Assembly: GCA_016203765.1 (NCBI GenBank)
Contig: JACQMB010000091.1
Span: 1 to 39,066 of the forward strand
Origin: Deltaproteobacteria bacterium
GTDB lineage: Bacteria; UBA10199; SPLOWO2-01-44-7
Direction of reading: 5' to 3'
Length of the DNA stretch: 39,066 nucleotides
The translations under genes and the position numbers were made by a program. Under the pieces are notes generated by a model. It worked only from the letters and a program-made list of their open reading frames with translations, searched no databases and was not told where the DNA came from. This document shows, in pieces, positions 1-39,066 of the stretch. Positions within the stretch are counted from its first letter, which is position 1, and every line of letters begins with the position of its first letter.

Positions 1-326
1 ACCATGAACCTCGCCGCGAAAAAGATCGGGATCAAAATATATTCATTGGCCTTGGCCGAATCGATCTGACGGGTCCGGACGACCGCCAGCGCCATGGAGA
101 AACTGGACCAGATCAGGACAACGGTATTGACCGCCCCCAGCACCTTGTTCAAATGATGCGAGGCCTCGTGAAACATCTCCGGGTAGAGGGCCCGGTAGAT
201 GATGTAGGTGACAAACAAACCGCCAAACAACAGGATTTCGGTCACCAAAAAGAGCCAAAGCCCCAATTTGGACGATTCAAACGCCTGCTCGGCACTCTCA
301 AAATGATGCGGCACGACGTGCTGCAA
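1..326 (-). CDS. coxC: Cytochrome c oxidase subunit III (3' end runs off the window)
   Basis: Not in the ORF track; manual translation from TTG at 326 (preceded by GAGGGAGGGG) gives LQHVVPHHFESAEQAFESSKLGLWLFLVTEILLFGGLF...LGAVNTVVLIWSSFSMALAV, typical of subunit III; downstream of coxA. Confidence 0.92.
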   Translation of the reverse strand, partial: MQHVVPHHFESAEQAFESSKLGLWLFLVTEILLFGGLFVTYIIYRALYPEMFHEASHHLNKVLGAVNTVVLIWSSFSMALAVVRTRQIDSAKANEYILIPIFFAARFM

Positions 327-344
327 TTTACCCCTCCCTCTTTT

Positions 345-372
345 AAGTCCCTAGTCCCTAGTCCCTGGTCCC
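345..372. repeat. Heptamer tandem array (AAGTCCC TAGTCCC TAGTCCC TGGTCCC)
   Basis: Four 7-bp units read directly. Confidence 0.9.
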
Positions 373-687
373 TTCTTCATCCTCATTGATTTTTCTCCAA
401 ACATTCCAAACGGATGAAAAACCAGCATGAGCGAGCCGGTCCTGCCGAAGGCCGGAAGGATCGATCCCGAAAGCGACTTGTGCAGGAGCGAAGCCCGTAT
501 GAGGAGCGAAAATTTGTATGGGTTGCAAAATTTGGGAATTGACGAAGGAAAATTCCCAAATTTTAGCTGTTGCAACCCAACAAATTTTCGCGACGAATAG
601 GGCGAGCGGGCACGGAGCTTTCGGGATCGCATCCTGAAGGCCTTCGGCAAGGCCGGCCAGTGAAAAAAATTCATTTCTTCATCCTCA
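373..687. mobile_element. MITE-like palindromic insertion (386-674) flanked by 13-bp direct repeat TTCTTCATCCTCA
   Basis: Identical 13-mers at 373-385 and 675-687; imperfect inverted repeat about 435-657 with a perfect 14-bp central stem (527-540/551-564). Confidence 0.75.
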
Positions 688-2272
688 CAATCCCATACTC
701 ATACGGTCTTCCGGTAATCTGCGGCGTTTCGTGAAAGTTGTGCATGGTCGGCGGCGAGGCGATCTGCCACTCCAAAGTCTTTCCCCCCCACGGATTATCG
801 AGATCGGTCCGCCTCTTTTCAAAAAAAGTCTTTAAAAAATAAATCAGCATCAGCAGGAATCCCGCGAACAAAAACCAGGAGCCGACCGTTGAGGCGATAT
901 TTAAGTTGGTGAATTCAGCCGGGTAATCGTAATAGCGCCGCGGCATCCCAAGATAACCCATGAGGAATTGGGTAAAAAAGGTCAGATTGAAACCGATAAA
1001 AATCAGGGCCCACGCGATTTTGCCGGCCCACTCCGGATACATCCTGGCGAACATCTTGGGCCACCAGTAGTGAAATCCGGCCAGCAGACCCATCACCGTC
1101 CCTCCCATCATGACATAGTGAAAGTGGGCGACCACGAAATAGGTGTCGTGCAGATGGACATCGACCGAGAGGGCCGCCAAAAAGAGCCCGGTCAGGCCGC
1201 CGATCGTAAACATAAAGATAAACGAGACGGCGTAAAGCATGGGAGTTTTCAGCGAAATCGAACCGCCATACATCGTCGCCGTCCAGTTAAAGACCTTGAT
1301 CGCGGTGGGGACGGCCACAAACATCGTCAACAGGGAAAAAAGAAAATTGGCCAGCTCCGACTGCCCGCTGACGAACATATGATGCCCCCAAACAATAAAA
1401 CTGATAAAGGCGATCGCCAGACTCGAATAGGCAATCGCGTGATAGCCGAAGATATGTTTTCTCGAAAAGACCGGAATGACCTCAGAGATAATGCCCATGC
1501 CTGGCAAAATCATGATGTAAACGGCCGGGTGGGAATAAAACCAGAAGAAGTGCTGAAACAAGACCGGATCACCCCCCAGGGCCGGATCGAAGATGCCGAT
1601 TTTTATCACCCGCTCCATCACCAGCAACAGCGTCGTGATCCCGATCACCGGTGTGGCCAGGACCTGAATAATCGCCGTGGCATAAATCGCCCAGACAAAC
1701 AGCGGCAGACGGAAAAAGGTCATGCCGGGAGCCCTCAACTTGTGAACGGTTACAATGAAATTGAGGCCGGTCAAAATGCCGGAGAATCCCATGATAAAAA
1801 CGCCCAGCGTGATCAGAACCACGCTGGTGGCGCTTCGGATGCTGTAGGGGGTGTAAAAAGTCCAGCCGGTGTCGGCCCCGCGGGCCAACAGGGCCCAGAC
1901 GGCAAAGGAGGCCCCGGTGATAAAAATGTAGTAGCTGGCCAGATTCAATCGCGGGAAGGCGACATCCTTTGCCCCAATCATGATCGGCAGGAAAAAATTG
2001 CCCAATGCCGCCGGAATGATCGGAATGATGAACATAAAAACCATGATGGCGCCGTGGTAGGTGAAAAATTTGTTGTAGGTGTCGGCACTCATGATCGTCT
2101 CGCCCGGAAACATCAATTCGAGGCGAACCAAAAGGGCAAAAACGCCGCCGACCAGAAAGAATAACATGGCGGCGGCCAGATACATCAGCCCGATCCGTTT
2201 GTGGTCGAGGGTAGTCAGCCAGCTCTTCCACCCCTTTTCCGCTTCAAAAAAACTGACCTCGGCATGTGCCAT
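671..2272 (-). CDS. coxA: Cytochrome c oxidase subunit I, type A2
   Basis: [24 protein letters not shown] (YS form = A2), [23 protein letters not shown]; start moved to ATG 2272 just after the coxB stop. Confidence 0.97.
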
Positions 2273-2273
2273 T

Positions 2274-3239
2274 TTATTTTCCTCCCAGACTCTTGATAAA
2301 CCCAATCAAGGCATTGATCTCTTCATCGGTCAACTGTCCTTTGAATGTCGGCATGATCGGTTGAAACCCCTTCACGACTTTTTTAGCAGGTTCCATAAGC
2401 GATTCGCGAATGTAATTTTCATCCACGGTCACGGTTCCGCCCCCTTCCAATGCCTCGGTCGCTCCAAAAATCCCCTTTTGGGAGGGCCCCAGGCCTTTCG
2501 AACCGTCGGTGGTATGGCAGGCCTGACAGCCCTTCGCCATAAAAATTTCCCTTCCCTTTTCGGCCAGGCTCTTCGGTTCTGAGGCCGCTTCCCCTTCGGC
2601 CGCCCCGGCCTCGCCCAAAAATCCGGCCAACTGCCACGCCTCAAAGGCCGCCGGCTCCAAAACACGCACCGTGGCCAGCATTCCGGAGTGGGCCGCGCCG
2701 CAATATTCGGCGCAATAGACCGGGTGTTCGCCCGCCTCGGTCGCCTCAAACCAAAGACTGGTATAAGTATTGGGGATGATATCCTGCTTGACCCGGAAAT
2801 CCGGCACGAAAAAACTGTGCAAGACATCCTGCGAGGTCATGATCAGCTTCACCGGTTTTCCCTTGGGAACGACCAATTCATTGGTCAGACGGCGGCCGTC
2901 GGGATATTGAATTTCCCACAACCACTGTTTAGCGATCACGTTGATTTCCATCGCGCCGGCCGGGGCCGACCTCAATTTTTTATAATCGGCCCAACCCCAG
3001 TAAAAAATCACCATGACCCAGACCAGCAAGATGACGGCCACCGAGAGCTCGGTGGCGGTATGGCCGGTGAGATAGAGGCTTTCTTTTTCCGGAATTTTTT
3101 TTCGCCGGAAACGGACCAGAAAGATCAGTTTTCCCAAAACAATAATCAAAAAACTGGCCACGCTGGTCCACAAAACAAAGTCAAAGAGGGTGTCGACCGC
3201 GCCGGCCATCGTGGAGGCTTGGGGCAAACGCCATGTCAT
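2274..3239 (-). CDS. coxB: Cytochrome c oxidase subunit II with C-terminal cytochrome c (caa3 type)
   Basis: QWLW, DVLHSF, CuA motif [12 protein letters not shown], heme c motif CQACH. Confidence 0.96.
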
Positions 3240-4024
3240 GTCTTTCTCTTCCTTCCCAAACGATAGACCAGAAAACTTAAAGCGAAAATGGTTGCCGCCC
3301 CTCCCGCCTTCATCGCGTTGCTGGCAAACAAGACATATTTATTGGCCTTGGGATCATAGCCGTAACAAAAGAGCAAAAGGCGATCGACTATCGTCCCCAC
3401 CTTCCCCTCCGAAGCCTCGACCAGGGCCAGGCGCAAGTCGCGCGGGCTGAATTGAATGCCGAACAGGGTGCGGGCCAGTTTTCCATCCGGCGTCAGCACA
3501 AACAGGCCGGCGGCGTGGGCGTATTGCTTGATTTCGGGATCGTATTGATAGCGAAAACCGACGGCGTCGGCTAATTGGCGGACGTTTGCTTCGGTTGCCG
3601 TCAAAAAATGCCAGCCAGTCTCGCTCCCCGAACGCCCATATTCTTTCAAGTAATTGGCCTTTTTGGTGCTCGCCAGATCGGGGGTTTCATTCGGATCAAT
3701 GCTGACCGCGACCATTTCGAACTCCCGGCCGGCACTCCATTTCAGCCCCTTCAATCCTTCAAGTGTTCCATTCAATAAGTAGGTGCAAAGGTTCGGACAT
3801 CCGTAATAAACCAGCTCCAAAATAACCGGTTTGTTCTCTTTGAAATATTTTCCCAGGGTCACGGTTTCGCCGGCCTCATCGGTAAATTCCAGCTCCAGGG
3901 GAAAGACCGTTCCCAGTTTGGGATCGATGCCGACGTTCTGGAGCATGGCGGGCGTGGGCTCCGCGGCTAAAAGACTTGCAGATAGCAAAGCCAAGATTAG
4001 GGCCATGGACCACAGTCTCCTCAC
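3236..4024 (-). CDS. SCO1/SenC family copper chaperone
   Basis: YYGCPNLC (CxxxC), VSIDP, YAHAAG; GTG 4024 overlaps the actF stop (ATG 4006 is an alternative start). Confidence 0.9.
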   Translation of the reverse strand: MRRLWSMALILALLSASLLAAEPTPAMLQNVGIDPKLGTVFPLELEFTDEAGETVTLGKYFKENKPVILELVYYGCPNLCTYLLNGTLEGLKGLKWSAGREFEMVAVSIDPNETPDLASTKKANYLKEYGRSGSETGWHFLTATEANVRQLADAVGFRYQYDPEIKQYAHAAGLFVLTPDGKLARTLFGIQFSPRDLRLALVEASEGKVGTIVDRLLLFCYGYDPKANKYVLFASNAMKAGGAATIFALSFLVYRLGRKRKT

Positions 4025-5190
4025 TGGTGATAACTCAACCCCTCTTCCAGCCACGGATCCCTCCTTGCCACCGGCGGTATTCTTTGCAAAACCGCGGTGA
4101 CACTTAGAACAAACAAACCTAAAAAGCCAAGCAAAATTCCCAACTCCATCCAGCCGAAGGCCGGCGCCCCCACCGTCGGAAAAACAATCCAATAGATATC
4201 CAGATATTGAAAGACCAAAACCCAGACCGCCACCAAGGCCAAAAAGAATTCATTTCTCTTGGCCCAGCGGGACAACAGCAAAAAGAAGGGAACAATAAAC
4301 TTGCCGAACAACAGCGCCAGCGCCACCGGCGTCCAGCTCCCCTCGGTGCGGCGAATCATGTAGGGCGTTTCTTCGGGCAGGTTGCCGTACCAGATCAGCA
4401 TGTATTGCGAAAAGGCAATGTAGGCCCAGAAGACGCAAAAGGCGAACATCAGTTTCCCCAGGTCATGCAGGTGGTTTTCATTGATCACGCCCCGCAAAGC
4501 CCCCTGCCGCCGCAGGGCCAGGACAAACAAAATCGTGATGGCCATCCCGCTCTCAAACAGGCCGGCGAAACAATAGACGCCGAAGATGGTTGAAAACCAG
4601 TGGGGCTCGAGCGACATCAACAAATCAAAGGAGGCCAACGTAAACGTAATCCCGAACAAAACCAAAAACGGAGCCGAGACTTTTTTGTTTTTGAAGGTCA
4701 GCTCGACCGCTCCCGTTCGATCCTGTCGGAGCGAATTGCGAATCAAATAGAAGGCGACCCCAATCCAAAGGACAAAAAACAAAAGATTACGGATCACAAA
4801 GAAGGGCATGTTCAAATAGCCCCGCTTTCCGCTCAAGAGCGGATCGCCCGCCACCGCCTCATGATGGGTCCACTCGTAAAGATGATGCGAGCCGGCAAAA
4901 AGGATGAGCAACAGGACAAAAGCGACGGGGAGAAAACCGGTCAGGGCCTCGGGGACCCGTTTCAGGGGCGAAGCCCACTGGGAGGTGGTCACGTAACTCA
5001 AGGCGATAAAAAAGAGACCGGAAATGGAAAGCGAAAACCAGAAAAAATAGTTGAGCAAATAGTTGTGCCAGGCCCGGCCGGCATCCTGACCCAGTCCGAC
5101 GAAAAACGCGGCGGCGCCCAAGGCCGTGAGCCCCAAATAGAAAAAGTGCATCCGGGGCGACATCCGAAATGGTTTTGATTGATGTTCCAT
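4021..5190 (-). CDS. actF: Alternative complex III membrane subunit ActF
   Basis: Polytopic membrane protein; DLLMSLEPHWFSTIFG, HDLGKLMFAF, SQYMLIWYGNLPEET; operon position. Confidence 0.92.
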   Translation of the reverse strand: MEHQSKPFRMSPRMHFFYLGLTALGAAAFFVGLGQDAGRAWHNYLLNYFFWFSLSISGLFFIALSYVTTSQWASPLKRVPEALTGFLPVAFVLLLILFAGSHHLYEWTHHEAVAGDPLLSGKRGYLNMPFFVIRNLLFFVLWIGVAFYLIRNSLRQDRTGAVELTFKNKKVSAPFLVLFGITFTLASFDLLMSLEPHWFSTIFGVYCFAGLFESGMAITILFVLALRRQGALRGVINENHLHDLGKLMFAFCVFWAYIAFSQYMLIWYGNLPEETPYMIRRTEGSWTPVALALLFGKFIVPFFLLLSRWAKRNEFFLALVAVWVLVFQYLDIYWIVFPTVGAPAFGWMELGILLGFLGLFVLSVTAVLQRIPPVARRDPWLEEGLSYHQ

Positions 5191-5197
5191 ATATTTC

Positions 5198-5824
5198 CTA
5201 TTCGGTCCCCGACCCCTGGTCCGTAGTCCGTGGTCCGTAGTCCGTAGTCCCTCTTCTCAAATATTCCCCCACATCCTCCTGTGTCGCCCCCTCCGCCCTT
5301 TGCAACGCGCGGAGATAATGAATCGCCGCCCATCGTTTTTCGGCATTGATTTGCGAGGCATAGGAGGGCATCAAGTTTTGTCCTTCAGTAACGACGTGAA
5401 AAATCCTCCCATCGGGCCAGTTCCGCACCTTCTCGGAATGGAGCGACGGCGGTCTGGGAAAGGGCGGGACCACGGAGCCATTCCCGTCCCCCTTTTCACC
5501 ATGGCAGACAATGCAATGGGTTTTATAAACTTTTTCCCCCGCCAGCATTGCCTCTTTCGTCATCGGCAGGGGATTTTTCAACTCCCTCCCGGCCGCCTCG
5601 GGGTCTTCCTTATAAGGATAGGGCTGGTAGCCACGCGGAATCGTCCCCGGGACCGGCAGAAAGGCGCTACGACGGTGCGGCAGGCTTTTGTCGTATTCAT
5701 AGGCCTTCAACGCCGGCTGGTCCATCATGTCGGACATGTATTCCCAGGCCGGTTTTGATTTCGAGCACCCGCCCAGCAGGGCGATGGCCGCCGCCAGGCC
5801 GCTATTCCACCATTTTAATTTCAT
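5198..5824 (-). CDS. actE: Alternative complex III monoheme cytochrome c lipoprotein ActE
   Basis: Lipobox LLGGC, DMMDQP, PVPGTIPRG, CIVCH, MPSYA; C-terminal tail encoded by a heptamer array. Confidence 0.92.
   Translation of the reverse strand: MKLKWWNSGLAAAIALLGGCSKSKPAWEYMSDMMDQPALKAYEYDKSLPHRRSAFLPVPGTIPRGYQPYPYKEDPEAAGRELKNPLPMTKEAMLAGEKVYKTHCIVCHGEKGDGNGSVVPPFPRPPSLHSEKVRNWPDGRIFHVVTEGQNLMPSYASQINAEKRWAAIHYLRALQRAEGATQEDVGEYLRRGTTDYGPRTTDQGSGTE
5214..5251. repeat. Heptamer array (CCGTAGT/CCGTGGT, five units) in the actE 3' end
   Basis: Read directly; encodes GTTDYGPRTTDQG. Confidence 0.9.
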
Positions 5825-6326
5825 AAGCCCCGCTTTTTTCTAAAAATTCCCGAACATCCCCTTCCCTAAACCCCTCTTCCTTGGCCGAAATATAGAGGGC
5901 AAAGGCGTCGTTGGTGATTTCCTTGTCCAGCGCCCGCGTGTGATAGTTGGGAAGCCGGCAAAACATCAGCAGTGCGGCGAAAGTGGCCAGCCCGCCCAGC
6001 AATACCGTGCATTCAAACGTGATCGGGATGAAGGCCGGAATCGAAAGGAACGGCTTGCCCCCGATATTGAGCGGCCAGGCAACGGCCGAGGTCCAGATTT
6101 GCAGGCCCAACCCTCCCAAACATCCCGCCAGGCCAAAGACCAGCGTCACCCACGGAATGAGCGAACGTTTGATCCCCAACAGCTTATCGAGACCGTGCAC
6201 CGGATACGGGGTGAAGGCGTCGCAGTGTTTAAACTGACGCCGCTGCGCCTCCCCGGCCGCCCGCAAGAGGTGGTAGGGGTCCTTAAACACAGCAACAATG
6301 CCTAATAGTTTAGAAGACAAATTCAT
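5802..6326 (-). CDS. actD: Alternative complex III subunit ActD (DUF3341)
   Basis: [30 protein letters not shown]. Confidence 0.92.
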
Positions 6327-7677
6327 GCTCCTGTTCTGTTTTTCTTCCCGTATGCATGGTCGCCTTGACCTCCGACATGGCGATGGTCGGGAAGAGACGG
6401 CAAAAAATCAGAAAGAAAGTAAAGAAAAACCCGAAACTAAACAGCGTGTATCCCCAATCAACGAAGGTCGGGATGTATTGATCCCAGTTCACCGGCAAAA
6501 AGTCGCGGTGGAGGGAGGTCACAATGATGGTGAAGCGTTCAAACCACATCCCGATATTGATGATCAACGAAAGAACAAACATGATCGGAATGGAGCGGCG
6601 CCATTTTTTCACCCAGAAAACCTGGGGGGCCGCCACGTTGGAAAAAATCATCGTCCAGTAGGCCCAGGCATAGGGGCCCAGCGCCCGGTTTTTGAAGGTA
6701 AACCATTCATAGGTATTGCCGGAATACCAGGCTGTGAAAAACTCGCAGGCATAGGCGTATCCCACCATCATGCCGGTCACCAAAATGATCTTGTTCATGT
6801 TTTCCAGGTGAACCATCGTGATGTAGTCTTCCAGCCCAAAGACCTTGCGGACAATGACCAGCAGTGTCACCACCATCGCGAATCCGGAAAAAATGGCGCC
6901 GGCGACAAAGTAGGGGGGAAAAATAGTAGTATGCCAACCGGGCAGGATGGAAACGGCGAAATCGAAACTGACGATCGAGTGAACGGAGAGGACCAGCGGG
7001 GTCGAAAGCCCGGCCAGAATCAAATAGGCGGTTTCGTAATGGTTCCAGTGACGCTGGCTTCCCCGCCAACCGAGGGCCAACAAGCTGTAGACGATTTTGC
7101 GAATCCTGTTTTTGGCCCGGTCCCTCACCGAGGCAAAATCGGGGATGAGCCCCATATACCAAAAAACGAGCGAGATCGTAAAATAGGTGGAGACAGCAAA
7201 AACATCCCACAACAGCGGGGAGCGGAAATTGACCCACAAATTCCGCAAATTGGGATAAGGGAGGAGCCAAAAGAAAAACCAATTGCGTCCCAAATGGATC
7301 AGCGGAAAGAGGCCGGCGGTCATCACGGCAAAAATAGTCATCGCCTCGGCGGCGCGGTTGATCGAGGTGCGCCAGCGCTGTCTAAAGAGGTGCAGGATGG
7401 CGGAAATCAGCGTCCCGGCGTGGCCGATCCCGATCCAAAAAACAAAGTTGGTGATATCAATCCCCCACCCGACCGGATGGTTAAGCCCCCAAACCCCCAT
7501 GCCGACTTTCAATTGATAGACGATCAGGCCAATTCCCATCAGAAAGAGGGACACGGAGATTCCAAAGGCAACGGTCCACGCGCGGGTTGGAAAACTCTCC
7601 AGCGGACGGCAGACGTCGGAGTTCACGTCGGCTATCTTTTTCGCCGGGTTAATTAAGGGTTCTTTTTCAAAATCCAT
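6310..7677 (-). CDS. actC: Alternative complex III NrfD-family subunit ActC
   Basis: [53 protein letters not shown]. Confidence 0.96.
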
Positions 7678-7681
7678 TTTT

Positions 7682-7744
7682 TGTGTTTATGTGTTTATGT
7701 GCCTATGTGTTTATGAGACATAAACACATGAACACATGAACACA
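7682..7744. repeat. Inverted pair of octamer arrays (TGTGTTTA x4, then CATRAACA x3)
   Basis: Fills the whole actB-actC intergenic gap; the halves are reverse complements. Confidence 0.9.
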
Positions 7745-7745
7745 G

Positions 7746-10673
7746 TCATTTATTCCTCACTTTGGTCAAATAAGTAATCGCCGGTCCCACATTTAAATCC
7801 TCCAGAACGTGATAGCCGCGCGGGCCTTTCTTTAACTGTGACACTTTGGATTCCGGATCGTTCATGTCGCCAAAAACGATCGCGTCGGCCGGACAGCTCT
7901 GCTGACAGGCCGTCTTGATTTCCCCATCCCTCACCTTCCTGCCAAAATCCTTGGCCTTGTCCTTCCCCTCCTGAATCCGCTGGACGCAAAAAGTGCATTT
8001 TTCCATCACCCCTTTTTCGCGCACGGTCACGTCGGGATTGAGGACCATGGCCAGGGGGCTCTTCTCCTTCCAGAGATATTCAAACCAATTAAACCGCCTC
8101 ACCTTGTAGGGACAATTGTTCGAACAATACCGAGTGCCGACACAGCGGTTGTAGACTTGGACGTTCAACCCCTCTTCGTTATGAAGCGTGGCCAGCGTGG
8201 GACAGACCGTCTCGCACGGGGCGTTTTCGCAATGCTGGCAGAGCATCGGCTGGGAGGTGACGTCGGGATTGTTTTCATCGCCCGAATAGTAACGGTCAAT
8301 CCGAATCCAATGCATCTCGCGGCCCTGCTTGACCCTCTCTTCCCCGACCACGGGAATGTTGTTTTCAGCCTGACAGGCAATCATGCAGGCACTGCAACCG
8401 GTGCAAGCGTTCAGATCGATCGCCATCCCCCAGCGGTGCCCTTCATATTTATGTCCGGACCACATGCTGGGGAGAGGGATTACCTCCTCGTTGCCGGCCT
8501 TCGGATTTTTTTGATACTCGGCAAAAGTCGTCTCCTTAATAATCGGCCGTCCATAAACCTGAAAATGCTGTTGGGTGGTGGGGAGTTTCATCCACTGGCC
8601 GGTTTTTTCGATTGTGACCGGCAAAACGGGGGCGGCAAAGGCAAAGGCGTTGGCGCCGAGGTTGTTGCCTACCTGCCCCGCCGCCGTCCGGCCGAAACCC
8701 AAAGGCACGGCGGCCACATCCTCATGCAAGCCGGGTTGAATATAAATGGGAAGTTCGACGGTCGTCCCGTCGTCGGTTTTGAGTTTAACAATATCCCCCT
8801 CTTTCAATTTTTCGGCCTTGGCCTTTTCGGGGGCAAGGGCCACGTAATTTCGCCAGGTCATCTTGGTGACCGGGTCGGGGAGCTCCTTGAGCCAGCCGTT
8901 GTTGGCCGACCGGCCGTCGTAGGCGGGGAGGGTGGGGTAAGTGACCAAGAGGGGACCAGGGACCAGGGACCAGGGACCAGGGACCTTAAGAGTTGGCAAA
9001 ATATTTGTATTAAATTTCCGAAGAGAATATGTGTTTGCCGATCTTCTGGAATCAAAAATGCCATCGCGCAAAACCGTTTCCCAGAAGGTTTGAAAGGAGG
9101 AGGTTAAACCAAATTTCTTGTAAATATTTTCATTCCAATAATTTTTCAAATATTCGTACCATAGTTGTTGGTCCCTGGTCCCTGGTCCCTGGTCCCTGGT
9201 CCATTTCAATAAGCTCTCCTGAAATGCCCTGGTGTTAAACAACGGAGCCACCGCCGGCTGGCGCAGGCTGAGGAGCCCTTCAATCGGTTCGGCGTCCCCC
9301 CAGTTTTCCAGATAATGATGGTCCGGCAGAACCCAGCCGGCCTTCAAGGCGGTCTCATCGACTCGGTCGGCAAAGCTGAGGGTGTGAGGAACTTTGGCCG
9401 CCGCCTCTTCAAAACCGGCGCCCTTGGGAAGCGTGTAGGCCGGATTCGCCTTGTATATCAAAAGACAATCCACGCGCCCCTCTTTCATTTCCCGAATCAA
9501 ATTTTTCAAATCGCTCGTAGCGCGGTTGTTTTGGTGCGAGGGGGTTCCAAACTCAATCGTTTCTCCCTCATTTTCAAAAAGATGATTTAAATGATTGGCC
9601 GCGACGTGCAAGGCTACACCAATTTCCCCTTTCAGGGAATATCCCCCTCCCAGGATCAGCGATTCGCCGCGATGTTTTTGAAGGTCCGCGGCCAGACGGC
9701 GCAGGATGGAAAGGTCAATCCCCGTTTCGGCGGCCGCTTTTTCCATCGGGTATTCCCCCGCCAGTCCCAGCGCGATCTTGATTTCATTGCCGGGCCGAAC
9801 CGGAATATGCAGATCGGCGTTGGAGCCGGTCACGGTGGGATAACTTTCAAAAACAACCAGACGGTTCATCATCCCATCGTGCAGATTGCGGCGCTGAGAA
9901 AATTGTTTGGTAAATTCCACCGGCGAAAGCCAGGTGCCCAAAAAATCGGCTCCAAAAGAAACGATCAACTTGGCCTTGTCGAAACGGTAATGGGGAATGA
10001 AGGCCTCGCCATAGCTTAAACGATTCGCCTCGCGCAATTCTTCCAAAGCAAGGGGTTCATAAACGATCTGCCTGGCATTGGGAAATTGGCTTAAAAATTC
10101 GTCGATCACTTTTTGGGTGGCTGGGCTTTCGATATGGCCGGTCAGAAGGCGAAGAGCGCCGCTCTTTTCTTTTACCTCTTTTAAAATGGCCGCCATCGAT
10201 TGATCCACTTCCTCCCAGGAGACGGCTTCCCAGGATGGACTACGGACTACGGACCGCGCCGTGCCCTGAGCTTGTCGAAGGGGACTACGGACCGGTCCCC
10301 GCAGGCGGTCAGGATCGTAAAGATTCAACAGCGAAGCCTGCCCGCGGGCGCACAATCCGCCCTGATTCATCGGGTGATCGGGGTTTCCCTCCAGCTTGAT
10401 GGGACGACCCTCCCGGACCTTGGCCAGCATCCCGCAAGCGGCGGGGCACTCCCCGCAGGTGGTGGCGTACCAGTTGGCCACACCCGGTGTTACCTCTTCC
10501 GGTTTGTTCAGATAGGGAACGATTTTTTCCACGGGGCGGCGGGCGCACCCGGCCGCCGAGGCCATCGCCAACGCCGCCCCCATCAACTTAAGGAATTCCC
10601 GGCGATCGACCCCTTCGGGACGTTCATCCTGCCCCTGCTCAAACTCCGGATGTTTCCAGTGCTTTTCACTCAT
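7746..10673 (-). CDS. actB: Alternative complex III subunit ActB (molybdopterin-oxidoreductase-like domain fused to a 4Fe-4S domain)
   Basis: Tat signal DRREFLK; REGRPIKLEGNPDHP; CTGCSACMIAC, CQHCENAPCETVCP, CVGTRYCSNNCP, KCTFC...CQQSCP. Confidence 0.96.
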   Translation of the reverse strand: MSEKHWKHPEFEQGQDERPEGVDRREFLKLMGAALAMASAAGCARRPVEKIVPYLNKPEEVTPGVANWYATTCGECPAACGMLAKVREGRPIKLEGNPDHPMNQGGLCARGQASLLNLYDPDRLRGPVRSPLRQAQGTARSVVRSPSWEAVSWEEVDQSMAAILKEVKEKSGALRLLTGHIESPATQKVIDEFLSQFPNARQIVYEPLALEELREANRLSYGEAFIPHYRFDKAKLIVSFGADFLGTWLSPVEFTKQFSQRRNLHDGMMNRLVVFESYPTVTGSNADLHIPVRPGNEIKIALGLAGEYPMEKAAAETGIDLSILRRLAADLQKHRGESLILGGGYSLKGEIGVALHVAANHLNHLFENEGETIEFGTPSHQNNRATSDLKNLIREMKEGRVDCLLIYKANPAYTLPKGAGFEEAAAKVPHTLSFADRVDETALKAGWVLPDHHYLENWGDAEPIEGLLSLRQPAVAPLFNTRAFQESLLKWTRDQGPGTRDQQLWYEYLKNYWNENIYKKFGLTSSFQTFWETVLRDGIFDSRRSANTYSLRKFNTNILPTLKVPGPWSLVPGPLLVTYPTLPAYDGRSANNGWLKELPDPVTKMTWRNYVALAPEKAKAEKLKEGDIVKLKTDDGTTVELPIYIQPGLHEDVAAVPLGFGRTAAGQVGNNLGANAFAFAAPVLPVTIEKTGQWMKLPTTQQHFQVYGRPIIKETTFAEYQKNPKAGNEEVIPLPSMWSGHKYEGHRWGMAIDLNACTGCSACMIACQAENNIPVVGEERVKQGREMHWIRIDRYYSGDENNPDVTSQPMLCQHCENAPCETVCPTLATLHNEEGLNVQVYNRCVGTRYCSNNCPYKVRRFNWFEYLWKEKSPLAMVLNPDVTVREKGVMEKCTFCVQRIQEGKDKAKDFGRKVRDGEIKTACQQSCPADAIVFGDMNDPESKVSQLKKGPRGYHVLEDLNVGPAITYLTKVRNK
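8952..8986. repeat. Heptamer array GGGACCA x5 inside actB
   Basis: Read directly; encodes KVPGPWSLVPGP. Confidence 0.95.
9169..9203. repeat. Heptamer array TGGTCCC x5 inside actB, inverted relative to 8952-8986
   Basis: Read directly; encodes WTRDQGPGTRDQ. Confidence 0.95.
10237..10295. repeat. GGACTAC heptamers interrupted by the REP-like motif CCCTGAGCTTGTCGAAGGG, inside actB
   Basis: Read directly; encodes VRSPLRQAQGTARSVVRSP. Confidence 0.8.
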
Positions 10674-10675
10674 AA

Positions 10676-11215
10676 CTAATGGTGACAGGTATCACAGCTC
10701 GTCGGCGCCTTTTCCTTCCGATGACACTCGACGCAAAATCCCATGTTCAACCGCTCCTGTTGGGTAACCTTTTGCATCCGCTCTACCTTCCCATGACACT
10801 TCTCGCAAGCAATCCCTTTGGCGATATGCCTCTTGTGCGAAAAAAAGACAAAATCGGCCACATCATGGACCTTGACCCATTCCAACGAATCCCCCTGTTC
10901 GATCAGAGTCTTCATCTTTTGAATGTGCGGCGAGTCGATCCTGACCACCGAGTGGCAGTTCATGCAGACATTCATGCTGGGAATGGTGGCATGCCTCGAT
11001 TGATCAGCCGCCGCATGGCAATATTGGCAGTCAATCTTTAGCTGGCCGGCGTGAAGTTCGTGGCTGAAGGGAATCGGCTGATCCGGGGCGTAGCCTCGGT
11101 TGTCCCCCAGCTTATACCAGAACCAAAAAACCCCCAAACCCAGCCCGCTGGCCAGGGCGAGAGGCAAAATGGTTTTCAACCGGCTTGATTTTAGTTTAAT
11201 CAACGTCCGCATCAC
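10676..11215 (-). CDS. actA: Alternative complex III pentaheme cytochrome c ActA
   Basis: One TM helix, GYAPDQPIPFSHELHAG, five CxxCH motifs. Confidence 0.95.
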   Translation of the reverse strand: MMRTLIKLKSSRLKTILPLALASGLGLGVFWFWYKLGDNRGYAPDQPIPFSHELHAGQLKIDCQYCHAAADQSRHATIPSMNVCMNCHSVVRIDSPHIQKMKTLIEQGDSLEWVKVHDVADFVFFSHKRHIAKGIACEKCHGKVERMQKVTQQERLNMGFCVECHRKEKAPTSCDTCHH

Positions 11216-11265
11216 GAAAATGGTACGCGGTTTTTAGGAGAAGCGGCCCGGAATGTAAAGGATAT

Positions 11266-11325
11266 TTACCGAATTTCCAGCACCGCCTCCGGCCCTTGGG
11301 CCGGGGGGGAGCCCTTCAGGGAGGC
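11266..11325 (-). repeat. Orphan copy 3 of the 3' end of the 1158-aa gene
   Basis: Translates ASLKGSPPAQGPEAVLEIR* versus AALKSSPLAQGPEAVLRIQ* at 12583-12642. Confidence 0.88.
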
Positions 11326-11337
11326 AAAATACGAGGC

Positions 11338-11556
11338 CTACCCGGCCATTCTGGAAGCGGTGATTGGAAGTGAAACGGTTTCGAGGCGGGTCAAATCCAA
11401 TTTGGATTTGGCATGATCAATATCAATGCCGACCACATTGCCGGATTTATCAAAATCAACAAGTAGCCCTTGGGCAATCTCGCGTGTTTCCACGCTTTTT
11501 TTGGGGCTTAACTCAATATAAAGGGAATCGGTGTCACGATAATAGTTGAGTTTCAT
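11338..11556 (-). CDS. DUF2283 family small protein (putative antitoxin)
   Basis: MKLNYYRDTDSLYIEL...LLVDFDKSGNVVGIDI pattern; start moved to ATG 11556. Confidence 0.85.
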   Translation of the reverse strand: MKLNYYRDTDSLYIELSPKKSVETREIAQGLLVDFDKSGNVVGIDIDHAKSKLDLTRLETVSLPITASRMAG

Positions 11557-11797
11557 GAGATCTTTTGAATTTATGGACGGCAGGATAGCCGATACGAAAA
11601 ACACGGAACAACCTGTTCGGAAAGGCCTTCATAGCCTTCAGCGCCACCTTCAGCTCATCCCTGCCAATAAAATATTTTCCCGAATCAGGTTCAATCGCAA
11701 TAATCCTCCCCTTATATTTTGGGATAAGATGCCGCAACAGCCTCCGGTAAACTCTTTCCCCCTTACTGCTCAACCTTTTAAGCTTCTTCTCGACCAT
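11534..11797 (-). CDS. Small basic protein, DUF5678-like
   Basis: KYKGRIIAIEPDSGKYFIG...A..A...FP...RIG pattern; low GC; own putative promoter. Confidence 0.65.
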   Translation of the reverse strand: MVEKKLKRLSSKGERVYRRLLRHLIPKYKGRIIAIEPDSGKYFIGRDELKVALKAMKAFPNRLFRVFRIGYPAVHKFKRSHETQLLS

Positions 11798-11805
11798 ACA
11801 GATAC

Positions 11806-11834
11806 AAGTTATTTTAAGCCGATCCGTTTGTCAA
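11806..11834 (-). promoter_or_regulatory. Putative sigma70 promoter, probably leaderless transcript
   Basis: TTGACA-17 nt-TAACTT, 8 nt before ATG 11797; no SD. Confidence 0.55.
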
Positions 11835-11843
11835 CGGCGGCTC

Positions 11844-11940
11844 TCACCAATCCGTAGCACCGCCCCCGTCCCTTGGGCCAGGGGGGAGCTCTTCAGGGGG
11901 CGAGGACTTTTTTGGCCCCCCTCCCCCACGCCTTGGTGAT
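11844..11940 (-). repeat. Orphan copy 2 of the 3' end of the 1158-aa gene (with 1-nt indels)
   Basis: Aligns with 12583-12680, including exact CCTTGGGCCAGGGGGGAGCTCTTCAGGG. Confidence 0.92.
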
Positions 11941-11987
11941 TCCGCAGTTGTCTCCACACTGTCTAAACCCCCTCTGTTTGGATGCTG

Positions 11988-12320
11988 CTATGGAATTGCC
12001 AGAAAGGAGGCGTCCGAATCGTCTAAAAAAAAACGGATTTCTTCTTGGTAACTACGAATGATTGCTTCGAGGTCTTTTGTTTTAACATTGCCTGTTCTTA
12101 ACCAAATCACTTTTGGCGGAAATCCAAAAAGAAAACTCCGCTGATGAAAATCGGAGTCCTTAGAAACAATGACGTAACCATGAGACTTCGCAAATTCCCA
12201 AACAACCTCATCCTCCGCCTGTTTCAGGCCGTGATCCCTAACGTGTGATGCGCCGGGAAATAAACCCGAGAGACTTTGAACCAAGCGGGGGGAGATGTTT
12301 TGATCCAAAAGGAATTTCAC
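11988..12320 (-). CDS. DUF5615 PIN-like (VapC45-like) toxin
   Basis: MKFLLDQNISP, D..VWEFA, IVSKDSDF, PPKVIWLRTGN. Confidence 0.9.
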   Translation of the reverse strand: MKFLLDQNISPRLVQSLSGLFPGASHVRDHGLKQAEDEVVWEFAKSHGYVIVSKDSDFHQRSFLFGFPPKVIWLRTGNVKTKDLEAIIRSYQEEIRFFLDDSDASFLAIP

Positions 12321-12541
12321 CTGGACAAAGTCTGGAGTCTTCGCTCTCGATCTGCAGCGAACGTCAAGCAGGCTTTAATATCTTCCAGGGTCAAATCAGG
12401 AAAATCTTTAAGGATTTCCTCAACCGTCATTCCGGAGGCTAAATAATCCAACACCTCATAAACGGTGATACGCAAGCCGCGGATACAGGGTTTGCCCCCT
12501 CTTTTGCCAGGCTCGATGGTGATGTGCTTTTGATAATCCAT
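12317..12541 (-). CDS. DUF433 family antitoxin
   Basis: ITIEPGKRGGKPCIRGLRITV...GMTVEEILKDFPDLTLEDIKACL; 4-nt overlap with the PIN gene; start moved to ATG 12541. Confidence 0.92.
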   Translation of the reverse strand: MDYQKHITIEPGKRGGKPCIRGLRITVYEVLDYLASGMTVEEILKDFPDLTLEDIKACLTFAADRERRLQTLSR

Positions 12542-12547
12542 ATTGCA

Positions 12548-12576
12548 AGAATGGAGCAACCCCAAAAAAAGGTCAA
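12548..12576 (-). promoter_or_regulatory. Putative sigma70 promoter, probably leaderless transcript
   Basis: TTGACC-17 nt-CATTCT, 6 nt before ATG 12541. Confidence 0.45.
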
Positions 12577-12582
12577 GTCCTT

Positions 12583-15500
12583 TCACTGAATCCGCAACAC
12601 CGCCTCCGGTCCTTGGGCCAGGGGGGAGCTCTTCAGGGCGGCGAGGATTTTTGTGGCCCCCGTCCCCCACGCCTTCGTGACGGCGTATCTTCCGCCGCCC
12701 AAATCGCTGATCCGGAGCTTGGCGTAGTTCCGGGCTTGATTTTTCTCTCCCACCGCCAGCGGCGAGGGGTTGACAAGACTTCCGTCGGCGTGCACTTGCA
12801 TCTGCCAGATGATTTCGGAGGGTCTTTGGCCTTTCTCTTCGGCCACGGTTTGAAACATCGCCTCAATGTCGCTCGGCTCCATTGTGGAAAGATCGTCTGT
12901 GCGCAAAGCCCTCAAACCGATCCAGCCGTCGGCGCGGATGGTCAAAACCTCCTTCAGCCCCTCCGCTCTTCTCAAACCCTCCACCACATTTTTGGCCCCC
13001 GTCCCCCGTGCTTTCGTGACGGCGTATCTCCCGCCGCCCAAATCGCTGATCCGGAGCTTGGCGTAGCCGTAGCCCTTATTTTCCTCCCCCACCGCCAACG
13101 GCGAGGGGTTGACAAGACTTCCGTCGGCTTGCACCAGCGTCTGCCAGATGATCTCGGAGGGTCTTTGGCCTTTCTCTTCGGCCGCGGCTTGAAACATCGC
13201 CTCGATGTCGCCCGTCTCCATTGTGGAGAGATCGTCTTTATGCAAAGCCCTCAAACCGATCCAGCCGTCACTGCGGATGGTCAAAACCTCCTTCAGTCCC
13301 TCCGATCTTCTCAAACCCTCCACCACATTTCTGGCCCTCGTCCCCCGCGCCTTCGTGACGGCGTATCTTCCGCCTCCCAAATCGCTGATCTGGATTTTGG
13401 CGTAGTTTGTGGATTGATTTTCCTCCCCCACCGCCAGCGACGAGGGGTTGCTAAGACTTCCGTCGGCTTGCACCAGCGTCTGCCAGATGATCTCGGAGGG
13501 TCTTTGGCCTTTCTCTTTGGCCACGGCTTGAAACATCGCCTCGATGTCGCCCGTCTCCATTGTGAAAAGATCGTCTTTGCGCAAAGCCCTCAAACCGATC
13601 CAGCCGTCACTGCGGATGGTCAAAACCTCCTTCAGCCCCTCCGCTCTTCTCAAACCCTCCACCACATTTTTGGCCCCCGTCCCCCGTGCTTTCGTGACGG
13701 CGTATCTCCCGCCGCCCAAATCGCCGATCCGGAGCTTGGCGTAGTCCCGGGATTGATTTTCTTCCCCCACCGCCAGCGGCGAGGGGTTGCTAAGACTTCC
13801 GTCGGCTTGCACTCGCGTCTGCCAGATGATCTCGGAGGGTCTTTGGCCTTTTTCCCCGGCCACCAGATCAAAAAGAGTCTCCAAATCGGCCGGAGCGGTC
13901 TGGTCCAACGCATCCAGACGCCCTGGCCTGAAATAGTCACCCAAAATGCGCCTCCCCAGATGACGCTCCACATATTTTTTGCCAACCAGATTCCCCAAAG
14001 CCTTAAAGAAATTTCTCCGGACCCCCGGATTTTCGGGGGAAACCCCCTCTTCCAAATAGCGCCTCAAGGTTTCAGTCTTAATGCCGGAAACGGCTCCCAA
14101 CATCCCTCCGTATCTCCGAATCACCATGTAGCGAGCCGCCTTGAGAAGGGCCTGTTCATTGTCGGGAAGATGTTGCGGCATCGGATGCCGCGTCTCGTAA
14201 TAGCGAAGACGATCCAGCGCCCAGGCGTGCAAAAGAAAACCGGACTCTCTTGAATCCAGCCCCAGGGCCTCCGCCAGTCTCTCCACCGTCAGTCTCGCGT
14301 TGGGGACAAACCGCCCGGCCAGAAGGTCTTCCGACAACTCCTGCGAATATCCCAAACCAAACGCGATCGCGCCGGCATTGGGAACGGGGGACAATTGCCT
14401 CAAATAACGCCCCAAATTTTCCCCCGCCGCCTCCCCAAACAGGTCAATCGTTAATACATCGGTATCCTTTAATACCTCCCTCCCGCCGCGGGGGCCTGCG
14501 GGACGAGCGGATTTCAAAGGAGATCCCCTTTTAATCTCGCCGGCCTCCAAAATATAAACGCTCGGATCAAAGGCGGTCAGGCCCGGATGACGAAAAAACA
14601 TCCCGGCCAAATCGACAAACAGGGGGGCGCTTTGGGCCCCCAGATGCGCCCCCACCGACTGGAGGGCGTAGCGCAAGCCCCCGGCTCGCTCCACCCCGGC
14701 AAAAATCACCGCGGCTAGGGGGTCGCTTTGAAACTCGTCCACCCCTTCCACCAGCGCTTCCACGTGGATCACAATCGGGCGGACCCCCAAGACAAAATCG
14801 CGCCAGTCCAGATCCCGCCTCGCCTCGATTTCGGGATCGCCCGATATCACCAGGGCCGCCCGGTCCCGATAACGCCCCTCGGCTTGCAAACGGGCGGCCA
14901 AGGCCATGGCTTCCTCACGGCTCCCGGCGTAGACCGCCATCCTCGGTATTTTTTCCTCCCGGCTCAGTTCTCTATCCAGCTGAACGATGGTTTCTTCTAA
15001 ATGCTCCACCCTCTCGACCAAACCCAACTCCCCCCACGCCTCATGCACCGGCTTGTCCGTCGCCAAAGGTTTGGGCAGATAGACCCTTGTCTCCGGTTTG
15101 ATCACCAGTCCCTGTTTGAGAAGGGAGGGAAGGTCCTCCGAAAAAATCAGCCCCTTGGCCCCGCCGTAAATGCCGGCCGCCCCTTCCGCGACCGACTCGG
15201 TCAGGCCCAACAAAAATTGCCCCTCGACCTTTTGAATCTGAAAATCGGGACTCAAAAATCCCCCCTCCACCAGGACGCGAATGAACCGGCTCCGGTCTTT
15301 GTCCTCCGGGTCATCCTCGATCGGACGAACATGATGCTCCTTGTCCAAGATCACCACTCCCGCCCTGGCAAGCGCCCCGCGCAAGTCCGGCCCCTCCATC
15401 CGGCTCAACTCATGAATCGAGGCCAGGCGGATTTTAATCCCGTCCCTCTCGAAAATCGCTTGTTCTTTGTCTTGAATCGTTTCGCCCGTCAGACGGGAAA

Positions 15501-16059
15501 GACGCCCCTGCCATCTTTTGAAATTCTCTTTGCCCTGCACGATCAGCACCGTCTCTTTTTCAACCAGCGCCTGCTGGACCGGCCCCGAGTGGGGCCTTCG
15601 CAACAGCCTCTCCAAAAAGGCCTCGGTTAAATCCCGCAACCCCAAAGGAGAGACAATCAAGCCCCGGTCGCTCACTCCCTGTTCCAAATGATCGATCAAA
15701 CGCTCCAGAGACTCATCCAAAAAACGCGAGTAGCGGCGGGAGGGAATTTCTCCCAAACGATGGAGAGAAATTTTCGCAACCGCTTCCCGCCAGGGGTCCT
15801 GGGGCACGGCGCGTATTCTGGCGGCGAACTCCCGTTGAATCTCTTCCCGGTCGGTTCCCGTGGCGGCGCGCCAGCCGCGGACCAAATCCTTCAACTCGGC
15901 GCGGAGCCCCTCATCCACCCCCGCAAAGGCGTCCGGAAGCAGGGCCGCGTCGCCGGGCAAAAAATCGGCCCCCTCGATCACACCGGCCGCCAACGACGCC
16001 CCCCCATAGACCGAAGGCCCCACTCCCAAAAATAACGCTGATGACGCAAAGATGCTCAT
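12583..16059 (-). CDS. Large hypothetical protein: degenerate SF2 (ResIII/RadD-like) helicase fold, two XRE-like HTH segments, C-terminal 113-aa repeats
   Basis: Eroded motifs in helicase order: GLIVSPLGLRDLT, VILDKEHH, LLGLTES, AVYAGSREEA, VEALVEGVD, LQSVGAHL; QRPSEIIWQ occurs four times. Confidence 0.8.
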   Translation of the reverse strand: MSIFASSALFLGVGPSVYGGASLAAGVIEGADFLPGDAALLPDAFAGVDEGLRAELKDLVRGWRAATGTDREEIQREFAARIRAVPQDPWREAVAKISLHRLGEIPSRRYSRFLDESLERLIDHLEQGVSDRGLIVSPLGLRDLTEAFLERLLRRPHSGPVQQALVEKETVLIVQGKENFKRWQGRLSRLTGETIQDKEQAIFERDGIKIRLASIHELSRMEGPDLRGALARAGVVILDKEHHVRPIEDDPEDKDRSRFIRVLVEGGFLSPDFQIQKVEGQFLLGLTESVAEGAAGIYGGAKGLIFSEDLPSLLKQGLVIKPETRVYLPKPLATDKPVHEAWGELGLVERVEHLEETIVQLDRELSREEKIPRMAVYAGSREEAMALAARLQAEGRYRDRAALVISGDPEIEARRDLDWRDFVLGVRPIVIHVEALVEGVDEFQSDPLAAVIFAGVERAGGLRYALQSVGAHLGAQSAPLFVDLAGMFFRHPGLTAFDPSVYILEAGEIKRGSPLKSARPAGPRGGREVLKDTDVLTIDLFGEAAGENLGRYLRQLSPVPNAGAIAFGLGYSQELSEDLLAGRFVPNARLTVERLAEALGLDSRESGFLLHAWALDRLRYYETRHPMPQHLPDNEQALLKAARYMVIRRYGGMLGAVSGIKTETLRRYLEEGVSPENPGVRRNFFKALGNLVGKKYVERHLGRRILGDYFRPGRLDALDQTAPADLETLFDLVAGEKGQRPSEIIWQTRVQADGSLSNPSPLAVGEENQSRDYAKLRIGDLGGGRYAVTKARGTGAKNVVEGLRRAEGLKEVLTIRSDGWIGLRALRKDDLFTMETGDIEAMFQAVAKEKGQRPSEIIWQTLVQADGSLSNPSSLAVGEENQSTNYAKIQISDLGGGRYAVTKARGTRARNVVEGLRRSEGLKEVLTIRSDGWIGLRALHKDDLSTMETGDIEAMFQAAAEEKGQRPSEIIWQTLVQADGSLVNPSPLAVGEENKGYGYAKLRISDLGGGRYAVTKARGTGAKNVVEGLRRAEGLKEVLTIRADGWIGLRALRTDDLSTMEPSDIEAMFQTVAEEKGQRPSEIIWQMQVHADGSLVNPSPLAVGEKNQARNYAKLRISDLGGGRYAVTKAWGTGATKILAALKSSPLAQGPEAVLRIQ
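12640..13915. repeat. 339-bp tandem repeat, about 3.7 copies
   Basis: CTGCCAGATGAT recurs every 339 bp (about 12802, 13141, 13480, 13819); shadow ORFs repeat at 12866/13205/13544. Confidence 0.97.
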
Positions 16060-16068
16060 GCCTATTCC

Positions 16069-16096
16069 TTATCGGCTAAACCCAAAAAATGTTGCG
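16069..16096 (-). promoter_or_regulatory. Putative sigma28(FliA)-like promoter
   Basis: Perfect GCCGATAA -10 box 9 nt before ATG 16059; CGCAAC 14 nt upstream instead of the canonical TAAA. Confidence 0.45.
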
Positions 16097-16158
16097 TGCG
16101 CGGCCGCCTTCGAGCGATTCATTGATTTTGGCCAATAAATCCGCTACCTTATTAAGCA

Positions 16159-17966
<1,808 letters not shown>

Positions 17967-17970
<4 letters not shown>

Positions 17971-18884
17971 CCCAAAAAAAGGAGCTGGCCGAAAAAACCG
18001 TCATTACCGAGGTGGGGAGGGTTAAGGAGGTGGGTGAAAAGAATGCCTATATCCTTTTCCTTTCGGGCCCGCTGGTGGGCAAACTGCTGGAACTCAAGGC
18101 GGGAGAAACCATTTTGGGCCGCTCCCCCGATGCCGCCATCTCCGTCAACGATTCGCGCGTCTCCCGCCAGCATATCTCCCTGACCGTCAGCAAAGCGGGC
18201 ACCACTCTTACGGATTTGGGTTCCACCAACGGCACCTTTGTCAACGGCGGCCGCGTTCAAACCCACCTCCTGCAGGACGGCGACAAGGTGCAGATATCCT
18301 CTTCCACCATTTTCAAGTTTGCCTATCAGGACAATCTGGAAAACATCTTTCACAAGGAGCTCTACAAAATGGCGGTGATCGACGCGGTCACCGGCGTCTT
18401 CAACAAGCGCTATTTTTCCGACCGCCTCAAAGAAGAATTCGCCCACTCCAAGCGGGCCAGAGTGCCCCTGGCCCTGATCATGATGGACCTCGATCATTTC
18501 AAAAAGGTCAACGACACCCACGGCCACCTCGCCGGCGATTTTGCCCTGGCCCATATCGCCAAGACCGTGCAAAAGATGGTCCGGGCCTCCGATGTCTTCG
18601 CCCGCTACGGCGGGGAGGAGTTTATCATCTTGCTGAGGAACACCGATGAAAAGGGAGCCTCGCAGTTGGCCGAACGGATTCGCCTGGCCGTCGAACAATC
18701 ACCGGCCACCTTCGAGTCCCATACCATTCCGGTGACCGTTAGCCTGGGGGTGGCTTCTTTAGGTGAAGAGAATTACGGTTCGCCGGAGGTTTTTATCGAA
18801 GCGGCCGATCAATATCTCTATCAGTCCAAACAGGGAGGGCGTAACCGCGTGATTTCCGGGCATTATAAATCCGCTTCCTCATGA
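17967..18884 (+). CDS. FHA-GGDEF diguanylate cyclase (DgcB-like architecture)
   Basis: FHA motifs LGR, VSRQH, DLGSTNGT; RASD I-site and RYGGEEF; ATGA overlaps on both sides. Confidence 0.95.
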
Positions 18885-21085
18885 AAACGCTTTGGGAAAT
18901 GGTGAAAAGCCTGACGCGGCTGGTGACGGTCCTGGGGGCGGTCTCGGCCGCGGGGCTGGCCGTCGGTTTTTGCCTCCTCTTTGGAACCTATCTTTATTTC
19001 TCTCACGATCTTCCCAAAATCCAAACGGTGGCCGACTACCATCCGCAGGTTGTCTCCACCGTTTATGGATCGGATGGAACCAAGATCGGTGAATTTTGGA
19101 AAGATGAACGGCGCGAGCTGGCCGAAGTGACCGAGATCCCCCCCCTTTTGATCAGCGCCTTCGTGGCCGCCGAGGATTCCCGCTTTTTTGAACACCGCGG
19201 GGTCGATTTCAAGGGGGCCCTGCGGGCCTTTGCGGCCAACTTGAAGGCCGGCTCCATCGTCCAGGGGGGTTCCACCATCACCCAGCAAGTGACCCGCTCC
19301 CTCCTCCTCACCCGCCAGCGAACCTACGTCCGTAAAATTAGGGAGGCGATCCTCGCCACCCGTCTGGAGCGTTATCTCTCCAAGGATCAGATCCTTTATT
19401 TATATTTGAATCAAATTTACTTCGGCAACCGGGCCTACGGCGTGAAAGCGGCCGCCGAAAACTATTTTCGCAAAGAGCTCAAGGCCTTGAACCTGGCCGA
19501 GATGGCCCTGCTGGCCGCCTTTCCCCGCGCCCCCGAAAACTATTCCCCTTTCAAACATCCCAAAAAGGCCAAGGCGCGGCAGCGGTATGTCTTAGATCGC
19601 CTCCTGCAGGAAGGGATTATCCGTGAAGAGGAAATGGAAGAGGCCTTGAAGACCGAGCTGGATCTCCATCAGCGGGGTACCGACAAGGAGAGCAATCGGG
19701 AGACGGCCCCCTATTTTACCGAATATCTCAGACCGATCCTTTTGGAAAAATACGGGGAGGAAAAACTCTATTACGGGGGCCTGAAAATTTACACGCCGAT
19801 CGATCCGGTTTTGCAAAAGGCGGCCCAGAACGCCCTGCGCCAGGGGCTGGAGGAAGTCAACCGGCGCTACCGGCGGGACGTAAAAATTCAGGGGGCCCTT
19901 TATGCCCAGGAAATCCCCACTGGTTTCGTCAAGACCATGGTGGGAGGTTATGACTTTCAGACCAGCGAATTCAATCGGGCGATGAGCGCCCTGCGACAGC
20001 CGGGGAGCGCCTTCAAACCCTTTGTCTATGCCGCCGCCCTCGACAAGGGCTATCGTCTGCCCAGCCCGATCGCCGACACCCCTTTTGCCATTCCGGTGGG
20101 AGACAAGGTTTGGGCCCCCAAAAACTATGATGGCCGATACCGGGGGATCACCACCGTCCACAACGCCCTGGTCCATTCCTACAACGTGGCCACCGCCCGG
20201 ATCGGCTACCATATCCGCCTCCCTTATTTAACCGCCTACATCCGTAAAATGGGGATCACCACGCCGATCAATCCGTTCCCTTCGATGTCACTGGGGGCCA
20301 ACGGGGTTCATCTTTATGAAATGGTCGCCTCCTACGCCATTTTTCCGAGCCTCGGGGTTTATCATCCGCCGGTTTTTATCCTAAAGGTTGAGGACCTGAA
20401 GGGGAATGTGTTGGAGGAATATAAGCCGCCTCTCGTGCCGGAGGCGGGGAATGGAAACAATGAGGAGGAACTCAACAAGATTTTATTCGAAACCAATCAA
20501 AAATGGATCAAAACCGACGGGCTCGACCTGTATCCCAGTGAACTAAAAGTTTTGTATGGCGGCAATATCCCGCCGGGGCGGGTGATGACCCCCCAGACCG
20601 CCTATCTGATGTTGAAACTGATGTCCGATGTCGTGCAGATGGGAACCGGCCAAAGGGTCAAGGCATTGAATCGCCCGGTGGCCGGCAAGACCGGAACCTC
20701 CAACGAGTCGACCGACGTCTGGTTTATCGGCTACACCCCCCAACTGGCCGCCGGCGTCTGGGTCGGCTACGACGACAACCGTCCCATCGGCAAAGGGGAA
20801 CAAGGTGGCCATACCGCGGCACCCATTTTTTTGGAATTTATGAAGGCCGCCGCCGAAGGAACGGAGCCTTTGGAATTTGCCATGCCCGAGGAGGTCAAGG
20901 GTAAAGATCTGTTGGCATTAACGGGAGGCTCGGCCAAATTTGCCGAATATGTCCCCATGGAGGCCTTGGGTTTGATTGAGGGAGGCACCAGCCAAGACCG
21001 GGCGGCCGATTTTTTGGAGATGGATATGGAAGGCCCCCCCAAAACAGAATCCCCTTCCGAAGAGACACAAGATGAACTATACTAA
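18881..21085 (+). CDS. Class A penicillin-binding protein (PBP1A family)
   Basis: EDSRFFEHRGVD, QGGSTITQQ, RKIRE; SAFK, SYN, KTGT. Confidence 0.95.
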   Translation: MKTLWEMVKSLTRLVTVLGAVSAAGLAVGFCLLFGTYLYFSHDLPKIQTVADYHPQVVSTVYGSDGTKIGEFWKDERRELAEVTEIPPLLISAFVAAEDSRFFEHRGVDFKGALRAFAANLKAGSIVQGGSTITQQVTRSLLLTRQRTYVRKIREAILATRLERYLSKDQILYLYLNQIYFGNRAYGVKAAAENYFRKELKALNLAEMALLAAFPRAPENYSPFKHPKKAKARQRYVLDRLLQEGIIREEEMEEALKTELDLHQRGTDKESNRETAPYFTEYLRPILLEKYGEEKLYYGGLKIYTPIDPVLQKAAQNALRQGLEEVNRRYRRDVKIQGALYAQEIPTGFVKTMVGGYDFQTSEFNRAMSALRQPGSAFKPFVYAAALDKGYRLPSPIADTPFAIPVGDKVWAPKNYDGRYRGITTVHNALVHSYNVATARIGYHIRLPYLTAYIRKMGITTPINPFPSMSLGANGVHLYEMVASYAIFPSLGVYHPPVFILKVEDLKGNVLEEYKPPLVPEAGNGNNEEELNKILFETNQKWIKTDGLDLYPSELKVLYGGNIPPGRVMTPQTAYLMLKLMSDVVQMGTGQRVKALNRPVAGKTGTSNESTDVWFIGYTPQLAAGVWVGYDDNRPIGKGEQGGHTAAPIFLEFMKAAAEGTEPLEFAMPEEVKGKDLLALTGGSAKFAEYVPMEALGLIEGGTSQDRAADFLEMDMEGPPKTESPSEETQDELY

Positions 21086-21275
21086 TGCCATGCCGAATCA
21101 TCCGCGAAGCCCACAACTTCCCTACCGGCAAAAGAACCCGCAGAAAGGCTGGCAACCTCCACAAAACCAGAAAAGCCCGCCTCAAAACCGGCGGGAATCG
21201 CGTCTCCCCCGGAATTCAAGCAAACACCGCAAAAGTTTTGGGCATGTTTAACAACAACTGCCGGATACTTATTGG

Positions 21276-21890
21276 CTACTCCACCGCCACGACCACATCT
21301 TCAATGCGGTCACCGCGCTCGATCTGTTTGGTCACCTCCATCCCCTCAACGGTCTGGCCGAAGACGGTGTATTCGCCGTCCAGGGAGGGCTGGGGCGCAA
21401 GGGTGATGTAGAATTGGGAGCCGCTCGATTCCTTTTTGGGGTTGAGAGGCTTGCCGGCCGGGTCGGTATCGGGAAGCCGGGCCCAGGCCAAGGCACCCTC
21501 CGTGTGGGAACGCTTGATTTCAGGCGCCAGGGTATAACCGGGCCCTCCCCGGCCCGTTCCGGTCGGATCGCCTCCCTGGATCACAAAATCGGGGACCACC
21601 CGGTGAAAAATCAAACCTTTGTAGAATCCCTTCTGGGCCAGCTCTACAAAATTGGTGACCGACAAAGGGGCCTCCTTTGGATAAAGTTCAACTTTAATGT
21701 TTCCCTTGTTTGTCTTTATAATTGCTGAATATTTTTTATTAGAATCCACATTGACCTCCTGCGGCGCCGACCAGGATGTCGCCGCCTCTTTCGGCTGGGG
21801 ACCTTCATCCCCCTTTTTGGTTTCCTGATCGCGGCTACAATGGATTAAAAGGAGTGGAACAATTAAGACAAAACCGAAAATCTTTCTCAT
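21276..21890 (-). CDS. Cyclophilin-type peptidyl-prolyl isomerase, probable lipoprotein
   Basis: FYKGLIFHRVVPDFVIQGGDPTGTGRGGPGY, SGSQFYI, LDGEYTVFG. Confidence 0.95.
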   Translation of the reverse strand: MRKIFGFVLIVPLLLIHCSRDQETKKGDEGPQPKEAATSWSAPQEVNVDSNKKYSAIIKTNKGNIKVELYPKEAPLSVTNFVELAQKGFYKGLIFHRVVPDFVIQGGDPTGTGRGGPGYTLAPEIKRSHTEGALAWARLPDTDPAGKPLNPKKESSGSQFYITLAPQPSLDGEYTVFGQTVEGMEVTKQIERGDRIEDVVVAVE

Positions 21891-21923
21891 ACTGGCTCCT
21901 TCGGATAATTTTGATTATGTAAA

Positions 21924-22457
21924 CTATTTGTAAAGTTTATGTTTTACAATATACACAATGACCGATTTTGGCAACAATTCTTCCAGCCTCCCCCCCCTCT
22001 CCAGCGACTCGCGCACCGCGGTGGCGCTGACATCCGGAACGGGAGAAGCAGGCCCCCTGGGAACGACGATCCGTTCCGCTTCCCGTTTCAACGCTTCTGC
22101 CCGGTTCCAGGTGTCGATCTCGGCGGCGGCGTCCGCCCCCACTATCAAATAAAACCGTTGGGCGGGGTTTTCTTTTTTTAAGCGAACAACGGTTCGATAG
22201 GTAAAACTTTTGCCCCCCATTTTTTTTTCGATGTCCAGGACACGGACTTTCGGTTCTAACCCCTGAAAGGCCAGGAGGCACATCCGGAAACGGTGCGCAA
22301 ACGCCGCCAGCGGTTTGGCAAAGGGATGCTCGTCGCAGGGAATCACCCAGACCTGATCGACCTTCCCCTCGTTCAGCACCCATTCGGCCATCCCGACATG
22401 CCCCGAGTGGGGAGGATTGAACGACCCGCCCAGCAGGCCCACTCGTTCAGAAGACAC
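21924..22457 (-). CDS. nadD: Nicotinate-nucleotide adenylyltransferase
   Basis: GGSFNPPHSGH, SFT, LIVGAD, VSATAVR. Confidence 0.92.
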   Translation of the reverse strand: MSSERVGLLGGSFNPPHSGHVGMAEWVLNEGKVDQVWVIPCDEHPFAKPLAAFAHRFRMCLLAFQGLEPKVRVLDIEKKMGGKSFTYRTVVRLKKENPAQRFYLIVGADAAAEIDTWNRAEALKREAERIVVPRGPASPVPDVSATAVRESLERGGRLEELLPKSVIVYIVKHKLYK

Positions 22458-22501
22458 TTGACCTCCCTTTGAAGTTTTATGAATATAACGGGCCTGAACC
22501 G

Positions 22502-23293
22502 ATGAAGCAAGTCATTGTTGTCACCAAACTGAAGCACAAAGACCTGCGGAAGGCCACCCGGCATATCCACAACCAAACCTTGCAAGCCGTTAAAGAATTT
22601 CTCAACGGCTTGCGGATCCGATACCGCGTTGTCGATCGAAGCCGCCTTCAGTGCCCCTTGAAGACCGATCTGATCGTTACCGTGGGGGGGGACGGAACCG
22701 CCCTGGCCGCTTCCCATTTTGCCGGGAGCTCTCCCCTCTTTTGCATCAATTCCGCTCCCTCCACCTCGACCGGTTTTTTTTGCCGGGCCTCGTCAAGAAA
22801 TTTTCGCCCCCGCCTCCAAAAGATTTTAGAGGGAAAGATAAGCCCCCAAAAACTTCCAAGGCTCGCCGTTTATCTGCAAGGGAGGAAATTAGGACCTTAC
22901 GGGTTGAACGAGGTCCTGTTCGCCTCCAAATTGCAGGGTGAGACGGCCCGTTATACCCTCCGGGTCGGCCGCCACGGCGAGTATCACAAAAGTTCGGGGG
23001 TTTGGGTGGCCACCGGGGCCGGTTCCACCGCGGCGATTCATTCGGCCGGCGGCAAACAGGATTCCCCGCGCAGCGGGCGACTGCAATATAAGGTGCGCGA
23101 GCCGTGCCGCTTTCCCAAAAGCCGTTACCGCCTGCTCTCCGGTTTTGTCCAGGCGCGCGGGGCGATAAAAATCATCTCCGGAATGGACCAGGGGATGGTC
23201 TTTATCGACGGCGGCAAATGGCGCTATCCGGTGCCGCACCAAGCCGTCCTCACGGTGCGTGGCAACGTCGCCCCATTAAAGATTTTCTTGTAG
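22502..23293 (+). CDS. NAD(+)/NADH kinase
   Basis: VGGDGT, LNE, SSGVWVATGAGSTA..SAGG; ATG 22502 preferred. Confidence 0.88.
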   Translation: MKQVIVVTKLKHKDLRKATRHIHNQTLQAVKEFLNGLRIRYRVVDRSRLQCPLKTDLIVTVGGDGTALAASHFAGSSPLFCINSAPSTSTGFFCRASSRNFRPRLQKILEGKISPQKLPRLAVYLQGRKLGPYGLNEVLFASKLQGETARYTLRVGRHGEYHKSSGVWVATGAGSTAAIHSAGGKQDSPRSGRLQYKVREPCRFPKSRYRLLSGFVQARGAIKIISGMDQGMVFIDGGKWRYPVPHQAVLTVRGNVAPLKIFL

Positions 23294-24334
23294 ATCTTCG
23301 GGTGACCCAGCCGGTTCGGCTAGGGCGGGGGCCGGGGCCACCTCCAGATGGGAAATCCTGTCTTCCAGACGGCCCAGCCGTTTTTCCGATTTGCCGAAAC
23401 TCGATACGGCGTTGTTCAGGTGACGGCCCAGGGTGCCGAAATCGTCCTGAAACCGGCCCAGCTCCTGACGGATCCGACCCATCTCGGTTAAAATTTCCTT
23501 GACCCGTTTTTGCACCTGCATCCCCTGTAACCCCAAAAGAATGGTCTGAAGATAGGCAAAAAAGGTGTTGGGGGAGACGGGGATCACCTTTCGCTTCAGG
23601 GCGTGATTCATCAGGGAGTGATTTTCTCCGGCCGAAATGTCCTTGGTGATGATTTCATAGTAGACGTTCTCCGCGGGGATATACATGAGGGCGAACTCAA
23701 ACGTCCCCTCCCCCGGCTGGATATATTTGTCGGCGATATCATCGATATGTTTCTTCACCCCGGCCAGAAAGATTTTACGCAAGGAAGCCTTTTCCTCCTC
23801 GCCCTTGGCCTCCACCAGGCGGCGAAAGTGTTCCAGGGGAAACTTCGCATCGATCGGCACCAGCCGCTCGGCGGTCCGAATCACCGCGTCGACCCGCTCC
23901 CCGTTGCCGAAGGTATGTTGCAGGATAAAATAGTCCTGCGGCAGCATTTGCGAGAGGAGATCCCCCAGCAGTTGTTCGCTGAAGTTGCCGCGCAGTTTGG
24001 GGGCCCGCAGAATCTGCTGGAGCTCCGCGATATCCTTCCCCAGGCCCAAGACCTGTTTGGTGGTCTCCTCCATCCGGACGATTTTGGATTCCATCCCCCC
24101 GAAAAATTTGGAGGCATTGTCGAGACGATGGCCGATCCCCTCCTGGGATTTTTGCAAAAGGGCCGCCTGGCCTTGGGCCTGGGAGCGAAGCTCCGTTCTC
24201 AAGCCATCCAACTGTTGCTGGAGGAGCAAGAAAGGGGACTCCCCCGCCGGAGTGCGCCGCCGCCAATACCAGACCAGCACTCCCCCGGCAAAAAACAAGA
24301 CAACGGCCGCCAGCACCAAACCCCAAGAGTCCAT
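23276..24334 (-). CDS. rmuC: DNA recombination protein RmuC
   Basis: N-terminal TM and coiled coil; PKLRGNFSE, VDAVI, PIDAKFP, FALMYIPAE, VSPNT. Confidence 0.93.
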   Translation of the reverse strand: MDSWGLVLAAVVLFFAGGVLVWYWRRRTPAGESPFLLLQQQLDGLRTELRSQAQGQAALLQKSQEGIGHRLDNASKFFGGMESKIVRMEETTKQVLGLGKDIAELQQILRAPKLRGNFSEQLLGDLLSQMLPQDYFILQHTFGNGERVDAVIRTAERLVPIDAKFPLEHFRRLVEAKGEEEKASLRKIFLAGVKKHIDDIADKYIQPGEGTFEFALMYIPAENVYYEIITKDISAGENHSLMNHALKRKVIPVSPNTFFAYLQTILLGLQGMQVQKRVKEILTEMGRIRQELGRFQDDFGTLGRHLNNAVSSFGKSEKRLGRLEDRISHLEVAPAPALAEPAGSPEDLQENL

Positions 24335-24396
24335 CCGCGTCCCAATAGCAGGATTTCATTGACAGATCAAGGTATTACGCTTATTTTTATAAGGCG

Positions 24397-25314
24397 ATGG
24401 CCAAAGAGACCAAATCAGAGGTCCCCGAGGTGGAAATCCCTTTAAACAAAGGACTGCTGGATGAGGCCTCCAAGTTCAAGGAAGAACGCCAACTGCTGAA
24501 GGAACGGCTGGCCAAGATTGAGGCCGGCCGCAGTCAAGTCACGAAAAATGTCTTTGAAAAAGTCTACGGCGATTATGCCGACCGCCTGCAAAAAATCACC
24601 GACCGGTTGATGGAAAAAAAACAGGATATTGACCGGGAGCTGGGCACCCTGTATGAAACGCGCGATAAAATCCAAGCCGGCCTCAAAAATCATAAGGAAG
24701 TTTTGGAAGAGTTGAAATTCCGCCAGCAGCTGGGGGAGTTCGGGCGGGAGGATTTTCAATCCAAATCCAGGGAGCAGGAAGACAAAATCGAGCGGTTTGA
24801 AAAGGTCTTATCCGGGATATTATCAAACATCCGGCGTTACGAGGCCCTCTTTGAGGGCCAGGAAGATCTCCTCGATGAAGCCCCTCTGGTGTCCCGCGGC
24901 GAGGCAGGCGACGTTTGGGAAGCGGAGGCGGCCGAGGAAGGGGCGGCCTTGAGCCGCGGCGAAGGGCCGATTGGCAAGGGGGAGGGAGGAACCGGCTGGG
25001 AAGAGGCAACCAAGCCCAATCTTCAGGCGGTCTCCCAGATTACCATTCTCTCCGGCACCGATAATGTCGGCAAAAGTTTTCCCGTCAACGACACCGTTTC
25101 GATCGGGCGCTCCCACACCAACAAGGTCATCCTGAAAGACTCGAAAGTCTCCAGACAGCATGCCGAGATTAAGATGCGGGGGAGTGAGTGTATCTTAATT
25201 GACCTGAACAGTTCCAACGGAACCATGGTCAATGGCCAGAAGATCCACGAACACATCCTGAGTCCCAACGACGAAATCCAAATCGGGGACACTCTTTTGC
25301 AATACCGGCAATAG
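24397..25314 (+). CDS. Coiled-coil protein with C-terminal FHA domain
   Basis: SIGR, VSRQHA, DLNSSNGT, DEIQIG. Confidence 0.9.
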   Translation: MAKETKSEVPEVEIPLNKGLLDEASKFKEERQLLKERLAKIEAGRSQVTKNVFEKVYGDYADRLQKITDRLMEKKQDIDRELGTLYETRDKIQAGLKNHKEVLEELKFRQQLGEFGREDFQSKSREQEDKIERFEKVLSGILSNIRRYEALFEGQEDLLDEAPLVSRGEAGDVWEAEAAEEGAALSRGEGPIGKGEGGTGWEEATKPNLQAVSQITILSGTDNVGKSFPVNDTVSIGRSHTNKVILKDSKVSRQHAEIKMRGSECILIDLNSSNGTMVNGQKIHEHILSPNDEIQIGDTLLQYRQ

Positions 25315-25322
25315 GTACGGTT

Positions 25323-25679
25323 TTAACGAAGGCTGAACCGGCCGCGTCCGCCGCCGAAACCGCCGCCGCCCCGAGAGCCGCCCCGAGAGCCGCCCCGACC
25401 ACCGCCGAAATCGCCGCGGGGCTCCCGTTTTTCCATCGGACGGGCCTCGTTGACGACCAGTTTTCTACCCCCGAGATCGAGATTGTTCAGCTTCTCGATG
25501 GCGGCAGTGGCCTCCTCGTCATTGCTCATTTCCACAAAACCAAAGCCGCGCGAGCGGCCCGAGAATTTGTCGGTGATGAGCTTGGCGCTGACGACCTCGC
25601 CTTCCTTCTGGAAGAGCTCGTTTAATTGCTCTTCCGTCGTTTCGTAGGACAAATTGCCTACGTAGAGTTTCTTTGCCAT
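25323..25679 (-). CDS. RRM RNA-binding protein with Gly/Arg tail
   Basis: RNP2 LYVGNL, RNP1 RGFGFVEM. Confidence 0.95.
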   Translation of the reverse strand: MAKKLYVGNLSYETTEEQLNELFQKEGEVVSAKLITDKFSGRSRGFGFVEMSNDEEATAAIEKLNNLDLGGRKLVVNEARPMEKREPRGDFGGGRGGSRGGSRGGGGFGGGRGRFSLR

Positions 25680-25829
25680 TGTTTTGGCCTCCTTGTGCGT
25701 TTGTTTAGAGATCGATAATCGTGAAGACTCCTGAATTATCCGGGGTTATTGAAATCATTGGCGAGAAAAGAAAATATATTCACTAGAAGTAGTCTGGCAT
25801 AAACCCAGCCCAATGTACAGTGAAAATTG

Positions 25830-25902
25830 TGGAGCCGATCGGGATCGAACCGACGACCTCGACAATGCCATTGTCGCGCTCTCCCAATTGAGCTACGGCC
25901 CC
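25830..25902 (-). tRNA. tRNA-Ala(GGC), CCA not encoded
   Basis: GGGGCCGTAGCTCAATTGGGAGAGCG-CGACA ATGGCAT TGTCG-AGGTCGTCGGTTCGATCCCGATCGGCTCCA; G3:U70 pair. Confidence 0.97.
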
Positions 25903-25932
25903 TAAATGTATTCTCCAATGTTGCCGTGATGG

Positions 25933-26745
25933 TTAACGATATTTTTTTCTGGCCTCTTGGTAAATCTCCATGGCCCGGGGCAGGAGGGCTTTGAGGGCCT
26001 TGGCCCGCTCACCGCTGGCCGGGTGGGAGGCAAAGACACTGGTTTGGTCGCCCCGTTTCTTGGCGGCCCGTTCCCAAAGACGAACCGCCGCCTCCGGGTT
26101 GTAACCAGCCTCGGCCATATAAATCAAGCCCAGGCGATCGGCTTCCGATTCCGCCTTTCGGGAATAGCTTGGAACATAGACATTCATCCCCTGGGTAAAT
26201 ACCTCATTAAAAAGATCGGAGCCCTGCGCCGATCCCCCTGAGGCAATGGCGCTGGAGGCCACCGCGCCGGCGATTTGCAGGGTGGTGATCGTACTCAAAC
26301 GTTCGGTGACATGCCGGGCGGTGGCGTGGGCGATCTCATGGCCGATCACCGCGGCCAGTTCATTCTCATCCCCCTTGGTAACCAAACCCTTTTCCTTGTC
26401 CCAAAGACCGGTATAAACCATGATCTTGCCGCCGGGGGCGCACCAGGCATTCACCACCTCGACGTCGGCCAGGTGGGATTCATAGGGAAAATTGGGGACG
26501 TGGGTGAGGGGGATAATTCTTTGCACAATACGACGGATGCGCTGGTATTCCTCTGCGTCGGCCTCCATATCCATCTTTTTGTCGCTTTTCACCAGGGACT
26601 TTTGTTGAGAGGCCATCACCTGCTGGCCCAGTTTGATGTCGGAGGCCAGCGAGTAATAGTTATGGGTCGATTTCCCGGTGACCGGGTCTTTGCTGCAGGT
26701 AGCCAGCAGGGACAAGCCGGAGAGGACGATTAAAAGTTTTTTCAC
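25933..26745 (-). CDS. M48 family zinc metallopeptidase, probable lipoprotein
   Basis: [28 protein letters not shown]. Confidence 0.93.
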
Positions 26746-27206
26746 CGGGCTCCCCTTTTTCTCTTGGTTGACGGCTTCTTCTCCTCCTGTTTCGCTTTCG
26801 CCTCCTTTTTCCCGGCTCCCTTCGGCCCCTTGAGCCTTGGGGCCGGCGGCGGGTTGTCCAAATATTCTATCAAAGCCATCGGGGCCTGGTCGCCATCTCT
26901 AAAGTTTAACTTTAGGATACGGGTATAACCTCCGTTGCGACCGGCAAAACGAGGGGCCAATTCGGCAAAGAGCATGCTTAAAGCCTCATGATCATGGAGA
27001 TATTGGCGCGCCCGGCGCCGGGCAGAGACACTCCCCTTTTTACCCAGGGTTACCAAACGATCAGCCAGGCGCCTTAACTCCTTGGCCTTGGGCAGGGTGG
27101 TTTTAATCCGGCCGTGCAGGATCAGCGAAGCCGCCATGTTTTTGAGCATCGCCATCCGGTGAGCCCCTGTCCGGTTCAATTTCCTGTGATCGACCAAATG
27201 GCGCAT
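26742..27206 (-). CDS. rplQ: 50S ribosomal protein L17
   Basis: [28 protein letters not shown]. Confidence 0.97.
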
Positions 27207-27215
27207 GGTTTTCCC

Positions 27216-28238
27216 CTATTCCACATCCTTGGGGCGGTATTTTTCCGCATCCTCCACCGAAAAACCCTCCGCATTCATGCCTAAGGTCAGGCCCAGTTCC
27301 GTCAAGGTTTCCTTGATTTCATTCAGCGATTTTCGGCCGAAATTCTTGGTCTTGAGCATTTCGGCCTCGGTTTTTTGAACCAGTTCCCCCAAAAATTTGA
27401 TGTTGGCATTGGCCAAACAGTTGGCCGAACGGACCGAGAGCTCCAGCTCATCCACCCGCCGGTAGAGATTGGGATTGAGGCCGGGCCCCTCCTCTCCGCC
27501 CTCCTCCTCTTCCACGATTTCGGGCAGGCCCGCCTCGTCAAAATTGATGAAAATCTGAAGCTGTTCCTTCAAAATTTTGGCGGCGAAGGCCAGGGCATCC
27601 TCGGGTTTTACGGAACCGTCGGTCCACAATTCCATGGTCAACTTGTCATAATCGGTGCGCTGGCCCACCCGCGCATGGGTCACGTTGTAGTTGACCCGCG
27701 TAACGGGGGAATAGACTGCGTCCATCGGAATCATTCCGATCGCATCCCCCGACGCTTTCCCCTCCTCGGCCGGCACATATCCCCTCCCCATCGTCACATG
27801 AAAGGTTCCCTTCAGTTTTCCATCTTTGTTGAGGGTGGCCACGGTCGACGAGGGATTTAAAATTTCCACTTCCGCCGGGCATTGAAAATCCCCGGCCCTC
27901 ACCTCTTTGGGCCCTTTCACATCGAGTTGCAGGGCGGCCTTCGACCCGCTTAACAACCTCAGTTTCACCCCTTTCAGGTTGAGTAAAATGTCGGTGACAT
28001 CCTCCTTGACGCCGGGGAGGGTGGAAAACTCGTGCTGCACCCCCTCCAATTTTATCTTGGTGATGGCCGCCCCCTGCAGGCTGGAAAGCAGGATCCGCCG
28101 CAGGGCATTGCCGATGGTGATGCCGAAGCCCCGCTCCAGCGGAGAAGCCACGAACTTTCCGTAGCCGGGCGTCAGCTCCTTGCCGGCGAACTCCAGGGCC
28201 TTCGGGCGGATTAAATGAACCCAGTTGCGTTGAATCAT
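27216..28238 (-). CDS. rpoA: RNA polymerase alpha subunit
   Basis: [42 protein letters not shown]. Confidence 0.98.
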
Positions 28239-28258
28239 GTCAAACCTCCCTTGGTCAT

Positions 28259-28280
28259 CCTTCGGGTTTCGCCCTCAGGA
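28259..28280. repeat. REP-like motif (CCTGAGGGCGAAACCCGAAGG on the - strand) between rpsD and rpoA
   Basis: Shares CCTGAG...CGAAGG ends with the motif at 10264-10282. Confidence 0.5.
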
Positions 28281-28285
28281 GGACA

Positions 28286-28903
28286 TCATTTTGAATACAA
28301 CTCCACAATCAATTGCTCTTCGATCGGCATGGTCAGTTGTTCCCGGCCGGGAAAATCAGCCACCAGGCCTTCCATCTTTTCCTTCTCCAATTTCAACCAT
28401 GCCGGGATTCCCCGCCGGGGCGCCCCCTCCTCCGTTTCGATGATCCCGTTGATGGTGCGGGTCTTCTCATGCACGGCGATCTTGTCCTCCTTTTGAACGG
28501 TATAGGAGGGAAGGGTCACGACCTTTCCGTTGACAAGGAAATGCCCGTGTTTCACCCATTTTCTCGCCTCTTTCAAGGAGCGGGCAAACCCCATGCGCCA
28601 AACAATGTTATCCAAACGCCTTTCCAACAAAACCAGCAGCATCTCGCCGGTAATGCCTTTGCTGCGCTCGGCCTCGCCAAAGATCTTTCGAAATTGCCGC
28701 TCCCGCAGGCCGTAAATGCGTTTAACCTTCTGTTTTTCACGGAGTTGAAGGCCGTACTCCGAAGGTTTTTTCCGGCGCTGGCCGTGTTGACCGGGGGCAT
28801 AGGTACGCCGCGAGATGGCGCACTTGTCGGTAAAACAGCGATCCCCCTTCAAAAAGAGCTTGATCCCCTCCCGACGGCAATGTCTACATACGGATAAACG
28901 CAT
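28286..28903 (-). CDS. rpsD: 30S ribosomal protein S4
   Basis: [34 protein letters not shown]. Confidence 0.97.
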
Positions 28904-28924
28904 TTCTTCTCCGATTCATGACTC

Positions 28925-29383
28925 TTATACCCGTCTCCGCTTGGGCGGGCGGCAGCCATTATGCGGCAGCGGGGTCACATCCCGAATCGCAGTGACCCGC
29001 ACGCCGGTCCGTTGCAAAACCCTCAAAGCCTGATCCCGTCCCGATCCGGGGCCCTTCACAAAAACGGTCACCTGTTTGAGGCCATGCACACTGGCCTTTT
29101 TGACGGCATCTTCCACCGCCAGCTGGGCGGCAAAGGGGGTCCCCTTCCGAGAGCCCTTGAAACCGCACACGCCAGCCGAAGACCAAGCGATGGTATTCCC
29201 CTGCAAATCGGTTACCGAGACAAGCGTGTTGTTGAAGCTCGACTGAATATGAACGATTCCCACCGGAACATTTTTTTTCGTCCGCTTCTTTTGCTTGGCC
29301 GGCTTGGCGGGCTTGCCGGGTTTCGCCTCCGAGCCCGCCTTCTCTCCCTTGGCCTCTTTTTCTTTTTTTTGTTCTTCAGCCAT
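28925..29383 (-). CDS. rpsK: 30S ribosomal protein S11 with N-terminal Lys/Ala extension
   Basis: [31 protein letters not shown]; start 29383 or 29395. Confidence 0.96.
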
Positions 29384-29404
29384 TGATTCAGTCATGAGTC
29401 ATGA

Positions 29405-29791
29405 CTACTTCGGTCCGGGGGCCATCTTTTTTCCCGCAATCGCGATGCGCGGACGCCCCTTCTTGGTCCGCGCATTCGTCTTTGTCCGCTGTCCCCGGCT
29501 CGGCAAATTCCGGATATGCCTTAAACCGCGATAGGCGCCCAAATCTTTCAGCCGCTTAATGTTGCCGCCGACTTCACGCCGGAGGTCTCCCTCCACTTTG
29601 TAGTCCCGGTCAATGATCTCACGGATGTGAGCCGCCTGGGCCTCGGAGAGCTTTTCCCCTCGCAGAGTCTCGTCGATCTTAGCCGCCTCCAAAATTTTCC
29701 GGGCCGAGGTCAGACCGATCCCGTGGATATACTGCAACCCGTATAGAATCATATTTTTCGACGGTATGTCTACCCCGGCAATCCGCGGCAT
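29405..29791 (-). CDS. rpsM: 30S ribosomal protein S13
   Basis: [25 protein letters not shown]. Confidence 0.97.
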
Positions 29792-29826
29792 TCTTCCTTA
29801 TCCCTTCTCATGACTCATGACTCTCT

Positions 29827-29940
29827 TCACCCCTGACGCTGTTTGTGTTTCGGGTTTACGCAGATCACTCGCACCACGCCCTTGCGTTTAATGACCTTGC
29901 ATTTATCACAAATTTTTTTAACCGACGCACGCACTTTCAT
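29827..29940 (-). CDS. rpmJ: 50S ribosomal protein L36 (Zn-binding type)
   Basis: Below the ORF-track cutoff; manual translation [37 protein letters not shown]. Confidence 0.97.
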
Positions 29941-29949
29941 GGTTTTTGA

Positions 29950-30168
29950 TCATTTGCCCCGATAGACGATCCTCCCCCGCGATAAATCATACGGGGAGAG
30001 TTCCACCGTGACCCGATCCCCCGGCAAAATCCGGATGAAATGCATCCGCATTTTGCCCGAGACATGGGCCAACACCTTGTGACCGTTTTCCAGTTCCACA
30101 CGAAACATGGCATTCGGAAGCGTTTCCAAAACCTTTCCCTCCGTCTGGATTAAATCTTCTTTTGCCAT
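29950..30168 (-). CDS. infA: Translation initiation factor IF-1
   Basis: [11 protein letters not shown]...[14 protein letters not shown]...[10 protein letters not shown]. Confidence 0.97.
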
Positions 30169-30221
30169 TCTTTGAATAAACCGCGTGTCTATACCAAATT
30201 TAAATGAAAAATCAAGTACTT

Positions 30222-30971
30222 CTAGTCCCAACGGCTTAACACGTCGGGACCCTCCGCCGTAACCGCCACCGAGTGCTCAAAATGGACCGCCAGCCCGCCG
30301 TCCTGGGTCACCACCGTCCAGCCGTCGGATAAGGTCTTAACCGCATAGTCCCCCTCACAGACCATCGGCTCAAAGGCCAACACCAAACCCGGTTTCAGCC
30401 GCATTCCCGTCCCCGCCTCCCCAAAGTTGGGTAGCTGGGGGTCTTCGTGGAGATCTTTCCCGATCCCGTGTCCCACAAAATCGCGCACCACGGAAAATCC
30501 GGCCTTTTCCACCAAGCCTTGGACCACCGCCGAGATATCATAAAGCCTGGCGCCCGCCCGCATCTTCTGAATACCCAATTCCAGAGCTTTTGCCCCGACG
30601 GCCAAAATCCTTTTCGCTCCCTCCGAAACTTCTCCAAGCGGAAACGTCCAGGCATGATCACCGTAAAAGCCACGATACAAAACCCCGCAATCGATCGAAA
30701 CAATGTCCCCTTCCTTCAATTTGCGCTGGGAGGGGATGCCATGGACCAGCTCTTCATTGATGGAGATGCACAGGGCGGCGGGAAAACCGCGGTAACCTTT
30801 AAAGGCGGGCTTTCCCCCAGCCCGGGTTATGATTTCCTCGGCCAGGCGATCCAATTCCTGCGTGGCCGTGCCGGGGGTCATCTTTTCCTTCAGGGTCTGC
30901 ATCACGCGAACCGCAATCCGGTTCGCCTGCCGCATGACCTCAATCTCTTCTGGCGACTTCAGATAAATCAT
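30222..30971 (-). CDS. map: Type I methionine aminopeptidase
   Basis: [16 protein letters not shown]...GD, GHGIG..LHEDP, EPM, HFEHSV. Confidence 0.96.
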
Positions 30972-31657
30972 CCCTTTATCAAAGAACAAATGGCTTTAAA
31001 AACTTTTTCGGGCGGCCGGTTCCCATCCACTTTTTGCAACAGGCCCTGCTTTTGATAAAAAGGAATCAGCGGGGTGGTCTGTTGTTGATAAACTCTCCAG
31101 CGTTCCCGCACGGTCTCTTCCCTGTCATCCGGCCGTTGCATCAGCGCCCCGCCGCACTTGTCACAAAGACCCTCCTTCCGGGGGGGGTGAAACTTTAGAT
31201 GATGGGCCGCCCCGCAATGACTGCATTGACGCCGGCCGGTGTTGCGCGCCATCGCCTCCTCTTGCGAAATTGCGACGGCCAAAACGGAATCGAGTTTTAG
31301 TTTCTTTTCCTCCAACCATTGTTTGAGCCCTTCCGCCTGGCCGACGGTGCGGGGAAAACCGTCCAGGATGAAACCGGATTCACAATCTTTTTGTTCCATT
31401 CGTTCGGCCATCAGGGCAATGGTGATTTCATCCGGGACCAAATGTCCGGCATCCAAAATCCCCTTCACCTTTCTCCCCAGCGGCGTCTCTTTGCGAATGG
31501 CCTGACGAAAAAGATCCCCGGTGGTCAGACGGGGAATATTAAAATGTTTAGCCAGCCTTTCCGCCTGCGTCCCCTTCCCCGCCCCCGGCGGTCCAATCAG
31601 TACCAACCGAAGGGATTTGGGTCCGTAGTCCGTAGTCCGTAGTCCGTGGTCCGTCAC
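30968..31657 (-). CDS. adk: Adenylate kinase (Zn-lid type) with repeat-derived N-terminal extension
   Basis: GPPGAGKGT, LDGFPRT, CSHC...CDKC; GTG 31657 overlaps the secY TAG. Confidence 0.95.
   Translation of the reverse strand: MTDHGLRTTDYGPKSLRLVLIGPPGAGKGTQAERLAKHFNIPRLTTGDLFRQAIRKETPLGRKVKGILDAGHLVPDEITIALMAERMEQKDCESGFILDGFPRTVGQAEGLKQWLEEKKLKLDSVLAVAISQEEAMARNTGRRQCSHCGAAHHLKFHPPRKEGLCDKCGGALMQRPDDREETVRERWRVYQQQTTPLIPFYQKQGLLQKVDGNRPPEKVFKAICSLIKG
31621..31655. repeat. Heptamer array GTCCGTA x5 at the adk 5' end
   Basis: Read directly; encodes TDHGLRTTDYG. Confidence 0.92.
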
Positions 31658-32961
31658 TATCGTCTTCCCCGAAATCGCCCGCCCCCTTTGGCCCCCAGAA
31701 AACCCTCGTAATGGCGCGACAACATATGGGCCTCGATCTGGGCCAGGGTATCCATCCCCACGCCGACCATGATCAAAAGAGAGGTCCCGCCGAAAACCTG
31801 GGTGAGGGTGCGGGGGATGCCAAACCGGTCTCCAATGAAGGTGGGGATCAGGCAAACGGCCGTAATATATAACGCCCCTCCCAGGGTAATGCGGCTCAAG
31901 ACCTGGTCGATATAATCGGCCGTGCTTTTACCCGGCCGGATGCCGGGGATATATCCCCCCTGCTTTTTCAAATTTTCGGCCACATCGACCGGATTGAAGG
32001 CGACCGCCGTGTAAAAATAGCAGAAAAAGATGATCAACCCTCCGTAGAGGGCCACATAGACCCAGCCGCTCGTCATCAGATTGGCGAGACTGTTTAAAAA
32101 CGGATTGTCGGGACTAAACTGGGCAATGGTGGCCGGAAACAAAATGACCGAGGAGGCGAAAATAGGGGGAATCACGCCGGCCGAATTGACTTTCAATGGG
32201 AGATGGGCGGCCTGAATCCCCACCAACTGTCTTCCCACCACCCGTTTGGCATATTGGACCGGAAGCCTTCGCTGGGCCCGCTCCATATAAATGATAAAAC
32301 CGATCACGACCGCGAGTGCCGCCAGCAAGAAGAGGAAACCGAACAGACTGCCATACTGTTCCTTGCTTTCCCAGGCGTTTTGAAATCCGCCGGGGATAGA
32401 GGAAATAATGCCGGCAAAGATAATCAGGGAGATGCCGTTGCCGATCCCCCGCTCGGTGATCATTTCGCCCAGCCACATCAAAAAACTGGTGCCGGCGGCC
32501 AGGGTTAAAACGGTGCAAAAATAAAAGGTCATTGCCGGAATGCCCGGGGTGGCAAACCCCTGGGAGCGCAACCCGTAACTGATTCCAAAACCCTGAATAA
32601 GGCTCAGGGCCACCGTGGCATAGCGGGTATACTGGGTGATCTTGCGGCGGCCGGCTTCTCCCTCCTTGGAGAGACGCTCCACGGCCGGAACGGCGACGGT
32701 CAAAAGCTGAAAGATAATCGAGGCGCTGATGTAAGGCATGATCCCCAAGGCAAAGACCGAAAACTGCTCCAGGGCCCCGCCGGAAAAGAGTTTAAATATT
32801 TCGAACACGGTCCCCGACTGCAAAAACTTGGCCACCGCCTCCGCCTGGATCCAGGGGGTATGGACAAAAATGCCGACCCGAAAAACGGCCAGCATCCCCA
32901 GGGTGAACAATATCCGTTTTCTTAATTCGGGGATTTTGGCAAGATTTGCGACTTGAGCCAT
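31657..32961 (-). CDS. secY: Preprotein translocase subunit SecY
   Basis: FALGIMPYISASII, GIGNGISLIIF, AGVIPPIFA, IPGIRPG, GGTSLLI. Confidence 0.98.
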   Translation of the reverse strand: MAQVANLAKIPELRKRILFTLGMLAVFRVGIFVHTPWIQAEAVAKFLQSGTVFEIFKLFSGGALEQFSVFALGIMPYISASIIFQLLTVAVPAVERLSKEGEAGRRKITQYTRYATVALSLIQGFGISYGLRSQGFATPGIPAMTFYFCTVLTLAAGTSFLMWLGEMITERGIGNGISLIIFAGIISSIPGGFQNAWESKEQYGSLFGFLFLLAALAVVIGFIIYMERAQRRLPVQYAKRVVGRQLVGIQAAHLPLKVNSAGVIPPIFASSVILFPATIAQFSPDNPFLNSLANLMTSGWVYVALYGGLIIFFCYFYTAVAFNPVDVAENLKKQGGYIPGIRPGKSTADYIDQVLSRITLGGALYITAVCLIPTFIGDRFGIPRTLTQVFGGTSLLIMVGVGMDTLAQIEAHMLSRHYEGFLGAKGGGRFRGRR

Positions 32962-32973
32962 TGGAGTGCCATC

Positions 32974-32997
32974 GGGCGAGGGTGCGAGGGTGCGAGG
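32974..32997. repeat. Short octamer array (GGTGCGAG) between rplO and secY
   Basis: GGGCGAG GGTGCGAG GGTGCGAG. Confidence 0.6.
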
Positions 32998-33000
32998 AGA

Positions 33001-33459
33001 CTAATGAATCGCACCGCCCGATTTCTCTATTTTTTCCTTTGCCGTTTTTGAAAAACCGCAAGATTTAAACGTCAAAGATGTTTTTACTTCTCCCACGCCT
33101 AAAATTTTTAAAAAATCGGCCCGGTTGGAGATCCAGCCTCTTTCCTTGGCCAGCGCCAACGTCACTTCGGTCCCCGCCGGGAGGCCCGCCAGTTGATCCA
33201 AATTCACAACCCCCACCCGTTTGCGAAAAATATTGGTAAAACCACGTTTTGGAAGCCGGCGAGCCAGCGGAGTCTGCCCCCCCTCAAAACCTCGTTTGTG
33301 AAAGCCCCCCGCCCTGGCCCCTTGCCCTTTATTTCCGCGACCGGCGGGCTTGCCGTGGCCCGAGGATTCTCCGCGGCCCAGGCGTTTCGGCCCCTTACGC
33401 GCAACGCGCGGGCGGAGCCGGTTCAACGTCCAAGCCACTTTTTTTTCCGTTTTAACCAC
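33001..33459 (-). CDS. rplO: 50S ribosomal protein L15
   Basis: [30 protein letters not shown]. Confidence 0.96.
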
Positions 33460-33955
33460 GCGGATGCCTCAACAGCCGGACGGCCTCTTGTGATCTCAAT
33501 TGCACCAGACCATCCAACGTGGCCTTCAAAACATTATGAGAATTTTGAGTCCCGATCGATTTGGTCAGAATATTTTTAACGCCGACCGCCTCGACGACCG
33601 CCCGCACCGCCCCGCCGGCAATCACACCGGTTCCCTGGCTGGCCGGTCTCATCAAGACATGGGCCGCTCCATAATGTCCCTTCACTTCATGCGGAATGGT
33701 TCCATGCGTCAGGGGGATGCGCACCATTCCTCTTTTCGCCCGCTCACTCCCCTTCTTGATGGCGGCGGGGACCTCACCGGCCTTCCCCAACCCCACCCCG
33801 ACCCTTCCGTTCCCGTCTCCCACGACCACCAGGGCGGAGAAACGAAAGCGCCGGCCCCCCTTCACCACCTTGGCCACACGGCTGATATTAACCACCCGTT
33901 CCAACAAGGCGGAGCCGGCGGCGGTAATTTCAGAATGAGAATCCGATCGTGCCAT
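33452..33955 (-). CDS. rpsE: 30S ribosomal protein S5
   Basis: [30 protein letters not shown]. Confidence 0.97.
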
Positions 33956-33967
33956 CTTTAATCTTTC

Positions 33968-34330
33968 CTAAAACTTGAGGCCCCCCTCGCGGGCGGCATC
34001 GGCCAGCGCCTTTAAAACCCCGTGGTAGCGAAAGCCGTTCCGGTCAAAAACCGCCTCGGTAATCCCCTTTTGCCCGGCCCTCTTGGCCAAGGCCGTCCCC
34101 AGCACCTTGGCGCCGGGCACGGTACCCTTGGCCTTATCGCGCAATGCCTTATCCATGGTGGAGACGCTGGCCAGGGTCTTTCCCTCCCCGTCATTGATCA
34201 GCTGGGCATACAAATGCCTTGCCGATTTAAAAACAGAGAGTCTCGGCCTGGAGGCGGACCCCAACACCTTTTGCCGAATCCTCAGCTTTCTTCGTTGTCT
34301 CCCCCTCTGTCTTTTATTCATCTTTTCCAT
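33968..34330 (-). CDS. rplR: 50S ribosomal protein L18
   Basis: RPRLSVFKS, VFDRNGFRYHG, AREGGLKF. Confidence 0.97.
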   Translation of the reverse strand: MEKMNKRQRGRQRRKLRIRQKVLGSASRPRLSVFKSARHLYAQLINDGEGKTLASVSTMDKALRDKAKGTVPGAKVLGTALAKRAGQKGITEAVFDRNGFRYHGVLKALADAAREGGLKF

Positions 34331-34347
34331 ATTATTTTTTCGTCATT

Positions 34348-34899
34348 TTATGCACCCGTTGCCCCCGCGGCCGCCTTCCCCACCTTGAGCCGGATATATT
34401 CACCCTTATAACGAATTCCCTTTCCCTGATAAGGTTCCGGAGGTTTTAACCGCCGGATGTTGGCGGCCACCTGGCCCACTAAAACCTTGTCGCAACCGGC
34501 GATCTCCAGCTTGGTTTGACCTCCTACCTTGATTAGAATCCCCTCGGGAATAGGAAACAAAACCGGATGGGAAAATCCAAGACTCAACCGGAGCTGATTC
34601 CCCTTCACCTCGGCCCGGTAACCCACCCCCTGAATCTCCAGCTCTTTTTGAAAAGGCTGGGCAACCCCCTGCACCATATTGTGGAGCACCGCCTGGCTTA
34701 CCCCATGCTGGGACCGGGACCGGCTTCCCTCCTCGGCGCGGCAGACCAGCAGTTTTCCCTCTTTCTGTTCCACCGTGACTCCCTCGGGGATGAGATAGTA
34801 AAGTTTTCCCTTAGGGCCTTGAATATTGATCCGCGGCCCCTCCCGCTGGACGGTCACCCCCTTGGGAATTTCAACCGGTCTTTTTCCGATCCGAGACAT
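34348..34899 (-). CDS. rplF: 50S ribosomal protein L6
   Basis: MSRIGK, GVGYRA, PEPYQGKGIRY. Confidence 0.97.
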   Translation of the reverse strand: MSRIGKRPVEIPKGVTVQREGPRINIQGPKGKLYYLIPEGVTVEQKEGKLLVCRAEEGSRSRSQHGVSQAVLHNMVQGVAQPFQKELEIQGVGYRAEVKGNQLRLSLGFSHPVLFPIPEGILIKVGGQTKLEIAGCDKVLVGQVAANIRRLKPPEPYQGKGIRYKGEYIRLKVGKAAAGATGA

Positions 34900-35295
34900 T
34901 TACCAGAGCTCCAATAAAATTTCGCCCCCCACCTTTTGTTTCCGGGCCTCTCCATCCGTTAAAATCCCTTTCGAAGTCGAAAGGATTTGGGTCCCCAGGC
35001 CGCCGCGGAAGGGTTTGAGATCTTTATAACTGAGATAGACACGACGGGAGAGGCGGCTCACCCGTGACAAATTCGTAATGGCACCCGCACCGTCGGGGAG
35101 ATATTTCAGTTGAAGCACCAGGGCCTTTTGTGTCCCCTTCCCCACCACCTCGAGGCCGGAGATATACCCCTCCGCCGACAAAATTTTGCCCACCGATTCC
35201 TTGAGTTTGGAATGGGGAATCGTCACCTGCTCATGCCGCATCATCAGGGCATTGCGGATTCGGGTTAACAGGTCGGACAAAGGATCGGTCATCAT
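34900..35295 (-). CDS. rpsH: 30S ribosomal protein S8
   Basis: TDPLSDLLTRIRNA, STSKG, VGGE. Confidence 0.97.
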   Translation of the reverse strand: MMTDPLSDLLTRIRNALMMRHEQVTIPHSKLKESVGKILSAEGYISGLEVVGKGTQKALVLQLKYLPDGAGAITNLSRVSRLSRRVYLSYKDLKPFRGGLGTQILSTSKGILTDGEARKQKVGGEILLELW

Positions 35296-35301
35296 ATTTT
35301 T

Positions 35302-35487
35302 TTACCAGCTCGCCTTTCCTACACCGGGGATTTCCCCCTTCAAAGCCATTTTTCGAAAGCAGAGACGGCACATCCCAAAACGCCGCAAAAAGGCCCTGGC
35401 CCGGCCGCACAAGGGACAACGGTTGTACCGCCTCGTCTTAAATTTCGGTTTCCGCTGTGACTTCACCAGCAAACACGTTCGAGCCAT
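35302..35487 (-). CDS. rpsN: 30S ribosomal protein S14, type Z
   Basis: 61 aa; RCPLCGR, CRLCFR, KASW. Confidence 0.97.
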
Positions 35488-35489
35488 GG

Positions 35490-36011
35490 CTACCTTTCCC
35501 GAAAGGGCATCCCGAAGTTTTTCAACAGGGCCTTTCCCTCTTCGTTGTTTTTCGCCGTTGTTACAAAAGTAATGTTCATGCCGAAAACACGCTCGATTTT
35601 GTCGTGATCGATTTCGGAAAAAATGGTCTGCTCGGTCAGCCCCAAGGTATAGTTGCCCCGCCCGTCAAATCCCTTCGGGGAGACCCCCTTGAAATCACGC
35701 ACCCGCGGCAAAACAATGTTGATCAGCCGAGTCAGAAAGGCATGCATCTTCTTGCGCCGCAAGGTCACGCAACAACCGATCGGCTGGCCGGCCCGCAATT
35801 TAAAATTGGAAATCGACTTGCGAGCGCGGCTCAAAAACGGGCGCTGGCCGGTGATCTGCGCCACTTCCAGGGCGACTTTTTCCAGGACCTTGCGATCCTG
35901 CGCGGCCTCCTTGAGCGAGGTGTTCACAACGATCTTCTCCAGACGCGGGGTTTCCATCACGTTTTTGGCCTGCGTTTCTTTGTTCGTTTCCTTGTTCGTT
36001 TCTTTGTTCAT
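35490..36011 (-). CDS. rplE: 50S ribosomal protein L5 with atypical N-terminus
   Basis: [35 protein letters not shown]. Confidence 0.96.
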
Positions 36012-36343
36012 TTCTTCTTTTTCACCTCAATGGCCTGGCCGCAACGGGCGCAAAGGCGGTCCTTTTTTCCCTCTTTGTCCCGCTTCACCTTGACGCGCAC
36101 CCCCCGGTTGCACTTGGTGCAGTAAGGCATCAGCAGCGCGAGGGACAAGGGGGCCTCTTTTTCCAAAACTCCCCCTTGCTCTTTTTGGCTGCGGGGCCGC
36201 AGATGCCGTTTGACCTTGTTCAATCCCTCCACCAAGGCCCGTTCCTTTTTCATTAAAATCCCCAGGATCGTGCCGGTCTTTCCCTTTTCACGGCCGCCCT
36301 GAACCTGAACGGTGTCTCCGGTTTTGATGCGCGCGAGTGTCAT
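36008..36343 (-). CDS. rplX: 50S ribosomal protein L24
   Basis: [30 protein letters not shown]; ATG 36343 preferred. Confidence 0.95.
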
Positions 36344-36350
36344 TGTTTTT

Positions 36351-36449
36351 GGACCATGGACCACGGACCAAGGACCACGAACCTGTTTCCCCTCTTCAGT
36401 CCGTAGTCCGCAGTCCGTAGTCCGTAGTCCCTCTTTAGTCCGTAGTCCC
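36351..36449. repeat. Inverted pair of heptamer arrays (GGACCAN x4, then AGTCCGT x5 + 2) between rplN and rplX
   Basis: Read directly; fills almost the whole intergenic gap. Confidence 0.93.
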
Positions 36450-36818
36450 TCATATCACCTCCGGGGCCAAGGAAACAATCTTCATAAATTTTCTCGCCCG
36501 AAGTTCCCTGGCCACCGGGCCAAAGATGCGGGTGCCGATCGGCTCCCCCTGTTCATTGAGCAAAACGGCTGAATTTTCGTCAAACTTGATGTAGGAGCCG
36601 TCGGGCCGGCGGGTCTCTTTTTTAACCCGCACAATGACCGCCTTTTTCACATCCCCCTTTTTCACCTTGGCCTCCGGGATCGCTTCCTTGACCGACACCA
36701 CGATGATATCGCCCAGGCCGGCGTACCGGCGCCGGCTCCCTCCGGGGACCTTGATGCACATGACGCGCCGTGCCCCCGAATTATCGGCCACCTCTAACAT
36801 TGTCCTCATTTGGATCAT
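36450..36818 (-). CDS. rplN: 50S ribosomal protein L14
   Basis: MIQ...[27 protein letters not shown]. Confidence 0.98.
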
Positions 36819-36827
36819 AAAATAACC

Positions 36828-37103
36828 TCATGCCGTCTCGCCATGACCTTTCTTTAAAACAGAAACAACCCGCCAGCTTTTGCGCTTGCTCAAGGGACGC
36901 GTCTCTTGAATTTGCACCACATCCCCCGGTTTGCATTCCTGTTTTTCATCATGCGCCAAATATTTTTTGCGCCGGGAAATATATTTATGAAAGCGGGGCT
37001 CCAAGACCCGGCGGGTCACCAGGACGCTCACCGTCTTTTGCATCTTGTCGGAGAGGATGGTGCCGACTTTTGTTTTTCTGTTTTTTCCGGTTTGTTCCTT
37101 CAT
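36828..37103 (-). CDS. rpsQ: 30S ribosomal protein S17
   Basis: [23 protein letters not shown]. Confidence 0.96.
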
Positions 37104-37294
37104 GCCTTTGATTCCTTCTCCCTTAAAATCGTCAACATCCGGGCCGCATCCCTTTTATTTTTCCCCATGGCCGAAAGATCGGCAAGCTGGCCGATGGCTT
37201 TCTTAAGCCGCAGATCAAAAAGGGCCTTGCGCTTTTCTTCGATCATCTTGGCTATCTCCTTGGGGTCTTGGGAGCGAATTTCGTTAGGCTTCAA
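37100..37294 (-). CDS. rpmC: 50S ribosomal protein L29
   Basis: Between rplP and rpsQ; LFDLR...GQL...[13 protein letters not shown]; TTG start. Confidence 0.93.
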
Positions 37295-37709
37295 GATAGC
37301 CCTCCTTGCGAATCAAAATGCGCGTCTTGACCGGCAATTTGTGCCCAGCCAAACGGAGGGCCTCCACGGCCAATGCCTTCGGAACCCCCTCCATTTCATA
37401 CAAAATTCTCCCTTTTTGGACCGGAGCCACATACTCTTCCGGTGCCCCTTTTCCCTTTCCCATACGCACCTCCAGCGGTTTTTTGGTGACCGGTTTGTCG
37501 GGAAAAATCCGCGTAAACAATTTTCCTCCCCGCTTCACATGCCTCGAAATGGCCATGCGGGCCGCCTCAATTTGACGGGAGGTGATCCGGCCGTGTTCCA
37601 GGGTCTGCAAGCCGTAATCGCCGAAGGCCAAATTGATGCCGCGGCAGGCCGTCCCGCGCACCCGCCCCTTTTGCTGCTTTCTGAATTTTGATTTGGCCGG
37701 TTGTAACAT
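37284..37709 (-). CDS. rplP: 50S ribosomal protein L16
   Basis: [29 protein letters not shown]. Confidence 0.97.
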
Positions 37710-37712
37710 AAA

Positions 37713-38345
37713 TTAACTCGGCAACACCTCTCCTTTATAAATCCAAACCTTTACCCCGATGACCCCATATGTGGTCTTGGCCTCCCCCAGGCCGTATTGC
37801 ACATCGGCCCGAAGGGTGTGGAGGGGAACCCGCCCCTCCCGGTACCACTCCTTGCGCGCTAATTCGGCGCCGCCCAGGCGTCCTTTGCATTGGATGCGAA
37901 CACCCAAGGCCCCGAATTTCAGGGCCGATTGAACCGCCTTTTTCATGGCTCGCCGGAAGGCGATGCGCCGTTCCAACTGCATGGCCACATTCTCGGCCAC
38001 CAGCTGGGCATCCAATTCGGCGCGGCGCACCTCCCGAATATTGATGTTGATCTCGTCGGCCGTCCGCCGGCCCACGTCTTTTCTAAGGGCCTCGATGCCG
38101 GCCCCCTTTTTGCCGATCACCAAACCGGGGCGGGAGGTATGAATATTGACCGTGACCGAATCGGAGGCCCGCTCAATTTCAATGCAAGCAATCCCGGCAT
38201 GGTAGAGTTTTTCCTTCAAGATGTCCCGGATCGCTTTATCCTCATGCAGATAACGAACATAATTGCTCCGCGGGGCAAACCATTTCGAGTCCCACGTTTG
38301 GCTCACCTTTAATCGAAACCCTCTTGGATGCGTTTTTTGTCCCAT
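37713..38345 (-). CDS. rpsC: 30S ribosomal protein S3
   Basis: [32 protein letters not shown]. Confidence 0.98.
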
Positions 38346-38357
38346 AAAACTTTGTCG

Positions 38358-38690
38358 TTATTTCTCCCCCAATATAATCGTAATATGACTCGTCCTCTTC
38401 TTCACCGGTGTGGCCATGCCGCGGGCTCGAGGCATCCATCGCTTCATGGTCGGGCCGGGACCGATTCGCAGCTCGCGCACGCGGAGGTTGTCGATATCCA
38501 CCCCTTTTTCCTGGCCGGCATTCACCAGCGCCGACTTGAGGAGTTTATATAAAGGTTTGGAAGCTCCCCGCCTTGAAAATTGCAAATAGTCCATGGCACG
38601 GTCGACCGGCAATCCCCGAATCGCATCCGCGACCTTTTGTACCTTGCGGGGGGCCATGCGCAAATAACGGTGGGTGGCCTGTCGACTCAT
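38358..38690 (-). CDS. rplV: 50S ribosomal protein L22
   Basis: MSRQATHRYLRMAPRK, KRWMPRARG, KRTSHITI; start moved to ATG 38690. Confidence 0.96.
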   Translation of the reverse strand: MSRQATHRYLRMAPRKVQKVADAIRGLPVDRAMDYLQFSRRGASKPLYKLLKSALVNAGQEKGVDIDNLRVRELRIGPGPTMKRWMPRARGMATPVKKRTSHITIILGEK

Positions 38691-38691
38691 C

Positions 38692-39066
38692 TTATTTTGC
38701 CCCCCCCTCTTTTTTTGCAGGTTTGGCCGCCGGTTTTGCCGCCGCCGCCGGGGCGGCTCCGGGCGCCGCCTTTGGAGCCGCCGTTGGCGCGGCTCCCGGG
38801 GCCGCTTGCGGGGCCTTGCCGGGCGCTTCCTCCTCCTTCTTGCGCATACCGCCGTGAACCCTAAAGGTGCGGGTGGGGGCAAACTCACCCAACTTATGCC
38901 CGACCATCCCTTCCGTAACATAGGTCGGCACGAATTTCCGTCCGTTATGGACGGCGAAGGTAAAACCGACCATCTCCGGCACGATGGTTGAACGGCGCGA
39001 CCAGGTCTTGATGACCGGCTTGTCTTTCTTTTCCGCCGAAATCATGACCTTCTTCATCAGGTGTTC
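38692..39066 (-). CDS. rpsS: 30S ribosomal protein S19 (5' end outside the window) with Ala/Pro/Lys tail
   Basis: [33 protein letters not shown]. Confidence 0.96.

Follow-up and report, generated by a model that had tools for sequence, protein, structure and literature searches.

Why do two facing arrays of a seven-nucleotide repeat enclose, inside a protein-coding gene, a segment far more AT-rich than its surroundings? To our knowledge, neither the origin nor the effects of heptanucleotide arrays have been explained in the time since such arrays were first described. The gene is actB, encoding alternative complex III subunit B (975 aa), on the minus strand at 7746..10673 of the 39,066-nt stretch of DNA analysed here (the window). 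Its product carries the Pfam domains PF00384, PF04879 and PF01568 and 4Fe-4S domains, a molybdopterin-oxidoreductase-like protein fused to 4Fe-4S domains, and matches PDB entry 6lod_B over its full length (E 3.4e-206, residues 45-974), as well as 6btm_B, 'Alternative Complex III subunit B'. Tandem Repeats Finder (TRF) placed (GGGACCA)x4.9 at 8952-8985 and (TGGTCCC)x4.9 at 9169-9202, both with a 100% match, and a repeat search paired them as an inverted repeat whose 33-nt arms (8953-8985 and 9170-9202) are 100% complementary across a 184-nt spacer. Array 1 (9169..9202, minus strand) is a sense-strand (GGGACCA)x4.9 that begins at a conserved Trp codon (TGG ACC) and encodes TRDQGPGTRDQ in variable loop 1 of the protein; array 2 (8952..8985), in which (GGGACCA)x4.9 lies on the plus strand, antisense to the gene, encodes VPGPWSLVPGP in variable loop 2. 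A preliminary description of this DNA had reported facing heptamer arrays in an open frame with a peptide resembling true ActB, and both observations hold: the arrays form a perfect 33-nt inverted repeat with 4.9 copies in each arm, a single open minus-strand frame runs through both arrays and the interval between them, and the peptide is supported by the Pfam and PDB matches and by alignment. The stem is far beyond chance, with an RNA minimum free energy of -118.3 kcal/mol against -69.6 +/- 4.4 kcal/mol for shuffled sequences (0 of 200 shuffles match it) and a DNA folding energy of -58.8 against -29.1 +/- 3.3. An Rfam search of the 39-kb window returned a tRNA as its sole match.

The interval between the arrays (8986..9168, minus strand) comprises 183 nt, A61 C28 G32 T62, giving a GC content of 0.328 in agreement with the earlier hand count of about 33% (60/182). 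The lowest-GC 183-nt window in the 39 kb begins exactly at 8986 (mean over such windows 0.550, sd 0.053), and a GC content of 0.334 or less occurs in 0.04% of the 35,868 sliding 60-codon windows taken from long ORFs of this genome. The 61 codons of the interval (QLWYEYLKNYW...FWETVLRDGIF...NILPTLK; GC at third codon positions, GC3, 0.37) are native to ActB: the segment is conserved across all 39 aligned homologues, and the nearest of these, P0002 (70% identical overall), matches it at 60%, compared with 61.5% for the 200 residues to its left and 67.7% for the 200 to its right. The genome holds no second copy of the segment, other matches reaching 25 nt at most. On these sequence comparisons, the segment is vertically inherited, native ActB.

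The arrays, too, are ordinary for this genome, which contains 156 GGAC/GTCC arrays in 1.47 Mb, distributed over many contigs and mostly 4.6-5.0 units long. Perfect arrays of at least three units number 63 at period 7 and 22 at period 4, against 0-2 at periods 5, 6 and 8-12, and 332 of the 1077 TRF rows have period 7. The units are related (GGACTAC, GGACCGT, GGGACCA, GGACCAC, GGACCAT, GGGACTA), and 18 of 29 neighbouring pairs at most 600 nt apart are convergent, with 4 divergent and 7 direct. A four-unit pattern matched 240 times in this genome (G000), 150 times in its relative G005 and 101 times in G004, but only 8 times in G002, once in G001 and never in G003; among 35 genomes of other families it was absent from 34 and occurred once in the remaining one. 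With its excess of 7-nt periods, related units, lineage restriction and frequent convergent pairs, this is a dispersed heptanucleotide array family, and the actB arrays belong to it.

About 70% of the arrays (109/156) fall within stop-to-stop ORFs of at least 150 codons, in host genes that include prmC, metG, purL, proS, leuS, carB, rnr, pheS, murD and lysA; the commonest units can be read through without a stop codon in one or both orientations, as a hand check of GGGACCA, GGACCGT, GGACCAC, GGACCAT and GGACTAC showed. Many arrays lie in sense orientation just 5' of ribosome-binding sites and start codons. A second pair like that in actB occurs in prmC, around a native interior of 171 nt. Arm identity is 1.00 in actB and 0.97 in prmC, whereas 13 convergent pairs average 0.83, compared with 0.82 for random pairs; since only actB and prmC have near-identical arms, both may form a special class. 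Array orientation showed no link with local GC skew (p = 0.31) and a weak trend with the majority gene strand (a split of 60 to 41). We also considered the IS200/RAYT-type transposase PF01797 as a partner of the arrays; it is encoded in 5 of 6 genomes of the family, including array-free G003, and therefore does not correlate with them.

Both actB arrays sit in loops that vary in length across the alignment of 40 ActB sequences. Among these 40, heptad peptides occur at both sites only in the protein studied here (P0001) and in P0002, whose DNA was found in neither genome nor metagenome contigs, so that its arrays are read from the peptide only. In G005, the loop 1 site carries (GGACCAW)x5 and the loop 2 site (GGTACCA)x3.7, while at loop 1 G002 and G001 have no array and G003 has a different insert. 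The loop 2 array brings no net gain in length relative to orthologues. Nor is the protein locally longer at 13 array sites compared in G000 (40-44 residues) than in most array-free orthologues, and in G004 and G005 the same loops again carry arrays, at times with another unit or in the opposite orientation. We propose that two dispersed GGAC-type arrays of about 33 nt (11 codons) each, in frame and convergent, overwrite these length-variable loops of ActB. They probably grew from, or were copied onto, seeds containing GGWCC that the loops already possessed, the candidates being TGG-ACC at loop 1 and GTC-CCT-GG at loop 2; such seeds would fix the opposite orientations of the two arrays, and copying between the arms probably kept them identical.

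What, then, makes the native interior so AT-rich? Its amino acids are AT-shifted, with fractions of 0.40 for FYMINK and 0.13 for GARP against means of 0.22 and 0.31 in 39 homologues, and the P0002 segment is likewise shifted (0.37 and 0.18). Its GC3 of 0.367 is close to that of the array-free orthologues (0.403 in G001, 0.355 in G002, 0.424 in G003), while its total GC of about 0.33 is below theirs (0.435-0.486). Equal AT-richness in array-free orthologues, one of the two findings that the preliminary description had named as together refuting its reading, is seen at synonymous sites and not in total GC.

A further component emerged from a genome-wide comparison of the DNA beside arrays. In stop-to-stop ORFs, which are not curated gene calls, GC3 just 3' of arrays departed from its expected value by -0.146, -0.097, -0.074, -0.055 and -0.036 across 0-240 nt, while the deviation on the 5' side was about 0 to +0.04. 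The profile was unchanged without actB and prmC, and the drop was independent of gene strand (31 sense and 18 antisense arrays). Counted per array, 37 of 48 GC3 values were negative (Wilcoxon p = 4.8e-6), as were 32 of 43 when counted per gene (p = 3.6e-5); the most extreme 3' value came from the actB array at 8952. In raw GC, 97 of 129 arrays were negative (p = 2e-11), across every unit type. Overall, the footprint combines G-richness within the 60 nt 5' of the array with an AT shift that extends about 200 nt 3' of it; the 5' flank is GAAGAG-like and the 3' flank A-rich. Solo arrays show the 3' shift as well; the local AT shift that had been suggested for the loop of the stem is real, but it is not a simple loop effect. 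We found no correlation of the shift with percent match, copy number or G-tracts across arrays. A G-quadruplex basis was rejected, the shift being equal for GGG-rich and GG-only units.

Comparison with relatives indicates how much of this footprint is specific to the genome. For 12 arrays in 11 genes, table averages of the downstream-minus-upstream asymmetry were about -0.05 in array-free orthologues and about -0.12 in G000. Codon by codon against G001-G003, downstream GC3 was lower in G000 by 0.070 +/- 0.018 and the upstream difference was +0.019 +/- 0.024 (n = 11 sites, p = 0.049); with synonymous sites saturated at 60-75% protein identity, these differences do not polarise the direction of change. 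In small samples, the 3' profile of G005 (11 arrays) dips at 0-30 nt only and that of G004 (9 arrays) does not dip. The data suggest two contributions to the 3' shift: arrays may prefer, or persist in, AT-rich surroundings, and they may also bias the mutation or repair of DNA lying 3' of them.

The explanation that we consider probable, with fair assurance, is that the interior is native, that arrays of a lineage-specific family occupy the two loops, and that the extreme AT-richness arises because three contributions add up: an amino-acid make-up rich in Y, K, N and F; a low-GC3 island that is shared with array-free relatives, and which is conspicuous here because the GC3 of this genome has risen to about 0.64; and a 3' 'shadow' from each of the two convergent arrays, which would reach the interior in double dose. 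Doubling the mean shift of solo arrays over 0-180 nt gives about -0.16, against -0.236 observed over the 57 codons of the actB interior. At the first two codon positions (GC12), actB lies 0.18 below its orthologues while the other 10 sites range from -0.06 to +0.02, so an additive shadow is not the full explanation.

Another explanation is that mutagenesis driven by the arrays or their hairpin is the main cause, acting through an extruded stem, or through polar stalling of forks or repair at the arrays, with AT-biased exposure or repair, and altering amino acids as well. It would fit with the G000-specific drops against array-poor orthologues being largest in the pairs with near-identical arms (actB, GC3 -0.161 and GC12 -0.183; prmC, GC3 -0.168), with the shifted amino acids of P0001 and P0002, with the exact coincidence of the interior with the GC minimum of the window, and with the near-equality of A (61) and T (62) expected if both strands are affected. 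The palindromy also reaches weakly into the interior, where 33 of 91 positions match in the same register (25.5 +/- 4.1 for comparison) and where the 8-nt AATATTTG occupies +15 to +22 counted from each array (P = 0.003). However, three array-free orthologues are equally low in interior GC3, solo arrays have the same 3' shift, the shift does not follow array perfection, copy number or G-tracts, and G005, with arrays at both actB sites, shows no marked interior shift. The third-position loss is mainly of coding-strand C beside sense and antisense arrays alike, which is not a clean deamination signature, and there are only two such cases, with P0001 and P0002 perhaps going back to a single event. 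We regard mutagenesis as possible but rather unlikely as the main cause. A similarly doubtful generalization is that GGAC arrays are polar cis elements that lower GC on their 3' side, a convergent pair fencing off an AT-drifting, faster-evolving island in which amino acids change; the lowering might come from mutation or repair with an AT bias, or from interference with a process that raises GC, for instance biased gene conversion. The stem-loop might also act in RNA, perhaps being cut by RNase III or pausing translation of actB mRNA; such a role would be compatible with the additive explanation, though we think it improbable. The sense RNA is predicted to form a perfect 33-bp helix (z = -11), and the sense arrays just 5' of ribosome-binding sites and start codons suggest that some arrays act in RNA; on the other hand, the compositional asymmetry tracks array orientation and not gene orientation, most convergent pairs have mismatched arms, and the interior by itself has no unusual degree of structure (z = -1.5).

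Explanations that bring the interior in from elsewhere, or make it mobile, agree less with these observations. One such origin, suggested in its foreign-allele form by the preliminary description, is recombination with a foreign or divergent actB allele that supplied the segment, its junctions now marked by the arrays. Composition does break sharply at both arrays, and 33-nt arrays could conceivably act as short recombination substrates, but segment and flanks share the same nearest homologue at the identities given above, and the swap is rejected for that reason at the resolution available; low segment GC3 is moreover common across the family and the genome has no donor copy, making this origin extremely improbable. 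Hardly credible, too, is an assembly chimera, with the piece between identical repeats supplied by a relative of lower GC that shares the metagenome. Arrays do interrupt assembly: they form the ends of several contigs, Logan contigs halt at each of the actB arrays, and no listed contig bridges either array with at least 31 letters on each side. Yet the interior keeps the frame and aligns residue for residue to ActB, any donor would have to carry these arrays at both sites, and a 196-nt contig in one run is identical to 8985-9180 at a depth of 5.1 against 4.5-4.7 in the flanks, which argues weakly in the same direction. Very unlikely, finally, is an invertible or phase-variable switch, an inverton or heptamer slippage that turns ActB off and on. 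Recombination could in principle use the perfect 33-bp inverted repeat as a substrate, inversion would preserve length while adding two stop codons, and, directly from the sequence, one 7-nt unit gained or lost would shift the frame. Against this, the same arrangement is found in the housekeeping gene prmC and arrays occur in many essential genes, a strain of 4-8% divergence, visible in run X4, has contigs that likewise end in arrays at both of these places, and no indels or inverted joints are listed in the Logan contigs of four runs, a weak point since contigs drop rare variants. We found no evidence of inversion, which the geometry allows, or of excision, nor of the repeat-delimited diversification mechanism proposed earlier; the 33-bp stem is probably a by-product tolerated by the gene, neither switch nor diversifier.

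Among the Logan contigs, the stretch was present in four groundwater runs of one study, and no RNA dataset was listed with it; the interior has no contig in runs X1, X3 and X4. A joint in X4 that 'skips 183' was considered as a deletion and rejected, as 10 other letters separate its sides and one side is only 29 long; we read it as another array pair with a short loop.

Heptamer arrays of this kind are already known from Geobacter, Xanthomonas and the cyanobacterial STRR sequences. Intragenic invertons, and MITEs or Rickettsia-type palindromic elements, place inverted repeats within genes with the frame preserved. The inverted actB form differs from the former in being closed by its two stops, the first at residue 503, and the actB interior differs from the latter in being native, single-copy gene sequence. 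A MITE or in-frame palindromic mobile element was rejected, the whole unit not being repeated and the interior aligning to the ActB of 39 homologues; a diversity-generating retroelement is not supported either, as the genome has no second copy of the interior that could be a template repeat. Aklujkar et al. 2009 (PMC2700814) describe, in Geobacter metallireducens, 'four tandem heptanucleotide' elements of GGGACCG (consensus GGACCGG), like the actB arrays in their near-identical GGACC-type unit and roughly four copies. By comparison, the density here is higher (156 arrays in 1.47 Mb), several unit variants coexist, loops of housekeeping proteins are overwritten, and a polar compositional footprint is measured. 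GGGAATC / GGGGAYT heptamers of Xanthomonas and Nostoc form genome-wide arrays, preferably about four units long, with 70-75 convergent opposite-strand pairs able to form stem-loops and a repeat type conserved between species (Rehm et al. 2015, PMC4692102). The arrays described here resemble these in their genome-wide heptamers, preferred length and convergent pairs; they differ in that about 70% lie in long ORFs, that native coding sequence of 171-183 nt lies between the arms in actB and prmC, and that G-quadruplex potential does not explain the effect. In Beggiatoaceae, TAACTGA arrays of 2-6 units lie just 5' of start codons, encode stops in the forward orientation and are rare inside proteins, according to MacGregor 2015 (PMC4679880); many arrays here share that position, whereas the commonest GGAC-type units are open in at least one orientation and arrays also occupy long frames.

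An array-oriented, strand-independent footprint is not mentioned in the excerpts of Rehm 2015, MacGregor 2015 and Aklujkar 2009. Arrays that cause it would be modifiers of local mutation or repair, and for arrays that choose such sites it would describe the target; with either cause it offers a handle on their spread. Should the polar GC-lowering reading be true, a convergent pair would delimit a mutational micro-domain inside a gene. For annotation, the locus warns that sharp composition islands bounded by repeats within genes need not be foreign DNA, and the genome as a whole displays arrays overwriting loops in many essential proteins.

A third in-frame insert in actB (10237..10296, minus strand; TRF row 10237-10254) nests a 19-nt dispersed element, CCTTCGACAAGCTCAGGGC, between GTCCGTA heptamer units; its translation reads ...RSPLRQAQGTARSVVRSPS..., and it falls in a gap of the alignment to 6lod_B. 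The tandem heptamers of the cyanobacterial STRR sequences reportedly also contain a nested dispersed element, of about 20-25 nt, a likeness to the arrays here in heptamers and nested element alike, although phylum and sequences differ. Genome-wide, CCTTCGACAAGCTCAGGGC has 15 matches with at most 3 mismatches, one of them within actB, and 13 of the 15 have heptamer units on both sides.

Within actB, which encodes the ActB protein of alternative complex III, two heptamer arrays of 4.9 perfect units each (GGGACCA at 8952-8985 and TGGTCCC at 9169-9202, as called by Tandem Repeats Finder, TRF) face each other as a 33-nt inverted repeat with 100% complementarity, whose predicted stem lies well past chance expectation (z = -11 as RNA and -9 as DNA). 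The 183-nt interior between them (8986-9168) has a GC content of 0.328 (A61 C28 G32 T62) and is the lowest-GC stretch of its length in the 39-kb window, the minimum beginning exactly at 8986; among 35,868 60-codon windows from the long ORFs of the genome, 0.04% are as AT-rich. Both arrays and the interior lie in a single 975-codon frame on the minus strand, in which the arrays are read as TRDQGPGTRDQ and VPGPWSLVPGP. These results confirm the facing arrays around an AT-rich, in-frame segment of actB reported in the preliminary description, the interpretation of which is partly supported. The palindrome extends weakly into the coding interior, as the 8-mer AATATTTG occurs near both inner array ends (8998-9007 and 9147-9155, at +15 to +22 from each; P = 0.003 for an 8-nt run), and prmC likewise has TATTTGAA at +17 from its sense array. 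A 69-codon antisense ORF is predicted at 9029-9238 (plus strand), starting within the AT-rich interior, 6 nt past a GAAGAG, and crossing the array at 9169-9202.

Heptamer arrays are not peculiar to actB, since TRF called 156 with GGAC or GTCC in the unit across the genome of the window (G000; 1.47 Mb in 157 contigs, GC 53.8%, 68% complete), mostly of 4.6-5 units, or about 33 nt. Perfect arrays of at least three units numbered 63 for period 7 and 0-2 for each of periods 5, 6 and 8-12; the GGAC-type units are GGACTAC, GGACCGT, GGGACCA, GGACCAC, GGACCAT and GGGACTA. A four-unit pattern matched 240 times in G000 and, among its same-family relatives, 150 times in G005, 101 in G004, 8 in G002, once in G001 and not at all in G003, which shares a genus with G005; 34 of 35 other-family genomes of the class had no match and one had a single match. 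Most arrays (109/156) lie inside stop-to-stop ORFs of at least 150 codons, and the host genes include prmC, metG (three arrays), purL, proS, leuS, carB, rnr, pheS, murD, lysA, atpG and dnaG. The methionyl-tRNA synthetase on contig C34 (L065, 1115-1515) has three in-frame array-like peptides (GTTDYGLRTTD, RGPWTVDQGLGT and TAGPRSAVHGPRS), with TRF calling arrays at the first and third, and in the window three arrays (ATGGACC x5, TGGACCG x7.9 and CCACGGA x4.7; 17272-17526) share a single 604-codon open frame. The 5' flanks of arrays are rich in purines genome-wide, often ending in GAAGAG. Many arrays, in sense orientation, precede a Shine-Dalgarno-like motif and an ATG by a few tens of nt, suggesting a possible function in mRNA leaders. 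The longest contig (C92, 145 kb) holds only one GGAC-type array, compared with about one per 9 kb on the others; either assembly of those others is broken up by arrays, or the origin of C92 differs.

The actB feature thus belongs to an already known kind of dispersed heptamer array. In Geobacter metallireducens, arrays of about four units of GGGACCG, nearly the same as the actB unit, are described as dispersed between and inside genes (Aklujkar et al. 2009, PMC2700814). Convergent pairs and a preference for four units are described for Xanthomonas and Nostoc heptamers (Rehm et al. 2015, PMC4692102), and in Beggiatoaceae heptamer arrays are reported upstream of start codons (MacGregor 2015, PMC4679880). 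Added here are a compositional footprint that follows array orientation, and two cases, actB and prmC, of near-identical convergent arms around a native, AT-shifted coding segment.

The interior aligns with 39 homologues as a conserved block (W-x-x-Y-L-K-x-x-W ... F-W-E ... G-V), in keeping with the earlier impression that its peptide looks like genuine ActB, and the arrays fill two length-variable places, both of which are gaps relative to the solved Roseiflexus ActB. That a foreign allele had been swapped in, with the arrays marking its junctions, is rejected at the available resolution, because one protein, P0002, is the nearest homologue throughout (70% overall, 60% in the segment, 61.5% and 67.7% within 200 residues to either side) and no second copy of the interior was found in the G000 genome. 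P0002 has heptad-like peptides at both sites (TTDNGQRTTDQKQ and VHSPQSIVHSP, read from protein only). G005 carries (GGACCAW)x5 at site 1 (the 9169-9202 array) and (GGTACCA)x3.7 at site 2 (8952-8985); G001 and G002 have no arrays at these sites, and site 1 of G003 holds a different insert that is GC-rich.

Both actB arrays start on sequence native to relatives, TGG-ACN (Trp-Thr) in loop 1 and K-[VI]-P-G, read GTC-CCT-GG, in loop 2; such native seeds containing GGWCC would determine which way each array points. The local length in G000 was compared at 13 array sites in 11 genes; it is 40-44 residues, not above that of most array-free orthologues, and at the leuS, carB and purL sites G000 is the shorter. 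The same loops often bear arrays of other units in G004 or G005. The array in prmC loop B runs antisense in G000 and G005, and by our reading of the peptides G002 and G004 have array-like sequence there in sense orientation. Some of the same protein loops in G003 carry another insert family (...GHGEPVEP...).

The AT-richness of the actB interior has more than one source. The gene has a GC of 0.561 and a GC3 of 0.657 outside the segment, and 0.333 and 0.367 within it; the amino acids of the segment and the codon usage of the gene predict 0.432 and 0.617, so that roughly half of the GC drop reflects amino-acid composition and the remainder codon choice. At synonymous sites the segment is a family-wide low-GC3 island: beside the 0.367 of G000, with arrays at both sites, interior GC3 is 0.403 in G001 and 0.355 in G002, which have no arrays there, 0.424 in G003, which has no arrays and the different insert at site 1, and 0.475 in G005, with arrays at both. 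It stands out in G000 because overall GC3 is higher there (0.64 vs 0.44-0.58 in the relatives tabulated). The extra shift at the amino-acid level is real: the fractions of AT- and GC-codon amino acids (FYMINK/GARP) in the segment are 0.40/0.13 in the ActB of the window and 0.37/0.18 in P0002, against a mean of 0.22/0.31 over the 39 homologues, and the segment-minus-rest difference in the former is +0.17/-0.16, against +0.004 +/- 0.049 and +0.010 +/- 0.054. A segment equally AT-rich without arrays, which would speak against their involvement, is found in G001-G003 for GC3 but not for this amino-acid shift in the two proteins.

When arrays were turned to read GGAC, and GC and GC3 were profiled by distance on each side, a polar footprint emerged. 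Raw GC on the 3' side was 0.40 at 0-30 nt, 0.47 at 30-60 and 0.51 at 60-90, returning to 0.55 by about 240 nt, and the dip on the 5' side, to 0.50, was confined to the first 15 nt. The AT shift is thus genome-wide and not confined to inverted pairs, the profile also holding beside solo arrays (n = 101). Within genes, observed minus expected GC3 on the 3' side was -0.146 +/- 0.023 (0-30 nt), -0.097 (30-60), -0.074 (60-90), -0.055 (90-120) and -0.036 (210-240), compared with about 0 to +0.04 on the 5' side, and it persisted with actB and prmC left out. Because it was present both for 31 arrays with GGAC on the sense strand and for 18 antisense arrays, the footprint tracks the array and not the gene. 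The GC3 shift was negative for 37/48 arrays (p = 4.8e-6, Wilcoxon; the actB array at 8952 being the most extreme) and 32/43 genes (p = 3.6e-5), and the raw GC shift for 97/129 arrays (p = 2e-11), with a similar effect size in every unit family and no relation to percent match, copy number or G-tracts among the 129. On the GGAC strand, the first 60 nt 5' of the arrays were enriched in G (+0.16) and depleted in C (-0.15 to -0.17) at third positions; array orientation had no link to local GC skew. The actB interior lies 3' of both of its convergent arrays; doubling the mean solo-array shift over 0-180 nt gives about -0.16, which is compatible with the observed -0.236 over 57 codons when a sampling error of about 0.06 is allowed for.

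Whether the arrays cause the 3' shift or settle where it exists was addressed with 12 arrays in 11 genes, at homologous places in array-free orthologues. The down-minus-up GC3 asymmetry averaged, by our own reckoning, about -0.05 in these orthologues (negative at 10/12 sites) vs about -0.12 in G000, so part of it is older than the arrays, or the arrays prefer such places. Compared codon by codon with the array-poor G001-G003, normalized per gene (n = 11 sites), GC3 in G000 was lower by 0.070 +/- 0.018 over the 60 downstream codons, with a difference of +0.019 +/- 0.024 upstream (p = 0.049); some of the asymmetry is thus confined to the array-bearing lineage. GC12 changed by -0.034 downstream and +0.005 upstream (p = 0.12), driven by actB (-0.18). 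Against array-driven bias, the long 3' shadow is missing at the loci sampled in relatives, where G005 (11 arrays) dips at 0-30 nt only and G004 (9 arrays) does not dip, and the actB interior of G005 shows no marked shift despite an array at each site. The main weight is tentatively put on a mixture of site preference and array-driven bias. Local mutation of the actB loop toward AT, as had been suggested, may contribute to the lineage-specific part but would not account for the part already in array-free orthologues, and solo arrays share the shift.

Of 29 neighbouring array pairs at most 600 nt apart, 18 are convergent, 4 divergent and 7 direct, and many convergent pairs enclose loops of 9-47 nt. 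Their arms are in general no more alike (mean best identity 0.83, 13 pairs) than those of random pairs (0.82), except in two outliers that enclose native coding sequence: actB (1.00, 183-nt interior) and the prmC/hemK-like gene (0.97, 171 nt). The latter (contig C80, L064, 864-1102) has the architecture of actB, with a sense GGGACCA-type array, native gene and an antisense array; its interior has a GC of 0.43 vs 0.57 in the flanks, and a rare GGACAAG unit is common to both arms at the same position. Random array pairs reach 0.97 in just 2.1% of trials, and the actB and prmC arms were therefore probably made, or kept alike, by copying from arm to arm. A convergent pair at 36350-36430 of the window (TGGACCA x4 and AGTCCGT x4.7, 20-nt gap) differs in its units, making its hairpin arms imperfect.

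Inversion of the actB interior would merely break ActB, as the inverted sequence reads two stops. Assembled contigs from four runs of one study, all of which stop at the arrays and so give a weak absence, showed no sign of excision, inversion or allelic diversity, and no indels were listed at the locus; one run yielded a contig identical to 8985-9180, and contigs from a 4-8% divergent strain terminate within arrays at these same positions.

Small dispersed repeats nested in heptamer repeats are known in cyanobacteria. In G000, a 19-nt dispersed element, CCTTCGACAAGCTCAGGGC, has 15 matches at up to 3 mismatches, 13 of them with heptamer units on both sides, in either array orientation. One of these, nested between GTCCGTA units, accounts for a third in-frame insert in actB (10237-10296, minus strand), which reads ...RSPLRQAQGTARSVVRSPS.... 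Between actB and the next ORF (7683-7745) lies a hairpin with tandem arms of 8-nt units, (GTGTTTAT)x4.8, a short loop and CATAAACA/CATGAACA units; a motif resembling it, gacataaacacata, comes after arrays on contigs C38 and C119. The window also contains a large tandem repeat at 12650-13863, with a period of 339 nt, 3.6 copies and 90% matches.

Follow-up and report, generated by a model that had tools for sequence, protein, structure and literature searches.

Gene ends and cassettes at the locus

The window, the whole 39,066-nt stretch of DNA that we analysed, carries on its minus strand a large gene that is followed, in one contiguous array, by two cassettes of small genes and by two further copies of the large gene's own 3' end. 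The features are given here in gene order.

11266..16120, minus strand: accessory island of about 4.85 kb with the big gene, two cassettes and three ends (tblastn synteny)
12583..16059, minus strand: host gene, 1158 aa (ORF call), with four C-terminal 339-bp tandem repeats (family D1)
12583-12680, minus strand: end1, working 3' end of the 1158-aa gene, protein tail ...KAWGTGATKILAALKSSPLAQGPEAVLRIQ and stop
12317..12541, minus strand: cassette 1, gene 1, DUF433 protein, antitoxin-type, 74 aa (PF04255, E 6e-27)
11988..12320, minus strand: cassette 1, gene 2, DUF5615/PIN-like protein, toxin-type, 110 aa (PF18480, E 6.8e-36)
11849-11939, minus strand: end2, putatively displaced 3' end, now a pseudo-end, 89% identity to end1
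11534..11797, minus strand: cassette 2, gene 1, 87-aa protein, conserved but outside the named families
11338..11556, minus strand: cassette 2, gene 2, DUF2283 protein, 72 aa (PF10049, E 1.5e-16)
11266-11325, minus strand: end3, putatively displaced 3' end that keeps the frame, its TAA in the homologous position
10676..11215, minus strand: multihaem cytochrome c7-type (actA-like) gene, the first native downstream gene (Pfam Cytochrome_C7, E 2.7e-12)

The first-pass annotation of this DNA had described the 3' end of the big gene as present in three copies, and the alignments confirmed them: end2 matches end1 with 89% identity over 92 nt (E 4.3e-28), and end3 does so with 90% over 48 nt (11278-11325; E 3.2e-12). 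Extended to the TAA at 11266-11268, the end3 alignment is ungapped, with 83.6% identity over 61 nt, and its translation, ASLKGSPPAQGPEAVLEIR and stop, is the one already written in that annotation, with frame and stop position kept. End2 contains two 1-nt deletions that lead to a premature stop in the original frame. The longest identical run among the copies lies within them. As for the other sites that had been envisaged for the core, our searches returned the present locus only, the next-best match to the gene end in the 1.47-Mb assembly having an E value of 0.067 and the 60-nt core pattern having 0 matches in genome_contigs and 0 in metagenome_contigs.

The inserts between the repeats are 642 and 523 bp long, and both cassettes are foreign by composition (45.6% and 45.3% GC for cassettes 1 and 2, against 59.2% for the host gene); the displaced ends have 67-70% GC, and end2, with 67%, is host-like. 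DUF433 and DUF5615 are recognised TA partner families. The reading of cassette 1 as a DUF433 and PIN pair stands, its second protein matching DUF5615 and, more weakly, PIN_10 (E 1.5e-7), and a second DUF433 and DUF5615 pair lies on contig C9. With two small genes of TA-partner families that overlap by 4 nt, at the gene 2 start and the gene 1 stop, cassette 1 is plausibly, to judge by its sequence, a type II TA pair that would withstand later loss. Cassette 2 had been read as a DUF5678-like gene with a DUF2283 gene; the latter holds, but the label "DUF5678-like" is unsupported because a Pfam search with the 87-aa ORF returned nothing up to E<=10. The 87-aa protein has 19 unnamed homologues (51-71% identity), and in 12 of 14 related loci the partner of this family is a gene of about 120 aa with a DTGFNG motif, while DUF2283 follows it in 0 of 14 (tblastn, one short query). 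The two genes of cassette 2 share 23 nt and lack the conserved partnership that marks a type II TA pair.

In relatives, a small tatA-like gene lies between a Ser/Thr kinase gene and actA, and the island stands in its place (synteny by tblastn in G001, G002, G003 and G005, with a tatA-like ORF in 4/4). Homology with the relatives ends after AAAATCAAT, near 16120, and restarts at AAATATCCTTTACAT, the first bases of which fall within the end3 stop codon (both boundaries set by eye); end3 directly adjoins the conserved actA upstream region. We also considered an origin of end3 from the lost tatA and rejected it, since local alignments scored 14-18 and the mean for shuffled sequence was 15-16. The name actA is our own label; the gene is 58-70% identical to its counterparts in the relatives, with conserved synteny, and a 975-aa actB-like gene follows downstream. 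Array and island may have come in together as a single unit, in which case the events behind the array need not have occurred in this genome.

The host gene has sub-threshold Pfam matches only, none of them to a helicase. Its homologue in G035 (28% identity over residues 106-935) carries ResIII and Helicase_C, which makes the host gene a predicted relative of an SF2-helicase fusion protein, itself without a helicase match. The G035 homologue conserves the host tail motif (ALRQSPITQGEDPVLRIELEE and stop), which is found also at a domain junction of the G002 homologue, and the present C terminus of the host gene may be of foreign origin too.

Because separately built contigs of two runs span the array without difference, it is not a mis-assembly, a concern that had been raised before. 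The Logan contig of run X1 (1931 nt, 10791-12721) and that of run X2 (1716 nt, 11006-12721) each cover all three copies with 0 differences, at even depth and with no alternative joints, and pieces from X3 and X4 are consistent with them. The source is a groundwater bacterium, and the four runs belong to one study that may include the source sample. All four show a single fixed arrangement, as read from contigs, in which rare variants would be missed. Close relatives of the host gene numbered 0 in genome_contigs and 0 in metagenome_contigs, and a word-based search of 5.8 billion proteins, with 7999 candidates scored, returned the host protein itself only. Neither genome_contigs, metagenome_contigs nor the four runs contained a strain with fewer or other cassettes, or an allele with an end2- or end3-type terminus.

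The same architecture at other gene boundaries

The architecture recurs across the genome and across the bacterial family. At least 8 further loci in the 1.47-Mb genome have a cassette at a gene boundary and then a diverged duplicate of the gene's end, and four such loci were found in four related genera, the cassettes overall being mostly TA pairs. These loci were read from assembled contigs, and the array at 11266-12680 alone was compared with run contigs.

C70: rtcB 3'-end copy after a cassette with a Gp49 and HTH pair
C96: topA 3'-end copy after a cassette with ParE and RelB/Phd
C121: GAF-SpoIIE gene 3'-end copy after a cassette with PIN and antitoxin
C135: DcrB-like gene 3'-end copy after a cassette with AbiEii and AbiEi-like genes
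C92: DUF4215 gene 3'-end copy after a cassette with AAA_14/DUF4143
C92 at 141 kb, and C54: two additional loci with a 3'-end copy after a cassette
C139, C121b and C9: copied gene starts or upstream DNA beside cassettes

Repeat lengths across these loci range from 28 to 194 nt, and seven other cassettes have 42-50% GC, their host genes 52-59%. On C121 the order is SpoIIE end, VapBC, a 65-nt copy of the folC start, a SpoIIE-end copy, another gene and folC, which has the look of a head-to-tail joint between two haplotypes of a single intergenic slot and is predicted by neither an att site nor a transposon. The SpoIIE-folC slot is empty in G002 and G003, two of the three relatives that retain the adjacency, and in G004 it holds what we read from the translations as an MNT/HEPN-like pair; the topA 3' flank is empty in 5/5 relatives. 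Direct repeats of at least 28 nt lie beside 4 of 12 PIN/ParE genes in G000 and, in five relatives, beside 8 of 48 such genes (7 of 47 if only distinct places are counted; four cases are gene-3'-end copies), compared with 8 of 300 random targets. A second two-cassette array, L074 in G003, has a working end that shares 99% identity with the outermost copy but 88% with the middle one. The flhA pair of G002 differs at three positions, all synonymous (3/3), and the duplicate at L076 of one relative is identical (44/44), which is equally compatible with in-situ target duplication. It is likely that the same process has acted at many gene boundaries of this family.

The displaced copies carry a signature of selection. 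In a pool of few, short and hand-picked pairs, six gene-end pairs in all, there are 42 codon differences, 26 of them synonymous and 16 non-synonymous, and this synonymous fraction of 0.62 was reached in 0 of 20,000 runs of a neutral simulation (0.225 +/- 0.061). All six displaced copies tested keep the stop, and none has a premature one (neutral P 0.019); if in-situ duplication is modelled with perfect constraint on the working copy, P is 8e-4, or 1.3e-4 without C21. Because of the synonymous excess and the kept stops in the pooled pairs, the displaced ends look like alleles from other lineages and not like products of in-situ decay. The earlier proposal that the downstream ends are displaced termini is thus upheld mainly by analogous loci; the present locus taken alone has no such signature, end1 and end3 differing synonymously at 2 codons and non-synonymously at 5, and as counter-evidence end2 has simply decayed.

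Possible routes to a stacked array

That no integrase is visible, as had been pointed out, was borne out by Pfam: no recombinase gene, transposase or integrase was found in the window or in any cassette ORF, and the single PF00589 gene of the assembly lies on contig C55, with none on the window's contig. An integrase could sit in the missing third of this 68%-complete MAG. The flank repeats of at least 9 different targets have no motif in common with one another or with the present core, the cassettes lack both terminal inverted repeats and a common end motif, and the three copies have no inverted-repeat arms and end in GTTGCGG, GCTACGG and GCTGGAA, with no conserved attC-type core. With the core found only here and no common motif, the suggestion that the 3' end of this gene serves as a special, reusable site of integration or as an att-like core was not sustained. 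Since the core is unique, the repeats are 28 to 194 nt long and duplication extends to gene starts, the process looks general and not locus-specific. The -35-like hexamers noted earlier (TTGACC, TTGACA and TTTACA) do lie 6-9 nt past each stop, but a consensus scan of 11100-12750 gave 0 promoters, and there was no terminator-like site in any copy and no Rfam match. A dyad, CCGGCCC-AA-GGGCCGG, can be made out by eye in end3. ComEC and DprA are present, which is weak evidence because each of the two also occurs in most of the control genomes (ComEC 10/14, DprA 11/14).

Taken together, our analysis suggests that end2 and end3 are probably relic termini that were displaced through homology-anchored recombination, either one-ended (HFIR-type) or by single crossover. 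An incoming piece of DNA would consist of a homologous copy of the gene's end and a small, AT-richer cassette, the gene's end being used as the homologous anchor for integration. By the HFIR-type route, the exchange would be homologous on one side, with an illegitimate joint in the last 50-100 nt of the resident gene; by the other, a circularised fragment would enter through a single crossover. Either route would yield a working end, a cassette and a displaced end, and repeated rounds would stack cassettes into an array, with a dedicated recombinase or att site being unnecessary and the displaced ends having no function of their own. How recombination proceeded at this locus we infer by analogy, and we likewise infer in what order the events took place and that foreign DNA, taken up, was the source. 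The identities in the G003 array are not predicted by simple left-anchored HFIR, and single crossover or gene conversion is therefore invoked for it.

The retained signature of a working terminus favours homology-anchored capture over target duplication or site-specific integration. In an in-situ duplication, a staggered break or an error of repair or replication would have copied 50-100 nt, with later divergence; the structure matches that described for restriction-modification genes in PMC2853133, and the 44/44 identity at L076, the end2 frameshifts (as in a neutral relic) and the C21 pair, which taken alone has no synonymous excess, all point the same way. The synonymous excess and the universal stops are improbable under such a model, at the P values given above, and the composite C121 junction with its copy of a downstream gene start is no simple target duplication, which leaves this explanation unlikely. 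Site-specific integration would involve an attP mimicking the gene's 3' end, a recombinase in trans or since lost, and cassettes that are remnants of decayed elements, kept because TA genes are deletion-resistant. Integrative elements of 3' ends do leave the same layout of end, insert and displaced end with mostly silent differences, as e14 and phage 21 enter the 3' end of E. coli icd and supply a substitute end, and in a MAG that is 68% complete action in trans is conceivable. The lack of a recombinase in window and cassettes (one PF00589 gene in the assembly), the at least 9 targets without a common core, with repeats of such varied length and gene starts duplicated as well, and the trimming of cassettes to TA genes at every locus, a rare outcome of random decay, render it rather improbable.

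A functional role of the repeated end in each transcription unit, as operator, terminator or RNA before each promoter, would agree with the position of every copy 6-9 nt ahead of a -35-like hexamer and with the short end3 dyad. We nevertheless consider it very improbable, given 0 promoters, no terminator-like site in the copies and no Rfam match, copies that differ through indels and by 10-16%, a coding sequence whose peptide is conserved in distant homologues, and analogous repeats elsewhere that are the ends of other genes. The MAG source makes one think of an artefact from co-assembled strains, the 84-90% identical ends being in principle possible strain variants; since two per-run contigs of even depth run through the array with 0 differences and without other joints, and since the pattern is seen again in five other independently assembled genomes, almost no weight attaches to it.

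Known systems and implications

Furuta, Abe, and Kobayashi (2010; PMC2853133) describe RM units without transposase or integrase between direct repeats that are long (>30 bp) and variable, that occur once in genomes with an empty site and that in some cases overlap a gene's 3' end; most cases are in naturally competent species, and the mechanism is called unknown. Our loci likewise have addiction-type units, repeats above 30 bp (92 and 48-61 nt at the present locus), inserts of <20 kb with no mobility gene in or beside them and, at analogous loci, empty sites (topA in 5/5 relatives, SpoIIE-folC in 2/3). They differ in cargo, which consists of TA-type pairs and small defence-like genes with no RM genes, in the anchoring of the repeats at gene termini, in repeat differences that are mostly synonymous and indicate an allelic origin, not a duplicated target, and in their stacked arrays and many loci in one small genome. 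The founding paper on long target duplication is reportedly a Helicobacter pylori study, ref. 37 of Furuta et al. 2010.

The likeness to orphan modules of polymorphic toxin loci, drawn in the first-pass annotation, is apt. According to Kirchberger et al. 2017 (PMC5361080), Rhs/CDI/T6SS modules recombine via a conserved upstream part, older 3' pieces and partner genes are pushed downstream, and HFIR is proposed, with no integrase. Successive modules with older ends apparently displaced downstream, free of an integrase, are common to both, but our host gene has no Rhs, CdiA or toxin domain (Pfam) and no PADLOC match; its three ends are homologous to each other instead of being alternative toxin tips, and they precede two-gene cassettes, not cognate immunity genes. 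The cassettes are self-contained and functionally unconnected with the host gene, and their families also lie behind unrelated genes. The pattern itself is seen again behind housekeeping genes (rtcB, topA, flhA). Jackson et al. 2009 and Koskiniemi et al. 2014 are said to have worked on C-terminal displacement and orphan arrays, and HFIR in transformable bacteria was reportedly treated by de Vries & Wackernagel 2002, Prudhomme et al. 2002 and Meier & Wackernagel 2003. It is also a subject of PMC3240628. A one-sided homologous anchor with an illegitimate joint, capturing foreign DNA beside a conserved gene, is what HFIR and our loci would have in common; the published work concerns laboratory events, whereas here there are natural footprints only, and the G003 array fits single crossover better.

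Integron arrays are ordered series of small cassettes, often TA cassettes, with related repeats between them, and integrative elements of gene 3' ends leave a displaced gene end at the far junction. The present array shares with integrons the ordered small cassettes and the related repeats, but it has no IntI, no PF00589 match on the window's contig and no attC-type inverted repeat or GTTRRRY core at the copy ends, and its repeats are host-gene sequence, different at each locus. From an integrative element in a gene 3' end it differs in having no recombinase and no identical core, in a genome that is 68% complete.

The spread of chromosomal TA loci without transposases or integrases has long been discussed, to our knowledge with few sequence-level footprints, and this genome and its relatives offer more than 12. 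In this bacterial family, gene termini might even be reusable landing pads behind ordinary genes, where a general pathway of RecA or repair type, to which the cassettes themselves might contribute, repeatedly captures TA and other defence cassettes from diverged relatives and stacks them into arrays. This is a tentative and doubtful idea; if true, it would describe an integrase-free functional equivalent of the integron and a concrete answer to the question of how TA loci move without mobile elements. Should homology-anchored capture prove true in closed genomes and strain series, "long target duplication" would be extended from RM genes to TA cassettes and "C-terminal displacement" from polymorphic toxins to TA cassettes behind housekeeping genes, and looking for a cassette followed by a diverged gene-end copy would be an easy way to screen uncultured bacteria for genes gained recently. 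In annotation, the pseudo-ends are not to be called as genes.

Anatomy and assembly of the array

Our searches confirmed the layout that the first-pass annotation had read from the sequence: the 3' end of a large minus-strand gene is present three times, and two small-gene cassettes lie between the copies. The feature positions, Pfam assignments and matches from a search of the source genome's own assembly are as follows.

Features of the array (window coordinates)
12583-16059, minus: big gene, 1158 aa; C-terminal part made of four 339-bp tandem repeats
12583-12680, minus: end1, working 3' end of the big gene, ~98 nt, recurring twice further downstream
12317-12541, minus: cassette 1, gene 1, DUF433 (Pfam)
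11988-12320, minus: cassette 1, gene 2, DUF5615/PIN-like (Pfam)
11849-11939, minus: end2, 89% identity to end1 over 92 nt (E 4.3e-28)
11534-11797, minus: cassette 2, gene 1, unnamed 87-aa gene, no Pfam match
11338-11556, minus: cassette 2, gene 2, DUF2283 (Pfam)
11278-11325, minus: end3, 90% identity over 48 nt (E 3.2e-12)

The frame of end2 is broken by two single-base deletions, making it a decayed copy. End3, for which retention of frame and stop position had been claimed, does run ungapped up to a TAA at 11266-11268 and translates as ASLKGSPPAQGPEAVLEIR followed by the stop. The -35-like hexamers noted behind the end copies are readable in the sequence, but a promoter scan called no promoter at the array. 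Rfam gave no match at E<=1, PADLOC none among the five proteins tested, and NCBIfam was likewise empty.

The source assembly is a metagenome-assembled genome (MAG) of 1.47 Mb, 68% complete, and mis-assembly had been named as grounds for dismissing the array. Logan contigs from two sequencing runs (1931 and 1716 nt) each span all three copies with zero differences and no alternative joint, and two other runs yielded pieces consistent with the array; all four runs belong to a single groundwater study, and the source sample may be among them. Since separate run contigs cross the array unchanged, its mis-assembly is very unlikely. The contigs of the four runs, which drop rare variants, contained no cassette polymorphism and no circle joints.

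The label "DUF5678-like" given to the 87-aa protein of cassette 2 found no backing, as nothing in Pfam matched at E<=10. The protein belongs instead to an unnamed family found across many phyla, whose members are normally followed by an overlapping partner gene that encodes ~120 aa and a DTGFNG motif (so at 12 of 14 loci, L116-L129); among five proteins tested, this partner gave a single sub-threshold aspartyl-protease match. In the window, DUF2283 stands where the DTGFNG partner normally is, and cassette 2 may therefore be a recombinant of two modules.

Recurrence of gene-end duplication in the genome and its family

The ~60-nt core of the repeated end occurs at the window locus only, both in the assembly itself and in a pattern search of the genome_contigs and metagenome_contigs collections (0 matches), which rules out a dispersed REP-like element. 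What recurs is the layout. Comparing the source genome (G000) with itself, followed by locus-by-locus reading and Pfam searches, revealed further places at which a cassette starts at, or no more than 4 nt from, a gene's stop codon, with a divergent repeat of the final 40-131 nt of the same gene on its far side. Duplicated gene starts or upstream DNA surround cassettes at three other places.

Gene-end and gene-start duplications around cassettes in G000 (host gene, contig, copy, cassette)
rtcB, C70: end copy 62 nt, 87%; Gp49 + HTH
topA, C96: end copy 62 nt, 90%; ParE + RelB/Phd
GAF-SpoIIE gene, C121: end copy 107 nt, 83%; PIN + antitoxin
DcrB-like gene, C135: end copy 40 nt, 95%; AbiEii + AbiEi-like
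DUF4215 gene, C92: end copy 46 nt, 96%; AAA_14/DUF4143
Two more end-copy cases: C92 (at 141 kb) and C54
ppdK (by reading of translation), C139: start/upstream duplicated; ParE
DUF255 gene, C121: start/upstream duplicated; RHH + ParE
C9: start/upstream duplicated; a second DUF433 + DUF5615 pair

The GC content of the cassettes is 42-50%, versus 52-59% for the host genes. Direct repeats of at least 28 nt surround 4 of 12 PIN/ParE genes in G000 and 8 of 48 (7 of 47 distinct places) in five relatives, compared with 8 of 300 random control targets. Among the relatives' cases inspected, four proved to be 3'-end copies of a neighboring gene, lying behind an acyltransferase gene (G004), flhA (G002), a gene in G005 and an OB_ChsH2_C gene (G003), while two were dispersed hairpin repeats and one was ambiguous. 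The G003 case (L074, G003:C35 1366-2931) is a two-cassette array resembling that of the window, in the order OB_ChsH2_C end, HEPN + nucleotidyltransferase, copy (88%), antitoxin + ParE, copy (99%). Cassettes also occur without the footprint, as no flank duplicates were found around the MNT/HEPN-like pair between the SpoIIE gene and folC of G004.

Other kinds of repeat were seen around genes. Genes are also bracketed by copies of a dispersed hairpin repeat of the GGGGACAC type (C92 105400-105454, 106959-107013, 137716-137757 and 138771-138812; L073), which any screen would have to tell apart from duplicated gene ends. Flank duplication of another kind is found on C111 (9508-9611 and 10831-10977), where a two-gene insert next to tRNA genes is flanked by two copies of a pair of adjoining intergenic segments, the pair standing in opposite order in the two copies; one of the inserted genes is TrpR/YerC-like by reading of its translation. 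At C54 3765-4469 (L052 2566-3315), the neighbors of a free-standing LAGLIDADG_3 gene are a pentapeptide-repeat gene and a 131-nt end duplicate from a periplasmic-binding-protein gene.

Origin of the displaced ends and entry of the cassettes

We aligned six pairs of working and displaced ends in the working frame, a small set of short sequences picked by eye. Pooled over these pairs, 26 codon differences are synonymous and 16 non-synonymous, a synonymous fraction of 0.62; random substitution gives 0.225 +/- 0.061, and none of 20,000 simulations attained the observed value. Each of the six displaced copies terminates at the position homologous to the working stop, four of them with another stop codon, and premature stops are absent (neutral P 0.019). 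The window's own pair is uninformative (2 synonymous, 5 non-synonymous). Duplication of a gene end in situ, with the copies diverging in place, would also fit the one duplicate that is identical to its source (44 of 44 nt, L076), but it makes the synonymous excess improbable even if the working copy was perfectly constrained while the relic drifted (P 8e-4; 1.3e-4 without the window pair), and we regard it as unlikely. The synonymous excess and the retained stops of these six hand-picked pairs therefore indicate that the displaced ends diverged as working gene ends in another lineage, which supports the earlier reading of the downstream copies as displaced termini.

The accompanying idea that the gene's 3' end is a special integration site was not supported: the core is unique to the window locus, and flank repeats taken from different loci have no core in common. 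Nor was a transposon or att signature seen, the cassettes having neither terminal inverted repeats nor a common end motif, with one 9-mer among 42 end comparisons barely above its shuffles. No integrase had been noticed in the window; the assembly, 68% complete, holds one tyrosine-recombinase gene, on another contig. The first-pass annotation is thus confirmed in its observation and partly supported in its interpretation, as to displaced termini and not as to a special site.

On balance, homology-anchored capture offers the simplest account of how the cassettes entered, and we infer the following mechanism. Incoming DNA from a diverged relative would carry the gene's end together with a cassette. 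It could be joined either by homology-facilitated illegitimate recombination (HFIR), with homologous exchange on one side and an illegitimate joint within the resident gene end, or by a single crossover of a circularized fragment. Both routes would leave the resident end behind the cassette, and repetition of the process would stack arrays. ComEC and DprA are present in G000, both being common in genomes generally. Within the array of G003, the outermost copy is the one closest to the working end (99% identity, versus 88% for the other), which a single crossover or gene conversion fits better than left-anchored HFIR. On C121, the order is SpoIIE end, VapB-VapC, a 65-nt copy of the folC start, a SpoIIE-end copy, another gene and folC; judged by this order, the locus is apparently two versions of one intergenic slot placed head-to-tail. 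The same slot is empty in G002 and G003 and holds the MNT/HEPN-like pair (by reading of translations) in G004, and the upstream neighbor of folC differs in G001. At the window locus, it is a matter of inference in which order the events happened, and whether they preceded the island's arrival or took place in G000.

The layout matches two known systems. One is insertion with long target duplication, described in PMC2853133 for restriction-modification (RM) genes that lack any other mobile element, chiefly in competent species and by an unknown mechanism; the other is the array-forming displacement seen at T6SS effector-immunity, Rhs and CDI loci, with HFIR as the mechanism proposed (PMC5361080). 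Four points set the present cases apart from both: small cassettes, of TA type and other kinds, are the cargo; the genes that they follow are ordinary ones; the displaced copies bear a signature of selection; and examples are densely packed within a single small genome and the family around it. Among the titles and abstract openings of a partial open literature, none described TA cassettes flanked by duplications of this kind, although supplementary figures of PMC2853133 may show related cases, and a term search of the main text of PMC4615327 gave no match. The family-wide footprint makes the movement of TA cassettes directly testable, and the array is of moderate interest mainly for that reason.

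The island and its host gene

Four relatives from the family (G001, G002, G003 and G005) have a Ser/Thr kinase gene as neighbor of the multihaem cytochrome gene labeled actA, with a small tatA-like gene directly upstream of actA. In G000, ~4.85 kb comprising the big gene, both cassettes and the three ends occupies the tatA position, and homology to the relatives restarts within the end3 stop codon. The relatives' tatA-like gene is missing at window ~11266-16120; two further TatA-like ORFs are found in G000 on C76 (48% identity) and C56. A MAFFT alignment suggested end3 to be a tatA remnant, which we rejected because shuffled sequences score just as high in local alignment (mean 15-16, against 14-18 for the real ones). 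In G003, the same kinase-tatA spacer holds a different 2.2-kb insert (L038, G003:C55 6252-8147) with ORFs of 453 and 136 aa, the latter nucleotidyltransferase-like by reading of its translation.

A search across the class detected the repeat domain of the big gene in 4 of 93 genomes, each time in a context other than that of the window; in G002 and G004 the domain runs on into an additional C-terminal domain. Searches of the two contig collections (genome_contigs and metagenome_contigs) with the big protein confirmed no relatives, and residues 820-1158 matched only the protein itself among 5.8 billion proteins. A distant homolog in G035 is an intact ResIII/Helicase_C fusion that shares the tail motif at its end; together with a MazE/PIN pair behind it, it is inserted between ftsW and murG. 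Being rare, without close relatives and in varying contexts, the host gene is therefore accessory DNA too. Unlike the G035 homolog, the window protein has no helicase Pfam match, and by eye its Walker-type motifs are replaced (LPTGTGKT by SPLGLRDL, DEAHH by DKEHH); it resembles an inactivated helicase to which a 113-aa domain has been joined in four copies.

In the G035 locus (L022, G035:C78 4781-5782), the MazE/PIN pair is bracketed by copies of a ~55-nt sequence that also builds a large palindrome right behind the homolog's stop. Runs of 7-nt tandem units (GTCCGTA/GGACCAG type) lie within genes or at gene edges, often on both sides of a gene, and translate in frame as GPWSLVP or TDQGPRT peptide repeats. 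They were seen in the window at 17273-17501 (kinase gene) and 8858-9240 (actB-like gene), and elsewhere in G000 on C23 (2400-2473, 3392-3455), C55 (13242-13278, 15144-15180) and C18 (5888-5926, 7364-7402).

What the first reader, a model, noticed from the sequence alone, without database searches (positions are those of the whole stretch)
12640..13915. 113-aa near-identical repeats with a hypervariable patch, suggesting a modular recognition code
Seen: the repeats are almost identical, but the four residues between N and YAK differ in every copy: QSRD, QSTN, KGYG, QARN (nt 13744-13755, 13405-13416, 13066-13077, 12727-12738). Smaller changes occur at QTRV/QTLV/QTLV/QMQV and RGTGAK/RGTRAR/RGTGAK/WGTGAT. 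Multi-nucleotide non-synonymous changes cluster in an otherwise homogenised repeat. Inference: specificity-determining residues, by analogy with TALE RVDs, in a protein that also has helicase-like and HTH-like modules, so it may be a modular nucleic-acid or protein binder. I do not recognise the repeat family.
Basis: partly seen in the sequence, partly recalled or inferred. Interest (0 to 1): 0.8.

Follow-up and report, generated by a model that had tools for sequence, protein, structure and literature searches.

The report
New repeat domain with hypervariable loop
A protein of an uncultured groundwater bacterium ends in four copies of a previously undescribed 100-residue domain in which one surface loop differs in every copy, which suggests, but does not prove, a modular binding surface.

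Summary
Gene 12583-16059 (-) encodes a 1158-aa protein ending in four tandem 113-aa periods, and the four patches sit exactly where stated. Each period is one complete ~100-aa alpha/beta domain plus a linker. A two-unit AlphaFold model is confident (pLDDT 93.3, pTM 0.84), and the patch is the ordered loop between strands 2 and 3.

The domain has no Pfam, PDB-sequence or ESM Atlas match. Fold matches are weak (best Z 3.5, gelsolin-like). Only 15 proteins among 1.84 billion representatives matched, one of them spurious.

Across 46 units from 14 other proteins, the patch is the most variable 4-column window (rank 1 of 96). It also ranks first inside the two most homogenised arrays. Units cluster by protein, which indicates concerted evolution.

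The N-terminal body is a helicase derivative with degenerate ATPase motifs. Relatives join the same array to active helicases, a sigma region 4 or a phosphatase.

A variable recognition loop is plausible. A TALE-like code is not: the unit is not a short solenoid repeat, its charge is near neutral and no ligand is known. Selection evidence is suggestive only.

The parts
12583..16059 (-). Whole gene, 1158 aa (P0001): pseudo-helicase body, helical head and four-unit repeat array
   Evidence: ORF list and translation. Five full-length relatives at 31-47% identity.
15748..16059 (-). N-terminal ~104 aa, not confidently modelled
   Evidence: pLDDT below 50 for residues 1-104 in the full-length model. 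No 19-residue window reaches a Kyte-Doolittle mean of 1.6 (maximum 1.54).
14521..15747 (-). Helicase-derived core (aa ~105-513) with degenerate ATPase motifs
   Evidence: Collinear BLASTP alignment to the ResIII/Helicase_C protein P0013 (E 2e-43). In alignment A2, PTGTGKT becomes PLGL-RD, DEAH becomes DKEH, TATP becomes TES and QIIGRALR becomes LQSVGAHL. No Pfam helicase hit for P0001 itself. Alternating strands and helices in the model.
13933..14427 (-). All-helical 'head' (aa 545-709) that precedes the array in all architectures checked; possibly HTH-like
   Evidence: Helices only in the model. Conserved in P0007, P0014, G001 and G076 proteins. Only sub-threshold HTH hits: GntR E 4.7e-5 at 23.4 bits against a cut-off of 27, and MerR in 2 of 5 members. 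No PDB sequence match.
13594..13932 (-). Repeat unit 1 (aa 710-822); its first ~15 residues have diverged
   Evidence: HMM domain 710-809; secondary structure.
13255..13593 (-). Repeat unit 2 (aa 823-935)
   Evidence: HMM domain 823-922; two-unit model with pLDDT 93.3.
12916..13254 (-). Repeat unit 3 (aa 936-1048)
   Evidence: HMM domain 936-1035; two-unit model.
12586..12915 (-). Repeat unit 4 (aa 1049-1158); its last helix and strand have diverged, but they resemble the C-termini of relatives
   Evidence: HMM domain 1049-1148. The same ending (...SPLAQGP..VLRI) occurs in P0002, P0008, P0011, P0013 and P0014.
13744..13755 (-). Patch of unit 1, QSRD (beta2-beta3 loop)
13405..13416 (-). Patch of unit 2, QSTN
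   Evidence: Contigs of 3 runs cover it with 0 other letters.
13066..13077 (-). Patch of unit 3, KGYG, the outlier
   Evidence: One contig covers it with 0 other letters.
12727..12738 (-). Patch of unit 4, QARN
16159..17970 (+). Divergently transcribed Ser/Thr protein kinase with PEGA domains; possible functional partner
   Evidence: Pkinase E 4.5e-39 and PEGA. A kinase 46% identical over 276 aa lies divergently upstream of the orthologue P0003. No kinase lies next to the G056 and G001 relatives.

Best explanation
Shown: the C-terminus of this 1158-aa protein is an array of four complete copies of an undescribed ~100-aa alpha/beta domain. Each copy has a short helix, a long helix, a four-stranded meander, a helix and a short strand, and copies are joined by ~13-aa linkers. 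Within each protein lineage the copies are kept alike by concerted evolution or recent re-expansion. The 4-residue patch is the ordered loop between strands 2 and 3, wedged between the conserved motifs G-E-E-N and Y-G/A-K, and it is the fastest-changing segment of the domain across the family.

Inferred: this loop is the variable part of a ligand-contact surface, possibly together with the neighbouring helix-2/strand-1 loop. The array would then be a multivalent recognition module in which each unit offers a slightly different site. The module is attached here to an ATPase-dead helicase-derived body and a helical, possibly HTH-like, head. In relatives it is attached to active SF2 helicases, a sigma-70 region 4 or a histidine phosphatase. 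The most likely ligand class is therefore a nucleic acid or part of the transcription machinery, but this is not shown.
For: Array anatomy and domain phase.

Structure: the two-unit model has pLDDT 93.3 and pTM 0.84. The patch falls in the loop at residues 59-67 of the unit, within a 10-residue block of pLDDT 96. The same secondary structure appears in all four units of the full-length model.

Variability:
- Excluding P0001, the patch window has the highest mean entropy of 96 windows (3.40 bits, against a column mean of 2.46).
- With one unit drawn per protein (14 proteins, 300 draws) its median rank is 1, range 1-6.
- All 50 of 50 units carry a different patch.
- It is rank 1 of 96 for within-protein difference in P0001 and in the independent array P0011.

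Selection:
- In P0001 the core outside the patch has pN 0.05-0.12 against pS 0.12-0.25, which indicates purifying selection.
- Patch pN is 0.71-0.78 for pairs that include unit 3.
- In P0003, patch pN is 0.93-1.08 for pairs that include its unit 3, against 0.25-0.39 elsewhere.

Concerted evolution: units group by protein in P0001 (support 100/99), P0002 (99/91), P0003 (96/95), P0004 (98/90) and P0011 (100/100).

Partner domains:
- ResIII plus Helicase_C in P0013-15 and His_Phos_1 in P0017.
- Sigma-70 region 4 in P0007: Pfam E 6.5e-4, below the cut-off; all 12 PDB hits listed at E<=1 are sigma region 4 chains, best E 0.0019.
Against: - No ligand is known and no binding was tested.
- Units are near neutral (mean net charge +0.8, range -6 to +9). 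The motif next to the patch is acidic, so there is no nucleic-acid-binding signature.
- Two other loops are nearly as variable: windows at columns 40-43 (3.19 bits) and 25-28 (3.14 bits).
- In arrays with more diverged units the patch ranks only 5 to 43 of 96 for within-protein difference.
- Within P0001 the clustering is borderline under codon shuffling (P 0.054).
- For pairs among units 1, 2 and 4 the patch pN (0.22-0.27) is close to the neutral pS of the core (0.13-0.25). The excess therefore rests on one patch, KGYG.
- No variant at any patch was listed in 4 runs of 1 study. These are contigs, which drop rare variants.
- Gene neighbourhood is not conserved across the loci examined.
- I could not see model coordinates, so whether the patches of successive units face one side is unknown.
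Confidence: 0.45

Rival explanations
1. The patch is only the least constrained surface loop of a structural or spacer domain. After each round of homogenisation it drifts fastest because any polar residues are tolerated. It carries no specificity.
For: - Patch composition is that of an exposed loop: enriched in S, N, H, D, K and T, and depleted in L, V, I and F.
- The loop tolerates insertions and deletions, for example in P0002 unit 4 and P0015 unit 1.
- For 3 of 6 unit pairs in P0001 the patch pN is about equal to the core pS, as expected under neutrality.
- Other loops are almost as variable.
- In the P0003 unit 1/unit 4 conversion tract, the 9 differences fall in two loops and are 7 non-synonymous to 2 synonymous, a ratio of about 1.
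Against: - Unit 3 of P0001 differs from the others at 7-8 of 12 patch nucleotides while the flanking synonymous difference is 0.12-0.17. Neutral point mutation since homogenisation does not give this.
- The loop is ordered and is framed by two of the better conserved motifs of the domain.
- It is rank 1 of 96 in two independent homogenised arrays.
Confidence: 0.33
2. A TALE-like code: the array wraps a nucleic acid and each unit's patch reads one base or short element.
For: - One variable patch per unit in otherwise similar units.
- Fusion partners handle nucleic acids: helicases and sigma region 4.
- The high pTM of 0.84 for two units suggests a fixed inter-unit geometry.
Against: - The unit is a 113-aa globular alpha/beta domain, not a 33-35-aa helical hairpin.
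- Unit number is only 2-9.
- Net charge is near neutral, and an acidic conserved motif abuts the patch.
- No similarity to any nucleic-acid-binding fold was found in PDB searches.
Confidence: 0.07
3. An immune-like or non-self sensor, built like fungal HNWD/NLR proteins. It would have an NTPase-derived core followed by internally homogenised repeats whose hypervariable surface positions recognise a changing target such as a phage or a competitor protein.
For: - The evolutionary pattern is the one described for HNWD WD40 repeats: concerted evolution plus diversifying selection on four surface positions (PMC2873952: abstract and passages of sections 3, 10 and 12 read).
- Units cluster by protein.
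- The family is patchy, present in 8 of 93 genomes of the phylum.
- PIN-type or PIN-like toxin genes lie beside the P0001, P0003 and P0014 loci.
Against: - No hit of P0001 to any of the 5027 PADLOC models.
- No NACHT or NB-ARC domain, and the NTPase motifs are degenerate.
- The other neighbours are housekeeping genes.
- No polymorphism at the patches in 4 runs of 1 study.
- No effector domain was recognised.
Confidence: 0.1
4. An assembly artefact: the repeat array, or the arrangement of its patches, is a chimera produced by short-read assembly of a repeat.
For: No Logan contig spans the array in any of 4 runs. Pieces break at repeat borders, and shared segments show about twice the depth.
Against: - The unit-specific pieces that carry the patches of units 2 and 3 fit with 0 other letters, and no variant is listed at any patch.
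- The frame stays open through 1158 aa.
- Relatives from other samples have 2-9 units with the same start and end structure.
Confidence: 0.05

Closest known systems
HNWD (HET-E/HET-D/HET-R) STAND proteins of Podospora anserina and other NLR-like proteins with internally conserved repeats
   Same: A C-terminal tandem array of highly similar units is homogenised by concerted evolution, and a few surface positions per unit stay variable and set recognition specificity (PMC2873952: abstract and passages read). The array follows an NTPase-type core.
   Different: Those repeats are 42-aa WD40 blades that form a beta-propeller. Here each unit is a self-contained 100-aa alpha/beta domain. The core here is a helicase derivative with dead motifs, not a NACHT domain. 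Diversifying selection is not demonstrated here.
TALE repeats (Xanthomonas) with repeat-variable di-residues (recalled, not from a call)
   Same: Near-identical tandem units with one short hypervariable patch at a fixed position.
   Different: TALE units are 33-35-aa two-helix hairpins that form a DNA-wrapping superhelix, with tens of units. Here the units are 113 aa, alpha/beta, 2-9 per protein, with neutral charge and no evidence of DNA contact.
SF2 helicases of the ResIII/Helicase_C type, and inactive 'pseudo-helicase' cassettes such as the C-terminal cassette of Brr2 (recalled)
   Same: The N-terminal body aligns collinearly with ResIII/Helicase_C proteins that carry the same head and repeat array.
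   Different: The Walker A, DExH, motif III and motif VI residues are replaced in P0001-P0005 and P0008. Pfam helicase models do not hit P0001.
Gelsolin/ADF-H fold repeats
   Same: These are the only recurring structural neighbours: tandem ~100-aa alpha/beta domains with a sheet packed on a long helix (Foldseek best E 1.8e-3; VIA best Z 3.5).
   Different: The scores are at noise level (0 of 48,161 chains with Z >= 5). From recall, gelsolin places its long helix in the middle of the strand order rather than before a four-strand meander. There is no sequence similarity.

Membership tests
TALE-type repeat | 33-35-aa helical hairpin unit forming a solenoid | tested here: not met
   The period is 339 nt, or 113 aa. 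The model shows two helices, four strands, a helix and a strand per unit.
TALE-type repeat | Short hypervariable patch at a fixed position in otherwise similar units | tested here: met
   The patch window is rank 1 of 96 within P0001 and within P0011, and rank 1 of 96 family-wide.
TALE-type repeat | One unit contacts one base of DNA | not testable with these tools
   No binding data. Mean unit charge is +0.8.
SF2 helicase (ResIII + Helicase_C) | Pfam ResIII/DEAD/Helicase_C hit above the curated cut-off | tested here: not met
   P0001 gives no helicase family at E <= 1. P0013-15 do, with ResIII at 87-95 bits.
SF2 helicase (ResIII + Helicase_C) | Walker A GxGKT, motif II DExH and motif VI arginines | tested here: not met
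   PLGL-RD, DKEH and LQSVGAHL stand at the aligned positions.
SF2 helicase (ResIII + Helicase_C) | Collinear homology to bona fide members | tested here: met
   BLASTP against P0013 gives E 2e-43 over residues 105-931, including the helicase core.
Tpt1/KptA N-terminal domain (PF01885) | Pfam hit above the gathering score, recurring in relatives | tested here: not met
   23.6 bits against a cut-off of 26 for P0001. Only 1 of 17 two-unit rows hits, at E 0.16.
Gelsolin/ADF-H fold | Clear structural superposition | tested here: inconclusive
   Best VIA Z is 3.5 (7c2h_G, 133 residues aligned, rmsd 16.2). The best single-domain rows are Z 3.3-3.4, rmsd 3.2-3.4 A over 73-77 residues. Foldseek best E is 1.8e-3 with TM 0.21.
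STAND/NLR-like sensor with internally conserved repeats | NACHT or NB-ARC NTPase | tested here: not met
   No such Pfam family in P0001 and no PADLOC model.
STAND/NLR-like sensor with internally conserved repeats | Concerted evolution of the repeat units | tested here: met
   Units cluster by protein with support from 96/95 to 100/100 in 5 proteins.
STAND/NLR-like sensor with internally conserved repeats | Positive diversifying selection at surface positions | tested here: inconclusive
   Patch pN is 0.71-0.78 against core pS of 0.12-0.17, but only for pairs that include unit 3. Permutation P is 0.010 or 0.054. There are too few sequences for a site model.
Diversity-generating retroelement target | Reverse transcriptase and template repeat; changes at adenine-templated sites only | tested here: inconclusive
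   No RVT_1 match in the genome, which is 68% complete. The only repeat found is the tandem array itself. The patch alignment shows changes at all four bases.

The most novel reading that the evidence does not exclude
The array is a natural modular recognition device built on a new fold. Each ~100-aa unit would present a swappable four-residue loop, and recombination among units would shuffle and re-homogenise the scaffold while selection keeps the loops different. Attached to an ATPase-dead helicase clamp, it could act either as a programmable reader of a polymer (DNA, RNA or a repetitive protein) or as a bacterial counterpart of the fungal and plant NLR-type non-self sensors.
Probability: 0.12. 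Interest if true: 0.85.

Novelty: new variant of a known kind. Interest (0 to 1): 0.55.

Why it matters
Homogenised repeats with a few variable surface positions are the hallmark of several natural recognition systems, and some of these have become tools (TALEs, designed repeat binders). Here the same pattern appears on a domain with no Pfam model, no solved relative and no convincing fold neighbour. The domain was found in only about 15 protein clusters among 1.84 billion, all from uncultured bacteria labelled Deltaproteobacteria.

If the loop does set specificity, this is a new scaffold for modular binding. It would also be a clue to what ATPase-dead helicase derivatives do in these small-genome groundwater bacteria. 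If the loop does not set specificity, the find is still a well-delimited new domain family with a confident model, ready for structural and binding work.

Tried and rejected
Tpt1/KptA lead: the first Pfam scan gave PF01885 at E 5.9e-5, below the cut-off. It recurred in only 1 of 17 two-unit rows and no Tpt1 chain appeared in the fold lists, so I dropped it.

Other weak winged-helix-type hits (Forkhead, HTH_40, HATPase_c_4) fall on different parts of the unit and do not agree with each other.

Searches that gave nothing usable:
- PDB sequence search with the unit profile: nothing below E 0.1. With P0001: nothing. With the head profile: nothing.
- ESM Atlas: no usable hit.
- BFVD viral fold library: no match at E <= 1e-3.
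- PHROGs: only hits with no passing stretch.
- PADLOC: none for P0001, P0007, P0012 or P0017. P0013 hits only generic helicase parts of restriction enzymes.
- NCBIfam: nothing.
- Earlier notes of this scan: none for this place or sequence, and the seven notes on the genome concern other pieces.
- Literature: three full-text searches found nothing on this protein family. The third gave the HNWD analogy. I make no wider claim of absence from print than these searches.

P0006: its C-terminal repeats align in register, but homology to this family is not shown (hhalign E 0.09, probability 0.6%).

P0016: it matched at E 4.2e-6. I judged it spurious by eye (a 1785-aa low-complexity repeat protein sharing only a DLGGG-Y motif) and left it out before building the HMM.

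Locus searches:
- With P0001 in genome contigs it found nothing.
- With P0011 in metagenome contigs it found nothing, so the second homogenised array could be analysed only as protein.

Fold search of the full-length model was not accepted. The fold of the N-terminal body and of the head was therefore not compared with the PDB, and the helicase assignment rests on sequence alone.

Sequencing runs: no RNA holder is listed. No contig spans the array.

Supplementary files of PMC2873952 were not opened.
Full report
THE OBSERVATION

The window carries one long ORF on the minus strand, 12583-16059, encoding 1158 aa. Tandem Repeats Finder reports a single array inside it at 12650-13863, with period 339 nt, 3.6 copies, 90% matches and no indels.

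Unit 4 is 71-75% identical to them, because its tail has diverged.

In the 219 nt that align in all four copies, 49 sites vary and 9 of these lie in the 12-nt patch. The patch is 5.5% of that length and holds 35 of 169 pairwise differences. Such a dense window arose in 1.0% of 100,000 site shuffles and in 5.4% of 100,000 codon shuffles.

Three patches are related (Q-S/A-x-D/N). KGYG is the outlier.

WHAT THE UNIT IS

An HMM seeded on the four copies and iterated over the relatives delimits four complete domains of about 100 residues, at aa 710-807, 823-920, 936-1033 and 1049-1147, separated by ~13-residue linkers. The first domain has a diverged head and the last a diverged tail. This is what homogenisation acting on the interior of an array would leave.

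A two-unit AlphaFold model built on a 17-row alignment is confident (mean pLDDT 93.3, pTM 0.84). Per unit it shows a short helix, a long helix, four strands in succession, a helix and a short strand. The full-length model shows the same elements in all four units.

The patch is the last four residues of the nine-residue loop between strands 2 and 3, in a block of pLDDT 96. It is ordered, not disordered.

The loop is framed by two of the better conserved motifs of the domain: G at column 56 (76%), E at column 58 (60%), Y at column 64 (67%), G at column 65 (61%) and a basic residue at column 66 (80%).

IS THE FOLD OR FAMILY KNOWN?

No family or fold neighbour was found.
- Pfam gives no family that recurs among the 17 two-unit rows.
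- The weak Tpt1/KptA hit on the whole protein (23.6 bits against a cut-off of 26) recurs in only 1 of 17 rows.
- A profile search of all PDB sequences finds nothing below E 0.1.
- The ESM Atlas gives no usable hit.
- Foldseek against the PDB finds no match at E <= 1e-3. The best rows are gelsolin and villin, at TM about 0.2.
- An exhaustive VIA-align pass over 48,161 chains finds 0 with Z >= 5. The best is Z 3.5, again gelsolin/ADF-H-type domains.
- The viral library gives nothing.

At the level these tools reach, the unit is an undescribed domain with at most a loose resemblance to gelsolin-like alpha/beta domains.

HOW RARE IT IS AND WHERE IT OCCURS

A full HMMER pass over 1,835,955,588 representative proteins found 15 with E <= 1e-3. 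I set one of them, P0016, aside as a low-complexity false match.

Together with the word-indexed search, 15 of the 16 proteins examined hold 2-5 units each, 50 units in all. In the phylum of the window's genome, 8 of 93 species genomes have a match, counting the window's own genome. One further protein there has 8-9 units.

A same-family relative is a record titled 'MAG: Deltaproteobacteria bacterium RIFCSPHIGHO2_01_FULL_43_49'. Where the sources name these proteins, they call them 'hypothetical protein', 'superfamily II DNA or RNA helicase' or 'histidine phosphatase family protein'. The window's DNA is held by four groundwater metagenome runs of one study.

THE REST OF THE PROTEIN

P0001 aligns collinearly with P0013-P0015 (BLASTP E 2e-43). 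Those proteins carry ResIII and Helicase_C above Pfam's cut-offs.

At the catalytic motifs, P0001 and its closest relatives read as follows:
- PLGL-RD in place of PTGTGKT;
- DKEH in place of DEAH;
- TES in place of TATP;
- LQSVGAHL in place of QIIGRALR.

Pfam helicase models do not hit P0001. The body is thus a helicase derivative that has very probably lost ATPase activity. That loss is an inference from the motifs.

Between the body and the array lies a ~165-residue all-helical 'head'. It precedes the array in P0007, P0014 and the G001 and G076 proteins as well. Its HTH character rests only on sub-threshold hits: GntR at 23.4 bits against a cut-off of 27, and MerR in 2 of 5 members.

The head-plus-array module is combined with different partners:
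- degenerate helicase bodies (P0001-5, P0008);
- active helicases (P0013-15, G021);
- a C-terminal sigma-70 region 4 in P0007 (all 12 PDB hits are sigma region 4 chains, best E 0.0019; Pfam 19.6 bits against a cut-off of 24.1);
- a histidine phosphatase (P0017);
- a giant multidomain protein of G066.

In G056 the helicase-like part and a 1082-aa array protein are separate neighbouring ORFs.

IS THE PATCH SPECIAL ACROSS THE FAMILY?

Leaving P0001 out, the four columns of the patch have the highest mean entropy of all 96 four-column windows: 3.40 bits, against a column mean of 2.46 (SD 0.74). With one unit drawn per protein (14 proteins, 300 draws) the median rank is 1, range 1-6. All 50 of 50 units carry a different patch.

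The runners-up are the strand 1-2 turn (columns 40-43, 3.19 bits) and the end of helix 2 (columns 25-28, 3.14 bits). From the strand order, the latter should lie at the same end of the sheet as the patch. That is inferred from topology, because I could not see coordinates.

Within proteins, the patch window ranks first of 96 in the two arrays whose units are most alike: P0001 (mean pairwise identity 0.74) and the unrelated P0011 (0.76). It ranks 5 to 43 in arrays with more diverged units.

A maximum-likelihood tree of the 50 units groups them by protein in P0001, P0002, P0003, P0004 and P0011 (support 96/95 to 100/100). In the active-helicase clade, P0013-15, units group by position instead. 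Concerted evolution, or repeated re-expansion, is therefore recurrent in this family.

SELECTION

In P0001 the core outside the patch shows pS 0.12-0.25 and pN 0.05-0.12, which indicates purifying selection. The patch shows pN 0.22-0.27 for pairs among units 1, 2 and 4, which is about neutral. For pairs that include unit 3 it shows pN 0.71-0.78, far above the flanking synonymous rate.

The DNA of P0003 gives the same picture. Patch pN is 0.93-1.08 for pairs that include its unit 3, against 0.25-0.39 elsewhere, and is ordinary for the other pairs. In the recent conversion tract shared by its units 1 and 4 there are 9 differences. Five lie in the strand 1-2 turn, one at codon index 50, one next to the patch and two inside it.

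This fits diversification of the loop, or selection against its homogenisation. The sample is too small for a site model, and the excess rests on single outlier patches.

A retroelement-driven mechanism is unlikely. No reverse transcriptase was found in the genome, which is 68% complete, and the changes involve all four bases.

No variant is listed at any patch in the four runs. These are contigs of one study, possibly the source sample, so this says little.

GENE CONTEXT

Downstream lie a DUF433 gene and a DUF5615/PIN-like gene. Upstream, transcribed divergently, is a Ser/Thr kinase with PEGA domains, followed by an FHA-GGDEF protein.

The orthologue P0003 also has a divergent kinase upstream, 46% identical over 276 aa, and PIN genes on both sides. 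The G056, G001, G080, G076, G041 and G021 loci have no kinase beside the gene, and their neighbours are housekeeping genes.

The kinase link is a lead for the pseudo-helicase subfamily only. No conserved operon explains the function.

HOW IT MOST LIKELY WORKS

Shown:
- a new ~100-aa domain, in four complete copies;
- concerted evolution of the copies;
- an ordered loop that is the most variable segment of the family;
- a body derived from a helicase, with dead motifs;
- partner domains that act on nucleic acids or in transcription.

Inferred: the loop belongs to a ligand-contact surface, and the array is a multivalent recognition module. Its ligand is more likely a nucleic acid or a component of the transcription machinery than anything else. 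I put this at about 0.45.

The main rival, at about 0.33, is that the loop is simply the least constrained part of a scaffold domain. A strict TALE-like code is unlikely (0.07): the unit is a globular alpha/beta domain, its charge is near neutral (mean +0.8) and an acidic motif abuts the patch.

An immune-type sensor analogous to fungal HNWD proteins is the boldest reading not excluded (0.10). In those proteins WD40 units undergo concerted evolution while four surface positions are under diversifying selection (PMC2873952: abstract and passages read). An assembly artefact is unlikely (0.05) but not formally excluded, since no contig spans the array.

VERDICT

The evolutionary pattern is a known kind. 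The domain, its fold and its combination with an inactive helicase body are new. Interest is moderate to good: a clean new domain family with a testable hypothesis, but no evidence yet on function.

The fold of the N-terminal body and of the head could not be compared with the PDB, because the fold-search tool did not accept the full-length model.

Noticed in passing
window 8952-8985, 9169-9202, 17434-17526, 5219-5250, 31621-31654, 36351-36451: Tandem heptanucleotide repeats: GGGACCA x4.9 and its reverse complement TGGTCCC x4.9 about 180 nt apart, TGGACCG x7.9, and GTCCGTA x4.6 and x4.9. Those at 8952-8985, 9169-9202 and 17434-17526 sit in frame inside otherwise conserved genes: the molybdopterin/FeS subunit at 7746-10673 and the Ser/Thr kinase at 16159-17970. 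There they are read as runs such as GPWSLVPGP or DRGPWTVDRGPWTV. They recall cyanobacterial STRR heptamers (recalled).
   Followed up: no
window 11988-12541 and 11338-11604: A DUF433 gene (start probably the ATG at 12541) and a DUF5615/PIN_10 gene overlap by 4 nt directly downstream of the repeat gene. This is a likely toxin-antitoxin pair. A DUF2283 gene follows.
   Followed up: partly
L019 (G056:C1) 7864-12627: Split form: the helicase-like part (37% identical to P0001 aa 105-545) is a separate 407-464-aa ORF. It is followed by a 1082-aa ORF made almost entirely of 8-9 units of the repeat.
   Followed up: partly
L023/L024 (G066:C5, about 172000-217000): Two giant tandem open frames. One is reported as 8324 aa, and another runs at least 6682 aa. 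The first holds three units of this repeat between two hydrophobic segments. By eye and from recall, with no family search, it also has a stretch resembling a response-regulator receiver domain.
   Followed up: partly
L016 (G080:C6) 9193-12426 = P0007; L017 (G076) 8782-11076: In the window's own taxonomic family, two genomes carry the head plus 2-4 units without any helicase part. In P0007 these are followed by a C-terminal region with a sigma-70 region 4 signature. Both genes sit between an acyl-CoA dehydrogenase gene and the ferrochelatase/URO-D genes.
   Followed up: partly
window 14146-14204 and 12589: The four groundwater runs hold a second haplotype. It has 11 differences in a 119-nt contig at roughly 35-60% of the local depth, depending on the run. 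They also hold contigs in which the last ~50 nt of the gene continue into a different downstream sequence. A related strain or paralogue is therefore present in the samples.
   Followed up: no
window 12613-14253 (+): A 546-aa open frame runs antisense through the repeat array. It repeats with the same period and is most simply a by-product of the repeat's composition, not a gene. It was not tested.
   Followed up: no
window 16159-25314: A cluster of phospho-signalling genes lies next to the repeat gene: a Ser/Thr kinase with PEGA domains, an FHA-GGDEF protein at 17967-18884 and a second FHA protein at 24397-25314.
   Followed up: no
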